A stretch of 15,620 nt of DNA, taken from the IMG/VR virus record IMGVR_UViG_2663762841_000005. One strand, given 5' to 3'. The position numbers and the translations under genes were made by a program. Under the pieces are notes generated by a model that ran no database searches, had not been told where the DNA came from, and saw only the letters and a program-made list of their open reading frames with translations. Positions within the stretch are counted from its first letter, which is position 1. The number at the start of each line of letters is the position of its first letter. The DNA comes from a virus. Its lineage: Duplodnaviria; Heunggongvirae; Uroviricota; Caudoviricetes. This document shows, one piece after another, positions 1-15,620 of this stretch.

Positions 1-7
1 AAGAAAT

Positions 8-38
8 AGGGCTTCCACCTGGGAAGCCCTTTCTTTTT
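8..38. terminator. Rho-independent terminator-like hairpin (AGGGCTTCC / GGAAGCCCT stem) with flanking T-rich tract; probably bidirectional, downstream of pspG
   Basis: 9-bp perfect inverted repeat at 8-16 and 22-30 with a 5-nt loop, followed by TTCTTTTT on the plus strand; A/T-rich on the other side as well. Lies about 125 bp downstream of the pspG stop. Confidence 0.5.
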
Positions 39-165
39 ATAGTTCGGCTGTATGTAGGGTACAGCACGATGAATCTGTTAGAGGCGCAATAGTGACAGAT
101 TTGATTATCAATTCCTATTTTGTTCTAAGGATAAAACCTTAGGTTGTGATCATCCGCACAATCCC

Positions 166-408
166 TTAGTAACGCCAGCGGTCATAACGCTGATATTTCG
201 GCACTTTTGGTGCTTTAATCGCCTTAATAACCCACACCACCGCAATCGCCAGTAGTAACCACGGCAGCAACTTAATCATCAATGCCAGCATACCGCCGAG
301 GAACATAATGGCCGTCGCCACAACCAGCGCGGCGATAATGCCCAGCAACGAAACGCCGGTGACCATCAGCATGACAAAAAAGCCAAACACAAAAAGTAGT
401 TCCAGCAT
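166..408 (-). CDS. pspG: Phage shock protein G (PspG), 80 aa small inner-membrane protein
   Basis: The minus-strand ORF translates to MLELLFVFGFFVMLMVTGVSLLGIIAALVV...KYQRYDRWRY, a hydrophobic 80-aa protein matching PspG as I recall it. The six-frame track ORF (166..618) over-extends the N-terminus; I chose the ATG at 408..406, which lies just downstream of the sigma-54 promoter. The position next to dusA matches the known E. coli yjbN-yjbO (dusA-pspG) synteny. Confidence 0.85.
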   Translation of the reverse strand: MLELLFVFGFFVMLMVTGVSLLGIIAALVVATAIMFLGGMLALMIKLLPWLLLAIAVVWVIKAIKAPKVPKYQRYDRWRY

Positions 409-442
409 GATGCTCTCCCAAATATGAAATCTCTTGCTGGCA

Positions 443-478
443 TTACAAGAATCATGCCAAAAATAATCTATTGATTTA
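443..478 (-). promoter_or_regulatory. Sigma-54 (RpoN) promoter of pspG with adjacent IHF-like site
   Basis: On the minus strand: TGGCAT (plus-strand 454-459) - 5 nt - TTGTA (444-448), fitting the -24/-12 consensus TGGCAC-N5-TTGCA and placed about 35 nt upstream of the pspG ATG. Immediately upstream, AATCAATAGATTA (465-477, minus strand) fits the IHF consensus WATCAANNNNTTR. pspG is known to be PspF/sigma-54/IHF dependent. Confidence 0.7.
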
Positions 479-541
479 ACAGCAAAATGCCCCGCGACGG
501 TGCGCAGGGCGTGGTGAATTTGACTACTTTTTGGTGAAAAG

Positions 542-1579
542 TTAACGCTTATCCGCCACCAGTTTGAGCGCGTGTTCCAGCACATTAATGTCTGCACCCG
601 CTTTATGGGCATTTTCACTTAAATAACGCCGCCACTGCCGCGCGCCAGGAATACCCTGGAACAAGCCCAACATATGCCGGGTAATATGGCCGAGATACGT
701 CCCCTGGCTGAGTTCACGCTCAATGTACGGATACATGGCGCGCACTACCGCCACTGGATCGGCATCGGTATCCGAGGAACCAAAGATCTCCCGGTCTACC
801 GCCGCCAGAATACCCGGATTCTGATACGCCTCGCGCCCGACCATCACGCCATCCATATGTTGCAGGTGTGCTTTGGCCTCTTCCAGCGACTTGATACCAC
901 CGTTAATCGACATTGTCAGATGCGGAAAGTCACGCTTCAGTTGATACACACGCGGATAATCGAGCGGCGGGATTTCACGGTTTTCTTTCGGGCTTAACCC
1001 CGAAAGCCAGGCTTTACGTGCGTGGATGATAAACATCTCACACTCGCCTTTGCCGGAAACGGTGTTGATGAAATCGCAGAGAAATTCATAGCTGTCCTGG
1101 TCATCGATGCCAATACGCGTTTTCACCGTCACTGGAATCGACACCACATCGCGCATCGCTTTCACGCAGTCGGCAACCAGCTGCGCATTACCCATCAGAC
1201 ACGCACCAAACATGCCGTTCTGCACCCGGTCAGACGGGCAGCCGACATTCAGGTTGATCTCATCATATCCACGCGCTTCTGCCAGCTTCGCACACTGTGC
1301 CAGCGCCGCCGGATCGCTACCGCCGAGTTGCAACGCTACCGGATGTTCTTCTTCACTGTACGCCAGGTAATCACCTTTACCGTGAATAATCGCCCCTGTG
1401 GTCACCATTTCGGTATACAGCAACGTATTGCGGGAAAGCAGACGCAAGAAATAGCGGCAATGTCTGTCCGTCCAGTCGAGCATAGGAGCAATGCTAAACC
1501 GAGAACTCCAGTAAGCGCCAGTTTTTTCAGGCATCACGCTGGTTTGATTAGTTTTCTGTGTTTCAGGATTATCGTGCAT
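542..1579 (-). CDS. dusA: tRNA-dihydrouridine(20/20a) synthase DusA
   Basis: 345-aa ORF with recognisable DusA/YjbN sequence ([22 protein letters not shown]...LNVGCPS...IHARKAWL...). An alternative internal start (MPEKTG, residue 16) would give the 330-aa form. The 5' end of this gene is the known target of dusA-specific integrases. Confidence 0.93.
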
Positions 1580-1612
1580 TTTTGAACATTTCAGGCTATT
1601 TTTCTCGCGTTA

Positions 1613-1647
1613 GGTTCCCGCACAGGTTCCCACGCTTTATGGGAACC
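1613..1647. repeat. GGTTCCC direct repeats (1613-1619, 1625-1631) plus inverted copy GGGAACC (1641-1647) between dusA and int
   Basis: Read directly from the sequence: taGGTTCCCgcacaGGTTCCCacgctttatGGGAACCcg. Candidate integrase or regulator binding sites, or part of the att region; also overlaps the likely int promoter/5'UTR. Confidence 0.4.
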
Positions 1648-1667
1648 CGAAATAACGAGGTCGTGTA

Positions 1668-2765
1668 ATGGCGTACTATAACATAGAGAAACGACTAAAA
1701 TCCGATGGCACACCACGCTATCGCTGTAATGTGATTATCAAAGAAAAAGGTGTTATCACTTACAGGGAAAGCAAAACATTCCCTAAACATGCTCATGCCA
1801 AAACATGGGGCGCACAGAAAGTGATGGAATTAGATCTATATGGCATTCCATCATCAAATGCTGTTGACGGACTTACAGTCCGTGACTTACTACACAAATA
1901 TTTAAATGACCCAAATGCCGGAGGTAAAGCAGGCCGTACTAAAAGATATGTGCTGGAACTGCTTATGGATAGTGACATCTCCGCGATCAAACTATCTGAA
2001 CTGACAGAAAATGACGTAATTGAACATTGCAGGCTAAGAAACAACGCTGGTGCAGGCCCAGCAACAGTCAGCCACGATGTTAGTTATCTTGGCAGTGTTC
2101 TGGATGCGGCAAAACCTGTATACGGAATCAATTACACATCAAACCCGGCGAAAAGCGCTCGTCCATATCTACTTAAACTCGGTTTGATTGGTAAATCAAA
2201 CCGTCGTAATCGTAGACCAGCATCTGATGAACTGAACATGCTCATTGAAGGCCTTCAACAACGATCTACTCATAAATGCTCAAAAATTCCGTTCGTTGAT
2301 ATCCTCAAATTTTCTGTGTGGTCCTGTATGCGAATCGGAGAAGTATGCCGGTTACGATGGGAAGATCTCGACCAGGAACAAAAATCTATACTAGTAAGAG
2401 ACAGGAAAGATCCACGTAAAAAGGAAGGCAACCATATGAAAGTTGCCTTGCTTGGGGAAGCCTGGGATATCGTCCAGCGACAACCCAAAAAATCAGAATT
2501 CATTTTTCCATATAACAGCACTTCTGTTACCGCAGGATTTCAGAGGGTAAGAAGCAAATTAGGTATTAAAGATCTGAGATACCATGATTTGCGTAGAGAA
2601 GGGGCAAGTCGCTTATTTGAGGCTGGTTTTAGTATTGAGGAAGTCGCTCAGGTTACAGGGCATCGTTCATTAAACGTGCTATGGCAGGTATATACCGAAC
2701 TGTATCCGAAATCTTTACATAATCGTTTTGAAGAACTCCAAAGGAGCAGAAATAAGACCTCTTGA
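1668..2765 (+). CDS. Tyrosine-type site-specific integrase (dusA-associated integrase family candidate)
   Basis: 365-aa ORF with a C-terminal tyrosine recombinase catalytic region (RIGEV...R, HDLRREG, GHRSLNVLWQVYTELY with the candidate catalytic Tyr). It is the first island gene, directly adjacent to and transcribed away from the dusA 5' end. Confidence 0.9.
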   Translation: MAYYNIEKRLKSDGTPRYRCNVIIKEKGVITYRESKTFPKHAHAKTWGAQKVMELDLYGIPSSNAVDGLTVRDLLHKYLNDPNAGGKAGRTKRYVLELLMDSDISAIKLSELTENDVIEHCRLRNNAGAGPATVSHDVSYLGSVLDAAKPVYGINYTSNPAKSARPYLLKLGLIGKSNRRNRRPASDELNMLIEGLQQRSTHKCSKIPFVDILKFSVWSCMRIGEVCRLRWEDLDQEQKSILVRDRKDPRKKEGNHMKVALLGEAWDIVQRQPKKSEFIFPYNSTSVTAGFQRVRSKLGIKDLRYHDLRREGASRLFEAGFSIEEVAQVTGHRSLNVLWQVYTELYPKSLHNRFEELQRSRNKTS

Positions 2766-2813
2766 CACTGTTTATCCATACAGTTAAAAATAATACTGTA
2801 TACAAATACAGTG
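2762..2813 (+). promoter_or_regulatory. SOS-regulated promoter: -35 TTGACA (2762-2767), -10-like TAAAAA (2785-2790), LexA box TACTGTATACAAATACAGTG (2794-2813)
   Basis: CTGT-N8-ACAG at 2796-2811 is a perfect match to the LexA-box core and sits just downstream of the -10 and upstream of the DinI-like gene (SD AGGGGA at 2815-2820, ATG at 2826). Confidence 0.75.
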
Positions 2814-2825
2814 TAGGGGACTTTT

Positions 2826-3074
2826 ATGCGTATTGAAATCTGCATAGCCAAAGAAAAAATGACTAAAATGCCAACCGGTGCTGTGGATGCGTTAAAGGAA
2901 GAATTAACCCGACGCATCAGTAAACGTTATGACGATGTAGAAGTGATCGTAAAAGCCACCAGCAACGATGGCCTTTCTGTTACGCGCACCGCTGATAAAG
3001 ATTCAGCTAAAACTTTTGTTCAGGAGACTCTGAAAGATACCTGGGAGTCTGCTGACGAGTGGTTTGTTCATTAA
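2826..3074 (+). CDS. DinI-family DNA damage-inducible protein (prophage DinI homologue)
   Basis: 82-aa [14 protein letters not shown]...[11 protein letters not shown], with DinI-like length, N-terminus (MRIE..IAK) and C-terminal TWESAD-WF motif; preceded by a LexA box. Confidence 0.8.
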
Positions 3075-3106
3075 GTTCATCATCTCTGGACACCATTCAC
3101 TTGTAT

Positions 3107-3135
3107 TGACTTTAAGATCATTAAATTGTAATAAT
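3107..3135 (+). promoter_or_regulatory. Sigma-70-like promoter (-35 TTGACT 3107-3112, 17-bp spacer, -10 AATAAT 3130-3135) driving the ncRNA-TM-RT module
   Basis: 5/6 matches in both hexamers with optimal spacing; the predicted transcription start (about 3142-3145) coincides with the first arm (a1) of the 12-nt inverted repeat. Confidence 0.4.
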
Positions 3136-3140
3136 TCAAA

Positions 3141-3277
3141 GGGATGGGGCAGGTTTTTCCTCTTGCGCATGCAAGGGCGGCTCTGATAATGAACAGTAAT
3201 ATTTTACTGTTGAGCTTATGCTCACTGATCCTGCCGGGCAGGATGTTCAACGGTTCCAATATATCCTGCCCCTTCCG
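3141..3277 (+). ncRNA. Candidate structured non-coding RNA upstream of the TM-RT gene pair (retron msr-msd-like or DRT-type ncRNA); boundaries approximate
   Basis: No ORF; flanked by an inverted repeat GGATGGGGCAGG (3142-3153) / CCTGCCCCTTCC (3265-3276), 12 nt with one mismatch. Internal hairpins: CTTGC-GCAT-GCAAG (3162-3175), CAGTAA-TATT-TTACTG (3194-3209), TGAGC-TTAT-GCTCA (3211-3224), and the 17-bp palindrome ATCCTGCCGGGCAGGAT (3228-3244). Sits between a promoter and the TM/RT genes. Confidence 0.35.
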
Positions 3278-3296
3278 CTTTTAAAAAGGATCTTTT

Positions 3297-3848
3297 ATGC
3301 ATGACAATATTTGGTTTACATATAAAGCACGTATCCAAGCGCACCATCGACTAGAATGGCTTGAAAAACACTCTCAATTTATCCTCGTTTGGTATGCTAT
3401 ATTGAGTGCGGTACTTTCAATTGTAACGTTGCGATTTCCAAAGGTTCTAGGAGATAATACAGATGTCGTTGCGGCGATACTTTCAGTGGCTCTACTGGGT
3501 ATTTCTCTGATCGTATCTAACCTAGATTTTCGTGGTCGAGCAATAGCCATGAGAAGGAATTATATTGCACTACAGCGACTCTATTTTGACATTACCACCA
3601 GTCAACAGTTATCTCTTGAACAGAAAGAAAAATATTTTAATTTGCTCAATGAGGTTGAGAATCACCGTGACATAGATGATAAAATTTCAAGGGTAACTCA
3701 AGTTGGACTTAAGACGAGGATCCCCACACAAAAAGAAAAAATAATTGTTATTTTATGGATATTACTTCGAATATTTATTACTGCCGCACTTTATATACTC
3801 CCATTAATATATCTTTGGATTGACTATGACTGCAAGCAGAATTTTTAA
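3297..3848 (+). CDS. Small multi-TM membrane protein (2 N-terminal TM helices plus a C-terminal hydrophobic segment); candidate effector of the RT module, possibly SLATT-like
   Basis: 183-aa ORF, AT-rich, SD AAGGA 7 nt before the ATG. Hydrophobic stretches FILVWYAILSAVLSIVTL, VVAAILSVALLGISLIVSNL and IIVILWILLRIFITAALYILPLIYLWI. Its 3' end overlaps the RT start by 29 nt, suggesting translational coupling. The SLATT assignment is a guess from architecture. Confidence 0.65.
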   Translation: MHDNIWFTYKARIQAHHRLEWLEKHSQFILVWYAILSAVLSIVTLRFPKVLGDNTDVVAAILSVALLGISLIVSNLDFRGRAIAMRRNYIALQRLYFDITTSQQLSLEQKEKYFNLLNEVENHRDIDDKISRVTQVGLKTRIPTQKEKIIVILWILLRIFITAALYILPLIYLWIDYDCKQNF

Positions 3849-5196
3849 AAAGTCATTCTCGAAAAAAAATCTTCTAAAAGTATACTCTGAAAAAATCAAA
3901 GAATCAGGAGCGATTGGCATAGATCGGATTCGCCCATCAAAACTTGATTTGACAATAAAAAATGAGATCACTTTCATTTTTGAAAAGGTTAATTCTGGCA
4001 ATTACAAATTTACAGCATATAAAGAAAAATTAATATCTAAAGGCGCTAACTCTACACCCAGACAGATTTCCATACCAACTGCTAGGGACAGAATTACTCT
4101 TAGAGCTCTCTGTGAATGCCTTACGGAAATATATCCTAAGTCCAGATTAAAACTACCACATACAGTAATTGACTCATTGAAAGAAGCATTAAACAACAGT
4201 CTATATGCTGAATATGCAAAAATAGATCTTAAAAGTTTCTATCCTTCAATTGAACATAAATTGATAATTAATGCAATAAAAAATAAAATTAGAAAAAAAG
4301 AAATTAGACAGTTAATAACATCATCATTAATCGTGCCTACTGTAAGTGGAACCACAGGAAGCAAAGGTATCCCTAATAATACCAGAGGAGTACCTCAGGG
4401 ATTAGCGATATCAAACATTTTAGCTGAAATATCACTATCTAATTTCGATGATGAAATCAATAAAATGCATGACATATGGTACATGCGATACGTTGATGAC
4501 ATTCTTATTTTAACACCAAAATATCAAGCAACAAAAATAGCTTCTCATATCATTGATAAGCTTCAATCATTAAATTTAAACCCACATCCATTAAATGAAG
4601 AGAACTCAAAATCCAAAGTAGGCAGTTTGGATGAAAGTTTTAACTTTTTGGGATACCACATAGAAAATCGAGAATTATTGATAAAACATGAGAGCATTCT
4701 TAGATTTGAGTCATCCTTAGCAAAAATTTTTACTGCATATAGGCACGCTCTACTACAAGCTAAAAGTAAGCGTGATAAAGAACGAGCTGTTGCATATTGT
4801 CAGTGGAAACTAAATCTCAGAATTACGGGATGTGTGTTTGAAGGTAAACGATTGGGATGGGTATCGTACTTCTCACAAATAACCTCAACAGCTCAACTTC
4901 GCTCTGTTAATCATACTATCAATAATCTTATCCGCCGATTCGGCCTTTCATCAGAAATAAAACCAAAATCTTTGATTAAAACTTTCTATGAACTCCGCAG
5001 AGGTAGAGCGGAGACTTTTAAATACATACCTAACTTTGACAATCTACATATATCTCAGAAACGAGAACTTGTTTCTATGTGGATAGGTAAAGAGAAGGAA
5101 AAAAAACTTAGCAATAGTGAAATAGAGAGGAAGTTTAAATTTAAAATTGCGAAATCAGTAAAAGAGCTTGAAGAGGATATTTCAGGAATATCATAG
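3820..5196 (+). CDS. Reverse transcriptase (prokaryotic retron/Abi/UG-type, defence-associated candidate)
   Basis: 458-aa ORF with canonical RT motifs: motif A IDLKSFYPSI (Asp about residue 136), motif B' GVPQGLAISNILAEISL (about 190-206), motif C YVDD (residues 224-227, nt 4489-4500), motif E-like FLGY, plus a C-terminal extension of roughly 170 aa. A possible retron-like NN..A and ITG (region-7 VTG-like) are present, but the spacing differs from Ec86, so the family call is tentative. Confidence 0.9.
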   Translation: MTMTASRIFKKSFSKKNLLKVYSEKIKESGAIGIDRIRPSKLDLTIKNEITFIFEKVNSGNYKFTAYKEKLISKGANSTPRQISIPTARDRITLRALCECLTEIYPKSRLKLPHTVIDSLKEALNNSLYAEYAKIDLKSFYPSIEHKLIINAIKNKIRKKEIRQLITSSLIVPTVSGTTGSKGIPNNTRGVPQGLAISNILAEISLSNFDDEINKMHDIWYMRYVDDILILTPKYQATKIASHIIDKLQSLNLNPHPLNEENSKSKVGSLDESFNFLGYHIENRELLIKHESILRFESSLAKIFTAYRHALLQAKSKRDKERAVAYCQWKLNLRITGCVFEGKRLGWVSYFSQITSTAQLRSVNHTINNLIRRFGLSSEIKPKSLIKTFYELRRGRAETFKYIPNFDNLHISQKRELVSMWIGKEKEKKLSNSEIERKFKFKIAKSVKELEEDISGIS

Positions 5197-5250
5197 ATAT
5201 GTAATCCATTAAGTCATTAAAATATATCGCAATAAACACACTATTTAAAC

Positions 5251-5667
5251 TCACAAACCAGCCGCAGTATCCTGCCATGGCAAGTTGCTGCGGCTTTTTA
5301 TGTTCAACGGATCAACAGCCAGATCAGAAGACACGCTACCCACGTTGTAAACGAACGAGTAAAGAGCGCCGCGCGTTGTTTCCGGTATATCGACTTTGAT
5401 GTACGGGTTAATTTGTCTGGCGACCGTGGCAAGGTCTTTATTCAGGAGGGCTTTGCATTCTGCTTCGGTATACGTTTTACCTAGCATGATGTCTTTTCCG
5501 GTGTGTCCGTAACATACAGTCCATACGCCAACGATATCTTTGTATGGTATGTAGCTGACACCTTCCAGGCCATCGTCACCACTTGGGCCAGTGATTAACA
5601 CTGATGCTATAGCAATTGCTCCGCCACCAATAGCAGCAGCAACTGCTTTTCGTAATGATGGAGGCAT
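5251..5667 (-). CDS. SAR endolysin (phage 21 R-type, T4-lysozyme-fold glycoside hydrolase), apparently 3'-truncated at the junction with the RT cassette
   Basis: N-terminal signal-anchor [27 protein letters not shown] followed by the lysozyme catalytic region ([26 protein letters not shown]...[15 protein letters not shown]). After about residue 110 (nt about 5340) the sequence loses lysozyme character and reads through the plus-strand terminator before stopping; full-length homologues are about 165 aa by my recollection. Its start overlaps the holin stop. Confidence 0.75.
5260..5300 (+). terminator. Rho-independent terminator of the RT operon (AGCCGCAG ... CTGCGGCT stem, then TTTTTAT)
   Basis: 8-bp perfect inverted repeat at 5260-5267 / 5288-5295 enclosing a palindromic TGCCATGGCA core, followed by a T-run at 5295-5299; about 65 nt downstream of the RT stop. 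Confidence 0.6.
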
Positions 5668-5882
5668 TATTCACCTCTTGCAGCCTTGCGCTTATCTTCT
5701 TTAATCTTGAAATAAAGGTTTGTCAGGTACGTCAGCAGGCCAAATACCAGGCTACCCAGCACACCTATTGCTGCCCACTGTGAGGGCGTGACTTTATCGA
5801 GCAGCTGTAAAAACCAGTAACCGGCACTACCTGCTGAGGTGCCATAGGCGACACCCGTTGTTAACTTATCCATGGATTTCAT
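5667..5882 (-). CDS. Phage 21 S-type pinholin (class II holin) with dual-start motif MKSMDK
   Basis: 71-aa product [29 protein letters not shown]...[13 protein letters not shown], closely resembling S21 (two TM helices, charged C-terminus, dual start Met1/Met4). SD GAGGTG lies upstream of the ATG at 5882. The track ORF 5667..5945 over-extends the N-terminus. Confidence 0.85.
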
Positions 5883-5949
5883 AACCCCACCTCGCAGATG
5901 CGGGTGCTGTGTAATGGAAATAAAAAGGCCACCTGACGTGGCCACCAGA

Positions 5950-7002
5950 TTATTTCCCCACCAGCTCGTTTATCTCTTTCACTGTCTGGTTAAACCGCTC
6001 TGACTCAAGCTCAACACCTAAGGCCCGACGCCCCAGCGCCATTGCTGCTTTTATTGTGGAACCGGATCCCATAAAAAAATCAGCAACCAGATCACCAGGT
6101 CGACTACTGGCATTGATTATTTGCCTGAGCATATCCGCCGGTTTCTCACACGGATGTTTACCCGGGTAGAACTGAACGGGTTTATGCATCCAGACATCGG
6201 TATAAGGCACGGAGACTGATACGGAGAAATAGCGCCGGAGAGATTTAAACTCATCCAGCAATTCAGAATATTTGCGATTCAGTGAATCATAAGATGCCAC
6301 CAGCTGGTGGTGTGGTTGTTCCAGTTGTTGTTCCTGAAACTTCTCTGCCGCTATACGGGAAAACAGTGCCTGTAACTTCCGATAGTCAGCCTCATTCGGC
6401 AACTGCCACTGACTGGCACCAAACCAGTGGGAAACCATATTTTTCTTACCTGTGGCTTCGGCAATTTGTTTTGCCGTTATACCCAGTTCGGCACGAGCAT
6501 CCCTGAAATACGATATCAGCGGTGCCATTATGTGCTGTTTGAGTTCCCTTTCTTTTGCCGCATAGCCGTCACTTTTGCCGCGATATGGCCCCTGGTAATG
6601 TTCAGCAAACAGAACGCGCTCTGTGGCAGGAAAATATGCGCGCAGACTTTCTTTATTACACCCATTCCAACGTCCGGACGGCTTCGCCCAGATGATATGG
6701 TTAAGCACGTTGAAACGTTCACGCATCATGATCTCAATATCAGATGCCAGGCGATGCCCACAGAACAGGTAAAGGCTTCCGGCAGGTTTTAACACCCGCC
6801 AGAACTGGGCCAGACAGTGGTCCAGCCACTTAAGGTAATCTTCGTCCCCTTTCCACTGATTGTCCCAGCCGTTGGGTTTCACCTTGAAGTACGGCGGATC
6901 GGTAACAATCAGGTCAATGGAATCATCAGGCAGGGACTGAATAAAATGCAGGCAATCAGCGTTGATTAAATCAACACTGTTTATTTTTACAGTATTTTTC
7001 AT
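5950..7002 (-). CDS. DNA methyltransferase (N6-adenine/N4-cytosine family, DPPY motif), orphan
   Basis: 350-aa ORF with motif IV TDPPYF near the N-terminus and a C-terminal AdoMet-binding region (DFFMGSGST). No adjacent restriction endonuclease gene is visible. Confidence 0.85.
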
Positions 7003-7151
7003 GGATCAGTAAGCGTAACTCTGGTAGGCTCACTCTGCTTTTGCGCTAAAGCAGTGGGCCGTGGTTCGCTTGTGACCAGTAAGCATGAGCGAATGGCTGG
7101 CAGGTGCTACCAACACCCACCAGCCGCCCATTTTCACAAATTAAAAGTCCT

Positions 7152-7370
7152 TCATTGCTGAAGGCGTCTGTAACAGCCGAACTGGTAATCTGCCAGCCCC
7201 GCCATAACCAACTGGGTCAGTATTAACTGACAGCGTTCGCGTGAAAGATATGTGTTTTGTGCAATCTCCCCGACTGTTGCCGGTTCGATGCTTAATTCAT
7301 TAAAAACAACTTTCGCCGTTTCTGTCATATCTTGCTGTTTTAGCATGTCTTTTTTCCTTCTGGTTAACAT
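7152..7370 (-). CDS. Hypothetical small protein (72 aa)
   Basis: ORF only; basic N-terminus, possible helix-turn-helix-like segment (ATVGEIAQNTYLSRERCQLIL). No confident family assignment. Confidence 0.4.
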   Translation of the reverse strand: MLTRRKKDMLKQQDMTETAKVVFNELSIEPATVGEIAQNTYLSRERCQLILTQLVMAGLADYQFGCYRRLQQ

Positions 7371-7467
7371 GACATACCAATAACTCTTGTCTAAAAAGCC
7401 AGCAAGATAAAAAGTCAGTATTCACGACCACCAGCGTGTTTACCGTACTGCACCAGGTTTACAGGTA

Positions 7468-7494
7468 CAAAAAAACCCGCTCTACGGCGGGTTT
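7468..7494 (-). terminator. Rho-independent terminator on the minus strand (AAACCCGC / GCGGGTTT stem, 6-nt loop, U7 tract)
   Basis: On the minus strand the 8-bp stem (plus-strand 7473-7480 / 7487-7494) is followed by a run of seven T; possibly the lambdoid tR'-type terminator downstream of a late promoter remnant. Confidence 0.6.
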
Positions 7495-7592
7495 AAGCTG
7501 TGTGGCGAAGTAACCACTCTTAACAGATTATGATAGTTTTTGCGTACGCGTTAGTAATTTATTATGCTCTTTACAATTGTTAGCTTAACCGC

Positions 7593-8759
7593 ATGGAATT
7601 GACCAAAAAAATGAGCAAAGCAAGCATACGCCACGTAATCGTTCATGAGCTCTTAAAAGAATCTAATAAAGACTTCGATCACTCCAAACCATACAATCTT
7701 CGTGATACAGAACTAGATAAAACAAATGATATAGTAAAAAAATTAGTAGACGGTGTTATTGATTTGTATGGTTCAAAAGGGAACTCAGCGCATTATGGTG
7801 TTTTTATTAAAAATAAAACAAAGCAAGGCCCTATACCAGAACTATTTCATAAATACTCTTTAGTTCAACAATCTGTTTCAAGTGATTTCATTGAATTATC
7901 GAAGGAAGTTATGAAACAAATGTATAAATCTGCTCAAGAGCAGATTTGGGCTTCTGGAGGATATGTTGTTTTTACTGATTATATTTTATCTGGTTTCCGT
8001 TATCTATTGGTTACAATGATCAAAAAAACTAATGGCGTAACTATTAGTGAAAATTTAGAGCCAGAGGAAATGATTCACTTAGAACTTGGTAATATTAACC
8101 AAGCAGCAAAAATAAATTTCAGATATTATGAAGAATACCAAAAAGCAGATGACTTAAAAAAAACAGACTTAAGTTATCTAAGCTTTATAAGCAAAACTAC
8201 GGGACAGTCAGCGGCAGCATATTTTATAGCAGCATTAGGATGTGACAAGGGGATTGCTTCAGCAGGTGCAACCCGTAAGTTACCAGATGAAATAAGGCGT
8301 TTCTTTAAGAAAGAACCTCTTTTAAAAAATCAAGCAGAGTCATTTAGAAATGATGTTATCAAATACTTAGAAAAGCAATTTGACAACGAGCACTCTGCAA
8401 GGCTTTCTGATATCGAATCGCTTGCTTCAGGCCATATGTCCTATTTAAAAGAGGAAGAAAAAACAGAACTTGTTGATAAATTAATGAAACACCTCAATAG
8501 TGAGGAAGTCAGAATCCCATCAGAGTTCGTAATCAATAAAAACTCCTTAGATAAAATCAGCAATGTGATATATAAAACCCCATCATTGAGCTTTCACTTC
8601 GACAAGGATTTACTCGGTGTCACAACTGATGCTAAAATATATTATGATGACGAAAACCAAAGCCTAACATTTAATAATTTGCCTGTTGAAGCATTAACTA
8701 AGATAAGAAGAGCGTTGAAAGAAACTGATAACCCAAGTAATGAAGAAGATAAAGAATGA
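7593..8759 (+). CDS. Nucleoid-associated protein NdpA/YejK-family homologue (divergent, AT-rich)
   Basis: 388-aa ORF with YejK-like blocks: IRHVIVHELLK near the N-terminus, GGYVVFTDYILSGFRYLLVTMIKKTNGVTISENLEPEEMIHLELGNINQAAKIN, and YLSFISKTTGQSAAAYFIAALGCDKG. The probable true start is the ATG at 7611 (MSKASIRHV...), which aligns with the YejK N-terminus; 7593 is the longest ORF. Its stop overlaps the start of the next gene (ATGA). Confidence 0.75.
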   Translation: MELTKKMSKASIRHVIVHELLKESNKDFDHSKPYNLRDTELDKTNDIVKKLVDGVIDLYGSKGNSAHYGVFIKNKTKQGPIPELFHKYSLVQQSVSSDFIELSKEVMKQMYKSAQEQIWASGGYVVFTDYILSGFRYLLVTMIKKTNGVTISENLEPEEMIHLELGNINQAAKINFRYYEEYQKADDLKKTDLSYLSFISKTTGQSAAAYFIAALGCDKGIASAGATRKLPDEIRRFFKKEPLLKNQAESFRNDVIKYLEKQFDNEHSARLSDIESLASGHMSYLKEEEKTELVDKLMKHLNSEEVRIPSEFVINKNSLDKISNVIYKTPSLSFHFDKDLLGVTTDAKIYYDDENQSLTFNNLPVEALTKIRRALKETDNPSNEEDKE

Positions 8760-9982
8760 ATGATTTTAGTATAATAGTTAATCTGTATAGATTATCAAGC
8801 TATCCTCATTTTGACGGGGCTAAGTTTTCTGCGCGTATAGCTTATAATGCAGACGTAAAATCATTGTTCAAAAGAATTTTGAACCCTACTTTTCAAGCTG
8901 GTACAGCTGACGAAATAGAGGTGGATGGTCATTTAATTTATGATTATGAAGACTTTCCTGAAAAGGGAAATTTTCTTACATACTCGTTTAAAATTTCACA
9001 AGGAAGTGCGAATCGTTTTTATAAAAATAAAAACGAGTTTGTAAAAATAAACACGCTCAAGAAAGGCATAATGCCAGAGTATTTCTATATTATAGAGGAT
9101 GATTTCTATTCATTAGAAACACCAAAACCTTCTTATATCCAAAAAATTGAGGACATTTGTGAGCTAATCAATGCTCTTTCCATGCTTGCTCATTTCCATG
9201 ATATAAAAAAAGATAGCAAAGGTACATTTTATCGTTTAGTCTTTATTTTAAACTCAGAGTCTAAATCTTCTTCTGCTGTAATTGAAACAAATATTACAGA
9301 AGAAATTTTTAATGATAAAACAGTAAATACTCAGTTAGTTAAAACATTAGTAAGTAGTGAAGCTACTACTGATGCCCATCACATTGAAAAGATTAACACT
9401 TTCAGAAACACAGTTATTGAGTATGTTAATAAAAATGGAAATTCCTTTGTCGAGTTAATTAACAAGTGGGATTTCATATGCGAACTTTATACGAACAACT
9501 TAGCTGCTTATATGTCGGCATTTTCTTTTCATAAAGCAAGGAAAGAAGTTGTTGATGCTGAACTCGATTACTCAGAAAAACTGTCAAAAATAATTTCAGA
9601 AATTTCTAACAAAGCTCTTGCAATACCTATTTCACTAGCTGGTTCAATTGCTATTTTCAAATTAACAACAAAAGCTGATTGGATTATTGCTTTAATTGGA
9701 TTGATTATCACAGCAATAATAACATCTGCAATGATTGTGTCACAAAAAAAACAACTTGCTCGTATTTCACACTCTAAAGAAATACTTTTTGGACAATTAA
9801 GATATAGAATAAAGGATGACACCAGCGATCTTAAAGAGAGCTTAGAAGAGGCTATTAAAAAATTAAATGACAATGAGGATTTTTGTCATAAGGTGCTTGA
9901 CAGTTTATTATCACTAGCATGGATGCCTACATTCATAGGCATCATCGGTATTTTATTTAAATTAATGCCAAATATTACTTGA
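8756..9982 (+). CDS. Hypothetical protein with soluble N-terminal domain and three C-terminal TM helices; candidate membrane effector partner of the NdpA-like protein
   Basis: 408-aa ORF, AT-rich, translationally coupled to the upstream gene (4-bp overlap). Predicted TM segments at about residues 287-302, 309-327 and 383-403 (nt about 9614-9964). No recognisable catalytic motifs. Its 3' end overlaps the 3' end of the convergent Q gene by 8 bp. Confidence 0.7.
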   Translation: MNDFSIIVNLYRLSSYPHFDGAKFSARIAYNADVKSLFKRILNPTFQAGTADEIEVDGHLIYDYEDFPEKGNFLTYSFKISQGSANRFYKNKNEFVKINTLKKGIMPEYFYIIEDDFYSLETPKPSYIQKIEDICELINALSMLAHFHDIKKDSKGTFYRLVFILNSESKSSSAVIETNITEEIFNDKTVNTQLVKTLVSSEATTDAHHIEKINTFRNTVIEYVNKNGNSFVELINKWDFICELYTNNLAAYMSAFSFHKARKEVVDAELDYSEKLSKIISEISNKALAIPISLAGSIAIFKLTTKADWIIALIGLIITAIITSAMIVSQKKQLARISHSKEILFGQLRYRIKDDTSDLKESLEEAIKKLNDNEDFCHKVLDSLLSLAWMPTFIGIIGILFKLMPNIT

Positions 9983-10334
9983 GCATGTACATAACCCCAT
10001 TAATGAAACCTAACGCAGTCTGCAATTGCTTCCGGATTGTTCCATCTGAGCATCTGCGTCTCTTCGCAATAGAACGCAGTGAAATACCTATAACGAAGTG
10101 AGCAATGATCAGCTCATATTCGTCTGGTTTATACTTACACAGGCGGGCAACACAGCCGTCTATCATGATGCCTTCATCATCATCACACTGAAGGCGTATT
10201 TTTTTACCATGAGGTAAAAGCCCCTTAAAGCCTGCTGCTATCGGCTGCCAGTCCACACCACTGTTATCTGCTGCAGCCCACGCTCCCCAGCGGTCTAAAA
10301 CTTCATACATATCACGCATCAACTTTCTCCACAA
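9975..10334 (-). CDS. Lambdoid antitermination protein Q (phage 82/21-type, QuuD-like)
   Basis: 119-aa product with LDRWGAWAA, IAAGFKGL, QCDDDEGIMIDGCVARL and CSDGTIRKQL blocks, matching the small Q-family antiterminators as I recall them. Confidence 0.8.
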   Translation of the reverse strand: MWRKLMRDMYEVLDRWGAWAAADNSGVDWQPIAAGFKGLLPHGKKIRLQCDDDEGIMIDGCVARLCKYKPDEYELIIAHFVIGISLRSIAKRRRCSDGTIRKQLQTALGFINGVMYMLK

Positions 10335-10336
10335 AA

Positions 10337-11332
10337 TCAGGCCAGCACGCCAATTGCCAGCGCACGATCGATAAAACGAAATATCAGCTCCAGCTGGGAG
10401 CCATACTTCTCTTCAAATGCCACGGTATCCGCATGCAGCTCGTCGTGATGCTTTCTGCACAAAGGCAACACAAAAAGGTCATGCGCTTTTGTTCCCATTC
10501 CACCCTGACCGTGACCTATCAGGTGGTGGGGATCATCAGCGGGCTTTCCACAACATGCACACGGCTGTGTCTTAACCCAGCGCGTGTACTTTTCATTAAC
10601 CCAGCGGCGACGTTTGGGGCGTAACATAAAAGACTCCGGCGACTCCGGATCCACTTTCAGCGCCAGCACCTTTTTCGCCTTATCCTGGATGATGCTGGTG
10701 GCAGGAACCGAAGGCACAAGGTCACTTTCCCGGGTAACAGACGGCACAACAGGCTTCGGTAATCTCAGTGCCTTACGGGCTGCACTTTCCGGTAAGGCAT
10801 CCGCCAGATCATTACGAATCAGCCACCAGCACAGTTCCGGCATTGTCACAACGTGACTGTCATCAAAACCGAGATCCCGACGCACAACAGACAACACCCA
10901 GCGGGCACAGTTATCCGTTGCCATTGATTCCAGCCGTTCCGTGAACTGATCGCGCAGCTGGTTATCGCAGTGCCAGCACAGACGGATTGCACCCGGAGCG
11001 TGTCGCATTGTGGTCATGTTCTCGCTGTGCCAGTCGGAATGAGGCCACTGGCAGCCTTTTTCACGAAGTAACCAGCTTTCAAGACATTCCACGCCACCAG
11101 CACGACGGATCACTGCCTCATTGCGGAACACGGCCCGAACGGCAGGATCATCCGCCAGCGGTTGTGATGCCGCCGGAACGGCACCACTGGCGAAAGATGA
11201 ATAACGCTCCGGCTCAGGCTCCAGCAGGACACGCCCCTGCATAAACAGGGGCATCAACTCTGAACCTGGCCTGAACAATACGATCCCCATACGCGGGGCA
11301 ATTTCAGGGGTCAGTAGTGCTCTCACGGTCAC
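10337..11332 (-). CDS. Phage protein, DUF968-like with C-terminal HNH/zinc-finger-like motif
   Basis: 331-aa ORF; the C-terminal CACCGKPADDPHHLIGHGQGG...CRKHHDELH cluster resembles HNH-type metal-binding motifs; position in the nin-like region upstream of Q. Confidence 0.65.
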   Translation of the reverse strand: MTVRALLTPEIAPRMGIVLFRPGSELMPLFMQGRVLLEPEPERYSSFASGAVPAASQPLADDPAVRAVFRNEAVIRRAGGVECLESWLLREKGCQWPHSDWHSENMTTMRHAPGAIRLCWHCDNQLRDQFTERLESMATDNCARWVLSVVRRDLGFDDSHVVTMPELCWWLIRNDLADALPESAARKALRLPKPVVPSVTRESDLVPSVPATSIIQDKAKKVLALKVDPESPESFMLRPKRRRWVNEKYTRWVKTQPCACCGKPADDPHHLIGHGQGGMGTKAHDLFVLPLCRKHHDELHADTVAFEEKYGSQLELIFRFIDRALAIGVLA

Positions 11333-11333
11333 C

Positions 11334-12131
11334 TCAATGAACGGTATCGAGCAGCTTTAACAGCTCAGGGAATCGGGATTCGAAGAAATGCGGCTGCGTC
11401 TCGCGCGGATTTGCGGGACTGGTGATGTTCTTGCCGAACATGCAACCTTTCGCTGTCAGCGACCAGAATTTTTTGATGTTGTTAATCGCGGTACGACTGT
11501 ATCGTTCGCGCTGCTCGACGATCCCCAGCTTCACCATCTGGTGATATGCCTGATTAGCTGTCAGGCGGATACCATACTGCTTCAGCAGTGCACTCAGTGA
11601 CAGCGTGGGGCGGCTTGAGCCATCAGGCGCGTCAGCAGGAGCATCAATGGCATAGCGCGGTGCCAGATTCGGTAAGCCAACAGCCTCCTGGAGTTTCTGA
11701 CAGGCACCAAGCACTGAAGAGTTAGACAGGTTTAATTCCCGGCGCATAAAGTCCAGCAGAATCACACCAGCCTGCATCTTGTCAGCAGCCTGTCCGGATA
11801 ATTTTTCCGGTGCGCTGGTTACCATGTCGAAAGTACGGATCACCTTAAGATGGAATGACGGGCTTATCCACATTGCATAGGCATACACCAGTTCTTTGCA
11901 GACATACGTCCCCTGGTTATTTCCGCCACGAATAACGTTAACTGGCTCTATATTGACCGAGTTGCAAATCTGCAACTCGCTTATTAAACGTTCAGTTTGC
12001 TCATTGCGGAGCCAGAATGCAGGCTTATGCTTATCCAGAGAACCGGCAGCCCTGTGCAGATCGTTCAGGCTGTAACGCCCATAAGCATCACGACGAACTT
12101 CAATACCATCAATAACCATCAGATTATTCAT
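11334..12131 (-). CDS. KilA-N domain protein (antirepressor-like)
   Basis: 265-aa ORF with an N-terminal KilA-N-like segment (MNNLMVIDGIEVRRDAYGRYSLNDLHRAAG...). Confidence 0.7.
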   Translation of the reverse strand: MNNLMVIDGIEVRRDAYGRYSLNDLHRAAGSLDKHKPAFWLRNEQTERLISELQICNSVNIEPVNVIRGGNNQGTYVCKELVYAYAMWISPSFHLKVIRTFDMVTSAPEKLSGQAADKMQAGVILLDFMRRELNLSNSSVLGACQKLQEAVGLPNLAPRYAIDAPADAPDGSSRPTLSLSALLKQYGIRLTANQAYHQMVKLGIVEQRERYSRTAINNIKKFWSLTAKGCMFGKNITSPANPRETQPHFFESRFPELLKLLDTVH

Positions 12132-12150
12132 ACTTCGTTTCTCCTCTTAA

Positions 12151-12540
12151 TCAGGCGGCTGCACCCGCCGGTTTCTCATACTTACTGATAGTGATCTCGA
12201 CCTTCCCTTTCGGGATAACCGGTCCCCACTCCACCAGCATTCTTTTCACCTGTCTGTCGTCTTCCCACACACCCGCGTGGGTCAACGCGTCAAACAGCGC
12301 CTTGTTATAGTTGTCCAGATCGCGGATCCGGTTATCCGGAGGAAACAACACGATCTCCACTGAAGCAGGTGCCGACGTTGGTTTCGGCAGACGACGTAAC
12401 TGCTCAACTATTGCTGCGCACGCCGCGCTCTGAAATTTTCGCCCCGCCTCGCTTATCAGGCTCTTACCAGCAAATGCCCCTTTGTTGGGGTGTCGCCAGT
12501 ACGTGTTCACACTGGGCGGGAAAGGAAGGATCAACTTCAT
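12151..12540 (-). CDS. rusA: RusA-family Holliday junction resolvase
   Basis: 129-aa product with RusA-like blocks (PPSVNTYWRH..., RDLDNYNKALFDALTHAGVWEDDRQV, VEITI). Confidence 0.85.
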   Translation of the reverse strand: MKLILPFPPSVNTYWRHPNKGAFAGKSLISEAGRKFQSAACAAIVEQLRRLPKPTSAPASVEIVLFPPDNRIRDLDNYNKALFDALTHAGVWEDDRQVKRMLVEWGPVIPKGKVEITISKYEKPAGAAA

Positions 12541-12863
12541 ACTTTCAGGCCCCTCTCATGTAACCAGTGGGCTGCACGCAACCTGGCGTTCTCCTCACCG
12601 GCAAGCAGTGCGCGGATGATACCGACCGCCTCGCTGTCGTCGTCCTTCACTGCGGTATGAAGCGTGATCCCCCGGGCCACGCCACGCTTTATCGTGATGA
12701 CGCCTTTTTTCTCCAGTGCGCGAAGATGCTCCACGGCTGCATTCACTGAACGGTATCCCAGCATGGTTGCCACCTCCTGATTGGTTGGCAGAAAGCCACG
12801 CTCTTGCTGGTAAGAAATCAGAATATCCAGCACCTGCTGCTGGCATTGAGTTAACGTCGTCAT
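12537..12863 (-). CDS. LexA-type N-terminal DNA-binding domain protein (no S24 peptidase domain)
   Basis: 108-aa ORF; the N-terminus LTQCQQQVLDILISYQQERGFLPTNQEVATMLGYRSVNAAVEHLRALEKKGVI resembles the LexA winged-HTH domain; overlaps neighbours by 4 bp on each side (operon context). Confidence 0.6.
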   Translation of the reverse strand: MTTLTQCQQQVLDILISYQQERGFLPTNQEVATMLGYRSVNAAVEHLRALEKKGVITIKRGVARGITLHTAVKDDDSEAVGIIRALLAGEENARLRAAHWLHERGLKV

Positions 12864-13546
12864 GCCGCCATCTCCCTAACCAGTTTTTCCGCCTGCTGGC
12901 GAACCTGCGCCAGAAACGCCTCACCACATGCCTCAAGTTCATCGCGCCCGATGTAGCTGATTGCCGGTCCCTTCCAGGTCTTATCGAAAACAGCAATAGC
13001 ACCAGCGAAGAAAGCGCCTGTCGGCACCTGCTTCTCATCCTTCGGGATAAACCAGGCAGGCAGTTCAAAACCAATACGCCCGCGAATAAAAGCAATATGG
13101 TCCGCATCTTCCGGCCACCACACTTCGCTGGTGGCAGCTTTGATCAGGAAAACATAGCGCCCACCCTTATCACGCATGGCACTGGCATGTTTCATGATGT
13201 AACGCATGCCGGTGATGTATTGCCCCTCATGCTGACTGGCGCGGCTGTATGGGGGATTACCAAAGGCAGCCCCTTTAAGCTCCGCAAGACGTTCTGACCA
13301 GTCATGCGCCAGCGCGTTGTCTTCCGCCGTGTAATACGCAGCACATTTGGCGTTATCACCGTCAGTGAACAGATCCAGAACAAACGGGCCAAACAGGGTG
13401 TTAATTCCCCAGAAAATGTTGTCCGGCGTGCGCCACTGATCGCCCACTTCCTTCAGTTCATGGGCTGGTTTGTTCCGCAGTTCCACCAGCGCCTGGCAAT
13501 ATTTATTACTCATTAAGCCCCCACGTAATTCCCTGACAGATACCAC
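12860..13546 (-). CDS. Phage Dam-like N6-adenine DNA methyltransferase
   Basis: 228-aa ORF with motif GNPPYS (DPPY-type) and similarity in layout to phage N-6-adenine-methyltransferase family proteins. Confidence 0.8.
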   Translation of the reverse strand: MVSVRELRGGLMSNKYCQALVELRNKPAHELKEVGDQWRTPDNIFWGINTLFGPFVLDLFTDGDNAKCAAYYTAEDNALAHDWSERLAELKGAAFGNPPYSRASQHEGQYITGMRYIMKHASAMRDKGGRYVFLIKAATSEVWWPEDADHIAFIRGRIGFELPAWFIPKDEKQVPTGAFFAGAIAVFDKTWKGPAISYIGRDELEACGEAFLAQVRQQAEKLVREMAA

Positions 13547-14007
13547 TCATCACCCGGTACAGCGCGCTTGCTGCTTTTCCGTAAACACCGCTCACGACGC
13601 GCAAGAAAATTGTTTCGCTCTGGCTGGGAGTGGCTTTCACGGAATGCCGCCATCCACACCGTTGCAGCACGACGGTATAAGCCCCTCGACTCCAGTTCTT
13701 CCGCCTGGCGGGTCAGGCACAAAATCACCCGGGGATCGTTAGTGCCGACATAGAAATTGCGCACAGGTCTGGTTTCACGAACTGGTTGCGGTTCCGCCTC
13801 CTGCGCTCTCTCAGTCAGGCGCGGGAAATGTCTGCGTGTATCCCCTTCACAACGGTGAGCCACACGACCACTCTGACGTAACTTGCTTGCTGACTGCAGA
13901 ACGCGCTGCCGTGAGTAACCTGCAAAAGCATCCGCAATGTCTCCGGAAGTACACCCCGGATGGGCTTCAATGTATTTCTGAACTTCATTCAAAAGACTCA
14001 TGATCAC
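13513..14007 (-). CDS. PerC-like transcriptional regulator domain protein
   Basis: 164-aa ORF; the C-terminal region QAEELESRGLYRRAATVWMAAFRESH...RRERCLRKS resembles PerC/Pch-family activators (AQELEAAGLWRRA...). The N-terminal start is uncertain because it overlaps the Dam gene by 34 nt. Confidence 0.5.
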   Translation of the reverse strand: MIMSLLNEVQKYIEAHPGCTSGDIADAFAGYSRQRVLQSASKLRQSGRVAHRCEGDTRRHFPRLTERAQEAEPQPVRETRPVRNFYVGTNDPRVILCLTRQAEELESRGLYRRAATVWMAAFRESHSQPERNNFLARRERCLRKSSKRAVPGDEWYLSGNYVGA

Positions 14008-14822
14008 CCCCTGAATCCTGCCGGGATCTGGCTGTAGTCCACGTTGTCGTAACTGGCTTTGAAGTACGGGTCCTCGCGTCTGGCTGCAGATACCGCAGGA
14101 ACTTCCCAGGATTCTTCGAAATGACGATCCGGACCAAAGAACGTGACAGCCTGTTTCACAAATTGTGTGCCGCTGTTACCCATCGCAGATACCCAGCCCG
14201 CGTAGCGTTTCACACCTTCCAGCATGGTTTCGGGGTTTACCCCCTCATTCAAACGGGCTTTCCAGGCTTTGAAGGCTGCAGATTTTGAATTGCCACCAGC
14301 ACGTTTGGGATATACCAGCCATGCCTGCTCAAACTCCGGAGAGTATTCCGGTCGGTTTGAACGAACTCGCACGGACTCATCAACTGATGCACCAACAGCT
14401 ATTGGTTCATTGACTGGTTCTTTGACTGGTTCAAAAGAGTGACTGGTTCTGGGTGAATCTCCTGCACTACCCCCTGGTGCAACTCCTGCACTACCTGGTG
14501 AATTTGCTGCACCAGATAGTGAATTATTTGCACTACCCCCTAGTGAATCTCCTGCACCATCCAGATGAAGGAGATAGATATTACTTGAGTTACCTTTTTC
14601 ACCTTTCCGGGTGACTTTTTTTACCAGCCCGGACTCACAAAGGGCCGCAATATGATTCATCACAGAACGTTTGCTAATCTCGCACTGGTCAGCAATATGC
14701 TGGTAGCTGGGCCAGCACTCACCCTGATCGCTGGCATTATCAGCCAGCTTGATCAGAACCAGTTTTCGCAATGGATTACCCACTCGAATTTTCATCGCTT
14801 TAACCATCAGCTCCATACTCAT
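14004..14822 (-). CDS. Phage replication initiation protein: N-terminal HTH (replisome organiser-like) and C-terminal DnaT-like domain, with internal iteron region
   Basis: 272-aa ORF; N-terminal HTH-like segment (WPSYQHIADQCEISKRSVMNHIAALCESGLV), low-complexity Gly/Ser/Ala linker encoded by tandem repeats, and a C-terminus YSQIPAGFRG resembling the DnaT (primosomal protein I) C-terminus. Confidence 0.75.
   Translation of the reverse strand: MSMELMVKAMKIRVGNPLRKLVLIKLADNASDQGECWPSYQHIADQCEISKRSVMNHIAALCESGLVKKVTRKGEKGNSSNIYLLHLDGAGDSLGGSANNSLSGAANSPGSAGVAPGGSAGDSPRTSHSFEPVKEPVNEPIAVGASVDESVRVRSNRPEYSPEFEQAWLVYPKRAGGNSKSAAFKAWKARLNEGVNPETMLEGVKRYAGWVSAMGNSGTQFVKQAVTFFGPDRHFEESWEVPAVSAARREDPYFKASYDNVDYSQIPAGFRG
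14410..14562. repeat. Iteron-like direct repeats inside the replication gene: 3 x TGACTGGTTC, then about 5 tandem 21-23-bp units (consensus about GGTGAATCTCCTGCACTACC)
   Basis: TGACTGGTTC at 14411, 14423 and 14440; tandem units starting near 14452, 14476, 14497, 14519 and 14542. The arrangement (iterons within the initiator gene) parallels lambda ori within gene O. Confidence 0.6.
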
Positions 14823-15055
14823 GCTGCACCTCCGAGATGCTTCATGTTTTTTCCGGAGCGAAAGGCTATAAGCGGCATACTGACGCGGTAATTACGGCCC
14901 AGCGGTTCACAAATCACCTTCTGGCATTCACGGTCAACCAGGCTAACACGTAGAACATGCCCTGCAGGTGTGGTGTACCACTGCCCAACTGTAGGAATTG
15001 ATGTTTTTTTACGCTGAAGCAAACGGCAAATATTGAGGATCAACGGATTAAGCAT
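14819..15055 (-). CDS. Hypothetical phage protein (78 aa)
   Basis: ORF with a 4-bp overlap to the downstream replication gene; no family recognised. Confidence 0.35.
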   Translation of the reverse strand: MLNPLILNICRLLQRKKTSIPTVGQWYTTPAGHVLRVSLVDRECQKVICEPLGRNYRVSMPLIAFRSGKNMKHLGGAA

Positions 15056-15593
15056 GACGATGCCCTCCGCTGATATTCAGGAGACGGTGAATATGAAAAT
15101 TAGCCTTATCCGCCAGACGAATACGTTCAGCCTGCAAGTTAAGAAGGGTTTCTACCAGAACTTGATGCGCCTGCGGATCCGAAAGAGTTACCTTGCGCAG
15201 AGCACGTAGTGCAGTTGTTACATAACTGAGTTTATGTAAGTCTTCATCATTCAGACGAGTGAGGGCTGGGACAGTAGCCATGATGGCAGCCTCCGATAAC
15301 AGTGAATTACCTTCACCACCGGAAACGCCAATTTCGCTGGTGGTGAACTGAACGGGGTTGGCGTAACCGGCGTTATCGGAAACCGGCGCACCTTTCGGTG
15401 CCCCCGTCCAGCCCACCATAATTTGGGTGTGCACAGACGCAGACGATAAAAAAGACGCTGGCGCGTCATATATCGCCGATAACATTTCCAGGACGCCAAT
15501 CCCGGCACCCGCTTTATAAGGTGCCTGAACAGTGTAACGTCCCGGAATGGCAGAATCAATGTGCTGGTGGTCCTTCACACTCAACAAAATCAC
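15048..15593 (-). CDS. Hypothetical phage protein (181 aa); start may lie nearer the window edge
   Basis: Longest ORF in the region; overlaps the next gene by 8 bp. No family recognised; an alternative-frame ORF (15251..15559) is judged spurious. Confidence 0.4.
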   Translation of the reverse strand: MILLSVKDHQHIDSAIPGRYTVQAPYKAGAGIGVLEMLSAIYDAPASFLSSASVHTQIMVGWTGAPKGAPVSDNAGYANPVQFTTSEIGVSGGEGNSLLSEAAIMATVPALTRLNDEDLHKLSYVTTALRALRKVTLSDPQAHQVLVETLLNLQAERIRLADKANFHIHRLLNISGGHRHA

Positions 15594-15620
15594 GCCTGAA
15601 TTTCCACAAAGGACTAAAGC

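Follow-up and report, generated by a model that had tools for sequence, protein, structure and literature searches.

How did a tyrosine integrase gene come to lie against the 5′ end of dusA at this locus, where does the host gene give way to the incoming element, and what are the short GGTTCCC repeats between the two genes for? The stretch of DNA analyzed (hereafter, the window; 15,620 bp) is Escherichia coli chromosome and matched strain MS10495, among others, at 100% identity from end to end. It carries pspG (166-408, minus strand) and dusA (542-1579, minus strand), the latter a 345-aa open reading frame with a Pfam Dus match at E 8e-105, followed on the plus strand by a dusA-associated tyrosine integrase of 365 aa (1668-2765; Pfam Phage_integrase, E 8e-21). 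The two genes are divergent, and the open reading frame coordinates agree with the initial annotation in placing their start codons 89 bp apart (1579 and 1668), with an intergenic gap of 88 bp (1580-1667). This integrase sits next to dusA in 730 of 5,426 complete E. coli genomes (~13%).

The junction was located by a four-way alignment of attL in the window, attR in the source genome (locus L004, ~39,021, where window position x corresponds to x+17000), the integrase-free K-12-type strain AR436, and DS566-1, a strain with a shorter dusA allele that abuts zur. The dusA body on the minus strand, running from the third base of codon 35 to the stop codon (542-1475), was 100% identical to AR436 over 934 nt and 97.3% identical to DS566-1, and this identity to integrase-free dusA, together with the Pfam match, marks it as host-derived. 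Directly beyond it lies the crossover core, TCGAGCAT (1476-1483), the only block identical across attL, attR, both types of empty site, and phage attP. It comprises codons Met33 and Leu34 plus the first two bases of Asp35, inside the conserved DusA motif APMLDWTD. Position 1475 carries the host base G (A in attP) and position 1484 the phage base A (T in attB), so strand exchange is placed within the 8 bp between them. The attL and attR sequences, GTCCAGTCGAGCATAGGAGCAA and ATCCTATCGAGCATTGGTGCAA, are semi-conserved repeats with 8 bp identical, and both match the published attB, TCCAGTCGAGCATGGGAGC, inside which the core falls.

Past the core, the sequence changes character. The 96 nt from 1484 to the dusA start codon at 1579 (minus strand, codons 1-32) matched the displaced K-12-type 5′ end at 78/96 nt and 22/32 aa, attL and the resident allele having different bases at 18 of the 96 positions, and similarity was gone ~10 bp beyond the start codon. 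The same segment was nearly identical to the corresponding stretch of the contiguous attP in phages mEp460 and SKA5. The proposals in the initial annotation that an element had integrated at the 5′ end of dusA and had supplied a replacement 5′ end were thus borne out by alignment with an island-free strain, which places the divergence directly past the core. Its finer placement fared less well: the core had been expected within 1500-1579 and was found 17 bp to the left of that bracket, and the estimate that the first 15-25 codons are island-derived was right as to origin but too short, the replaced segment being 32 codons long. A divergence point at 1582, through which integrase-free genomes aligned by megablast, was considered and rejected as an artefact, because the alignment extends that far owing to the ~81% similarity between two dusA 5′ ends that both appear to be element-derived.

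The right-hand partner of this junction had been predicted to lie outside the window, and it was found there with a second copy of the core: core to core, the two sites are 20,545 bp apart in the source genome, with attR at what would be position 22,021 in window numbering. Unrelated phage DNA lay to the left of the attR core, where attL has host sequence, and to its right was the K-12-type dusA 5′ end at 100% identity. This displaced resident 5′ end persists as a pseudogene (L004 39020-39124), which RefSeq annotates as a dus pseudogene without a C-terminus. When attP was rebuilt by joining the left side of attR to the right side of attL, the product was nearly identical to the contiguous attP upstream of int in mEp460 and SKA5, in which the P′ arm, now the dusA-int intergenic region (1580-1667), is contiguous with the core. 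Leftward, mEp460, SKA5, and the present prophage were unrelated to one another, and their similarity began exactly at the P-arm repeat GGTTCCCAATAGGCTCCC, a GGTTCCC-N4-GGCTCCC pair at L004 38960-38977, 43 bp before the core. This shared starting point delimits a conserved recombination module of about 300 bp, consisting of two P-arm repeats, a core with the dyad TCCTAT/ATAGGA on either side of CGAGC, a 96-nt dusA-like coding fragment, ~30 bp of further sequence, and P′ repeats arranged as AGGTTCCC-N4-AGGTTCCC-N9-GGGAACCC that end 20 bp before the int start codon.

These data bear on the view that no integration shaped dusA at all and that the integrase merely neighbors an ordinary allelic variant whose 5′ differences are normal polymorphism. 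The megablast alignments of integrase-free genomes through 1582, at 97-99% overall, are what such a view would predict. Set against them are the 100% identity up to 1475 with an abrupt fall to 81% from 1484, the second core copy and resident-type 5′ end 20.5 kb away, the same dusA-like 5′ segment in the attP of phage genomes, and the experimental demonstration that a near-identical Int integrates at this site (PMC6328086). We therefore attach next to no weight to polymorphism as the explanation. Integration by a phage is the reading that we adopt, and we consider it very likely, taken as a whole, that a defective lambdoid prophage of the mEp460/phi1720a-02 kind has its attL junction at 1476-2765 and that the repeats in it are arm-type sites.

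In mechanistic terms, the prophage (20.5 kb core to core) entered E. coli dusA at codons 33-35 by site-specific recombination of the tyrosine-recombinase type. The sequence comparisons show that exchange occurred inside the 8-bp TCGAGCAT, with everything leftward remaining host dusA, that the next 96 nt rightward are a phage-borne dusA-like 5′ end that restores the 345-aa reading frame, and that the displaced resident 5′ end was kept as the attR pseudogene. The intergenic region 1580-1667 must then hold the promoters of both int and the chimeric dusA. A simple scan for consensus sigma-70 promoters and terminators found none in 1400-2000, so neither promoter could be placed. A related island has been reported to provide dusA with both a promoter and a reading frame (PMC8409611).

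The prophage is decayed in the source strain: its lysozyme gene is truncated, and genes for head and tail are absent. Near attR, outside the window, is a PrtN-family gene (L004 37368-37637; Pfam PyocinActivator, E 3e-23), the homologue of which is annotated as an excisionase in mEp460. The cargo includes defence-type genes, namely a SLATT protein and a UG17-class reverse transcriptase, and also gave a weak match to a two-gene nucleoid-associated anti-phage pair. Two LexA-box-like sequences were seen ahead of the dinI-like gene that lies just after int.

The integrase itself is of a known kind. Its catalytic residues, R222, H306, R309, H332, and Y342, were invariant or nearly so in 63 homologues, and the protein was 98-99.5% identical to the Int of mEp460, Lys8385Vzw, phiSTEC1575-Stx2k, SKA5, and 1720a-02 (99.2% for the last, phi1720a-02). 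Homologues with 52-99% identity were collected at 80 loci from contigs representing one genome per species, 75 of which had enough upstream flank for inspection; in 54 of these 75, from many genera, dusA was directly upstream and divergent, with gaps of 78-175 bp. The remaining 21 loci adjoin other genes, and a minority of dusA-family integrases at other sites has also been reported (Farrugia; PMC4482086). The assignment to the dusA-associated type in the initial annotation is thereby upheld, and the element is in practice a dusA-associated integrase (DAI) element with a known integrase. Searches with NCBIfam returned only sub-threshold Xer and integron matches and no specific model for this protein. 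By tblastn, Int matched about 2,300 mostly conjugative enterobacterial plasmids at ~26% identity, one of them with the hit annotated as rci, and the mEp460 annotation names INT_Rci (cd00796). The Rci of IncI-type plasmids likewise matched at ~26% identity, and only from residue ~75 (~70-75) onward. With integrase and target site both already published, the element is of a known kind, and its presence here is an ordinary finding.

The repeats are less readily accounted for by published descriptions. All three copies noticed initially, two GGTTCCC and one inverted GGGAACC between 1613 and 1647, for which the initial annotation had proposed no function, were confirmed (1613-1619 and 1625-1631 on the plus strand, 1641-1647 on the minus strand), and they are the only copies on either strand of the window. 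Each extends by one base, giving AGGTTCCC, 4 bp, AGGTTCCC, 9 bp, and the inverted GGGAACCC, so that the three candidate arm-type sites occupy 1612-1619 (P′1, plus strand), 1624-1631 (P′2, plus strand), and 1641-1648 (P′3, minus strand; GGGAACCC as read on the plus strand). The second direct repeat and the inverted copy together form an 8-bp dyad, GGTTCCCA-N7-TGGGAACC.

Could three such copies be a chance cluster without function? Their number alone would allow it, given that 1.3 are expected in the window and 24 of 200 shuffles reached at least three. Their spacing is another matter: all three fall inside 35 bp, which by our own estimate has a probability of roughly 1e-5 for three random sites. 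Moreover, two further copies lie on the other attP arm, and the same layout recurred upstream of homologous integrases at ~60 loci in dozens of species even though the word itself varied. Because the layout recurs so widely and the motif pair is repeated on the other arm, we do not regard the repeats as accidental, and a chance origin seems to us very unlikely.

Across the Gammaproteobacteria, the homologues keep a layout in which a direct-repeat pair phased at 11-12 bp is usually succeeded by an inverted copy. The positions and 12-bp phasing of P′1 and P′2 were conserved, and their sequence was lineage-specific. Most Enterobacterales homologues had an inverted third copy, the counterpart of P′3, such as GGGGTGCTG behind two AGCACCCC, or TGGTGTAC behind two GTACACCA; some distant homologues, from Vibrio and Colwellia, lacked a clear one. 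The words encountered included GGTTCCC/GGCTCCC, GGATCCC, GCACCCC, GTACACC, GGACACC, GGTATCC, GTGCCCC, and CTGCCCC. In all five attP sites for which both arms were readable, the P-arm pair used the same word as the P′ arm, these being the site shared by the present element and mEp460, and those of Yersinia phage YeP1, EKP1, Morganella phage IME1369_02, and a Vibrio tectivirus-like element. Integrase homologues that reside at sites other than dusA retained the repeats beside int.

From these observations, we infer that the two P-arm and three P′-arm repeats of the GGTTCCC type are candidate arm-type recombinase sites rather than the att core, which they do not resemble in sequence. The integrase has a segment that could read them. 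An AlphaFold2 model of Int (pLDDT 86) has three domains like lambda Int, namely an N-terminal domain at residues 1-58 made of a three-stranded sheet (strands 2-10, 16-26, and 29-38) and a helix (41-58), a helical core-binding domain, and a catalytic domain, with a low-confidence linker at 62-64 after the first of these. In a whole-chain Foldseek search, full-length lambda Int (1z1g) was among the best matches, with a high rmsd. Pfam identified no domain in residues 1-60, and a weak Int_N match (E 0.028) covered residues 72-165, which correspond to the core-binding region.

The first 60 residues of Int also track the repeat word, with VITYRES accompanying GGTTCCC, KYIYREN accompanying GCACCCC, KHLHRET accompanying GTACACC, and KRIFNES accompanying GGACACC; the automatic repeat finder had mis-called several AT-rich repeats, and the motif classes used for the comparison of pairs were re-derived with a GC and suffix filter. 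At matched identity over the rest of the protein, the N-domains of pairs with a common motif were clearly more alike than those of pairs with different motifs (identities of 0.65 versus 0.50, 0.74 versus 0.57, 0.83 versus 0.72, and 0.89 versus 0.82), a signal that is inflated by the shared ancestry of the sequences compared and conservative in that classes differing only in register were counted as different. For the covariation between attP arms, phage GenBank records took the place of IMG/VR, where a scan had given only near-identical E. coli copies. By this evidence, the N-terminal three-stranded-sheet domain (residues 1-60) may read the arm sites, as in lambda Int, in which case the enzyme would be heterobivalent and would build an intasome on the ~300-bp attP that ends 20 bp before the int start codon.

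The placement of the repeats also lends itself to another function, as operators or accessory sites serving a different protein from the integrase, either RdfN, the PrtN-family excisionase, or a regulator of the divergent int and dusA promoters. They lie in the 88-bp divergent promoter region, with the last copy 20 bp from int, and a dyad such as that formed by the second direct repeat and the inverted copy is typical of dimeric regulators. RdfN, moreover, is encoded by the element itself and differs strongly from one element to another (PMC8409611), which would allow it to covary with the repeats as well. It is, however, the Int N-domain sequence that follows the repeat class, and homologues away from dusA keep the repeats next to int. 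The same word stands on both attP arms, flanking the core at -43 and +129 bp, the arrangement seen with integrase arm sites; the sites of lambda Xis lie on one arm only. We accordingly judge a role confined to some other protein improbable. The two functions need not exclude each other, as Int binding could also autoregulate int. Since the P′ sites lie in the int/dusA promoter region, arm-type sites bound by Int may additionally regulate the transcription of int or dusA.

Arm-type sites went unmentioned in the published descriptions of dusA elements (PMC4482086, PMC6328086, PMC8409611), and a full-text search for dusA with "arm-type" matched only broader papers on genomic islands and ICEs.

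The alignments also raise the matter of where the K-12-type dusA 5′ end came from. In 1,123 genomes, a shorter dusA (331 aa) lies directly beside zur, and its 5′ end past the core is unrelated. The K-12-type 5′ end was 81% identical at the nucleotide level to the phage-borne fragment, and the DUF2713 gene that comes after it is missing from the short allele. Together, these features suggest that the K-12 DusA N-terminus is a fossil: its 32 residues are probably the relic of an older insertion at the same core. No short-allele dusA 5′ end was detected near zur in K-12-type strains, in which only the zur-proximal 135 bp align. With no attR-like short copy of this kind, the relic idea rests on the resemblance of the K-12 5′ end to those carried by phages.

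Taken together, the attP of these elements may follow a fixed grammar, in the order of two P-arm sites, the core, the dusA 5′ fragment, and then two direct and one inverted P′ sites just before int. With confidence slightly better than even, and judging from sequence comparisons, we propose that DAI integrases are heterobivalent enzymes acting on such a grammar, that the arm word co-evolves with the N-terminal sheet segment while the core stays fixed on dusA, and that the K-12 DusA N-terminus and DUF2713 are the fossil of an earlier DAI element. If this is true, each lineage would have a private arm code, which could prevent cross-excision between dusA elements that lie in tandem or arrive in succession. 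The candidate code would offer an experimental handle on how intasomes are built in a widespread integrase family, and it would help to mark out attP in newly found dusA elements. The relic idea affects which N-terminus of DusA should be called "native" when the E. coli enzyme is studied structurally or biochemically. The junction itself is mainly of value for annotation: it fixes the left boundary of the prophage in ~13% of complete E. coli genomes, and the annotated DusA N-terminus at carrier loci is phage-encoded. The grammar and the relic are small, modest additions to published dusA-element biology.

Comparison with characterized systems places these additions in context. Rci, the IncI shufflon recombinase, resembles the present Int in its core-binding and catalytic domains (~26% identical). 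Its match begins only at about residue 70-75, so that it is without the N-terminal domain proposed here to read arm sites, and it inverts shufflon segments rather than integrating an element. The likeness to lambda is one of architecture, in that the predicted three-domain protein has a small N-terminal sheet-plus-helix domain, and attP has five short repeats, split into two (P) and three (P′), that flank a core with a short overlap region. Unlike in lambda, the N-domain has no detectable sequence similarity to that of lambda Int, one of the P′ sites has the opposite orientation, integration hits the interior of a protein-coding gene that a phage-borne gene fragment then repairs, and the recombination directionality factor is of the PrtN type instead of lambda Xis. 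The PrtN-family gene of the present element corresponds to the published RdfN, which Durand et al. (PMC8409611) identified as the excision directionality factor of a related dusA island.

The closest relatives are the Stx2dact phage phi1720a-02 (KF030445) and mEp460 (NC_019716), with which the present element shares an Int that is 98-99% identical, an attP nearly identical from the P-arm repeats to the int start, and a dinI-like gene after int. Phage phi1720a-02 integrates ~100 bp into dusA, has a 21-bp motif with a 7-base core common to attL, attR, attP, and attB (TCCAGTCGAGCATGGGAGC), and encodes an in-frame dusA′ fragment; in its delta-int mutant, attP formation was lost, such that Int is required for excision (Balasubramanian et al., PMC6328086). 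Unlike these phages, the present prophage is decayed and has no stx, and it has cargo of its own, comprising the UG17 reverse transcriptase with the SLATT protein and the nucleoid-associated protein pair. The published host of phi1720a-02 is Citrobacter rodentium, whereas the host here is E. coli.

More broadly, the integrase of this element is of the dusA-associated kind, a family that was established by Farrugia et al. (2015; PMC4482086) and in which Escherichia is well represented. In common with DAI elements, the present one has a tyrosine recombinase with the RHRH/Y residues, an integrase gene that adjoins the dusA 5′ end in divergent orientation, a new dusA 5′ end supplied by the element, semi-conserved (~21 bp) direct repeats at both ends, and a PrtN-family gene. 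The DAI family is a phylogenetically distinct clade with Rci as its nearest characterized relative, and the ~26% matches to Rci may point to the same relationship for the present Int. We found no essential difference from them, the particularity of this locus being that the dusA 5′ end that served as the target was itself probably derived from an earlier element.

We compared the 5′ ends of dusA in the integrase-free K-12-type strain AR436 (L001, 4484-5958), in strain DS566-1, where a short dusA adjoins zur (L002, 5484-5700), and in the window (1484-1582). The K-12-type 5′ end comprised 32 codons and had 81% nucleotide identity to the phage-borne fragment. Among 5,426 E. coli genomes, 1,123 lacked this 5′ end and its neighboring DUF2713 gene; dusA in these encoded a protein of 331 aa with an unrelated N-terminus and lay immediately adjacent to zur. 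A displaced short dusA 5′ end was sought near zur, and none was left there. An earlier element that targeted dusA has probably left its relic in E. coli, as the N-terminus of the reference DusA protein.

Of the 75 integrase homologues, 21, with 52-66% identity, had no adjoining dusA in the region inspected, upstream of position 3001 (L026, L030-L032, L035-L038, L040-L043, L050-L052, L054, L056, L060, L062, L077, and L081). The paired repeats that precede int, candidate arm-type sites, were kept in nearly all of these loci, mostly as AGCACCCC, and many retained a 'cgtgcat' relic resembling the start of dusA. A DEAD-box helicase gene was the int neighbor in two Xenorhabdus loci. These homologues may be retargeted members of the family.

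The prophage is decaying and exists in several variants that differ by deletions. The 20.5-kb prophage of strain MS10495 had no structural genes, and its lysozyme gene, annotated as truncated (window 5251-5667, minus strand; 22335-22667 in the source locus, L004), adjoined the reverse transcriptase (RT) module. Other strains had an extra 6-7 kb at the same place, with terminase and tail fiber fragments, or an ISKox3 inserted after int.

The RT module (3297-5196, plus strand) comprised overlapping genes for a SLATT_5 protein (3297-3848; RT-associated SLATT model, E = 1.5e-56) and an RT (3820-5196; PADLOC RT_UG17, E = 1e-158), a pair that is recognizable from these models as a defense-associated RT (DRT) cargo module. 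It was flanked by a dinI-like gene on one side and the truncated lysis cassette on the other. A two-gene pair at 7593-9982 (plus strand) encoded an NA37/YejK-like nucleoid-associated protein (388 aa) and a 408-aa protein in which no Pfam domain was found. This pair had no PADLOC match, and its scores against the NCBIfam anti-phage proteins DS1_1 and DS1_2, 98 and 100 bits, were below the respective cut-offs of 330 and 315. Immediately inside attR, genes for a Panacea (SocA-like antitoxin) domain protein and a 182-aa hypothetical protein (L004 37671-38715, minus strand) likely form a toxin-antitoxin or defense pair at the other cargo hotspot.

'Elizabethkingia phage EKP1' (L168, OM284015.1) is attributed to a Bacteroidota host. 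Its host assignment looks doubtful, because it carries an enterobacterial-type dusA-associated integrase (67% identity), PrtN and dinI genes, and an attP that combines the dusA core CCATCGAGCATGG with a gammaproteobacterial-like dusA 5′ fragment. In the plasmid collection, a 99.5% identical integrase copy was located at 347293-348384 of NZ_CP135245.1, a 373-kb record classed as an E. coli plasmid, which could be a phage-plasmid, a large dusA-carrying plasmid, or a misassigned chromosomal contig.

Finally, two LexA-box-like copies of CTGT-N8-ACAG (2768-2783 and 2796-2811) were located between the int stop codon and a DinI-family, dinI-like gene (2826-3074, plus strand). These sites, together with an int-dinI order common to the phages mEp460, SKA5, and EKP1, suggest SOS control of expression immediately beside the recombination module; the mEp460 annotation places a promoter between int and dinI.

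Follow-up and report, generated by a model that had tools for sequence, protein, structure and literature searches.

Organization of a UG17 reverse transcriptase module, very probably a copy of the DRT10 anti-phage system, in a decayed lambdoid prophage

In this study, we report the organization of a reverse transcriptase (RT) module contained in 15,620 nucleotides of a Caudoviricetes virus record (IMGVR_UViG_2663762841_000005), a stretch of DNA that is referred to here in its full length as the window. A decayed lambdoid prophage, inserted at dusA, carries the module as cargo at its integrase end. This prophage has lost all its head and tail genes, and a truncated lysozyme gene adjoins the module. 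It was also observed that the module is retained beside int-dinI while the remaining lambdoid prophage decays. The genes are AT-rich, as the original prediction for this DNA had stated, with a G+C content of 0.31-0.38 in the module and about 0.5 in the flanks. The annotation of the locus is as follows (SL, stem-loop; ncRNA, non-coding RNA).

3106..3135, + strand: putative sigma-70 promoter, with −35 box TTGACT (3106-3111), 18-nt spacer and extended −10 TGtAATAAT (3127-3135)
3142..3278, + strand: DRT10 ncRNA, 137 nt, by homology with Eco3DRT10
3142-3153/3265-3276, + strand: SL1, 12 positions including one U-U, 75% G-C
3160-3166/3171-3177, + strand: SL2
3178-3191, + strand: loop A, with U43 at 3184 and G44 at 3185
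3192-3199/3204-3211, + strand: SL3, 25% GC
3212-3215/3220-3223, + strand: SL4
3227, 3228-3234/3238-3244 and 3245, + strand: G86, SL5 and G104, respectively
3245-3264, + strand: loop B
3248..3260, + strand: predicted template A-B-A' in loop B, with A = CAAC (3248-3251), B = GGUUC (3252-3256) and A' = CAAU (3257-3260)
3246-3247 and 3261-3264, + strand: template linkers, 5' UU and 3' AUAU
3297..3848, + strand: SLATT_5 membrane effector, 183 aa, by Pfam, NCBIfam and PADLOC; ribosome-binding site AAGGA at 3286-3290
3826..5196, + strand: UG17/DRT10 RT, 456 aa from ATG; a TTG start at 3820 adds 2 aa
5260..5300, + strand: putative intrinsic terminator, a G+C-rich interrupted hairpin (5260-5295) followed by UUUUU

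The open reading frame of the RT extends from TTG 3820 to 5196 (458 aa) and carries the intact motifs that had been noticed in the original prediction, IDLKSFYPSI, GVPQG and YVDD, at residues 133-142, 188-192 and 222-225 in ATG numbering. The true start is almost certainly ATG 3826, which gives 456 aa. This start is used by RefSeq, where the protein is already deposited as WP_001678535.1, and an equivalent M/V-[STN]-A opens the 19 RT homologues examined (19/19). An identical two-residue misannotation in OKX54664 was fixed by Tang et al. (PMC12632851). The overlap of 29 nt with the upstream gene that was first proposed holds when it is counted from TTG, but the ATG start reduces it to 23 nt.

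Profile searches, which had been suggested together with the original prediction, matched the RT from end to end to the PADLOC model RT_UG17 (E 1.2e-158, 526.5 bits; query 1-456, model 1-429/429). The named top models were all of DRT/UG families with UG17 far in front, the second-best being Drt3a (126 bits), while Drt9 reached 69 bits. On these matches, the RT is assigned to the UG17 clade of Class 2 UG/Abi RTs. Residues N197, R371, K385 and Y388, which together with YVDD are essential in Eco3DRT10 (10.64898/2026.06.29.735271), are present with the same numbering. In DRT10, the priming hydroxyl belongs to a C-terminal Ser or Tyr that follows a conserved helix. Here, the C-terminal helix (...KELEEDISGIS) ends in S456, the counterpart of the Eco3 priming serine, and neither this last Ser nor YVDD varied among 20/20 loci. 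A sequence search of the PDB with the RT did not find a DRT10 entry, its best matches being group II intron RTs (6ar1, E 3e-14). Given that the PDB copy searched has no such entry, our structural statements on DRT10 rest on the preprint.

The gene that precedes the RT encodes the 183-aa multi-TM protein originally described, with hydrophobic segments at about residues 27-47, 55-77 and 148-175 by hydropathy. The SLATT search proposed for it was successful, with matches to Pfam SLATT_5 (1.3e-28), NCBIfam SLATT_5 (136 bits, cut-off 60) and PADLOC RTasSLATT (1.5e-56). RefSeq names the protein a 'SLATT domain-containing protein' (WP_000543834.1). The SLATT and RT genes overlap in 17/17 loci by 2-23 nt, and the 23-nt overlap found here suggests that both are translationally coupled. 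PHROGs has families for both proteins.

The upstream gap, described as roughly 220 bp, free of ORFs and structured, is indeed 222 bp long (3075-3296). No conserved ORF was found in it, and its 161-nt core has an MFE of −59 kcal/mol (z = −4.4 relative to shuffles). The ncRNA fold was analyzed in 17 loci from Escherichia, Xenorhabdus, Buttiauxella, Photorhabdus, Pseudomonas and Stutzerimonas. In the 38 pairs of the five helices, 97.0% of cells were paired, against 45-56% with slid partners. Two-sided changes occurred in 16 pairs, compared with 4-6 in the slid controls, and none of 500 shuffles matched these values. The five helices are thus supported by covariation across genera. An RNA of this kind, in which a basal stem encloses small stem-loops and loops A and B are pseudo-symmetric, is a feature of DRT10. 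The lower four pairs of SL1 were weaker in the MAFFT alignment (column 6/139 was unpaired in 8/17 cells), which missed a one-base bulge in one Pseudomonas/Stutzerimonas group. Additional multiloop pairs of the MFE structure (GG/CC, CUG/CGG) were not conserved and were removed from the tested structure. No Rfam family for the ncRNA was found, either at gathering thresholds over the whole window or at E up to 10 over 3050-3350, where the sub-threshold matches SNORD43 and MEG8 were considered noise. It was also noted that genome annotation is blank at the ncRNA and template ('none' beneath the match in carrier genomes).

Both regulatory signals originally pointed out were recovered. The promoter scored 10/12 in a consensus scan, plus the extended TG, and the predicted transcription start (G3142) lies 7 nt 3' of it. 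This position fits the RIP-seq 5' end of the Eco3 ncRNA after mapping of the published numbering. In addition, a −10-like hexamer, mostly with TG before it, was located 6-9 nt 5' of SL1 in 17/17 loci, including Pseudomonas (TGTAGAAT). This promoter serves the ncRNA and probably the operon too. The SLATT ATG comes only 18 nt after the ncRNA 3' end, so that read-through beyond the ncRNA is the most likely source of the SLATT and RT transcript. The terminator is placed 64 nt past the RT stop codon (5190-5300 folds with −24.3 kcal/mol, z = −3.4), and the consensus scan overlooked it because the hairpin loop is interrupted.

The module is part of a 2.2-kb block found at 90% identity or more in 188 E. 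coli genomes and at 100.0% identity in at least 21 complete genomes among the matches listed. The terminator is within this block, kept at 90-100% identity in the 188 genomes. Neither a DNA match nor a tblastn match of the RT (E up to 1e-20) was found among INPHARED phages, and the module is therefore seen solely in prophages or chromosomes of the collections searched.

The order of ncRNA, membrane effector and RT proposed for a defence module is confirmed. Eco3DRT10 (E. coli 703491, RT OKX54664) has been characterized by genetics, biochemistry and cryo-EM in 2025-2026 preprints (Tang et al. 2025, PMC12632851; Ramirez et al. 2026, 10.64898/2026.06.29.735271). It shares with the window the gene order, the RT length of 456 aa, the ncRNA length, the five stem-loops, the linkers, the G86-G104 pair, the initiation site C116 and the priming S456. 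The window RT is identical to OKX54664 in 392/397 positions (residues 1-397 compared). The five changes (S21T, T49A, K105N, N124S and K300R) spare the residues reported as essential, and they are also the first five of six by which the window differs from the allele of E. coli CE10. Over the last 59 residues of OKX54664, the CE10 allele suggests E425G only. In the CE10 ncRNA, the template is exactly that published for Eco3 and the remaining RNA is nearly identical to that of the window. One SL2 base differs (C-G in the window, U-G in CE10), as does base 3141 before the RNA start. The window ncRNA is 98% identical, with zero indels, to E. coli alleles that include one with the published Eco3 template. 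Landmarks U43, G44, G86, G104, U105-U106, C107, G111, C116 and A120-U123 all fall on the correct bases. In attention to the above, it is very probable, on sequence grounds, that the locus is a DRT10 anti-phage system (UG17, subtype A, Eco3-like) carried as prophage cargo and working as Eco3DRT10 does.

Given that every landmark is identical in the 99%-identical Eco3DRT10, the mechanism of the latter was carried to the window allele. The promoter at 3106-3135 would drive the 137-nt ncRNA (3142-3278), whose basal SL1 and SL2-SL5 would bind two RT monomers, one at loop A and one at loop B. The monomer at loop B would prime DNA from the hydroxyl of its own C-terminal S456, opposite C116 (window 3257), and would copy the template as far as C107 (3248). 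There it would be stopped by the SL5 anchor, formed by the 2-nt UU linker and by R371 in contact with the G86-G104 pair. The growing DNA would then melt at its 3' end and re-anneal on A' (3257-3260), and repetition of the cycle would yield kilobase-long ssDNA covalently joined to the RT. SLATT may sense the amount or state of this repeat DNA, and would presumably then permeabilize the membrane and so abort the infection. The state of the DNA would depend on exonuclease I (SbcB) of the host, with SSB-like proteins of the phage as the disturbing trigger (10.64898/2026.04.29.721553 for SbcB and for the trigger). On infection, the cDNA falls in Eco3 but rises in the system of Escherichia sp. E3659 (10.64898/2026.04.29.721553), so that this control may run in either direction. 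Expression of the module in the degraded host prophage is not guaranteed.

With respect to the template, it starts 2 nt past G104 at the SL5 base (3 nt past the last Watson-Crick pair) and reads CAAC-GGUUC-CAAU. Its positional homologue in Eco3 is CAAU-GAUUC-CAAU, that is, A (107-110), B (111-115) and A' (116-119). From its letters, the window template is predicted to yield (5'-GAACCGTTG-3')n, compared with (GAATCATTG)n for Eco3. Two changes, U110C and A112G, leave an A-A' Watson-Crick homology of 3 nt in the window versus 4 in Eco3. Realignment is thus predicted to involve three Watson-Crick pairs and one dG-rU wobble at the fourth position, and a homology of 3 nt plus wobble is within the range shown to be sufficient (PMC12632851). 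Loop B showed the A-B-A' pattern in 17/17 loci, with variable sequence, and loop A in 0/17. Among the E. coli carriers, the window template form is found in 154/188 and the Eco3 form in 34/188, while outside the template the 137-nt RNA is nearly invariant. As the window form is also present in Xenorhabdus, with near-variants in Photorhabdus and Pseudomonas, the Eco3 template allele looks derived. In the part of the supplementary tables of Tang et al. that was examined, the ncRNA and template strings of the window allele were not found.

It must be considered that A112G adds a competing 4-nt direct repeat (GUUC...GUUC) with a period of 8 nt. The RT could then use the register A = GUUC (3245-3248), B = AACG (3249-3252) and A' = GUUC (3253-3256), and produce (CGTTGAAC)n, alone or mixed with 9-nt repeats. 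This is the longest direct repeat of loop B, compared with only 3 identical bases in the homologous 9-nt register, and a cryptic internal re-annealing site causing imprecise repeat addition has been documented in Eco1DRT10. Such a register, however, would oblige the RT to copy past the UU linker to G104, which is held in the G86-G104 pair by R371. In Eco3, the 5' boundary is geometric at C107 whatever the sequence, read-through products do not reset, and SL5, both linkers and R371 are identical here. Moreover, Eco3 has a 3-nt UUC...UUC in the same register and still makes precise 9-mers, and a cDNA ending in ...GTTG-3' has no complement at the GUUC site. We consider the 8-nt register improbable and the 9-nt repeat remains the preferred reading.

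Other identities of the locus were weighed against DRT10. The original prediction had favored a retron-like system, in which the upstream region would be an msr-msd, with a conserved G whose 2'-OH primes branched msDNA, and the TM protein would act as the retron effector. The order of ncRNA, effector and RT and a membrane effector are found in some retrons, and the weak match to the St85 RT model (E 5.6e-16) is what is expected between any two prokaryotic RTs. Nevertheless, NCBIfam retron_St85_RT reached only 58.7 bits (cut-off 235) against 526 bits for the UG17 model, and Rfam retron families, msr included, gave no matches at E up to 10. Instead of a long msd hairpin, the RNA shows five stems in a closed fold and a 9-nt template, and the 456-aa RT has a C-terminal priming helix and serine. 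In the 99%-identical enzyme of Eco3DRT10, a protein serine, not a branching G, primes the synthesis and the product is RNase-insensitive (PMC12632851). The ITG taken as a VTG-like motif is at residues 333-335 (RITGC...LGWVSYF), in the thumb/maturase-like region, and is not the retron VTG. A retron is ruled out by the RT family placement, and its probability is practically nil. This is equally so for a group II intron or group-II-like RT-maturase, a mobile retroelement and not a defence gene. In its favor, the best NCBIfam match is group_II_RT_mat, group II intron RTs are, by sequence, the nearest solved structures and there is a weak GIIM match in the thumb region. The 144 bits of the NCBIfam match (TIGR04416) are, however, far under the equivalog cut-off (300 bits), Rfam recovered group II intron RNA domains on neither strand of the window, and a conserved SLATT gene and a small ncRNA precede the RT in all relatives, with the locus at a fixed prophage position and no intron-like insertion pattern.

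The module could also be a silent relic, intact in appearance but non-functional in a dead prophage, as the missing head and tail genes and the abutting truncated lysozyme gene might suggest. Against this, both ORFs, the promoter and the terminator are intact, no residue shown to be essential is missing, the differences of the ncRNA from functional alleles are confined to loops, wobble positions and template, and the 2.2-kb block is conserved in the many genomes indicated above. It is therefore very improbable. The fallback in the original prediction, an Abi/UG-type RT with a membrane partner, was exactly right, while the suspicion that this combination may not be described was mistaken, the UG17 and SLATT association being on record since 2022 (PMC9226505) and DRT10 since 2025-2026. 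The system is the already known DRT10 in an ordinary natural copy, and is neither a retron nor undescribed.

DRT10 defence, the need for all three parts, the tandem-repeat cDNA, the serine priming, the 2:1 cryo-EM architecture and the geometric template boundary have been reported (PMC12632851; 10.64898/2026.06.29.735271). RT-dependent synthesis of protein-linked tandem-repeat ssDNA was described for Eco3DRT10, for another two systems of E. coli and for six additional homologues (PMC12632851), and phage protection requiring RT, SLATT and ncRNA for Eco1-3 DRT10 (PMC12632851) and the E3659 system (10.64898/2026.04.29.721553). The latter, a UG17-A system (Sanchez-Nieto et al. 2026), is also tripartite (ncRNA-SLATT-RT) with overlapping genes, an independently detectable ncRNA, an essential basal stem SL1, tandem-repeat cDNA and SbcB-dependent toxicity. 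Unlike the window, it belongs to another lineage, in which the ncRNA has 143 nt and is depicted with six stem-loops, the repeat is 7 nt long and the RT has about 445 aa. Among other Class 2 UG systems, DRT9 (UG28) and DRT3 (UG3+UG8) also perform ncRNA-templated repetitive DNA synthesis, protein-primed in DRT9, with two RT-anchored stem-loops framing the template loop and SLATT proteins sometimes associated. DRT9 differs in being a hexamer that makes poly-dA from a poly-U template, and DRT3 in having two RTs. A DRT9 identity for the window was rejected, with 69 bits for the Drt9 model and no template U tract in loop B. Telomerase (TERT plus telomerase RNA) works alike, as it copies a short template within its RNA again and again, halts at a structured 5' template boundary element and resets the template by an alignment segment (A'). 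DRT10, in contrast, is protein-primed and not primed by a chromosome end, has a 456-aa enzyme with two RTs per RNA, and is antiviral. The window locus is operationally outside the telomerase family, and a common ancestry of telomerase and DRT10 is a proposal from the phylogeny of the preprint authors.

The locus is thus a true positive as a defence RT module and not a discovery. Its analysis annotates the ncRNA, the template and the boundary elements to the nucleotide, and adds a clean example of DRT10 as retained cargo in a decaying lambdoid prophage. In addition, the commonest natural E. coli allele is predicted to make the 9-mer GAACCGTTG, unlike the studied allele. That the template dimorphism carries functional weight, either because the repeat sequence matters or because the GUUC register yields mixed 8- and 9-nt repeats, seems to us unlikely. 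If true, the dimorphism would be a natural experiment on the role of the repeat DNA, and the repeat sequence could bear on SLATT gating, on the sensitivity to SbcB and phage SSB-like proteins and on phage counter-defence.

The reverse transcriptase (RT) module of the window was AT-rich, with a G+C content of 0.31-0.38 and approximately 0.5 in the flanks. The region contained the following elements:

2826-3074: DinI-like gene (Pfam DinI, 1e-19)
3075-3296: gap between the stop of the DinI-like gene and the SLATT start
3106-3135: near-consensus promoter (TTGACT, 18 nt, TGtAATAAT)
3297-3848, + strand: 183-aa membrane protein (SLATT), its ORF overlapping the RT ORF
3820-5196, + strand: RT ORF as listed, from TTG 3820, 458 aa
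5260-5295: hairpin followed by U5, 64 nt past the RT stop

The core of the gap had a folding energy of -59 kcal/mol (z = -4.4 with respect to dinucleotide shuffles), and position 1 of the non-coding RNA (ncRNA) was the predicted transcription start, 7 nt past the -10 element. Three strongly hydrophobic segments were found in the 183-aa protein (approximately aa 27-47, 55-77, and 148-175), and the motifs IDLKSFYPSI, GVPQG, and YVDD were present in the RT. The original prediction of an RT with an overlapping membrane protein, a structured gap, a promoter and a terminator was thus borne out. The 458-aa ORF with its 29-nt overlap was also found as proposed, but on sequence comparison the RT start is assigned instead to ATG 3826, giving 456 aa and a 23-nt overlap with the SLATT gene, because this is the start annotated in RefSeq, the homologues all share the corresponding start, and the same two-residue misannotation was corrected for OKX54664 by the authors who characterized the family (PMC12632851).

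The RT matched the PADLOC RT_UG17 model along its full length (E 1.2e-158, 526.5 bits; runner-up Drt3a, 126 bits) and the 183-aa protein was a member of SLATT_5 (Pfam 1.3e-28; NCBIfam 136 bits, with a cut-off of 60 bits; PADLOC "RTasSLATT" 1.5e-56), in agreement with the alternative first offered of a UG-type RT with a membrane partner, possibly of the SLATT type. The retron reading was not sustained, since the St85 retron RT model scored 58.7 bits, under its cut-off of 235. A group II intron placement, regarded in the original prediction as incompatible with its reading, was likewise discarded (RT/maturase model, 144 bits, under the cut-off of 300). In Rfam, no family corresponded to the upstream RNA, and the searches detected neither retron nor intron RNA. 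Nor was the combination undescribed, as had been considered possible: the association of UG17 with SLATT was described in 2022 (PMC9226505), it received the name DRT10 in 2025 (PMC12632851), and further work has appeared in two 2026 preprints (10.64898/2026.04.29.721553; 10.64898/2026.06.29.735271).

The locus is an ordinary copy, in effect one allele, of this already characterized system, and the original recognition of a defence RT module with a membrane partner was correct. The RT sequence of Eco3DRT10 (OKX54664, E. coli 703491), taken from the PMC12632851 supplement, was identical to that of the window at 392 of the first 397 residues, the part available for comparison, the five differences being S21T, T49A, K105N, N124S, and K300R. 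The allele of E. coli CE10 showed six RT differences from the window, the first five of which are those separating Eco3DRT10, and its ncRNA carried the exact published Eco3 template, CAAUGAUUC followed by CAAU. There were no indels between these alleles, so that the published numbering of the 137-nt ncRNA can be carried over as it stands (position n = window 3141 + n). All landmarks reported in the Eco3DRT10 papers fell on the correct base of the window ncRNA:

3184 and 3185: U43 and G44, loop A
3227 and 3245: G86 and G104, non-canonical pair at the base of SL5
3246-3247: 5' linker U105-U106
3248: boundary nucleotide C107
3252: G111
3257: initiation site C116
3261-3264: 3' linker A120-U123

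As in the published landmarks, SL1 was 75% G-C and SL3 25% GC. The window RT has YVDD (222-225), N197, R371, K385, Y388, and the C-terminal priming serine S456.

A search in which each species was represented by one genome yielded 14 full-length relatives with 58-84% amino-acid identity, in Xenorhabdus, Buttiauxella, Photorhabdus, Pseudomonas, and Stutzerimonas. In all of them the SLATT and RT genes overlapped by 2-23 nt and a -10-like element was located 6-9 nt upstream of SL1. The terminal serine and YVDD were invariant in 20 of 20 loci. When 17 distinct ncRNAs were aligned to test the five-helix structure (38 pairs) for covariation, 97.0% of cells were paired vs. 45-56% with partners slid by 1-3 columns, and both sides had changed in 16 of the 38 pairs vs. 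4-6 in the slid controls. The window sequence itself supplied the structure, which gives the first measure some advantage but does not affect the number of compensatory pairs. None of 500 shuffles matched the observed value of any measure. In each of the 17 RNAs, loop B contained an A-B-A' direct repeat, whose period was 8-10 nt and whose sequence varied; loop A had no such repeat in any of them.

The steps leading to repeat DNA were shown for the near-identical Eco3DRT10 (PMC12632851; 10.64898/2026.06.29.735271), and we infer them for the window by identity. Two RT monomers would be scaffolded by the ncRNA. The loop-B monomer would initiate on the S456 hydroxyl opposite C116, then copy B and A up to C107, where the SL5 anchor, in which R371 contacts the G86-G104 pair, would halt it at a constant distance of 2 nt. 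The DNA 3' end would re-pair with A' and the cycle repeat, so that single-stranded tandem repeats of kilobase length, covalently attached to the RT, are produced. The loop-A monomer would make short abortive products only. With the window template CAAC-GGUUC and CAAU as A', the predicted repeat is 5'-GAACCGTTG-3', of 9 nt, the fourth realignment position being a predicted dG-rU wobble. In Eco3DRT10, an A-A' homology of three bases suffices, and the fourth base and the B segment tolerate change (PMC12632851). Loop B of the window allele also contains an 8-nt register, GUUC-AACG-GUUC, which could compete and give a CGTTGAAC or mixed periodicity; however, it is unlikely to be used, since the boundary is set by geometry and all of its elements are the same in the window. 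We also infer an effector step in which SLATT, a predicted pore-former, would respond to how much repeat DNA is present or to its state. In the UG17-A system of Escherichia sp. E3659, the system is restrained by host exonuclease I (SbcB), and its trigger is an SSB-like protein of the phage (10.64898/2026.04.29.721553); in Eco3DRT10, cDNA falls on infection and its authors propose that the DNA keeps SLATT in check. We lean with low confidence toward Eco3-type behavior for the window allele.

Among 5,426 complete genomes of E. coli, 188 carried the 2.2-kb DRT10 block, with 90-100% identity and chromosomal in every case. Its template (window 3248-3260, compared with 4174-4186 of L003, another locus of our set) was dimorphic, 154 carriers having CAACGGUUCCAAU, the window form, and 34 having CAAUGAUUCCAAU, the Eco3/CE10 form, which together account for all 188. 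The majority template was common to divergent RT alleles (94.7-100% DNA identity). Since the window form was also found in Xenorhabdus, and the Photorhabdus and Pseudomonas forms are close to it, the studied Eco3 template is probably the derived allele. In NZ_CP025851.1 (E. coli 510016), an IS1A insertion splits the SLATT gene and the rest of the module is 98% identical; this is a natural effector knockout, which agrees with the reported toxicity of UG17 systems.

In the six carrier loci inspected (6/6), the module occupied the same place, one end of a lambdoid prophage, where it followed a DinI-like gene and was convergent with tail-fibre genes; the attachment sites differed (next to dusA, prfC, and yecD). 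At L004, the locus of E. coli CT265, positions 2003-4000 contained two tandem DinI-like genes upstream of DRT10, with a capsid-gene fragment and a 567-nt hypothetical gene between them, an arrangement suggestive of a stack of two prophage ends at prfC. The window prophage, at dusA, was a remnant without head or tail genes, matching that of strain AR434 at 100% identity outside a single indel region, a junction near 5340-5608 with 267 nt in the window vs. 3.6 kb of tail-fibre, minor-tail, and portal fragments in AR434. A truncated lysozyme gene (5251-5667, - strand; Pfam profile positions 3-80 of 125) ran into the DRT10 terminator. Prophage decay differs between the sister strains, with DRT10 intact throughout. 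Other features of the window were:

5950-7002, - strand: N6_N4 MTase (Pfam 2e-42; PADLOC MTase_II 3e-152)
in 7593-9982, + strand: 388-aa NA37/nucleoid-associated-protein homologue (Pfam 5e-50; phrog_3767)
in 7593-9982, + strand: 408-aa protein (phrog_5023, function unknown; no Pfam or PADLOC matches)
12860-13546, - strand: phage N-6-adenine methyltransferase (AR434 annotation)
15336-15423, - strand: C4 antisense RNA (Rfam, 82.8 bits)
15448-15524, - strand: isrK (Rfam, 63.7 bits)

The two overlapping ORFs of 7593-9982 made up another AT-rich island (GC 0.29-0.35). Flanked by the Q antiterminator and the methylase/lysis genes but on the opposite strand, they occupied the classic lambdoid "moron" slot and may be an uncharacterized cargo or defence pair. 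No restriction gene was adjacent to the N6_N4 MTase, and both methyltransferases are probably orphan anti-restriction methylases. C4 and isrK, side by side, correspond to the P1/P7-type antirepressor-control RNAs of the prophage immunity region.

With respect to the DRT10 family, only three things are new here: the annotation at the level of the base, the predicted alternative repeat, and the fact that the template used in the laboratory is the minority natural allele.

Follow-up and report, generated by a model that had tools for sequence, protein, structure and literature searches.

An intergenic RNA encoded upstream of SLATT and UG17 reverse transcriptase genes in a dusA-integrated prophage is very probably the template RNA of a DRT10 anti-phage system

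Introduction

What does the hairpin-rich, non-coding segment encode that precedes a reverse transcriptase (RT) gene in the Caudoviricetes record IMGVR_UViG_2663762841_000005 of IMG/VR? The DNA analysed is a single stretch of 15,620 nt, hereafter the window, to which all coordinates refer. An earlier reading, made from the sequence alone, had described a 12-nt inverted repeat around four short hairpins and proposed that the segment is either the a1/a2-bounded msr-msd of a retron or an RNA of DRT type, serving as template or regulator; a protein operator was named as an alternative.

The combination of a UG17 RT, a SLATT protein and an upstream non-coding RNA (ncRNA) has been described in two preprints as the DRT10 defence system (PMC12632851; 10.64898/2026.04.29.721553). 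In Eco3DRT10 a 137-nt RNA, whose gene lies upstream of SLATT, is bound by the RT (Tang et al. 2025, PMC12632851), and the published layout of the DRT10 ncRNA is one large stem-loop with four smaller ones. The RT primes from its C-terminal Ser456 and not from an RNA 2'-OH, the resulting cDNA being protein-linked and RNase-insensitive (PMC12632851). Its template is the 9-nt CAAUGAUUC (segments A-B), which lies in a 20-nt loop after stem-loop SL5 and is repeatedly copied; in each round the DNA re-aligns on a downstream CAAU (segment A'), giving kilobase-length (GAATCATTG)n single-stranded DNA (PMC12632851). Twenty loop positions were mutated in that study, where the loop sequence dictates the cDNA sequence, and a U110A change is tolerated with the product changing accordingly (PMC12632851). 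SL5 is needed for repeat synthesis, in that scrambling it abolishes the repeat products, and has been proposed to act as the template boundary (PMC12632851). The UG17-A system of Escherichia sp. E3659 has a 7-nt repeat, a basal stem essential for RNA accumulation and its own RNA promoter (Sanchez-Nieto et al. 2026, 10.64898/2026.04.29.721553). Phage defence requiring the RNA, SLATT and active RT has been shown for Eco1-3DRT10 and the E3659 system, and control of the SLATT membrane effector has tentatively been attributed to the repeat DNA. The DRT10 RT adds DNA repeats in the style of telomerase and has been proposed to be a relative of telomerase's ancestor.

We report here that positions 3142-3278 (plus strand) very probably encode an ncRNA that is copied in the style of telomerase and belongs to a DRT10 (UG17) anti-phage system, the carrier being a prophage integrated at dusA.

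Results

Gene neighbourhood of the RNA element

The window represents a prophage integrated beside dusA, and the genes around the RNA element are arranged as follows:

542-1579, minus strand: dusA
1668-2765, plus strand: tyrosine integrase gene
2826-3074, plus strand: DinI-like gene
3075-3296: intergenic region with the RNA element
3297-3848, plus strand: SLATT_5 two-transmembrane effector gene, with ribosome-binding site AGGA at 3287-3290
3826-5196, plus strand: UG17/DRT10 reverse transcriptase gene (PADLOC RT_UG17)

The SLATT gene matches Pfam SLATT_5 (1.3e-28) and PADLOC RTasSLATT (1.5e-56), and is overlapped by the 5' end of the RT gene over 23 nt. The RT matches PADLOC RT_UG17 across the entire profile (positions 1-429 of 429; 1.2e-158), with Drt3a as the second-best family (2.6e-37). 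Its length is 456 aa when read from the ATG at 3826, or 458 aa from the TTG at 3820, and its C-terminus reads ...ISGIS. In an alignment of 15 RT homologs both the YVDD motif (Y222 V223 D224 D225) and the C-terminal Ser456 are invariant. An open reading frame (ORF) abuts the RT gene upstream in nearly all homologous loci.

In every E. coli context examined, the RNA is directly preceded by a DinI-like gene, whether intact or decayed (2826-3074 in the window; gene or remnant at 3759-3978, 2329-2439 and 1-34 of loci L045, L047 and L083, respectively). E. coli prophages with the DinI-RNA cassette occupy varied chromosomal sites, beside dusA, yecD or prfC, and DinI, RNA, SLATT and RT seem to travel as a set at the prophage end. 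Directly past the RT gene, 5251-7002 (minus strand) holds lysozyme-like (138 aa), holin-like (92 aa) and DNA methyltransferase-like (350 aa) ORFs. E. coli AR434 is 100% identical to the window over 3075-5196 and has tail-fibre and decayed phage genes between the RT and the lysis/methylase genes; the prophage backbone therefore differs downstream of the cassette.

Further along, 7593-9982 (plus strand) contains two overlapping, apparently co-transcribed genes on the strand opposite to the flanking phage genes. They encode a 388-aa NA37 nucleoid-associated protein (Pfam 5e-50, phrog_3767) and a 408-aa protein (phrog_5023) with putative hydrophobic C-terminal segments. Neither gene was matched by PADLOC; the pair looks like a prophage accessory ('moron') cassette and is possibly a defence candidate. 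At 15336-15524 (minus strand) Rfam models identify a C4 antisense RNA (82.8 bits) adjoining an isrK Hfq-binding RNA (63.7 bits), which together are a P1/P7-type immunity/antirepressor control module of the prophage.

Fold of the RNA in the window

The architectural claims of the sequence-only reading held up on re-examination. A repeat search recovered the 12-nt inverted repeat, GGATGGGGCAGG at 3142-3153 and CCTGCCCCTTCC at 3265-3276, with 11 of 12 positions complementary. Inside it lie the four short hairpins at 3160-3177, 3192-3211, 3212-3223 and 3228-3244, the last of which is the 17-nt palindrome ATCCTGCCGGGCAGGAT, and the element GGCAGG/CCTGCC occurs in the four copies described (3148-3153, 3230-3235, 3237-3242 and 3265-3270). 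RNA folding, which had been suggested as a check, gave a minimum free energy (MFE) structure made of the closing stem and the same four hairpins. The elements of the RNA, named after the published stem-loops, are:

3142-3278, plus strand: putative DRT10 (UG17) ncRNA, about 137 nt, its ends placed by Eco3DRT10 numbering
3142-3153, plus strand: closing stem SL1 (P1), 5' arm, GGAUGGGGCAGG
3158-3180, plus strand: SL2 hairpin, core stem 3160-3166 / 3171-3177, with two invariant U-G pairs
3181-3191, plus strand: single-stranded junction between SL2 and SL3, CUCUGAUAAUG, of near-invariant columns
3192-3211, plus strand: SL3 hairpin, AACAGUAA / UUACUGUU
3212-3223, plus strand: SL4 hairpin, GAGC-UUAU-GCUC
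3228-3244, plus strand: SL5 hairpin, formed by the 17-nt palindrome, immediately before the template loop
3245-3264, plus strand: template loop, 20 nt, GUUCAACGGUUCCAAUAUAU
3265-3276, plus strand: closing stem SL1 (P1), 3' arm, CCUGCCCCUUCC

By homology with Eco3DRT10, SL5 would be the template-boundary stem-loop. The MFE structure of 3130-3300 has an energy of -59 kcal/mol (z = -3.99), which none of 200 shuffled sequences attained, and the plus strand folds better than the minus strand (-57.2 versus -51.4 kcal/mol). The inverted repeat taken alone is only modestly unusual, since an equally good one arises in 43 of 1000 dinucleotide shuffles of 3075-3300; the decisive evidence therefore comes from conservation and covariation in homologous loci.

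The MFE fold also contains a pairing between the junction and the template (3179-3185 / 3251-3257), which was rejected because it performs no better than shuffles. The junction CUCUGAUAAUG itself is almost invariant from E. coli to Bordetella, exceeding most of the stems in conservation; our guess is that it is an RT contact site.

Conservation and covariation across homologous loci

We collected 44 genomic loci that encode relatives of the RT. Wherever the RT is at least 50% identical, an nhmmer homolog of 3136-3285 lies directly upstream of SLATT (27 of 27 loci, from Xenorhabdus, Photorhabdus, Buttiauxella, Pseudomonas, Stutzerimonas, Stenotrophomonas and Bordetella). Structure was tested on an alignment of 28 sequences, from which RNAalifold derived the same five helices. 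Standard base pairs occupy 97.7% of the cells, compared with 48-57% when the partners are slid by 1-3 columns; 17 of the 34 pairs are changed on both sides (shuffled mean 10.9), and compensatory cells number 82 (shuffled mean 23.8). The observed pairing and covariation values were reached in 0 of 500 shuffles.

Compensatory pairs are present in every helix. In the closing stem SL1, 9 of 11 pairs change on both sides, and compensatory changes are found in two pairs of SL2 (99% of cells paired), three of the six pairs of SL3 (100% paired) and two of the four pairs of SL4. The long, 7-bp form of SL5 is confined to E. coli and Xenorhabdus, the other homologs having 4-5 bp. The structure belongs to the plus-strand RNA, since the invariant U-G pairs of SL2 would be A-C mismatches on the opposite strand. 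The proposal of a structured RNA had predicted covariation and conserved repeats at homologous RT loci; both were found, with the five-helix fold kept among the 27 loci.

A covariance model built from the alignment has a single match in the window (3134-3287, plus strand, 130 bits). Among 35 RT-encoding prophage contigs of IMG/VR, it recognises the RNA in 25. It detected no RNA at alphaproteobacterial UG17 loci, where the RT is 31-35% identical, in agreement with the published statement that covariance models work only within subtypes.

Promoter, RNA ends and expression

A strong promoter precedes the RNA:

3106-3135, plus strand: sigma-70 promoter of the ncRNA, -35 TTGACT at 3106-3111, 18-nt spacer, extended -10 TGtAATAAT at 3127-3135 (AATAAT at 3130-3135)

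It matches the consensus at 10 of 12 positions, with a TG before the -10 hexamer, and is the sigma-70-like promoter named in the sequence-only reading, except that it begins at 3106 and not 3107. From its position, transcription is likely to start at about 3142, where the repeat arm begins, as that reading had proposed. The promoter is conserved in Xenorhabdus, and in most homologs a hexamer resembling a -10 box precedes the closing stem by 8-9 nt. The 5' and 3' ends at 3142 and 3278 were obtained by transferring the numbering of the Eco3DRT10 study (U110, C116, A117, U119; A = 107-110, A' = 116-119), which would place nt 1 at 3142 and nt 137 at 3278, one base off the coordinates given earlier for the element.

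Promoter 3106-3135 probably drives the whole operon as well. In the window the SLATT start codon lies about 19 nt past the RNA, and in 26 of the 28 aligned sequences it is 14-29 nt past the closing stem (none was found within 100 nt in the other two). This distance leaves no room for a separate SLATT promoter, so that read-through from the ncRNA promoter is the most likely source of SLATT and RT expression. A discrete RNA could be released from such a transcript by processing, or by partial termination at the closing stem and the UUUU tract at 3279-3282. This tract begins two bases past the closing stem, and homologs also have T-rich runs there. Stem and tract together may constitute a leaky terminator that gives the RNA a discrete 3' end; a terminator scan made no call at 3279-3282 because the 'loop' would be the entire RNA.

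Template loop and predicted product

Two segments of the loop correspond to the published A-B-A' arrangement:

3248-3256, plus strand: predicted template A-B, CAACGGUUC, with A = CAA[C] (3248-3251) and B = GGUUC (3252-3256)
3257-3260, plus strand: predicted realignment segment A', CAAU

At the same coordinates the window has CAACGGUUC followed by CAAU where Eco3DRT10 has CAAUGAUUC followed by CAAU, the differences being C110 for U110 and G112 for A112. By analogy, the cDNA repeat unit of the window allele is predicted to be 5'-GAACCGTTG-3'. The identity between A and A' spans 3 nt in the window allele, compared with 4 nt in Eco3; the dG copied from C110 could wobble with U119 on re-alignment, a dG-rU pair providing the fourth position.

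Across homologs the first four loop bases, GUUC, are invariant, and a (U)CAA...(U)CAA repeat occupies a conserved loop position in 25 of 28 sequences and likewise in the IMG/VR loci. A 3-nt direct repeat is expected by chance in a 20-nt loop and carries weight only through this conserved position. Neither the sequence nor the length of segment B is fixed, and the period ranges from 9 to 11 among homologs. CAA repeats at a fixed position around a variable B fit the A-B-A' rule.

The repeat unit of the window allele is a prediction because the A/A' match spans 3 nt and because a competing 4-nt repeat is present, GUUC (3245-3248)...GUUC (3253-3256), with a period of 8. C110 and G112 reduce the A/A' match to CAA plus a wobble and create GUUC-AACG-GUUC abutting SL5, which raises the idea that the allele makes an 8-nt repeat (CGTTGAAC), or mixed and imprecise repeats, in place of the 9-nt unit. 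We consider this outcome unlikely. Were it true, natural variation of the template would adjust the DNA signal that SLATT, or phage counter-defences, perceive.

Relation to Eco3DRT10 and distribution in E. coli

The identity of the Eco3DRT10 RNA was deduced from the published motif, residue numbering and protein description, and loci of the Eco3 type were found in E. coli genomes with a query in which the window RNA carried the published template. This search returned E. coli loci with an exact CAATGATTC followed by CAAT. In the RNA region, one of them (strain 510016) departs from the window at just three positions, 3141, 3251 and 3253, two of which are in the template, and its RT is 98% identical to that of the window over 393 residues. 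The record of the Eco3DRT10 RT (OKX54664) has two additional N-terminal residues, its S458 being S456 of the paper (PMC12632851 supplement); the window RT matches this description in its length (458/456 aa) and terminal Ser. In strain 510016 the SLATT gene is split by an IS1A insertion (2662-3990 of locus L047), which suggests that the SLATT effector is inactivated in some lineages.

The locus is present in 188 of 5426 complete E. coli genomes, always on the chromosome, and the RefSeq entries of these 188 carrier genomes hold no annotation of the RNA. Over 3241-3272, 154 of the 188 match the window exactly, and the other 34 deviate at two positions; both of the two-position variants examined carry the Eco3 template. 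The window template thus appears to be the common allele in E. coli, and the experimentally studied allele the minority one. In Rfam, 3050-3350 had no match at the gathering score, and E-values up to 10 gave only two chance eukaryotic matches. The cassette had no match in the GenBank phage collection; IMG/VR prophage contigs do carry it.

Discussion

The locus combines the features that define DRT10: a UG17 RT with YVDD and a terminal Ser, a coupled SLATT_5 gene, and an upstream RNA with a closing stem, four stem-loops and the A-B-A' segments in position. Fold, conservation and covariation, synteny, family assignments, catalytic and priming residues and template position all come from the present analysis. 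Of the readings first offered for the segment, that of a DRT-type template RNA is borne out by the downstream SLATT_5 and UG17 RT genes, the covarying fold and the near-identity to the Eco3DRT10 ncRNA allele.

A retron would explain the repeat as a1/a2, with the RT making branched msDNA from the 2'-OH of a G beside the stem. An inverted repeat does bracket a structured non-coding region upstream of an RT, and several database entries call these RTs 'retron-type', but the RT is a UG17 enzyme (1.2e-158) with no retron RT model among its 25 best PADLOC hits, and a SLATT_5 partner gene sits between RNA and RT. The earlier suggestion to look for a branching G after the a1 arm turned up none adjoining the stem: the arm is followed by UUUUUCC, and the first G, at 3165, is inside the SL2 stem. 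The interior holds four short hairpins and an open loop instead of a long msd-like hairpin, and the published DRT10 cDNA is protein-linked, RNase-insensitive and Ser456-primed (PMC12632851). On RT clade, interior shape and protein priming, we judge the retron reading extremely improbable. The palindrome at 3228-3244 is perfect and could mark a protein operator, and an element placed as this one is, after a promoter and before the first gene, also forms a 5' leader, so that the region might be a purely cis-regulatory leader or attenuator for SLATT and RT, devoid of a template role. What homologs keep at the palindrome, however, is pairing and not sequence: a stem of 4-5 bp, in part U-G, under a loop whose length varies. 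The invariant U-G pairs in SL2 make sense only in plus-strand RNA, the strand that also folds better (by the energies given above), and the Eco3DRT10 RNA is bound by the RT, with its loop sequence dictating the cDNA (PMC12632851). The operator is thus unsupported, and a regulatory role of this kind in place of a template is very improbable.

A conformational switch would be compatible with the DRT10 template RNA, acting on top of it: pairing of 3236-3244 with 3263-3271 would enclose the template and toggle its availability. The mutually exclusive pairing proposed from the sequence is indeed possible in the window, where the alternative helix is a perfect 9 bp (100% complementary), the SL5 arms are direct-repeat copies (D1, D2) of the closing-stem arms, and the forced alternative fold is only about 3.3 kcal/mol worse. 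The part of the proposal that did not stand is selection for it. The alternative pairs make up about 2% of the ensemble compared with about 97% for SL1 plus SL5; across the 28 homologs 52.7% of the cells pair, as expected from shuffling (mean 53.2%), with one compensatory cell; and most homologs lack the extended SL5. We therefore hold such a switch to be improbable. The copies themselves (3147-3159 / 3236-3248 and 3228-3235 / 3263-3270, in which the SL5 arms equal the inner closing-stem arms) are seen only in E. coli and Xenorhabdus, other genera having a short TCCC/GGGA SL5, and perhaps arose by local duplication.

As a DRT10 ncRNA, the window RNA most closely resembles that of Eco3DRT10. 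The two share the operon order of promoter, ncRNA, SLATT and overlapping RT, the 137-nt layout of closing stem, four hairpins and 20-nt template loop past SL5, the A' segment CAAU, and the length and terminal Ser of the RT; E. coli loci with the Eco3DRT10 template are about 98% identical to the window. They differ in the repeat (GAATCATTG in Eco3DRT10, GAACCGTTG predicted for the window), in the A/A' match (4 nt, as against 3 nt and a possible G-U wobble) and in the additional period-8 GUUC...GUUC of the window allele. The UG17-A ncRNA of Escherichia sp. E3659 belongs to the same family, with the same subtype architecture of SLATT then RT in Pseudomonadota, and is likewise a structured RNA with a basal stem, its own promoter and a tandem-repeat cDNA; by its description it differs in being about 143 nt long with six stem-loops and a 7-nt repeat flanked by a trinucleotide motif. 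The DRT9 (UG28) ncRNA has a reportedly similar overall fold (PMC12632851) and also serves protein-primed, repetitive synthesis from a loop template, but there a poly-U template yields poly-dA, priming is from tyrosine, the enzyme is a hexamer and the A-B-A' pattern is absent.

With telomerase RNA and TERT, DRT10 shares a short, repeatedly copied template, a 5' boundary element (here SL5) and a 3' alignment segment (here A'). It differs in priming from a protein serine and not a chromosome end, in a far smaller RNA and RT, and in serving defence and not end maintenance; the DRT10 RNA is not a member of the telomerase RNA family. A retron msr-msd is similar in that a structured ncRNA, enclosed by an inverted repeat, precedes a bacterial defence RT; the RT clades differ, and DRT10 has protein priming and a repeat product and lacks a branching G or msd hairpin.

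The mechanism that we propose for the window locus is transferred from the two preprints, on close and on more distant homologs. The RNA would be transcribed from the promoter at 3106-3135 and fold as SL1 enclosing SL2-SL5 and the 20-nt single-stranded template loop. By analogy with Eco3DRT10, the RT encoded 550 nt downstream would bind this RNA, start DNA synthesis on its own C-terminal serine, and copy CAACGGUUC up to the boundary set by SL5. The nascent DNA would then unpair and its 3' end re-anneal to the downstream CAA(U) segment, after which the cycle would repeat as in telomerase. The predicted product, (GAACCGTTG)n, is a long single-stranded DNA that remains joined to the RT. For the binding of the RNA by the RT, priming from serine, the addition of repeats, the need for SLATT and the control of activation by host and phage factors, this scheme relies on the literature on these homologs, and each would apply here by analogy.

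The system was already known, having been described in 2025-2026, and the published picture is unchanged by our analysis. What is new is small: the window allele is common in E. coli, and its RNA has neither a RefSeq annotation nor an Rfam family. Annotation pipelines therefore see only a 'SLATT protein' and a 'reverse transcriptase' at such loci; searches with our alignment and covariance model would reveal the RNA in Enterobacterales, Pseudomonas, Stenotrophomonas and Bordetella. Because E. coli naturally carries two template alleles, the influence of template sequence on the system could readily be tested.

Follow-up and report, generated by a model that had tools for sequence, protein, structure and literature searches.

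The stretch of DNA analysed here, referred to as the window, comprises 15,620 nt that belong in their entirety to the E. coli chromosome, as judged from its ORF list, Pfam and PADLOC matches and annotated genomes. Strains MS10495 (New Zealand) and FAHZZU6014 (China) match the full 15,620 bases at 100% identity, and strain 1EC187 (Ghana) is identical to the window apart from one additional deletion. A dusA-integrated lambdoid prophage begins near the left end of the window, with integrase, a DinI-like gene and a SLATT-reverse transcriptase (RT) pair on one strand facing a truncated endolysin, a pinholin and a methyltransferase on the other (Table 1). In MS10495, the remnant extends over about 20.4 kb from dusA to a duplicated dusA 5' fragment at the far end, and the element is best treated as a roughly 20-kb cryptic prophage remnant.

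Table 1. Features of the window, ordered by position
Feature	Position (nt)	Strand	Remarks
dusA	542-1579	-	ORF list, Pfam, RefSeq annotation; prophage left end (542-2765)
Tyrosine integrase	1668-2765	+	ORF list, Pfam, RefSeq annotation
DinI-like gene	2826-3074	+	
DRT10 (UG17-A) module	3136-5196	+	candidate ncRNA at about 3138-3282, followed by SLATT and RT
SLATT gene	3297-3848	+	overlaps the RT ORF at 3820-3848
RT	3820/3826-5196	+	Pfam RVT_1, PADLOC
Truncated rrrD-type SAR endolysin	5251-5667	-	ORF list; 138 aa, of which 110 native residues and a 28-residue foreign tail, then stop
Foreign 28-codon tail and stop	5251-5337	-	out-of-frame read of the small gene 3' end and the non-coding hairpin region
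Hairpin (5260-5295) and U-tract	5260-5305	+	likely intrinsic terminator of the SLATT-RT operon
Small-gene remnant	5304-5340	-	last 11 codons and stop of a 95-aa gene that follows the tail fibre in relatives
Deletion junction	5337-5340	.	TACC, 4-bp microhomology common to both parental sequences
Native endolysin part, codons 1-110	5338-5667	-	SAR domain at about residues 8-27; E35-x8-D44-x5-T50 motif
essD/S21-type pinholin	5667-5882	-	ORF list, Pfam; intact, 71 aa; MKSM dual-start motif (MKSMDKL start)
Terminator-like hairpin GGCCACGTCAGGTGGCC and T-run	5927-5943	-	consensus scan only
DNA methyltransferase	5950-7002	-	
Lambdoid Q antiterminator	9975-10334	-	early genes further right

Between Q and the methyltransferase and lysis genes lies an antisense pair (7593-9982, + strand), consisting of a gene for an NA37-family nucleoid-associated protein (388 aa) and an overlapping gene for a 408-aa protein that has no Pfam or PADLOC match. 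The same slot holds a DUF262 protein, a HEPN-like nuclease and a Dcm methylase in the prophage of strain WCHEC020032 (L003), and its content differs again in strain fS58a (L004). This region looks like a variable, defence-island-like slot, and the pair is possibly an uncharacterised two-gene system. At the far right of the window, Rfam returned two matches above the gathering score, a C4 antisense RNA (15336-15423, - strand, 82.8 bits) and the Hfq-binding RNA isrK (15448-15524, - strand, 63.7 bits), both of which overlap an ORF (15048-15593, - strand) with an Ash-family Pfam match.

The endolysin ORF encodes the front part of a SAR endolysin, a class characterized by an N-terminal, weakly hydrophobic, Gly/Ala-rich signal-anchor-release domain and by the catalytic motif E-x8-D-x5-T (PMC9239132). 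Residues 1-30 are the same as in RrrD (4ZPU) and phage 21 R (3HDE), where the SAR domain is N-terminal; the catalytic residues E35, D44 and T50 are all present and aligned in the 138-aa product. The similarity then stops: the alignment with both proteins covers residues 1-111 of their 165, and the Pfam Phage_lysozyme profile (PF00959) matches residues 34-111 only, at profile positions 3-80 of 125. A full-length allele of the same prophage, in isolate 2-101 (NZ_CP053785.1; L002), is identical over residues 1-110 and loses all similarity after YSFVYNVG. This bears out the initial annotation, which was made from the sequence alone and had placed the loss of lysozyme-like sequence after that motif, at about 5340; the full-length homologues continue beyond this position, and the 28 C-terminal residues are not conserved in them. 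A complete lysozyme domain would occupy about 165 aa and the full PF00959 profile; the 138-aa product lacks the last 36% of the GH24 domain profile. With so partial a profile match and an alignment that ends at residue 110/111, we classify it as a pseudogene fragment of the R21/RrrD family rather than a functional member, and its sequence predicts an enzymatically inactive protein, even though the catalytic triad is kept. Public annotation already marks the gene as a pseudogene: in all three genomes that carry the junction described below, RefSeq/PGAP labels it "lysozyme RrrD, incomplete, missing C-terminus". Annotation of the 138-aa ORF should follow suit. At least one of these three genomes has another, intact rrrD copy elsewhere.

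The last native codon, G110, occupies 5340-5338, and foreign codons begin at 5337. Translation comparison with the prophages of strains XH992 (L128) and fS58a identified the DNA to the left as the 3' end of a small gene, whose stop lies in a frame offset by 1 from that of the endolysin tail. The tail is read out of frame through this gene and then through non-coding DNA, and is therefore meaningless sequence; no similarity to lysozyme was found in its 28 residues by Pfam, by comparison with the full-length allele or in the 4ZPU and 3HDE alignments. As the initial annotation had noted, the frame continues through the plus-strand hairpin at 5260-5295 to a stop at 5251, in agreement with the ORF list and with folding. 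The 95-aa small gene lies at L004 5410-5697 and L002 1633-1920, where it is annotated as a hypothetical protein or pseudogene; it has an internal stop in the dusA prophage lineage and is intact in two other prophages (L128 and L129).

Immediately upstream of the endolysin, the pinholin is intact. It matches the Pfam family "Bacteriophage P21 holin S" (PF04971) over profile positions 1-63 of 64 (E 2e-35), is identical to WP_000839596.1 in all related loci, and its TAA stop and the endolysin ATG have one base in common (TAATG, 5665-5669), so that both the integrity of the holin and its overlap with the endolysin start were read correctly at the outset. In the gap between methyltransferase gene and pinholin start is a terminator-like hairpin, whose position recalls the lambdoid tR'-type element before lysis genes. 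Beyond the endolysin, the initial annotation had found no Rz/Rz1 or morphogenesis genes, and the window indeed holds only RT, SLATT, DinI, integrase and dusA to the left of 5251. There is no Rz/Rz1-type spanin downstream of the endolysin to complete a holin-endolysin-spanin cassette; in the relative carrying the full-length allele, a spanin-type "lysis protein" gene (L002 7376-7837) falls inside the segment that the window lacks. Because the spanin and every virion gene are gone, the prophage in the window would be unable to lyse cells or to form particles. The phage 21 pinholin kills the cell once triggered (PMC9239132); with its intact pinholin, the prophage therefore still has in essD a gene that may be toxic, subject to any late control that is left.

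The origin of the truncated gene is apparent from comparison with isolate 2-101. Window positions 3672-5340 correspond to L002 1-1669 at 100% identity, and positions 5337-13950 to L002 8001-16614 at 99.93%. The two blocks overlap by 4 bp, their offsets differ by 6,335 bp, and no DNA is inserted between them. Both flanks are thus collinear with a single undeleted relative and meet at a short shared sequence, TACC; an overlap of this kind is a signature of microhomology-mediated illegitimate recombination. When window positions 5000-5950 were compared by megablast with 5,426 complete E. coli genomes, thousands of matches on the holin/endolysin side all broke at 5337-5339, and the junction itself was spanned in only three genomes, those from Ghana, New Zealand and China. 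An assembly artefact is ruled out by the identity of the junction in these three independently finished genomes. The search for related prophages with an intact lysis region, which the initial annotation had proposed, therefore places the breakpoint at 5337-5340, with the prophages of 2-101 and fS58a as references.

We conclude, with a probability of about 0.93, that the truncation goes back to one RecA-independent, microhomology-mediated deletion, in a dusA-integrated lambdoid prophage that was defective beforehand; none of the results speaks against this. The anatomy of the junction suggests that replication slippage or illegitimate end-joining would have brought together two TACC tetranucleotides 6,335 bp apart, the first 11 codons before the end of the small gene downstream of the tail fibre and the second at codons 110/111 of the rrrD-type SAR endolysin. 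Alignment and annotation of the relative give the segment removed: most of the small gene, an S74-type tail-fibre gene, a truncated terminase, DUF1441, a small ORF, the Rz-type spanin and the 55 C-terminal endolysin codons. The outcome is the 138-aa ORF, with SAR anchor and catalytic motif followed by 28 out-of-frame residues running through a hairpin older than the deletion. The deletion left untouched the pinholin, the Q antiterminator, the early region and the int-DinI-DRT10 (ncRNA-SLATT-RT) cargo module. The suggestion of an "insertion/deletion junction" in the initial annotation is therefore right as to a rearrangement that truncates the endolysin after residue 110, which we can now specify as a 6,335-bp deletion at TACC, and wrong as to an insertion of the RT cassette.

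Undeleted relatives place this event within a longer history. Isolate 2-101 carries a near-identical dusA-integrated prophage with the same SLATT and RT proteins, in which RT is followed by a small pseudogene, an S74-type tail fibre, a C-terminally truncated terminase, DUF1441, a small ORF, the spanin-type "lysis protein", a full 165-aa rrrD, essD and the methyltransferase. This prophage is itself defective: its truncated terminase is fused to the tail-fibre region and head and tail genes are absent. Strain fS58a has a complete prophage in this dusA site; its integrase, DinI, SLATT and RT proteins are the same, and it has lom, J, tape measure, tail tube, capsid, portal, terminase, spanin, rrrD and essD; between the two points joined in the window it is 24,353 bp longer. 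In these two undeleted genomes, which were examined in detail, the endolysin is intact and lies 6.7 kb or 24.7 kb from the RT cassette. The undeleted arrangement, running from RT to tail fibre, occurs in 70 of the 5,426 complete E. coli genomes, as against three with the window junction.

The form of 2-101 arose from the complete one when 17,596 bp were lost and the tail-fibre and terminase genes became joined across a 2-bp overlap. Strain 1EC187 (L001) has lost a further 1,353 bp, at window 13216-14568 in the adenine methyltransferase/HTH early region, with a 3-bp TGA overlap (L001 20214-20216), which is another step of the same decay process. Together with a 6,051-bp deletion with a 5-bp overlap in the WCHEC020032 prophage, these other deletions in the prophage family bear the same kind of short overlap, in support of the explanation. 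As the closest relatives by identity are of the 2-101 type, the most parsimonious history is that a defective prophage lost another 6.3 kb. A direct 24.35-kb deletion from an unsampled complete ancestor may have produced the same result, since the junction alone fits either history. The defective state of the 2-101 relative implies that the deletion in the window is a later decay step. The initial annotation was thus correct that the prophage is lysis-defective, with spanin and virion genes gone and neither lysis nor particles to be expected; the truncation of the endolysin is not the event that disabled the phage. The locus offers a clean, datable example of how short-overlap deletions erode a prophage stepwise while sparing its defence cargo, from the complete prophage to a form 17.6 kb shorter, then a 6.3-kb loss and, in one strain, a 1.35-kb loss. 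It raises no new question, and its importance is mainly for annotation.

The hairpin within the foreign tail marks a different boundary. On the plus strand, positions 5260-5295 fold at -21.3 kcal/mol (z -2.46; 3 of 200 shuffled sequences fold as well) and are followed by UUUUUAUGUU. A simple consensus terminator scan did not list this hairpin; its predicted fold and the U-tract suggest an intrinsic terminator for the SLATT-RT operon. Its outer stem is conserved in three contexts. In strain A14 (L127), the same int-DinI-SLATT-RT block stands beside a different tail-fibre module, and homology with the window stops at 5294, where the hairpin (L127 5467-5501) has its final base pair. Strain XH992, conversely, has an RT-less prophage at another locus that carries the small gene and the hairpin (L128 4003-4037), with one U-G pair of the outer stem replaced by U-A, and its homology with the window extends from about 5230/5258 onward, including some sequence to the left of the hairpin. 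The hairpin, common to the RT module and to an RT-less prophage, is thus ancestral and the joint between modules; on these sequence comparisons, it behaves as the recombination joint of the int-DinI-DRT10 (int/cargo) module and the tail-fibre module. The right edge of the RT cassette is accordingly the hairpin itself, at about 5258-5294. The deletion scar lies 42-45 nt further right, and the intervening window 5295-5340 is phage backbone that includes the last 11 codons of the small gene. Two statements of the initial annotation fall with these comparisons, namely that the endolysin breaks exactly where the terminator begins and that the junction is the right-hand boundary of the RT cassette; both come near in position but refer to another feature. 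Annotators should not take the scar for the edge of the DRT10 (UG17) cassette.

The cassette itself is a DRT10 (UG17-A) module. PADLOC detects RT_UG17 over the full profile (1.2e-158) and RTasSLATT (1.5e-56), Pfam finds SLATT_5 and RVT_1, and the module combines an RT of the UG17 clade with a SLATT-5 partner in overlapping ORFs (3820-3848), as expected of DRT10. DRT10 is described as a tripartite ncRNA-SLATT-RT defence system with the ncRNA upstream of SLATT (PMC12632851; 10.64898/2026.04.29.721553). Such an ncRNA is structured and carries an A-B-A' template. In the place described for it, the predicted fold of window 3136-3296 is a basal stem carrying four stem-loops (z -4.44). The published ncRNA probe from Escherichia sp. 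E3659 has no match in the window, so that the candidate ncRNA is a diverged homologue at best, and Rfam gave no match at the candidate ncRNA or in or near the truncated endolysin. A promoter-like site is present at 3106-3135. We also considered the hairpin at 5260-5295 as part of the DRT10 ncRNA and rejected this, since both DRT10 papers put the ncRNA upstream of SLATT (PMC12632851; 10.64898/2026.04.29.721553) and the hairpin is also present in the RT-less prophage of XH992. The whole DRT10 module, which is intact, is on the left of the deletion scar.

Other accounts of the truncation fare less well. One that we consider improbable holds that deletion or recombination favours the (Y)ACCC at rrrD codons 110-111 as a hotspot, owing to local DNA structure or an unknown site-specific activity, so that truncations would recur there. 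The WCHEC020032 prophage, which is a different one, speaks for it: here, an independent deletion of 6,051 bp joins a capsid/protease gene to rrrD via CACCC (NZ_CP034966.1 6014-6018), the same rrrD nucleotides as at the window junction, and the left flank AAGACATCGCCACC resembles the AAGACACGCTACC of the window, giving AAGACA(T)CGC(Y)ACC. This second junction is however a singleton, found in 1 of 5,426 genomes, and it ranked high in the search because its flank by chance extended the match. In surveys that report one best place per record and are not a full enumeration of truncations, a 240-nt query spanning the site found it intact in 3,812 of the 3,844 genomes with this allele family, and an IUPAC "not-G" pattern scan for copies broken at the site returned 0 from IMG/VR, where at least 120 copies are intact, and 0 from JGI metagenomes. 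Across E. coli genomes, IMG/VR and JGI metagenomes, these surveys yielded no evidence of a general rrrD hotspot. Given that rrrD copies number in the thousands and that independent deletions are many, a single near-coincidence would not be improbable, and we regard the shared endpoint as a coincidence aided by C-rich microhomology.

Slightly less probable again is the compound proposal that codons 110-111 are a recurrent deletion endpoint and that, at the same time, a pinholin with an anchored endolysin stump under Q is a favoured or selected end state of domestication beside SLATT/RT. We give still less credit to the idea that selection maintains the 138-aa protein as a functional short form, for instance a membrane-tethered N-lobe acting with the pinholin as a domesticated killing or abortive-infection module beside SLATT/RT. 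The retention of the SAR domain, of the E-x8-D-x5-T motif and of the overlap between holin stop and endolysin start would fit such a role, as would the intact pinholin and Q and the lethality of phage 21 pinholin triggering (PMC9239132), but its tail comes from unrelated DNA read out of frame, it lacks 36% of the GH24 domain profile, the form is known from three genomes with identical DNA and hence shows no sign of selection, and at least one of these hosts has another intact rrrD copy. Insertion of the RT (DRT10) cassette into the lysis cassette, which would have split the endolysin and made the junction both insertion boundary and right edge of the cassette, was suggested by the RT stop (5196) and the hairpin lying just 42-145 nt from the break, and can be dismissed as refuted by intact relatives: a cassette with identical proteins is found in 70 genomes with an undeleted tail-fibre side (the endolysin being intact in the two examined) and adjoins the integrase at the prophage end in all 70, its homology in another context ends at 5294 while RT-less prophages share 5258 onward and 5295-5340 is backbone, and the missing half of rrrD is not found to the left of the cassette.

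Set against the phage 21 cassette, S21-R21 (3HDE/3HDF)-Rz/Rz1, the pinholin of the window matches P21 holin S almost over its full length, endolysin residues 1-110 align with R21 with four substitutions only, including the SAR domain and E35/D44/T50, and the overlap of holin stop and endolysin start is present here too; unlike R21, the endolysin lacks residues 111-165 and ends in a 28-aa nonsense tail, and the spanin genes are absent. The DLP12-type essD-rrrD-rzpD cassette (RrrD, 4ZPU) belongs to the same gene family, PGAP gives the genes the same names, and both cassettes sit in defective lambdoid prophages; whereas K-12-type genomes keep rrrD intact around the site, the window has a pseudogene without its 3' end and has lost the rzpD-type gene. 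As in DRT10/UG17-A systems, the cassette of the window combines RT_UG17 and SLATT profiles with an overlap between SLATT and RT, and its structured intergenic stretch is a candidate for the ncRNA; it merely adjoins the truncated endolysin, and the deletion leaves it untouched. Compared with other microhomology-mediated deletions of decaying prophages, nothing is distinctive except that a second, independent deletion uses the same rrrD nucleotides. With its clean two-block homology, its loss of virion and lysis genes and its retention of integrase and cargo, the locus is ordinary prophage decay by microhomology-mediated deletion.

Follow-up and report, generated by a model that had tools for sequence, protein, structure and literature searches.

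A Q21-family antiterminator gene and its probable late control block flank a convergent two-gene cargo in a defective lambdoid Escherichia coli prophage

Introduction

Late transcription in phage lambda starts constitutively at a promoter whose DNA includes a site for the antiterminator Q, and it stops after a short leader. The lambda promoter lies immediately downstream of Q, the leader (6S RNA) is 194 nt long and the Q protein belongs to the family PF03589. Phage 21 encodes a Q of an unrelated family, PF06530, which has been equated with the Q21 family (Yin et al. 2022, PMC9388147). Its PR' region (annotated in OL657228; Yin, Kaelber and Ebright 2019) comprises a -35 element, a Q site, a -10 element, a start, a short leader of about 46 nt and a terminator ahead of the late genes. 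The promoter starts 7 nt after Q, the Q-binding element (QBE) consists of two directly repeated 8-bp subsites (ATTGAGCA and AATGAGCA), and a pause element, TAAGCT, is found at +2 to +8.

The Stx phages H-19B, 933W, phi24B and Sakai also carry a PF06530 Q, together with a dyad (TTTACGATCGTAAA) that overlaps the Q stop codon, and they have no cargo between the two. In Sakai Sp5, dRNA-seq has placed the PR' start 258 nt before the 3' end of tR', Term-seq has mapped the transcript and PR' has been described as constitutively active (Sy et al. 2020, PMC7547250). The StxS RNA of the Stx phages ends at a second terminator, 258 nt downstream, and the first hairpin of Sakai is evidently read through to reach it.

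The architecture described here is also that of quuD-nmpC-essD in the K-12 prophage DLP12, in which a PF06530 Q, a convergent porin cargo (IS5-interrupted in K-12), a late control block and the lysis genes follow one another. In phage PA-2, lc adjoins the same block. We analysed a 15,620-nt stretch of virus DNA (IMG/VR record IMGVR_UViG_2663762841_000005, hereafter the window), for which an initial annotation had suggested that Q was decoupled from its late operon by an insertion and that a remnant of the late promoter and terminator lay on the far side.

Results

Q gene and convergent cargo

The window represents a defective lambdoid E. coli prophage. Its Q gene lies on the minus strand at 9975-10334 (RefSeq start 10319, MRDMYEV), and a profile search matched the ORF to Pfam Phage_antitermQ, PF06530, with E = 5e-44 and 149 bits (cutoff 26). 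The same model is also matched by Q21, H-19B Q, phi24B Q and QuuD, and the window Q is a Q21-family antiterminator by membership, with predicted antitermination activity. An assignment of H-19B Q to the phage-82 type was rejected on the same PF06530 match. The Q21 family is characterised by a sigma-R4-like fold with a DNA-binding helix-turn[loop]-helix. The window Q matches the Q21 structures 6jnx and 6p18 only weakly in sequence (E = 0.0036, residues 13-91), and in the alignment the window protein, which has 119 aa, lacks the loop that is inserted in Q21. Its recognition helix, KRRRCSDGTIRKQLQ, places it in what we call specificity class A.

Downstream of Q lie two plus-strand genes. Cargo gene 1 (7593-8759, RefSeq start 7611) encodes an NA37/NdpA-like nucleoid-associated protein (Pfam E = 5e-50). 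The product of cargo gene 2 (8756-9982) is 408 aa long, carries membrane helices at its C terminus and matched no Pfam family; neither gene had a match in PADLOC or in the phage collection. Gene 2 converges on the 3' end of Q and overlaps it by 8 bp (9975-9982), as the initial annotation had noted. The cargo as a whole (7593-9982) has a GC content of 30%, and GC values are 0.29-0.37 over 7600-9800 versus 0.47-0.57 in the flanks. A weak candidate cargo promoter, TTGCGT-17-TATGCT, was read by eye on the plus strand at 7540-7568, and the terminator scan found no site between cargo and Q. No break point of the left recombination junction was visible on aligning Q 3' ends, because the Q genes are ~75-80% identical at the DNA level throughout.

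Elements of the late control block

Beyond the cargo, comparison with related loci delimits a minus-strand block of ~86 nt at 7554-7469 with the predicted organisation PR'-QBE-tR'. The distance from the Q stop codon to the conserved GTTAAGAG of this block is 2450 nt, a gap taken up by the 2.4-kb convergent cargo. A generic promoter scan found nothing on the minus strand at 7500-7592, and the promoter elements are placeable only through related loci. The initial annotation had likewise been unable to place the promoter hexamers; the blank scan agrees with it, but the comparison does yield a candidate -10.

The candidate -10 hexamer, TAATCT (7525-7530, minus), occupies a conserved position that reads TAnnnT in every variant among the related loci, or CAGTAT in one class, and the TATCAT annotated as the -10 of a putative late promoter in phage phi24B falls at the same place. 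The -35 sequence of class A is poor (TAACGC or CTAACG). The transcription start mapped in Sakai can be transferred by homology: counted back 258 nt from the tR' 3' end, it falls on A708 of phi24B (708 + 257 = 965, where the second annotated terminator ends), which predicts a start at an A at 7518 in the window. The candidate Q-binding element TAACGCGTACGCAAAA (7538-7553, minus) contains the dyad core GCGTACGC at 7549-7542, overlaps the -35 region and is centred 21.5 nt upstream of GTTAAGAG. The class-A Q site occurs once in the whole window.

The predicted minimum-free-energy fold of the leader contains a hairpin, GUGGU-UACUUC-GCCAC (7502-7517, minus). Across 41 diverse sequences, 86% of the cells of this hairpin are paired, and the changes hit one side of a pair only. 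It is followed by a tR'-like intrinsic terminator (7469-7494, minus) with the stem AAACCCGC/GCGGGTTT (8 pairs, 5 of them G-C), the loop CGTAGA and a run of seven T. The strong minus-strand terminator reported earlier is borne out: it is the best-scoring site of the terminator scan, which found 11 sites versus 4.4 +/- 2.0 expected. The terminator ends a leader of ~50 nt and is kept in relatives; the predicted folding energy of the 63-nt leader is -19.8 kcal/mol (z = -2.4). No Rfam family was found at the block and no tRNAs were found by a tRNA scan.

The layout resembles that of phage 21 in that the Q site lies just upstream of the -10, the leader is ~50 nt and a terminator precedes the late genes, although the window site is a dyad, not a direct repeat, and the 2.4-kb cargo separates it from Q. 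The phage 21 pause element has no clear counterpart: no sigma-dependent pause element is recognisable in the leader, and no TAnnnT is conserved downstream of the predicted start across genera. The -10-like TACATT in the leader of 933W and H-19B reads TACTTC in the window, and this position is not -10-like across genera. An alternative placement, with TATCAT at 7535-7530 (block positions 20-25) as the -10 and TAAGAGT as a phage-21-like pause, was rejected, as the hexamer is not -10-like in many genera.

In H-19B, phi24B/933W and Sakai Sp5/Sp15, the region directly after Q is homologous to the block, starting at the final base of the -10 and ending with the first hairpin and its T-run, and the dyad of these phages is of the same design at the same distance. 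The window differs in having no second terminator, no tRNA and no stx genes. The DLP12 block differs from that of the window by one mismatch in a 23-mer, GTTAAGAGTGGTTACTTCGCCAC, and its dyad, TTTACGTACGTAAA, belongs to another Q specificity class.

Dyads co-vary with Q recognition helices

Among the related loci, the class of the dyad agrees with the class of the Q recognition helix: in 54 of 54 distinct pairs of class A, 16+3 of class B, 16 of 17 of class C and 4 of 4 of class D, with one exception in ~95 distinct Q/dyad pairs. The match persists despite differing intervening cargo, and it also persists in Stx1_499, in which the DUF968 gene found upstream of Q in most relatives is missing. 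These correspondences suggest that GCGTACGC is a candidate operator specific for class-A Q, to which Q would bind.

Separation of Q and block in relatives

The order Q, block and late (lysis) genes on one strand is found in the window and in more than 150 related loci. In IMG/VR loci with the block, the PF06530 Q upstream of it is on the same strand, either 27-38 nt or 525-3780 nt away. E. coli SCU-116 has no cargo, and its copy of the block starts 38 nt after the Q stop codon. An independent retrieval through Q, not through the block, gave 80 loci from species-representative genomes, and ~55 of them have the block downstream of Q. It adjoins Q in Xenorhabdus, Rouxiella, Pantoea and Chania, and is 0.6-3.6 kb away in Escherichia/Shigella, Enterobacter, Citrobacter, Yersinia, Serratia and others. 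The initial annotation had proposed, as a test that could refute it, to look for the Q-distal layout in intact relatives; the close relatives do share it with the window. The textbook adjacency of Q and block is confined to other Q classes and more distant genera.

All 76 loci with a class-A Q carry at least 400 nt of cargo between Q and the block. In ~108 loci, the slot holds ~30 different cassettes or architectures with 50 protein clusters, and ~90% of the cassette ORFs are convergent with Q. The contents include KwaB of Kiwa (E = 2e-150) and candidate defence matches to PDC-S20 (KAP NTPase), PDC-M53/PDC-M53A, PDC-S42, NsnA/PD-T4-2-like and HEC-04-like proteins. The NA37-like and membrane-protein pair of the window recurs among the slot cassettes. 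With this many occupants, besides nmpC of DLP12 and lc of PA-2, the site is not the unusual moron location that had been supposed.

The viable phages mEp460, SfII, Stx1_499 and Stx2a_1447 have the order Q, convergent cargo, block and late genes. Given this order in viable phages, among them several Stx1/Stx2 phages, and a Q that would act in trans on a DNA site, the idea of a decoupled Q does not hold. Nor is the block a remnant: it is intact, its conservation is about that seen in viable phages, and several genomes carry it with 100% identity.

A search of the available literature found no description of this Q-PR' slot. The Q-stx "pR' region" is discussed by Zhang et al. 2018, whose section 3.1 describes no cargo between Q and pR'.

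Late genes downstream

The first gene past the terminator is a 72-aa ORF (7152-7370, minus) with weak winged-helix similarity and a position kept in relatives. It is followed on the same strand by an N6/N4 DNA methyltransferase gene of the late transcription unit (5950-7002; ORF and profile match), a P21-type holin gene (5945-5667; profile match) and a 138-aa lysozyme ORF (5667-5251) whose Pfam match stops at position 80 of the 125-position profile. The late operon ends at this truncated lysozyme, with no virion genes after it.

Discussion

Together, our results suggest, with a probability of roughly 0.85, that the block at 7554-7469 is the cognate late control cassette of Q, parted from it by a 2.4-kb two-gene convergent cargo. 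The homology of the block to those of related loci, its position, the co-variation of dyad and Q and the diversity of the cargo are direct observations, and the first three agree with the earlier proposal that the segment beyond the cargo is the PR'-tR' unit. The claim that the cargo sits exactly between Q and its target also stands, as it spans the interval from the Q stop codon to the PR' unit. The separated layout is normal for this Q class, including in K-12 and in viable phages; the description of the window as separated is correct but ordinary.

We then propose a model based on the lambda and phage 21 paradigm. PR' would fire constitutively, and its transcripts would stop at the terminator at 7494-7469. 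Once made, Q would bind the dyad in trans and load onto RNA polymerase early in elongation, and the modified polymerase would read through into the 72-aa ORF, the methylase gene and the lysis genes. As Q locates its target by way of a DNA site, the 2.4-kb gap would cost nothing. The interval between the Q stop codon and PR' would hold no essential signal and may for this reason have become a preferred slot for imported genes. Cargo nearly always opposes Q, an orientation in which its expression in the lysogen would not run into the lysis genes. We infer both the Q loading step and the efficiency of the terminator; the latter is in doubt because the homologous hairpin of Sakai is evidently read through.

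One alternative, which we consider unlikely, is that the block promoter is used by RpoE (sigma-E) together with Q. DLP12 has the same block upstream of essD, and the weak class-A -35 is compatible with the involvement of another sigma factor or of an activator. RpoE is reported to act together with Q at the DLP12 essD promoter (Rueggeberg et al. 2013 and 2015, Microbiology). A paper that cites these studies ascribes control of the operon to both the phage Q-type antiterminator and RpoE (PMC7918800). However, no clear GGAACTT-16-TCAAA was read by eye in the block, the invariant TAnnnT is a sigma-70 signature and the Sakai PR' is described as constitutively active.

A slightly less probable alternative takes the TAnnnT at 7530-7525 as a sigma-dependent pause element and moves the promoter upstream, with CAAAAA at 7542-7537 as the -10, a -35 near 7566-7561, a start near 7530, a leader of ~62 nt and the Q site between -35 and -10, as in phage 21. 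The 11-12 bp from Q site to TAnnnT would equal the QBE-pause distance of phage 21, and in some relatives the required -35 reads TTTACA or CTTACA. A palindrome pairing the discriminator GNTAAG with CTTAN also shows some covariation: 83.8% of cells are paired versus 32-42% in slid controls, with two isolated double changes (GTTAGG/CCTAA and GTTATG/CATAG). Only a start further upstream would lead one to expect such covariation, which implies that 7524-7519 is transcribed and counts against a start at 7518. We did not adopt this RNA helix; the signal is real but moderate, and it conflicts with the mapped start. The Sakai dRNA-seq start fits 7 nt after TAnnnT, and TTTACG-16-TATCAT in 933W/H-19B makes a good sigma-70 promoter. 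Moreover, CAAAAA lacks the T at -7, and the required -35 falls inside the Q coding sequence, is not promoter-like in H-19B/933W and reads CATAAT in the window.

That Q is an orphan, with 7494-7469 serving only to shield the late genes from transcription that arrives from upstream or from the cargo and no working Q-dependent promoter left, is very improbable: the prophage is defective, with a truncated endolysin and no virion genes, and the generic promoter scan is blank at 7500-7592, but the block is conserved as in viable phages, retains its class-matched dyad, TAnnnT and leader, and shows no sign of cassette decay.

For the window itself, the cognate-cassette reading has little consequence. 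The layout is standard for the Q class and the prophage is defective; with its late operon cut off after the truncated endolysin, the switch would be vestigial and control almost nothing. The comparison is of wider use, as it locates the late promoter and the probable Q-binding site of Q proteins that are very common in E. coli prophages, and it shows that kilobases of inserted DNA between Q and its target are tolerated. It also reveals a well-bounded slot for exchangeable accessory genes of prophages, most of them defence-like. The Q gene and the 23-mer suffice as conserved anchors to collect the cassettes of this slot, some of them uncharacterised, such as the NA37-like and membrane-protein pair of the window.

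It is tempting to speculate further, although we hold this at somewhat below even odds, that the short enterobacterial PF06530 Q proteins recognise dyad operators, not direct repeats of the Q21 kind, and that the gap between Q and operator is a dedicated exchange slot for convergent cargo. Four or more specificity classes of such operators may exist, all placed at one fixed position that overlaps the PR' -35. Since no canonical sigma-dependent pause is visible in most lineages, Q may load while sigma still holds the promoter -10. Dozens of defence cassettes may likewise be exchanged between Q and operator. If so, Q and the PR' block would form a practical anchor pair for mining new defence systems, among them the NA37-like and membrane-protein pair. 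The P2/P4 hot spots (Rousset et al. 2022, as cited in PMC11364771) similarly offer many alternative AT-rich cassettes in a fixed slot flanked by conserved phage genes; unlike them, the slot in the window is bounded by a regulator gene and the DNA target of that regulator.

Organization of the prophage and its late control unit

The ORF and composition tables reveal a lambdoid prophage in the window, reading leftward on the minus strand. RusA, KilA-N and DUF968 genes (12540-10337, in minus-strand gene order) precede the antiterminator gene Q (10334-9975, -; Pfam PF06530, E = 5e-44). Beyond Q lie two plus-strand cargo genes (7593-9982), an island of 29-37% GC, followed on the minus strand by a 72-aa ORF (7370-7152) and the genes for a DNA methyltransferase (7002-5950), a P21-type holin (5945-5667) and a lysozyme (5667-5251); the lysozyme ORF has only 138 aa, covering positions 3-80 of 125 of the Pfam profile. 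The first cargo gene matches Pfam NA37 (the NdpA-like nucleoid-associated protein family), and the second has no Pfam match. The window contains no virion genes, and neither spanin nor terminase genes were found past the lysozyme ORF; thus, the prophage is defective. E. coli AR434 is 100% identical to window positions 7000-10400, and its prophage, which has portal and tail fragments, shows a deletion pattern unlike that of the window, which therefore derives from a different carrier strain.

Every element named in the initial annotation was found where it had been placed, including the 8-bp overlap of cargo and Q (9975-9982) and the minus-strand hairpin AAACCCGC/GCGGGTTT with its T-run (7494-7469). 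This hairpin is the best terminator-like site of the region and dominates the predicted leader fold (-19.8 kcal/mol, z = -2.4). The annotation had also proposed that a late-control unit of Q lies beyond the cargo, which is borne out by cargo-free relatives, a phage alignment, a block search and a Q search. In E. coli SCU-116, which has no cargo, GTTAAGAGTGGTTACTTCGCCACACAGCTTAAACCCGCCG..CGGGTTTTTTT, the same sequence as window 7524-7469, stands 38 nt past the Q stop codon. Alignment of the window, SCU-116, E. coli E4, mEp460, Stx1_499, SfII and Stx2a_1447 demonstrates a common block that begins with CTAACGCG (window 7554) and includes the terminator, while the DNA to its left is unrelated. The 23-mer GTTAAGAGTGGTTACTTCGCCAC is present in at least 120 IMG/VR contigs, and wherever these hold enough upstream DNA, a same-strand PF06530 Q always lies upstream, at 27-38 nt or else at 525-3780 nt. 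To guard against circularity, a second retrieval was made via the Q protein, giving 80 loci from species-representative genomes, and with a block profile about 55 of the 80 proved to have the block downstream of Q. In Xenorhabdus, Rouxiella, Pantoea, Chania and Acerihabitans the block directly adjoins Q; in Escherichia/Shigella, Enterobacter, Citrobacter, Raoultella, Yersinia, Serratia, Proteus and others it stands 0.6-3.6 kb from Q. The annotation was right to suspect here a late control cassette that cargo has displaced.

Predicted promoter and start site

Every variant has TAnnnT as the hexamer immediately preceding GTTAAGAG, apart from one class with CAGTAT, and the interior of the hexamer is free to vary (TATCGT, TAACCT, TACTGT, TAGTGT and others); the window has TAATCT (7530-7525, -). 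From the last base of this hexamer on, the block aligns with the post-Q region of H-19B, phi24B/933W and Sakai Sp5, where Q likewise belongs to PF06530 and a TTTACGATCGTAAA dyad overlaps the Q stop codon. In Sy et al. 2020 (PMC7547250), the primary PR' start was mapped by dRNA-seq in both Sakai Stx phages, and the Sakai tR' 3' end was mapped by Term-seq 258 nt downstream of it. The phi24B record annotates a putative late promoter as TTTACG-16-TATCAT; A708 lies 7 nt past TATCAT, and A708 + 257 nt gives 965, where the second annotated terminator ends. Since A708, matching the start mapped in Sakai, aligns with window 7518, our best model for the window is a predicted -10 at 7530-7525, a start near 7518 and a leader of ~50 nt ending at ~7469. 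In its general layout the unit resembles the richly annotated PR' of phage 21, which has the same Q family and comprises a -35, QBE, -10, start, pause element and terminator end near +46.

Several points do not fit. The class A -35 is poor. The Q paradigm requires a sigma-dependent pause element, and none could be named in the leader, because the -10-like TACATT of the 933W and H-19B leaders is TACTTC in the window and is not conserved across genera. The 7494-7469 hairpin is a putative terminator whose efficiency cannot be read from Sakai, where the homologous first hairpin precedes a second terminator and the latter defines the RNA end. Hairpins with T-runs homologous to the window's terminator are found in phi24B (locus L210, 734-756) and Sakai Sp5 (locus L213, ~770-795). 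This first Stx-phage hairpin spans roughly +27 to +49 of the PR' transcript, the published tR' being the second terminator at +258, and the consulted passages of Sy et al. 2020 (PMC7547250) do not mention the first hairpin.

A palindrome is formed on the minus strand by the discriminator GNTAAG (7519-7524) and CTTAN just before the terminator (~7491-7497). Its arms pair in 83.8% of cells versus 32-42% in slid controls, with 5.0 pairs observed versus 4.55 +/- 0.11 in a partner-swap null, and with two isolated double substitutions. The covariation includes GATAAG/CTTATC, GTTAGG/CCTAA and GTTATG/CATAGC (the window and related loci L130-L202). If transcription starts at 7518, the 5' arm falls outside the PR' transcript, which leaves the pairing signal unexplained; the pairing may matter for read-through transcripts from Q. 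Use of the DLP12 version of the block promoter by RpoE, reportedly seen in DLP12 studies, would be a minor alternative that does not exclude its role as the late promoter of Q.

The dyad follows the recognition helix of Q

Directly upstream of the conserved leader is a dyad whose centre lies 21.5 nt ahead of GTTAAGAG and whose sequence varies with the Q recognition helix. The helix KKRKCSDGTIRKELQ (class A) goes with the dyad GCGTACGC, RKKDEKLIRIEIQ (class B) with GCGGTCCGC, RKHGRSDCWVGRLLQ and relatives (class C) with TTTAC-N4-GTAAA, and GISLNQVVIRLQ (class D) with TGTTATAACA. Counted over all loci as distinct pairs of Q tail and upstream sequence, and inflated by sequence relatedness, Q and dyad agree in 54/54 class A pairs, 16 class B pairs plus 3 near-variants, 16 class C pairs with one exception and 4/4 class D pairs; no other cross-class pair was found over all loci. 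The exception is a Providencia alcalifaciens locus (L197) with a class-C-like Q and TAGTGCGCTACGCAAAA 3.6 kb downstream, a block that may belong to another Q. The match persists across differing cargos and is also found in Stx1_499, where the DUF968 gene that most relatives have upstream of Q is missing. The pattern implicates Q as the dyad's binding partner, with support that is strong but indirect given the relatedness of the sequences. Within the window the class-A 16-mer has a single occurrence, at 7553-7538.

A cargo slot between Q and the block

The initial annotation had regarded Q as decoupled from its late operon and the insertion as an unusual moron site. Neither description holds, since Q would work in trans via a DNA site and the same layout is found in viable phages, DLP12 and PA-2. 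Convergent genes separate Q from the block in viable mEp460, SfII and several Stx1/Stx2 phages. In E. coli K-12 DLP12 the order is quuD, convergent nmpC, a block with one mismatch and then essD, and in phage PA-2 the block adjoins the lc porin gene. Textbook genomes already contain this type of layout, of which the window is one more member, and the site is not a rare one.

Among ~108 loci, about 30 cargo architectures are built from 50 protein clusters, and 142 of the 158 cargo ORFs (~90%) lie opposite to the Q strand. All 76 class A loci carry cargo of 400 nt or more; the block is adjacent in 15 of 40 class B and 12 of 32 class C loci, the other 25 and 20 having cargo, and all 12 class D loci have one same-strand ORF. 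These class D loci (L011, L018, L022 and nine more) share a 792-nt gap with one 214-aa ORF on the Q strand, which has no Pfam or PADLOC match; they are the chief departure from the convergent rule.

Among representative cargo proteins there are matches to known or candidate defence families: KwaB of Kiwa (E = 2e-150), PDC-S20 (KAP NTPase), PDC-M53A, PDC-S42, and NsnA/PD-T4-2-like and HEC-04-like proteins. The window's own cargo has no match in PADLOC or in the phage collection. It was identified in 29 of 5426 complete E. coli genomes, the same 29 that carry the whole Q-to-methylase stretch, so its context is always that of the window. Two more, divergent pairs of an NA37-like and a membrane protein occupy the slot (L025/L055/L107 and L052/L059, IMG/VR loci), the partner being a ~400-aa protein with membrane helices at its end. 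These pairs suggest a family of two-gene systems absent from PADLOC 2.0.

We propose how the slot may be tolerated. Q would act in trans via a DNA site, so its gene's distance would be irrelevant; from the Q stop codon to the upstream edge of PR' there would be no required signal, and the stretch would lie outside the late transcription unit. Genes in the slot, pointing away from the lysis genes, could be expressed in the lysogen with no danger of triggering lysis. No terminator was found between cargo and Q in the window, and one may speculate that cargo transcription therefore runs antisense into Q, as lambda paQ does. A literature search with partial access found no description of Q sites as dyads divided into classes, or of systematic defence-like cargo in the slot; because of this partial access, we consider the novelty of both only moderately probable.

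The sole plausible cargo promoter, read by eye, is TTGCGT-17-TATGCT (7540-7568, +), with its -35 inside the Q dyad; that Q binding to the dyad could alter cargo expression is purely speculative. At the prophage end, a SLATT and reverse-transcriptase pair (3297-5196, +) separates the truncated lysis genes from the dinI-like and integrase genes; it is a predicted DRT-type defence pair whose reverse transcriptase matches PADLOC RT_UG17 (E = 1e-158) and also RTasSLATT. In the early region, adjoining an ash/ant-like ORF, 15336-15524 (-) matches the Rfam C4 antisense RNA (82.8 bits) and the isrK Hfq-binding RNA (63.7 bits), both above the gathering score.

Follow-up and report, generated by a model that had tools for sequence, protein, structure and literature searches.

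What does a pair of AT-rich genes do for a prophage that carries it in convergent orientation to its antiterminator gene Q? This question is raised by a stretch of DNA of 15,620 nucleotides (hereafter the window) from a degraded lambdoid prophage of E. coli, sited at dusA. An earlier interpretation made from the letters alone (the sequence-only reading) saw in the pair a sensor and a membrane effector forming an abortive infection defence in a prophage moron position, and this is strongly supported by both homology and position. The accompanying suggestion that no described defence system is built on an NdpA-family protein no longer stands, as DS-1 (PMC13092281) and PANGU (10.64898/2026.04.06.716658) are of this type, and the window pair matches an already described system at the family level. 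The idea behind the cassette is no longer new, since DS-1 and Type II PANGU have been published as validated combinations of a nucleoid-associated protein (NAP) and a transmembrane (TM) effector. The window pair is a divergent relative of these systems, and it probably represents a prophage-borne abortive infection system of the same kind.

The two genes and their predicted products

The pair comprises two plus-strand ORFs at positions 7593-8759 (388 aa; gene 1) and 8756-9982 (408 aa; gene 2), which overlap by 4 bp (ATGA, 8756-8759). The TGA stop codon of gene 2 (9980-9982) and the minus-strand TAA stop codon of Q (9977-9975) give rise to a further 8-bp overlap of 3' ends; the coordinates and both overlaps can be read directly from the letters and confirm the convergent arrangement described previously. 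The reported AT-richness is likewise borne out, with a G+C content of 0.319 for the pair versus 0.472 for the remaining window, and the pair is also more AT-rich than its flanks in 9/9 other hosts. Encoded on the flanking minus strand are Q, a DUF968/HNH-like gene, KilA-N, a DNA methyltransferase and the lysis genes. Q itself (9975-10334, minus strand) is a distantly Q21-like antiterminator (PHROG 79, E = 9e-46; PDB Q21, E = 0.004). The sequence-only reading placed the pair after Q; the adjacency to Q holds, but the pair is actually located between Q and a conserved block, which probably represents the target late promoter of Q and a terminator. An Rfam scan of positions 7100-10400 returned nothing meaningful. 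A DRT-class pair, consisting of SLATT and a UG17 reverse transcriptase, is also encoded in the same prophage, 2.4 kb from the window pair.

Gene 1 (7593-8759, plus strand) codes for a NAP of the NA37/YejK family, the presumed sensor, on the basis of Pfam, PHROG, NCBIfam, PDB and RefSeq matches. The earlier assignment to YejK/NdpA is upheld by a match to the whole Pfam NA37 domain (PF04245; E = 5e-50, 171.2 bits against a gathering cut-off of 24.6 bits, model positions 1-321 of 325), alongside matches to PHROG 3767 (E = 7e-98) and the YejK structure PDB 9BE2 (E = 4e-15). The score against the NCBIfam YejK model NF001557 (132 bits) falls under the equivalog cut-off of 341, which marks the protein as a paralogue rather than YejK itself. 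It is a plain full-length NA37 protein without an added domain, and a Pfam match to SieB (E = 0.14) was dismissed as noise. The RefSeq record (WP_120130707.1, 382 aa) starts at the ATG at 7611, and since the homologues in most loci also align from residue 7 (e.g. in 8/11 loci), this is probably the true start rather than 7593. WP_120130707.1 is listed as a predicted defence gene (log-odds 10.3) in the DefensePredictor pangenome Table S10, while the window pair is absent among the systems assayed in that study. A link to the sensing of topoisomerase IV or gyrase had also been suggested for this protein. It finds no supporting feature, the published trigger being NAP release upon host DNA degradation, and was dropped.

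Gene 2 (8756-9982, plus strand; WP_046657265.1) codes for the presumed membrane effector, a 408-aa homologue of DS-1B that resembles Pag2B of PANGU, as indicated by NCBIfam, hhalign, PHROG 5023 and AlphaFold. The 408-aa protein WP_016159279.1 (log-odds 13.0, Table S10) is probably the product of this gene, given its identical length and an accession adjacent to that of the flanking Q protein (WP_016159280.1). Along the plus strand, residues 1-205 (8756-9370) form a cytoplasmic acidic alpha/beta domain which is presumed to bind the NAP (the 'DMK' equivalent), residues 206-286 (9371-9613) form helices that include a juxtamembrane helix of ~50 residues according to AlphaFold secondary structure and conservation, and residues 287-408 (9614-9979) comprise a TM1-TM2 hairpin (~287-328), a cytoplasmic helix of ~55 residues and the C-terminal TM3 (~384-404). 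The three TM helices proposed from the sequence agree with both the hydrophobic segments, at 287-331 (two helices) and 381-405, and the AlphaFold model (pLDDT 86.6). By hydropathy and this model, the topology obeys the positive-inside rule with the N-terminal domain in the cytoplasm.

Conservation within the family is highest in the juxtamembrane helix and TM1, with the motifs NTFRNT.IEY and NNLA.YMSAFSFHKARKE, invariant alignment columns and a per-block conservation of 0.72-0.80 in residues 241-300, and residues 206-286 align to DS-1B. The conservation of these elements in both alleles points to an activation switch. All family members (29/29) have an acidic N-terminal domain, but that of the window copy is only mildly acidic (net charge -5, pI 5.4), far from the classic DNA mimics, and the 'DNA-mimic' step is correspondingly weak for the window pair. 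No structural relatives of this 205-residue domain were detectable. The whole-chain fold matches of gene 2 to CorA and ClyA reflect generic helical-bundle similarity, and Pfam yielded insignificant matches only (DUF4456, ATP-synt_ab_C and DSHCT).

Homology to DS-1 and conservation of the pair

DS-1 (working ID D390; WP_000355468.1 and WP_000150292.1) was described by DeWeirdt et al. with DefensePredictor (bioRxiv 2025.01.08.631726, January 2025; Science 2026; PMC13092281) and validated with -log EOP values of 7.6 against Bas1, 2.7 against Bas26 and 1.7 against T3 (PMC13092281). Homology of both window proteins to DS-1 is directly observed and extends over the greater part of each sequence. Gene 1 matches the NCBIfam model DS1_1_antiphage with 97.9 bits (E ~1e-28, model positions 78-367 of 369) and gene 2 matches DS1_2_antiphage with 99.8 bits (E = 1.7e-28, model positions 31-336 of 337). 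As these scores lie below the equivalog cut-offs of 330 and 315 bits (NF053868 and NF053869, respectively), the window proteins are homologues rather than equivalogs of DS-1. BLASTP against DS-1A and DS-1B gave ~24% identity (E = 1e-10 and 2e-10), hhalign aligned gene 2 with DS-1B across the soluble domain and TM1 (96.6% probability), and the family profile HMM matched DS-1B with E = 1.9e-20. At such an identity, and with ~98-100 bits against cut-offs of 330 and 315, the function of the window pair could have shifted, and the phage assays pertain to the DS-1 allele. The PADLOC v2.0 defence models returned only DrmC for gene 1 (E = 0.046) and nothing for gene 2, since this library predates DS-1 and PANGU.

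In both DS-1 and the window pair, a YejK/NA37 gene is followed by a gene for a ~400-aa protein with a soluble N-terminus and three C-terminal TM helices, and both are E. coli prophage cargo, DS-1 occurring in 106 and the window allele in 30 of 5426 complete genomes. They differ in that DS-1A contains an additional N-terminal zinc-ribbon of ~40 residues (NinF-like), which gene 1 lacks, and in that the DS-1 genes are 2 bp apart, whereas those of the window overlap by 4 bp. The co-occurrence check proposed with the sequence-only reading found the pair to be conserved as a unit. In 11/11 genome loci and 47/48 viral loci (58/59 together), as well as in 4/4 distant representatives, the gene immediately preceding the effector homologue codes for an NA37 protein, and the identities of the two proteins correlate across loci (r = 0.93), reflecting their co-divergence. 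The pairing is kept across genera and deep into a superfamily of ~1000 clusters, and the window pair is itself bicistronic when this is defined as a NAP gene directly upstream with a gap of <40 bp.

Neither ORF is disrupted in the 30 complete genomes, where both show an identity of at least 99.5%, the exact gene 2 protein occurs on 508 contigs of Escherichia, Shigella, Salmonella and Citrobacter, and both proteins are full length even at 33-42% identity. These observations speak against the pair being functionless cargo that decays along with a defunct prophage, as might be supposed from the degraded state of the prophage, where the tail and portal fragments are pseudogenes (AR434), and from the pseudogenised or IS-interrupted copies found elsewhere (L005, L012 and H13). 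A membrane protein with a binding partner also superficially resembles a toxin-antitoxin or addiction module, but a classical module of this type is disfavoured because neither PANGU gene alone, nor the pair, is toxic (10.64898/2026.04.06.716658). An explanation in terms of addiction or decay is thus highly improbable.

A cargo slot between Q and the probable late promoter

Homology with prophages containing other cargo stops at 7554-7560 and resumes at 9993-10113, and the slot so delimited has Q as its right boundary and a block at 7495-7560 (no strand assigned), near-invariant across genera in an alignment of 10 loci, as its left. This block ends with the 16-nt motif TTTTGCGTACGCGTTA (7538-7553), which sits at the slot boundary regardless of cargo, is present in 365 deposited phages and, in SfII and in an Stx2a phage, immediately precedes the late genes. 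Read on the minus strand, 7495-7560 probably represents the late promoter region on which Q acts. Just downstream in the direction of late transcription is a tR'-like intrinsic terminator (7473-7494, minus strand; an 8-bp stem followed by a T-run), the hairpin of which is also seen in the folded structure and is preserved by compensatory changes across loci. The invariant motif is absent from DLP12 of K-12, whose likeness is one of layout only. The block may in addition supply the -35 element (TTGCGT) of a promoter for the cargo, proposed as TTGCGT-17-TATGCT, a weak match judged by eye; a scan for consensus sigma-70 sites in the gap 7371-7592 found none.

Other related phages contain unrelated cargos in the same location, and the interval that separates Q from its probable late promoter serves generally as a slot for cargo, in which further uncharacterised operons occur, including in Stx2a and SfII phages. 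Examples of such other cargos are those of L014 (3230-4957) and L015 (3469-4930), SfII_49/50 and Stx2a_WGPS2_26/27. DS-1 occupies the identical slot, with a convergent, overlapping Q that is 83-87% identical and an identical upstream motif. The window pair is another naturally occurring allele, highly divergent in sequence, at the site of this validated system. A convergent Q gene adjoins the pair in 10/11 of the genome loci and in 48/48 of the viral ones, with 3' ends that abut or overlap. So tight and ancient a linkage, the placement of the slot between Q and the promoter that it probably targets, and the absence of a plus-strand terminator 3' of gene 2 in the terminator scan would be in keeping with a cassette that serves chiefly in prophage self-regulation, through convergent transcription that damps Q and stabilises lysogeny or through silencing of prophage or foreign DNA by the NAP, the anti-phage effect being secondary. 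The presence of unrelated cargos in the same slot, however, makes the linkage to Q a property of the slot rather than of the pair. Homologous pairs moreover occur without Q: the pair of L007 neighbours a D5-type primase, that of L022 an integrase together with Gabija-like genes, and that of L023 is part of a polysaccharide gene cluster. DS-1 also still protects when cloned apart from Q (PMC13092281). A chiefly self-regulatory role is therefore improbable.

A wider interpretation of the slot is advanced tentatively, its joint truth being somewhat less than an even prospect. It would be dedicated to defence cargo in a widespread lambdoid lineage that includes SfII and the Stx1/Stx2 phages, and bounded by the invariant motif. 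Within it, NAP-TM systems would have diversified into at least two alleles (24% identical), constituting orthogonal sensor-effector pairs with differing phage ranges, while the remaining uncharacterised cargos, of two or three genes each, would be unrecognised defence systems and the effector N-terminal domain a new nucleoid-protein-capturing fold. The slot offers a practical place for finding more defence systems carried by prophages, Shiga-toxin phages among them, in which its cargo adjoins the promoter driving toxin expression.

Proposed mechanism and comparison with PANGU and YejK

The Type II PANGU systems described by Li et al. are bicistronic, with a YejK-like NAP (Pag2A) and a TM effector (Pag2B) whose acidic N-terminus binds the NAP, and PANGU-Ecu derives from uropathogenic E. 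coli (10.64898/2026.04.06.716658). Both genes are required, defence is by abortive infection and T4 denA mutants escape; the NAP is released from the nucleoid once phage nucleases degrade the host DNA, and binds the effector N-terminal domain with a KD of 19 nM (10.64898/2026.04.06.716658). Across the homologues, defence, the two-gene requirement, the abortive phenotype, T4 denA escape, NAP relocalisation and nanomolar binding have thus been reported (PMC13092281; 10.64898/2026.04.06.716658), and by analogy the window pair would act in defence with a comparable trigger and kill through membrane damage. In the uninfected cell, the gene 1 protein would stay on the chromosome, apart from the membrane-anchored gene 2 protein. 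Degradation of the host DNA by an infecting phage would free the NAP to bind the effector at the acidic N-terminal domain that lies in the cytoplasm, and this binding may act via the conserved juxtamembrane helix to switch on the three-TM module, with the resultant membrane damage stopping the infected cell from making phage. The cassette would be expressed in the lysogen from its own promoter, as one of the swappable cargos between Q and the late promoter.

The triggers of PANGU do not appear to be simply 'any DNA degradation', since both PANGU systems studied were resisted by T1 and T5, two phages that degrade the host DNA (10.64898/2026.04.06.716658), and the range of DS-1 (Bas1, Bas26 and T3) differs from the T4 range of PANGU-Ecu. 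Such a difference in range, the deep divergence from DS-1 and the mild acidity of the window N-terminal domain would fit a genuine defence system of the same family with another trigger or output, either sensing incoming phage DNA, a phage protein or altered topology instead of the loss of host DNA, or acting in non-killing superinfection exclusion, with DNA entry or assembly blocked at the membrane. The sole Type II mechanistic dataset, however, indicates denA-dependent triggering and NAP release, and no further sensor domain occurs in the plain NA37 sequence of gene 1, making such a departure unlikely. Abortive infection through NAP release is accordingly the preferred explanation for the window pair. 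The concept of NAP-based immunity, where a chromosome-bound protein keeps watch for destruction of the genome, is itself very recent, and comparison of DS-1 with the window pair could reveal the residues that set sensor-effector specificity and phage range.

Type II PANGU resembles the window pair in its bicistronic organisation and C-terminal TM domain, a likeness drawn from architecture, and relatives are linked to Gabija-like genes, a linkage also described in the PANGU study (10.64898/2026.04.06.716658). The presumed counterpart in the window of the acidic NAP-binding domain of Type II effectors is only mildly acidic. Type I PANGU (Pag1A and the GRel toxSAS Pag1B) shares with gene 1 an NA37 sensor and follows a similar logic, in that the NAP is freed upon genome degradation and binds the acidic domain of its effector, but Pag1B is a soluble, non-membrane alarmone synthetase without sequence kinship to gene 2. 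The host YejK/NdpA (PDB 9BE2) belongs to the same Pfam family as gene 1, with a full-length match, yet it is a stand-alone chromosomal housekeeping gene, whereas gene 1 is an AT-rich prophage gene whose translation is coupled to that of an effector.

Organisation of the operon and its products

The window comprises dusA, an integrase targeting this gene and a degraded lambdoid prophage, and positions 7400-10100 are 100% identical to Escherichia coli AR434 and eleven other complete genomes. The two plus-strand ORFs proposed by the sequence-only reading, gene 1 (7593-8759) and gene 2 (8756-9982), were both found, sharing the ATGA at 8756-8759. The AT-richness claimed for them is evident in a GC content of 0.319 versus 0.472 in the rest of the window, while the claimed 3' overlap with the antiterminator gene Q on the opposite strand amounts to 8 bp (gene 2 stop 9980-9982; Q stop 9977-9975, minus strand). 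Translation of gene 1 probably starts at 7611, giving a protein of 382 aa, as this is the RefSeq start and homologues align from residue 7 of the ORF in most loci (e.g. 8/11 species-representative genome loci). The host prophage is degraded, with no more than a fragment resembling an endolysin and a short holin-like ORF in the window (5251-5667, minus strand).

The gene 1 product is a complete member of the Pfam NA37 family (E=5e-50) and also matches YejK in PDB 9BE2 (E=4e-15), in agreement with its earlier assignment to YejK/NdpA. YejK proper is ruled out, as the protein scores only 132 bits against the NCBIfam YejK equivalog model, far under the cut-off of 341. A Pfam search with the gene 2 protein found no family. 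Its AlphaFold model is confident (pLDDT 86.6) and divides the protein into an alpha/beta domain (residues 1-205), helices preceding TM1, one of them of ~50 residues (238-287), a TM1-TM2 hairpin (residues ~287-328), and a cytoplasmic helix of ~55 residues followed by the C-terminal TM3 (~384-404). Hydropathy agrees with the model on the membrane segments, upholding the predicted layout of a soluble part followed by three TM helices. No structural relative of the N-terminal domain was detectable.

Conservation and distribution of the pair

At 90% identity, the close gene 2 family forms 59 clusters, the named members of which all belong to the Enterobacterales and are all annotated as 'hypothetical'. 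An exhaustive profile search yielded 998 representatives at 50% clustering (198 with E<=1e-30), nearly all 400-430 aa long and aligned over their full length. The expected co-occurrence of the two genes was borne out: the gene immediately before the gene 2 homologue encodes an NA37 protein in 11/11 species-representative genome loci, spanning Shigella, Ewingella, Pantoea, Xenorhabdus, Pectobacterium, Providencia, Proteus and others, in 47 of the 48 viral-contig loci and in all four distant representatives. From locus to locus, the identity of one protein tracks that of the other (r=0.93). One distant representative adjoins an integrase and a Gabija-like ATPase + UvrD helicase. Another distant pair (L023, 3882-6254) lies outside a prophage amid an apparent polysaccharide-biosynthesis cluster of glycosyltransferases, a flippase, an epimerase and a sulfotransferase, where a defence pair would not usually be expected.

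Among 5426 complete E. coli genomes, the allele of the window occurs in 30 and the published anti-phage system DS-1 in 106. Klebsiella phage P7641 is the sole deposited phage with a relative. Shigella flexneri and an insect-symbiotic Pantoea (L005, L012) have frameshifted pseudogene copies, and in NZ_CP059947.1 (H13) an IS1 is inserted within the pair. That the pair is a toxin-antitoxin module or inert cargo is very improbable, because intact, near-identical copies are found on hundreds of contigs and constructs of the related PANGU systems showed no toxicity (10.64898/2026.04.06.716658).

A probable cargo slot between Q and a conserved block

The 3' end of the effector gene is abutted or overlapped by convergent Q in 10/11 genome loci and 48/48 viral loci. 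Upstream of gene 1, locus alignment revealed a non-coding block (7473-7560, including the adjacent terminator) that hardly varies from Escherichia through to Proteus, even though protein identity has fallen to 33-68%. Its end is formed by TTTTGCGTACGCGTTA (7538-7553), with the palindromic core GCGTACGC, and the intrinsic terminator next to it (7494-7473, minus strand) is preserved by compensatory changes across loci. The block carries no annotation in the records examined. It can be assigned to the phage backbone rather than to the pair, because related prophages with unrelated cargo have it at the same boundary (L014 2981-3068; L015 ~3330-3410; L016 ~610-694; L108 4001-4085; L109 3001-3083), homology of the window to such prophages ends at 7554-7560 and restarts at 9993-10113, and it is found in 365 deposited phages, ~200 of them Stx-converting. 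In SfII the block is directly upstream of holin S/R/Rz and in an Stx2a phage it precedes a methyltransferase, tRNAs and stx2AB, each phage having a different two-gene antisense cargo between block and Q. From its position, the block is most likely a Q-dependent late promoter (pR') and terminator, and the Q-to-pR' gap most likely a general cargo slot; in the window the block is ~2.4 kb from Q, with the cargo between them.

DS-1 occupies the same slot, with a Q that is 83-87% identical, a Q overlap of 21-30 bp in 32/36 loci and the identical motif in 33/36. DLP12 of E. coli K-12 is laid out in the same way (quuD, antisense nmpC, essD) but lacks the motif. Regulation of the prophage by the pair, through convergent transcription with Q, is improbable, since linkage to Q belongs to the slot and some homologous pairs lack Q. 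In Pectobacterium jejuense (L007, 4050-12927) the pair retains the invariant upstream motif, no Q was detected and the pair shares its strand with flanking genes for a D5-type primase-helicase and an SLT-domain protein; pair and motif have therefore entered another type of mobile element. In strain WAT (L016, 2221-5207) Q is split by an IS21 element.

The other slot cargos are always antisense to Q (L014 3230-4957; L015 3469-4930; L016 747-2208; L108 4133-5696, Stx2a_WGPS2_26/27; L109 3135-4749, SfII_49/50) and include a TIGR04255-family protein with two hypothetical proteins and several two-gene hypothetical pairs (~310-340 aa and ~180-195 aa). Nothing in PADLOC v2 or NCBIfam except TIGR04255 itself matched the cargos of L014 and L015, and that of L015 was also without a Pfam match. 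These operons may be defence or moron cargos that have gone unrecognised, and some lie beside stx promoters. A DinI-like gene and the dusA-type integrase directly precede a second AT-rich island (3297-5196, plus strand, GC 0.34), where a SLATT protein (PADLOC RTasSLATT, E=1.5e-56) overlaps a 458-aa reverse transcriptase (RT_UG17, E=1.2e-158). These matches identify a DRT-class SLATT + UG17 pair, and the prophage thus has two defence-type cargos ~2.4 kb apart. In the AR434 prophage (L001, 6534-10206) annotation records pseudogene fragments of the tail and portal genes, while both cargo islands are intact.

Relation to DS-1 and Type II PANGU

DS-1 was described with DefensePredictor (preprint January 2025) as a validated system (working ID D390; WP_000355468.1 and WP_000150292.1) and cited as the earliest case of a YejK domain serving in defence, with log reductions in the screen of 7.6 (Bas1), 2.7 (Bas26), 1.7 (Bas3) and 1.7 (T3) (PMC13092281). 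PANGU was defined in a bioRxiv preprint, Type II consisting of a YejK-like nucleoid-associated protein (NAP) and a TM effector; both genes are needed, the phenotype is abortive infection, T4 escapes via denA (EndoII) mutations, the NAP departs the nucleoid upon infection, and the acidic N-terminal 'DMK' domain of the effector binds the NAP (KD 19 nM) (10.64898/2026.04.06.716658). These properties, defence included, were established by others and on homologues only. A literature search on NA37-based defence found nothing beyond these two papers.

Genes 1 and 2 match the paired NCBIfam models 'DS1_1_antiphage, nucleoid-associated anti-phage protein' and 'DS1_2_antiphage' over nearly their whole length (E ~1e-28), far under the equivalog cut-offs. 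Each protein shares 24% identity with its DS-1 counterpart (BLASTP), while DS-1B aligns with the gene 2 family across the soluble domain and TM1 (hhalign probability 96.6%) and is scored by the family HMM at E=1.9e-20, placing the pair, at the sequence level, on a distant branch of the DS-1 superfamily and outside the DS-1 equivalog. In the five genomes covered (H82-H86, out of the 106 with DS-1), RefSeq still labels the DS-1 proteins 'hypothetical protein' and 'nucleoid-associated protein' despite the NCBIfam anti-phage models, and neither allele would therefore be revealed by annotation alone. The gene 1 RefSeq protein, WP_120130707.1, is a 'predicted novel defense gene' in DefensePredictor Table S10 (log-odds 10.3), which also lists the 408-aa WP_016159279.1 at 13.0; neither is present in the tables of cloned systems (PMC13092281). 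The latter protein is probably that of gene 2.

The anatomy of the pair, the homology of both proteins, their pairing and co-divergence and the shared slot are established in this analysis. The pair is probably an abortive-infection system of the DS-1/Type II PANGU kind, in which the gene 1 NAP and the gene 2 membrane effector would act together and the TM module would damage the membrane; for the pair itself we infer defence, trigger and membrane damage alike. Weak points of this reading are the deep divergence, the only mild acidity of the N-terminal domain and the effector chemistry; a system of this family that answers to another trigger or has another output is an unlikely alternative. 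The suggestion of a novel defence system was correct in kind, given the homology of both proteins to DS-1, and failed on novelty, since DS-1 and PANGU are already published; before 2025 it would have been a discovery. The pair is a divergent relative of known systems, with predicted defence, and may be an already tested one if PANGU-Ecu, a Type II PANGU, turns out to be identical. Still of interest are the gene 2 N-terminal domain without detectable structural relative, a cargo slot with several uncharacterised operons, Shiga-toxin phages included, and a second allele, so distant in sequence, sharing that slot with DS-1.

What the first reader, a model, noticed from the sequence alone, without database searches (positions are those of the whole stretch)
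14410..14562. Iteron-like tandem repeats inside the replication initiator gene (putative origin)
Seen in sequence: three copies of TGACTGGTTC followed by about five imperfect 21-23-bp tandem units that encode a Gly/Ser/Ala low-complexity linker. Established knowledge: lambda ori iterons lie inside gene O and are bound by the O N-terminal domain. Inference: this is the origin of the ancestral phage, and the protein is a fusion-type initiator (HTH plus DnaT-like C-terminus).
Basis: partly seen in the sequence, partly recalled or inferred. Interest (0 to 1): 0.45.

Follow-up and report, generated by a model that had tools for sequence, protein, structure and literature searches.

The report
Phage replication origin inside initiator gene
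The repeats are real and are most likely the replication origin of a lambda-like prophage, lying inside the gene for the protein that binds it; the arrangement is well known, but here it occurs in a widespread initiator family for which I found no described origin.

Summary
Observation confirmed. The repeats lie on the minus strand inside a 272-aa gene (14004-14822), the HTH_36 replication protein known as SfV orf39, ST64B sb42 or 'Eru6'. Five 17-bp dyad-symmetric units, RGTGCA-N5-TKCACY, are spaced 24/21/21/24 bp (14452-14558). They are followed by GAACCAGTCA x3 plus a degenerate fourth copy (14399-14449).

The same layout follows the winged-helix domain in about 60 homologous loci from many gammaproteobacterial genera and phages: 3-6 units, 94% of spacings 21-24 bp, then the 10-mer block.

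The DNA is conserved, not the peptide:
- Units are read in more than one frame in 20 of 52 arrays, and occur in both orientations.
- Synonymous codons of the 10-mer block are invariant, while those of the N-domain are saturated.
- Unit type tracks the recognition helix (Mantel r 0.58), not the swappable C-domain (0.16).
- Half-sites vary independently, so there is no hairpin covariation (RNA fold z -0.5).
- Unit number ranges from 1 to 9 among near-identical E. coli alleles.

Best reading: a lambda-type intragenic iteron origin belonging to a different initiator family. Binding and origin activity are untested. 'DnaT-like' holds only for the last nine residues (SQIPAGFRG). This is a new member of a known kind, of moderate interest.

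The parts
14004..14822 (-). Replication initiator gene (272 aa): N-terminal winged helix, disordered repeat-encoded linker, helical C-terminal domain.
   Evidence: ORF and translation. Pfam HTH_36 at 44.1 bits against a cutoff of 25, and PHROG 270 'replication initiation protein' at E 7e-88. 99.6% identical to SfV orf39 'replication protein' and 87.5% to the ST64B replication protein. The same protein accession, WP_021527492.1, occurs in a complete 44.6-kb circular phage with no other replication gene listed.
14559..14822 (-). Coding region of the winged-helix DNA-binding domain (aa 1-88). The recognition helix is around aa 49-62 (ISKRSVMNHIAAL).
   Evidence: In the AlphaFold2 model aa 1-88 have pLDDT of about 72-94, with three to four helices plus a beta-hairpin wing. 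Foldseek gives only generic winged-helix hits, including DnaD-N 2v79. The library of representative proteins holds 7511 clusters (50% identity) that match this domain at E<=0.001.
14542..14558 (-). Iteron 1: GGTGCAGGAGATTCACT.
14518..14534 (-). Iteron 2: AGTGCAAATAATTCACT.
14497..14513 (-). Iteron 3: GGTGCAGCAAATTCACC.
14476..14492 (-). Iteron 4: AGTGCAGGAGTTGCACC.
14452..14468 (-). Iteron 5: AGTGCAGGAGATTCACC. It abuts the conserved block at a fixed distance in all family members.
   Evidence: The last unit lies 2-3 nt before the first GAACCAGTCA in the homolog loci.
14399..14451 (-). Family-wide conserved, comparatively A+T-rich block, CCAGAACCAGTCACTCTTTTGAACCAGTCAAAGAACCAGTCAATGAACCAATAG. 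It carries GAACCAGTCA at 14449-14440, 14432-14423 and 14420-14411, and the degenerate GAACCAATAG at 14408-14399. Candidate unwinding or helicase-loading element.
   Evidence: Exact copies. Synonymous codons are invariant across 43 loci. GC of the 45-bp block is 0.40 against 0.53 for the gene, and lower in 52 of 52 loci. The block ranks among the least stable 30-mers of the gene, median percentile 0.99. It is read in three different frames in different family members.
14562..14600 (.). A+T-rich flank on the other (5') side of the array, GC about 0.33. In this window it is the least stable stretch near the array, but it is not conserved as A+T-rich in the family.
14007..14351 (-). C-terminal domain (aa 158-272): a helical core followed by a disordered tail. 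This part is exchanged between family members.
   Evidence: PHROG hits to 'DnaD-like helicase loader', 'primosomal protein' and 'replication protein' families over aa 145-272. No Pfam hit. The AlphaFold2 model has helices at 162-224 and a tail with pLDDT below 50. Nine C-domain clusters are shuffled against N-domain types.
14007..14033 (-). C-terminal tail SQIPAGFRG, matching the extreme C-terminus of E. coli DnaT (SQIPPGFRG).
   Evidence: BLASTP gives 8 of 9 identities, at the last residues of both proteins.

Best explanation
The segment 14399-14558 is the cis-acting replication origin of the lambdoid prophage, embedded in the interdomain linker of its own initiator gene.

The proposed mechanism:
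1. Five 17-bp sites with dyad-symmetric ends (RGTGCA-N5-TKCACY), phased every 21 or 24 bp (two helical turns), are bound by the initiator's N-terminal winged-helix domain, probably as dimers. Together they build an O-some-like nucleoprotein complex.
2. This complex destabilises an adjacent low-stability tract. The most likely tract is the family-wide conserved, 12-bp-periodic GAACCAGTCA block immediately 3' of the last iteron.
3. The exchangeable C-terminal domain and its DnaT-like tail then bring in the host helicase machinery.

Shown computationally: the architecture, the DNA-level constraint, the covariation with the recognition helix, the uniqueness of the site, and the domain structure of the protein.

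Inferred: binding, dimer stoichiometry, which flank opens, and how the helicase is recruited.
For: (1) Same architecture in every relative examined. In 52 arrays (the window plus L082-L132, many genera) there are 3-6 units; 168 of 179 spacings are 21-24 bp; and the last unit lies at a fixed 2-3 nt from the 10-mer block. Seven phage homologs were found by tblastn, so they were not selected through the conserved peptides: AsXd-1, Vibrio D67, Stx2a_F403, S107, S1249, mEp044 and D79. In each, the best 17-mer family of the whole gene falls directly after the winged helix.

(2) The DNA is constrained, not the peptide.
- Units lie in more than one reading frame in 20 of 52 arrays, through compensating 23+22-bp spacings. 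GGTAGTGCAGGAGATTCACC, for example, is read as GSAGDSP or as VVQEIHQ.
- Six of 25 arrays carry units in both orientations, giving SAGDSP versus SESPAP.
- In the 10-mer block, P/R/T/S/H/S/F/E are always CCC/AGA/ACC/AGT/CAC/TCT/TTT/GAA. Codon entropy is 0.27 bits against 1.27 bits in the N-domain (Mann-Whitney p = 7e-6).
- Among near-identical alleles, third-position variable sites number 4 of 53 inside the repeats against 50 of 219 outside (p = 0.012).
- The encoded peptide is predicted to be disordered.

(3) Specificity. Unit sequence tracks the recognition helix (Mantel r = 0.58). It tracks the conserved N-terminal part (0.16) and the C-domain (0.16) far less. One example is the contrast between SKRSVMNH with GTGCA..TKCAC, RSTVK.H with GGGGCRG.AG.T..CC, and DRSTVRKH with GTAGGCCCAGAAAGCAC.

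(4) Half-sites vary independently of each other: GTGCA+TGCAC 34, GTGCA+TTCAC 32, GTGAA+TTCAC 18, GTGAA+TGCAC 17. This is what a protein contacting each half-site would give, and not what a hairpin would give.

(5) Both repeat kinds occur only here in a complete 44.6-kb phage. No extra cognate units turn up in the 193 kb scanned across the 52 loci.

(6) That phage has no other replication gene listed. The gene sits in the early-right operon downstream of the Cro- and CII-like genes.

(7) Copy number varies as in known origins. There are 1-9 units and 1-4 twelve-mers among roughly 90-99% identical E. coli alleles.

(8) Precedent. Lambda, P22, L and Stx phages have iterons plus an AT-rich tract in the middle of the initiator gene, and the O proteins exist as dimers (PMC7466680, PMC8022706).
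Against: - There is no experimental evidence of binding or origin activity for any member of this family in the literature I could search.
- The presumed unwinding block is only moderately A+T-rich (GC 0.42 in the window). In this window the least stable 30-mer near the array lies on the opposite flank.
- No helicase-loader, helicase or primase gene lies next to the initiator here.
- Alleles with only one or two units exist. They may be dead prophages, or they may mean that few units suffice.
- Iterons and recognition helix lie only about 100 bp apart. Physical linkage therefore contributes to their covariation; the contrast with the equally close C-domain is what carries the argument.
- The genome-contig sample was retrieved with peptide patterns that include MELMVKAM and HSFEPVKE. 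Peptide-level conservation of those motifs in that sample is therefore partly ascertainment. Codon-level invariance is not, and neither are the tblastn and N-domain-only samples.
Confidence: 0.75

Rival explanations
1. The units are genuine binding sites for the initiator's own N-domain, but they serve regulation rather than origin function. Examples would be autoregulation, roadblocking of early-right transcription, or titration. The true origin would lie elsewhere.
For: All DNA-level evidence shows a protein-binding array, not initiation itself. The adjacent tract is only moderately A+T-rich. No helicase or loader gene is adjacent.
Against: No other repeat array or cognate site exists in the complete phage or in the flanks of the 52 loci. 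The position, phasing and dyad symmetry, the low-GC neighbouring block and the copy-number variation all mirror proven origins of lambda, P22 and Stx phages (PMC7466680, PMC8022706). An intragenic site in mid-operon is an odd place for an operator.
Confidence: 0.1
2. The invariant GAACCAGTCA block is mainly a recombination joint. It would be a short conserved DNA stretch at the boundary between the N-domain-plus-iteron module and the C-domain module, kept or spread because it allows homologous exchange between mosaic phages. It would not be an unwinding or loading element. This rival concerns the 10-mers only.
For: N- and C-domains are shuffled exactly across this block; for example L108 combines an RSTVK-type N-domain with the C-domain of L087-L092. 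The block is the only stretch with invariant synonymous sites.
Against: Internal 12-bp periodicity and a variable copy number of 1-4 are not needed for a joint. Low GC is maintained even in 60%-GC Pseudomonas genes, 52 of 52 loci. The distance to the last iteron is fixed. The two roles are not exclusive.
Confidence: 0.07
3. The repeats are a by-product of a low-complexity flexible Gly/Ser/Ala/Pro linker that expands and contracts by slippage, and have no function as DNA.
For: The encoded stretch is predicted to be disordered. Its length varies widely among alleles. The composition is low-complexity.
Against: The same DNA units are kept in different reading frames and orientations, giving unrelated peptides. 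Synonymous sites are constrained. Unit type covaries with the recognition helix. Phasing is held at 21-24 bp even when that breaks the codon frame.
Confidence: 0.03
4. The palindromic units act as RNA or single-stranded DNA hairpins, for example in mRNA stability or translational control.
For: Each unit has complementary ends (GTGCA/TGCAC).
Against: The RNA fold of the region is no more stable than shuffles: z = -0.52, with 64 of 200 shuffles folding at least as well. There is no meaningful Rfam match. Positions 4 and 12 of the unit vary independently, with 57 of 113 units asymmetric. This is the opposite of base-pair covariation.
Confidence: 0.02

Closest known systems
Phage lambda ori-lambda with the O protein, and the O/ori of Stx phages 933W and P27
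   Same: Iterons lie in the middle of the initiator gene, next to a lower-GC tract. The initiator has an N-terminal DNA-binding part and a C-terminal part that recruits the helicase machinery. Iteron number differs between relatives: 4 in lambda and 6 in Stx phages (PMC7466680), against 1-9 here. The gene sits in the early-right operon after the cro- and cII-like genes.
   Different: The initiator gives no Pfam match to a lambda-O-type family; it matches HTH_36 instead. No P-like partner gene lies downstream; a PerC-like gene follows. The iteron sequence is different. The neighbouring tract is a family-wide invariant block of 10-mer repeats rather than a plain AT-rich run.
P22 gene 18 and phage L gene 18 origins
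   Same: Distantly related or unrelated ori-binding proteins each carry their own repeats inside their coding region: four ~20-bp repeats in P22 gene 18 and six 11-bp repeats in L gene 18. The L repeat region was inferred to be the origin from sequence alone (PMC8022706).
   Different: Those initiators pair with a DnaB-type helicase gene (gene 12). No such gene is present in this window.
Iteron plasmids (RK2 TrfA, F RepE, pPS10 RepA) with repeats in the DNA unwinding element
   Same: Winged-helix initiators bind iteron arrays next to an AT-rich unwinding element, where Rep proteins make sequence-specific contacts with single-stranded DNA (PMC4081077, PMC4980987, titles and abstracts seen). The iteron size and phasing of about two helical turns and the short repeats in the unwinding element are from my own knowledge. 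The 12-bp-periodic GAACCAGTCA block could be the analogue.
   Different: Plasmid iterons lie outside the rep gene. Rep proteins have two winged-helix domains and a monomer/dimer switch (own knowledge). The DnaA boxes typical of those origins (own knowledge) are absent near this array.
DnaD-like or 'replisome organizer' phage initiators, such as SPP1 G38P (from my own knowledge, not tested here)
   Same: There is a weak Pfam DnaD_N match (24.3 bits, below the cutoff of 27) and a Foldseek hit to DnaD-N 2v79. The PHROG neighbours are annotated 'DnaD-like helicase loader'. As I recall, SPP1 also has an origin inside its initiator gene.
   Different: Similarity is at the generic winged-helix level only, with no Foldseek E-value at or below 0.001.
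E. coli DnaT (primosomal protein I)
   Same: The last nine residues are nearly identical, SQIPAGFRG against SQIPPGFRG, at the extreme C-terminus of both proteins. DnaT is thought to recruit DnaB-DnaC to the restart primosome (PMC5778457).
   Different: There is no detectable similarity elsewhere and no DnaT hit among solved structures. The function of the DnaT tail was not established in the papers read.

Membership tests
Lambda-type intragenic iteron origin | Three or more direct repeats of about 17-20 bp, each with internal dyad symmetry. | tested here: met
   Five units RGTGCA-N5-TKCACY. There are 3-6 units in all 52 arrays.
Lambda-type intragenic iteron origin | The repeats lie inside the initiator ORF, between the DNA-binding part and the C-terminal part. 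| tested here: met
   The units are encoded by aa 89-124, between the winged helix (aa 1-88) and the helical C-domain (aa 158 onward). The position is the same in seven independently retrieved phage homologs.
Lambda-type intragenic iteron origin | An adjacent A+T-rich, low-stability tract. | tested here: met
   GC of the 45-bp block 3' of the array is 0.42 in the window and 0.40 on average, against 0.53 for the gene; it is lower in 52 of 52 loci. Its median stability percentile is 0.99. The tract is only moderately A+T-rich, and in this window the 5' flank is even less stable.
Lambda-type intragenic iteron origin | Iteron sequence is specific to the initiator's DNA-binding domain (cognate pairs). 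| tested here: met
   Mantel r = 0.58 between unit type and recognition helix, against 0.16 for the C-domain. This is a correlation only; physical linkage contributes to it.
Lambda-type intragenic iteron origin | The initiator binds the repeats and replication starts there. | not testable with these tools
   Needs EMSA or footprinting, an ori-plasmid assay or origin mapping.
Lambda O protein family (homologs of lambda O) | Sequence membership in a lambda-O-type Pfam family (such as Phage_rep_O). | tested here: not met
   The Pfam scan at E<=0.01 returns HTH_36, DnaD_N (weak), B-block_TFIIIC and HTH_20, and no lambda-O-type family.
HTH_36 (PF13730) winged-helix proteins | Score above the Pfam gathering threshold. 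| tested here: met
   44.1 bits against a cutoff of 25, over aa 17-67. The winged-helix model is confident.
DnaT (primosomal protein I) | Similarity over the DnaT domains. | tested here: not met
   BLASTP against E. coli K-12 DnaT aligns only the last 9 residues, 8 of 9 identical, E 0.01 for the pair.
Iteron-plasmid Rep proteins (two winged helices) with DnaA-box origins | A plasmid-Rep-type Pfam match, and DnaA boxes next to the iterons. | tested here: not met
   No plasmid-Rep-type Pfam family is hit. No TTATNCACA match with up to one mismatch lies between 12133 and 15620.

The most novel reading that the evidence does not exclude
The origin is bipartite and modular. A variable set of specificity iterons is read by a fast-evolving recognition helix. 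A universal block, AGAACCAGTCACTCTTTTGAACCAGTCA, is kept base-for-base across Enterobacterales, Pseudomonas, Shewanella, Xenorhabdus, Marinomonas, Vibrio and Aggregatibacter phages. This block would be a common sequence-specific opening or helicase-loading element, recognised as single-stranded or double-stranded DNA by the invariant first 47 residues of the initiator or by a conserved host factor. The same block would double as the joint at which N-domain-plus-iteron modules and helicase-recruiting C-domains are swapped.
Probability: 0.3. Interest if true: 0.65.

Novelty: new member of a known kind. Interest (0 to 1): 0.45.

Why it matters
This initiator family is very common. About 3040 of 5426 complete E. 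coli genomes match the query segment that holds this gene. There are 5428 database proteins at E<=1e-5, and 7511 clusters at 50% identity match the N-domain. The family includes serotype-converting SfV, ST64B and the 'Eru6' Shiga-toxin phages. In Stx phages, phage DNA replication is reported to be needed for effective toxin production (PMC7466680), yet the papers that define the Eru replication types never mention iterons.

Locating the origin gives a concrete, testable cis element. It also provides a natural table pairing recognition-helix types with half-site types for a winged-helix initiator. Finally, it is a clear case of a coding sequence shaped by a DNA-level constraint, because the same DNA is kept across reading frames and orientations. 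The general principle of an origin inside the initiator gene is textbook knowledge, which limits the surprise.

Tried and rejected
- **RNA structure.** The fold of the sense strand has z = -0.52. Rfam gives only a sub-threshold miRNA match. Rejected.
- **DnaA boxes near the array.** None found.
- **Extra cognate sites elsewhere, such as operators.** None at up to 2 mismatches in the 193 kb scanned across the 52 loci, nor in a 44.6-kb phage. One degenerate-pattern hit at 15301-15317 is not within 2 mismatches of any real unit and is probably chance.
- **Sequence search of solved structures.** No informative hit.
- **Foldseek against the PDB.** Only generic winged-helix matches, none at E<=0.001.
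- **NCBIfam.** Nothing above its cutoffs.
- **'Eru2A' of Stx2c phages.** I first suspected it was this protein. It is not, because Eru2A carries Phage_rep_O and is followed by a DnaB-like gene. The matching type is Eru6, Stx2a_WGPS2, at 97.8% identity.
- **Single-linkage clustering of unit, helix and C-domain types.** It over-merged and was uninformative. I replaced it with average linkage and Mantel tests.
- **SfV genome paper.** It could not be retrieved, so I cannot exclude that it mentions the repeats.
- **Full-text search for the 10-mer sequence.** It found only unrelated primers.
- **'Plasmid' records carrying the gene.** These are whole phage-sized circles, not small replicons, so they give no natural minimal-replicon test.
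Full report
**What is in the window**

The finding lies inside a minus-strand ORF, 14004-14822, of 272 aa. Three exact TGACTGGTTC copies are present on the + strand at 14411, 14423 and 14440. Tandem Repeats Finder reports a 24-bp period, 4.6 copies, at 14453-14557.

On the coding strand the array resolves into five 17-bp units, RGTGCA-N5-TKCACY:
- 14558-14542
- 14534-14518
- 14513-14497
- 14492-14476
- 14468-14452

Their spacing is 24, 21, 21, 24 bp. They are followed by GAACCAGTCA x3 and a degenerate GAACCAATAG, spaced 17, 12, 12. The degenerate unit pattern gives 6 hits in the window against 0.49 expected, and 0 of 200 shuffles reach 6. Two details change: the gene is on the minus strand, and the units are dyad-ended sites phased at two helical turns.

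**The gene and its setting**

The protein has a Pfam HTH_36 domain (aa 17-67, 44.1 bits against a cutoff of 25). It matches PHROG 270 'replication initiation protein' at E 7e-88. Its C-terminal half matches PHROGs annotated 'DnaD-like helicase loader', 'primosomal protein' and 'replication protein'.

It is 99.6% identical to SfV orf39 ('replication protein'), 87.5% identical to the ST64B replication protein (annotated sb42), and 97.8% identical to the protein of Stx2a_WGPS2. Stx2a_WGPS2 is the representative of replication type 'Eru6' (PMC8951638).

The window is a prophage remnant at dusA, in this order:
- integrase
- a DinI-like gene
- a SLATT plus reverse-transcriptase pair
- a truncated lysozyme gene
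- the early-right operon on the minus strand: Ash-like, 78 aa, initiator, PerC/YfdN, Dam, LexA-like, RusA, KilA-N, DUF968, Q

No helicase, loader or primase gene is present. The identical protein (WP_021527492.1) occurs in a complete 44.6-kb lambdoid genome assembled as a circle, in which no other replication gene is listed.

AlphaFold2 gives three regions:
- a confident winged helix for aa 1-88
- disorder for aa 91-157, which covers everything the repeats encode
- a helical core at aa 162-224, followed by a disordered tail

Foldseek finds only generic winged-helix folds, including DnaD-N.

**The architecture is a family trait**

I examined 51 homologous genes from genome contigs of Phytobacter, Leclercia, Enterobacter, Pseudomonas, Shewanella, Marinomonas, Xenorhabdus, Erwinia, Microbulbifer and others. 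In every one, an array of 3-6 units follows the winged helix. Of 179 spacings, 168 are 21-24 bp. The last unit sits 2-3 nt from a GAACCAGTCA-type block.

That sample was retrieved with peptide patterns that include the conserved motifs. I therefore repeated the test on seven phage homologs found by tblastn: AsXd-1, Vibrio D67 and D79, Stx2a_F403, S107, S1249 and mEp044. For these I searched the whole gene without prior. The best 17-mer family again falls directly after the winged helix, with 21-24-bp spacing (30 bp for two spacings in D79, whose N-domain is only 30% identical).

A search with the N-domain alone (88 aa) gave 121 representative proteins of at least 200 aa. Of these, 114 carry a recognisable translation of the 10-mer block in one of three reading frames.

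**The DNA is constrained, not the peptide**

This is the core of the argument, and five results support it.

1. *Reading frame.* In 20 of 52 arrays the units lie in more than one frame, through compensating 23+22-bp spacings. The same DNA, GGTAGTGCAGGAGATTCACC, is read as GSAGDSP in the window and as VVQEIHQ in Pseudomonas. GGTGACAGAGAGTCACC is read as GDRESP or VVTESHP in Erwinia, mEp044 and D79.
2. *Orientation.* Six of 25 arrays of the GTG..CAC class contain units in both orientations, GTGCAGGAGATTCAC and its reverse complement GTGAATCTCCTGCAC. These encode unrelated peptides.
3. *Synonymous codons in the 10-mer block.* Across 43 loci, P, R, T, S, H, S, F and E are always CCC, AGA, ACC, AGT, CAC, TCT, TTT and GAA. 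Synonymous sites of the highly conserved N-domain are saturated by comparison. Mean codon entropy is 0.27 against 1.27 bits (p = 7e-6). The block is also read as PEPVTL or as NQSLNQ in other members.
4. *Near-identical E. coli alleles.* Among 55 distinct alleles, third-position variable sites number 4 of 53 inside the repeats against 50 of 219 outside (p = 0.012).
5. *Hairpins.* RNA and hairpin readings fail. The fold has z = -0.52. Positions 4 and 12 of the unit vary independently: GTGCA pairs with TGCAC 34 times and with TTCAC 32 times; GTGAA pairs with TTCAC 18 times and with TGCAC 17 times.

**Specificity**

The first 47 residues of the N-domain are almost invariant. The recognition helix and the wing, by contrast, fall into classes, and each class has its own unit:

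| Recognition helix | Unit |
|---|---|
| S(K/R)RSV..H | GTG(C/A)A-N5-T(G/T)CAC |
| RSTVK.H | GGGGCRG.AG.T..CC |
| DRSTVR(K/R)H | GTAGGCCCAGAAAGCAC |
| (H/K)STVRKH | (G/A)TGCC..CAGATAGCAC |
| SKSAVR.H (Xenorhabdus) | (G/A)TGCC.-N5-TGGCA |

Unit distance correlates with recognition-helix distance (Mantel r = 0.58). It correlates far less with the conserved N-part (0.16) or the C-domain (0.16). C-domains are shuffled against N-domains, and the iterons always travel with the N-domain. L108 is an example. The exchange point is therefore the conserved block. This is the pattern expected for cognate initiator-iteron pairs, although physical linkage contributes to it.

**Other origin-like properties**

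- Both repeat kinds occur only at this site in the 44.6-kb phage. No extra cognate units appear in the 193 kb scanned across the 52 loci.
- The iteron array is G+C-richer than the gene (0.58 against 0.53). The 45-bp block after it is A+T-richer (0.40), and lower than the gene in 52 of 52 loci. This holds even in Pseudomonas genes of about 60% GC.
- The block ranks among the least stable 30-mers of the gene, with median percentile 0.99. In this window the opposite flank (14562-14600) is still less stable, so which side opens is unresolved.
- Close E. coli alleles differ by whole units: 1 (P0042), 2 (P0028), 5 (the window), and 7-9 (P0021, P0003, P0024, P0001). They also carry 1-4 twelve-mers (P0017, P0018, PhiR63_1). 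It also recalls the 4 iterons of lambda against the 6 of Stx phages (PMC7466680).

**Most likely mechanism**

*Shown:* a unique, phased array of dyad-ended sites under DNA-level selection, matched to the recognition helix of the protein that the same DNA encodes, and followed by a conserved low-GC repeat block.

*Inferred by analogy with lambda O/ori-lambda and iteron plasmids* (PMC7466680, PMC8022706, PMC4081077):
- Dimers of the winged-helix domain occupy the units on one face of the helix and build an O-some-like complex.
- An adjacent tract opens. I favour the GAACCAGTCA block.
- The C-terminal domain recruits the host helicase.

The only DnaT-like feature is the last nine residues, SQIPAGFRG against SQIPPGFRG of E. 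coli DnaT. This may mimic a DnaT contact, but the role of that tail was not established in the reviews read.

My confidence in the origin reading is about 0.75. My confidence in the specific role of the 10-mer block is about 0.4.

**Comparison with what is known, and novelty**

Iterons inside the initiator gene are established for lambda, P22, L and Stx phages. The element works like those.

It is not a member of the lambda O protein family, since the Pfam scan returns no lambda-O-type family. It lacks an adjacent P or DnaB partner gene, and it has no DnaA boxes nearby.

The papers that define the corresponding Stx-phage replication types never use the word 'iteron'. Full-text searches for the family or for the 10-mer sequence found nothing relevant. 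The SfV genome paper could not be read.

I therefore class it as a new member of a known kind. It is well supported computationally, untested experimentally, and of moderate interest.

The less ordinary aspects are the base-for-base conservation of the 10-mer block across distant genera and its apparent double role as the module-exchange joint.

Noticed in passing
window 14007-14033 (-): The initiator ends in SQIPAGFRG, nearly identical to the extreme C-terminus of E. coli DnaT (SQIPPGFRG). This may be a short-motif mimic of a host primosome contact. The rest of the protein is unrelated to DnaT.
   Followed up: partly
L087-L132 (ends of the homologous genes; translations): Family members with other C-domains end in short acidic-hydrophobic tails (...TSDDL...DPEDPLI...SDCNW...RNAFL...NEYL). 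From memory these resemble SSB-type C-terminal tails. This suggests that different C-termini dock onto different host partners.
   Followed up: no
window 3297-5196 (+): A SLATT-domain protein (PADLOC RTasSLATT, E 1.5e-56) overlaps a reverse transcriptase (PADLOC RT_UG17, E 1.2e-158). This is a DRT-type anti-phage defence pair, sitting next to the prophage integrase and a DinI-like gene.
   Followed up: partly
window 7593-9982 (+): A two-gene insert lies opposite to the phage operon, between the Q antiterminator and the methyltransferase and lysis genes, which is the position of stx in Stx phages. It consists of a 37-kDa nucleoid-associated-protein homolog (Pfam NA37, E 5e-50) and a 408-aa protein with no Pfam or PADLOC hit.
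   Followed up: partly
window 15301-15317 (+), inside the Ash-like gene: A single extra match to the degenerate unit pattern, AGTGAATTACCTTCACC, lies about 740 bp from the array. It is not within 2 mismatches of any real unit and is probably chance.
   Followed up: partly
window 1-15620; L149: The prophage is a remnant integrated at dusA. The lysozyme gene rrrD is truncated and no morphogenesis genes follow, yet the initiator and origin are intact and identical to those of a complete 44.6-kb phage.
   Followed up: yes
window 14682-14816 (-), aa 3-47 of the initiator; L082-L136: The first ~47 residues (MELMVKAMK.KVGNPLRKLVLIKLADNA.D.GECWPSYQHIADQCEI) are almost invariant across distant genera while their synonymous sites are saturated. 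This is strong protein-level constraint of unknown cause, next to a fast-changing recognition helix. Part of it may be ascertainment, because of the search pattern MELMVKAM.
   Followed up: partly
proteins P0025, P0027, P0039 and P0047-P0050: Database proteins fuse the initiator, or most of it, to neighbouring gene products (RusA, PerC, Dam and others). These are probably deletion variants or gene-calling read-throughs in decaying prophages.
   Followed up: no
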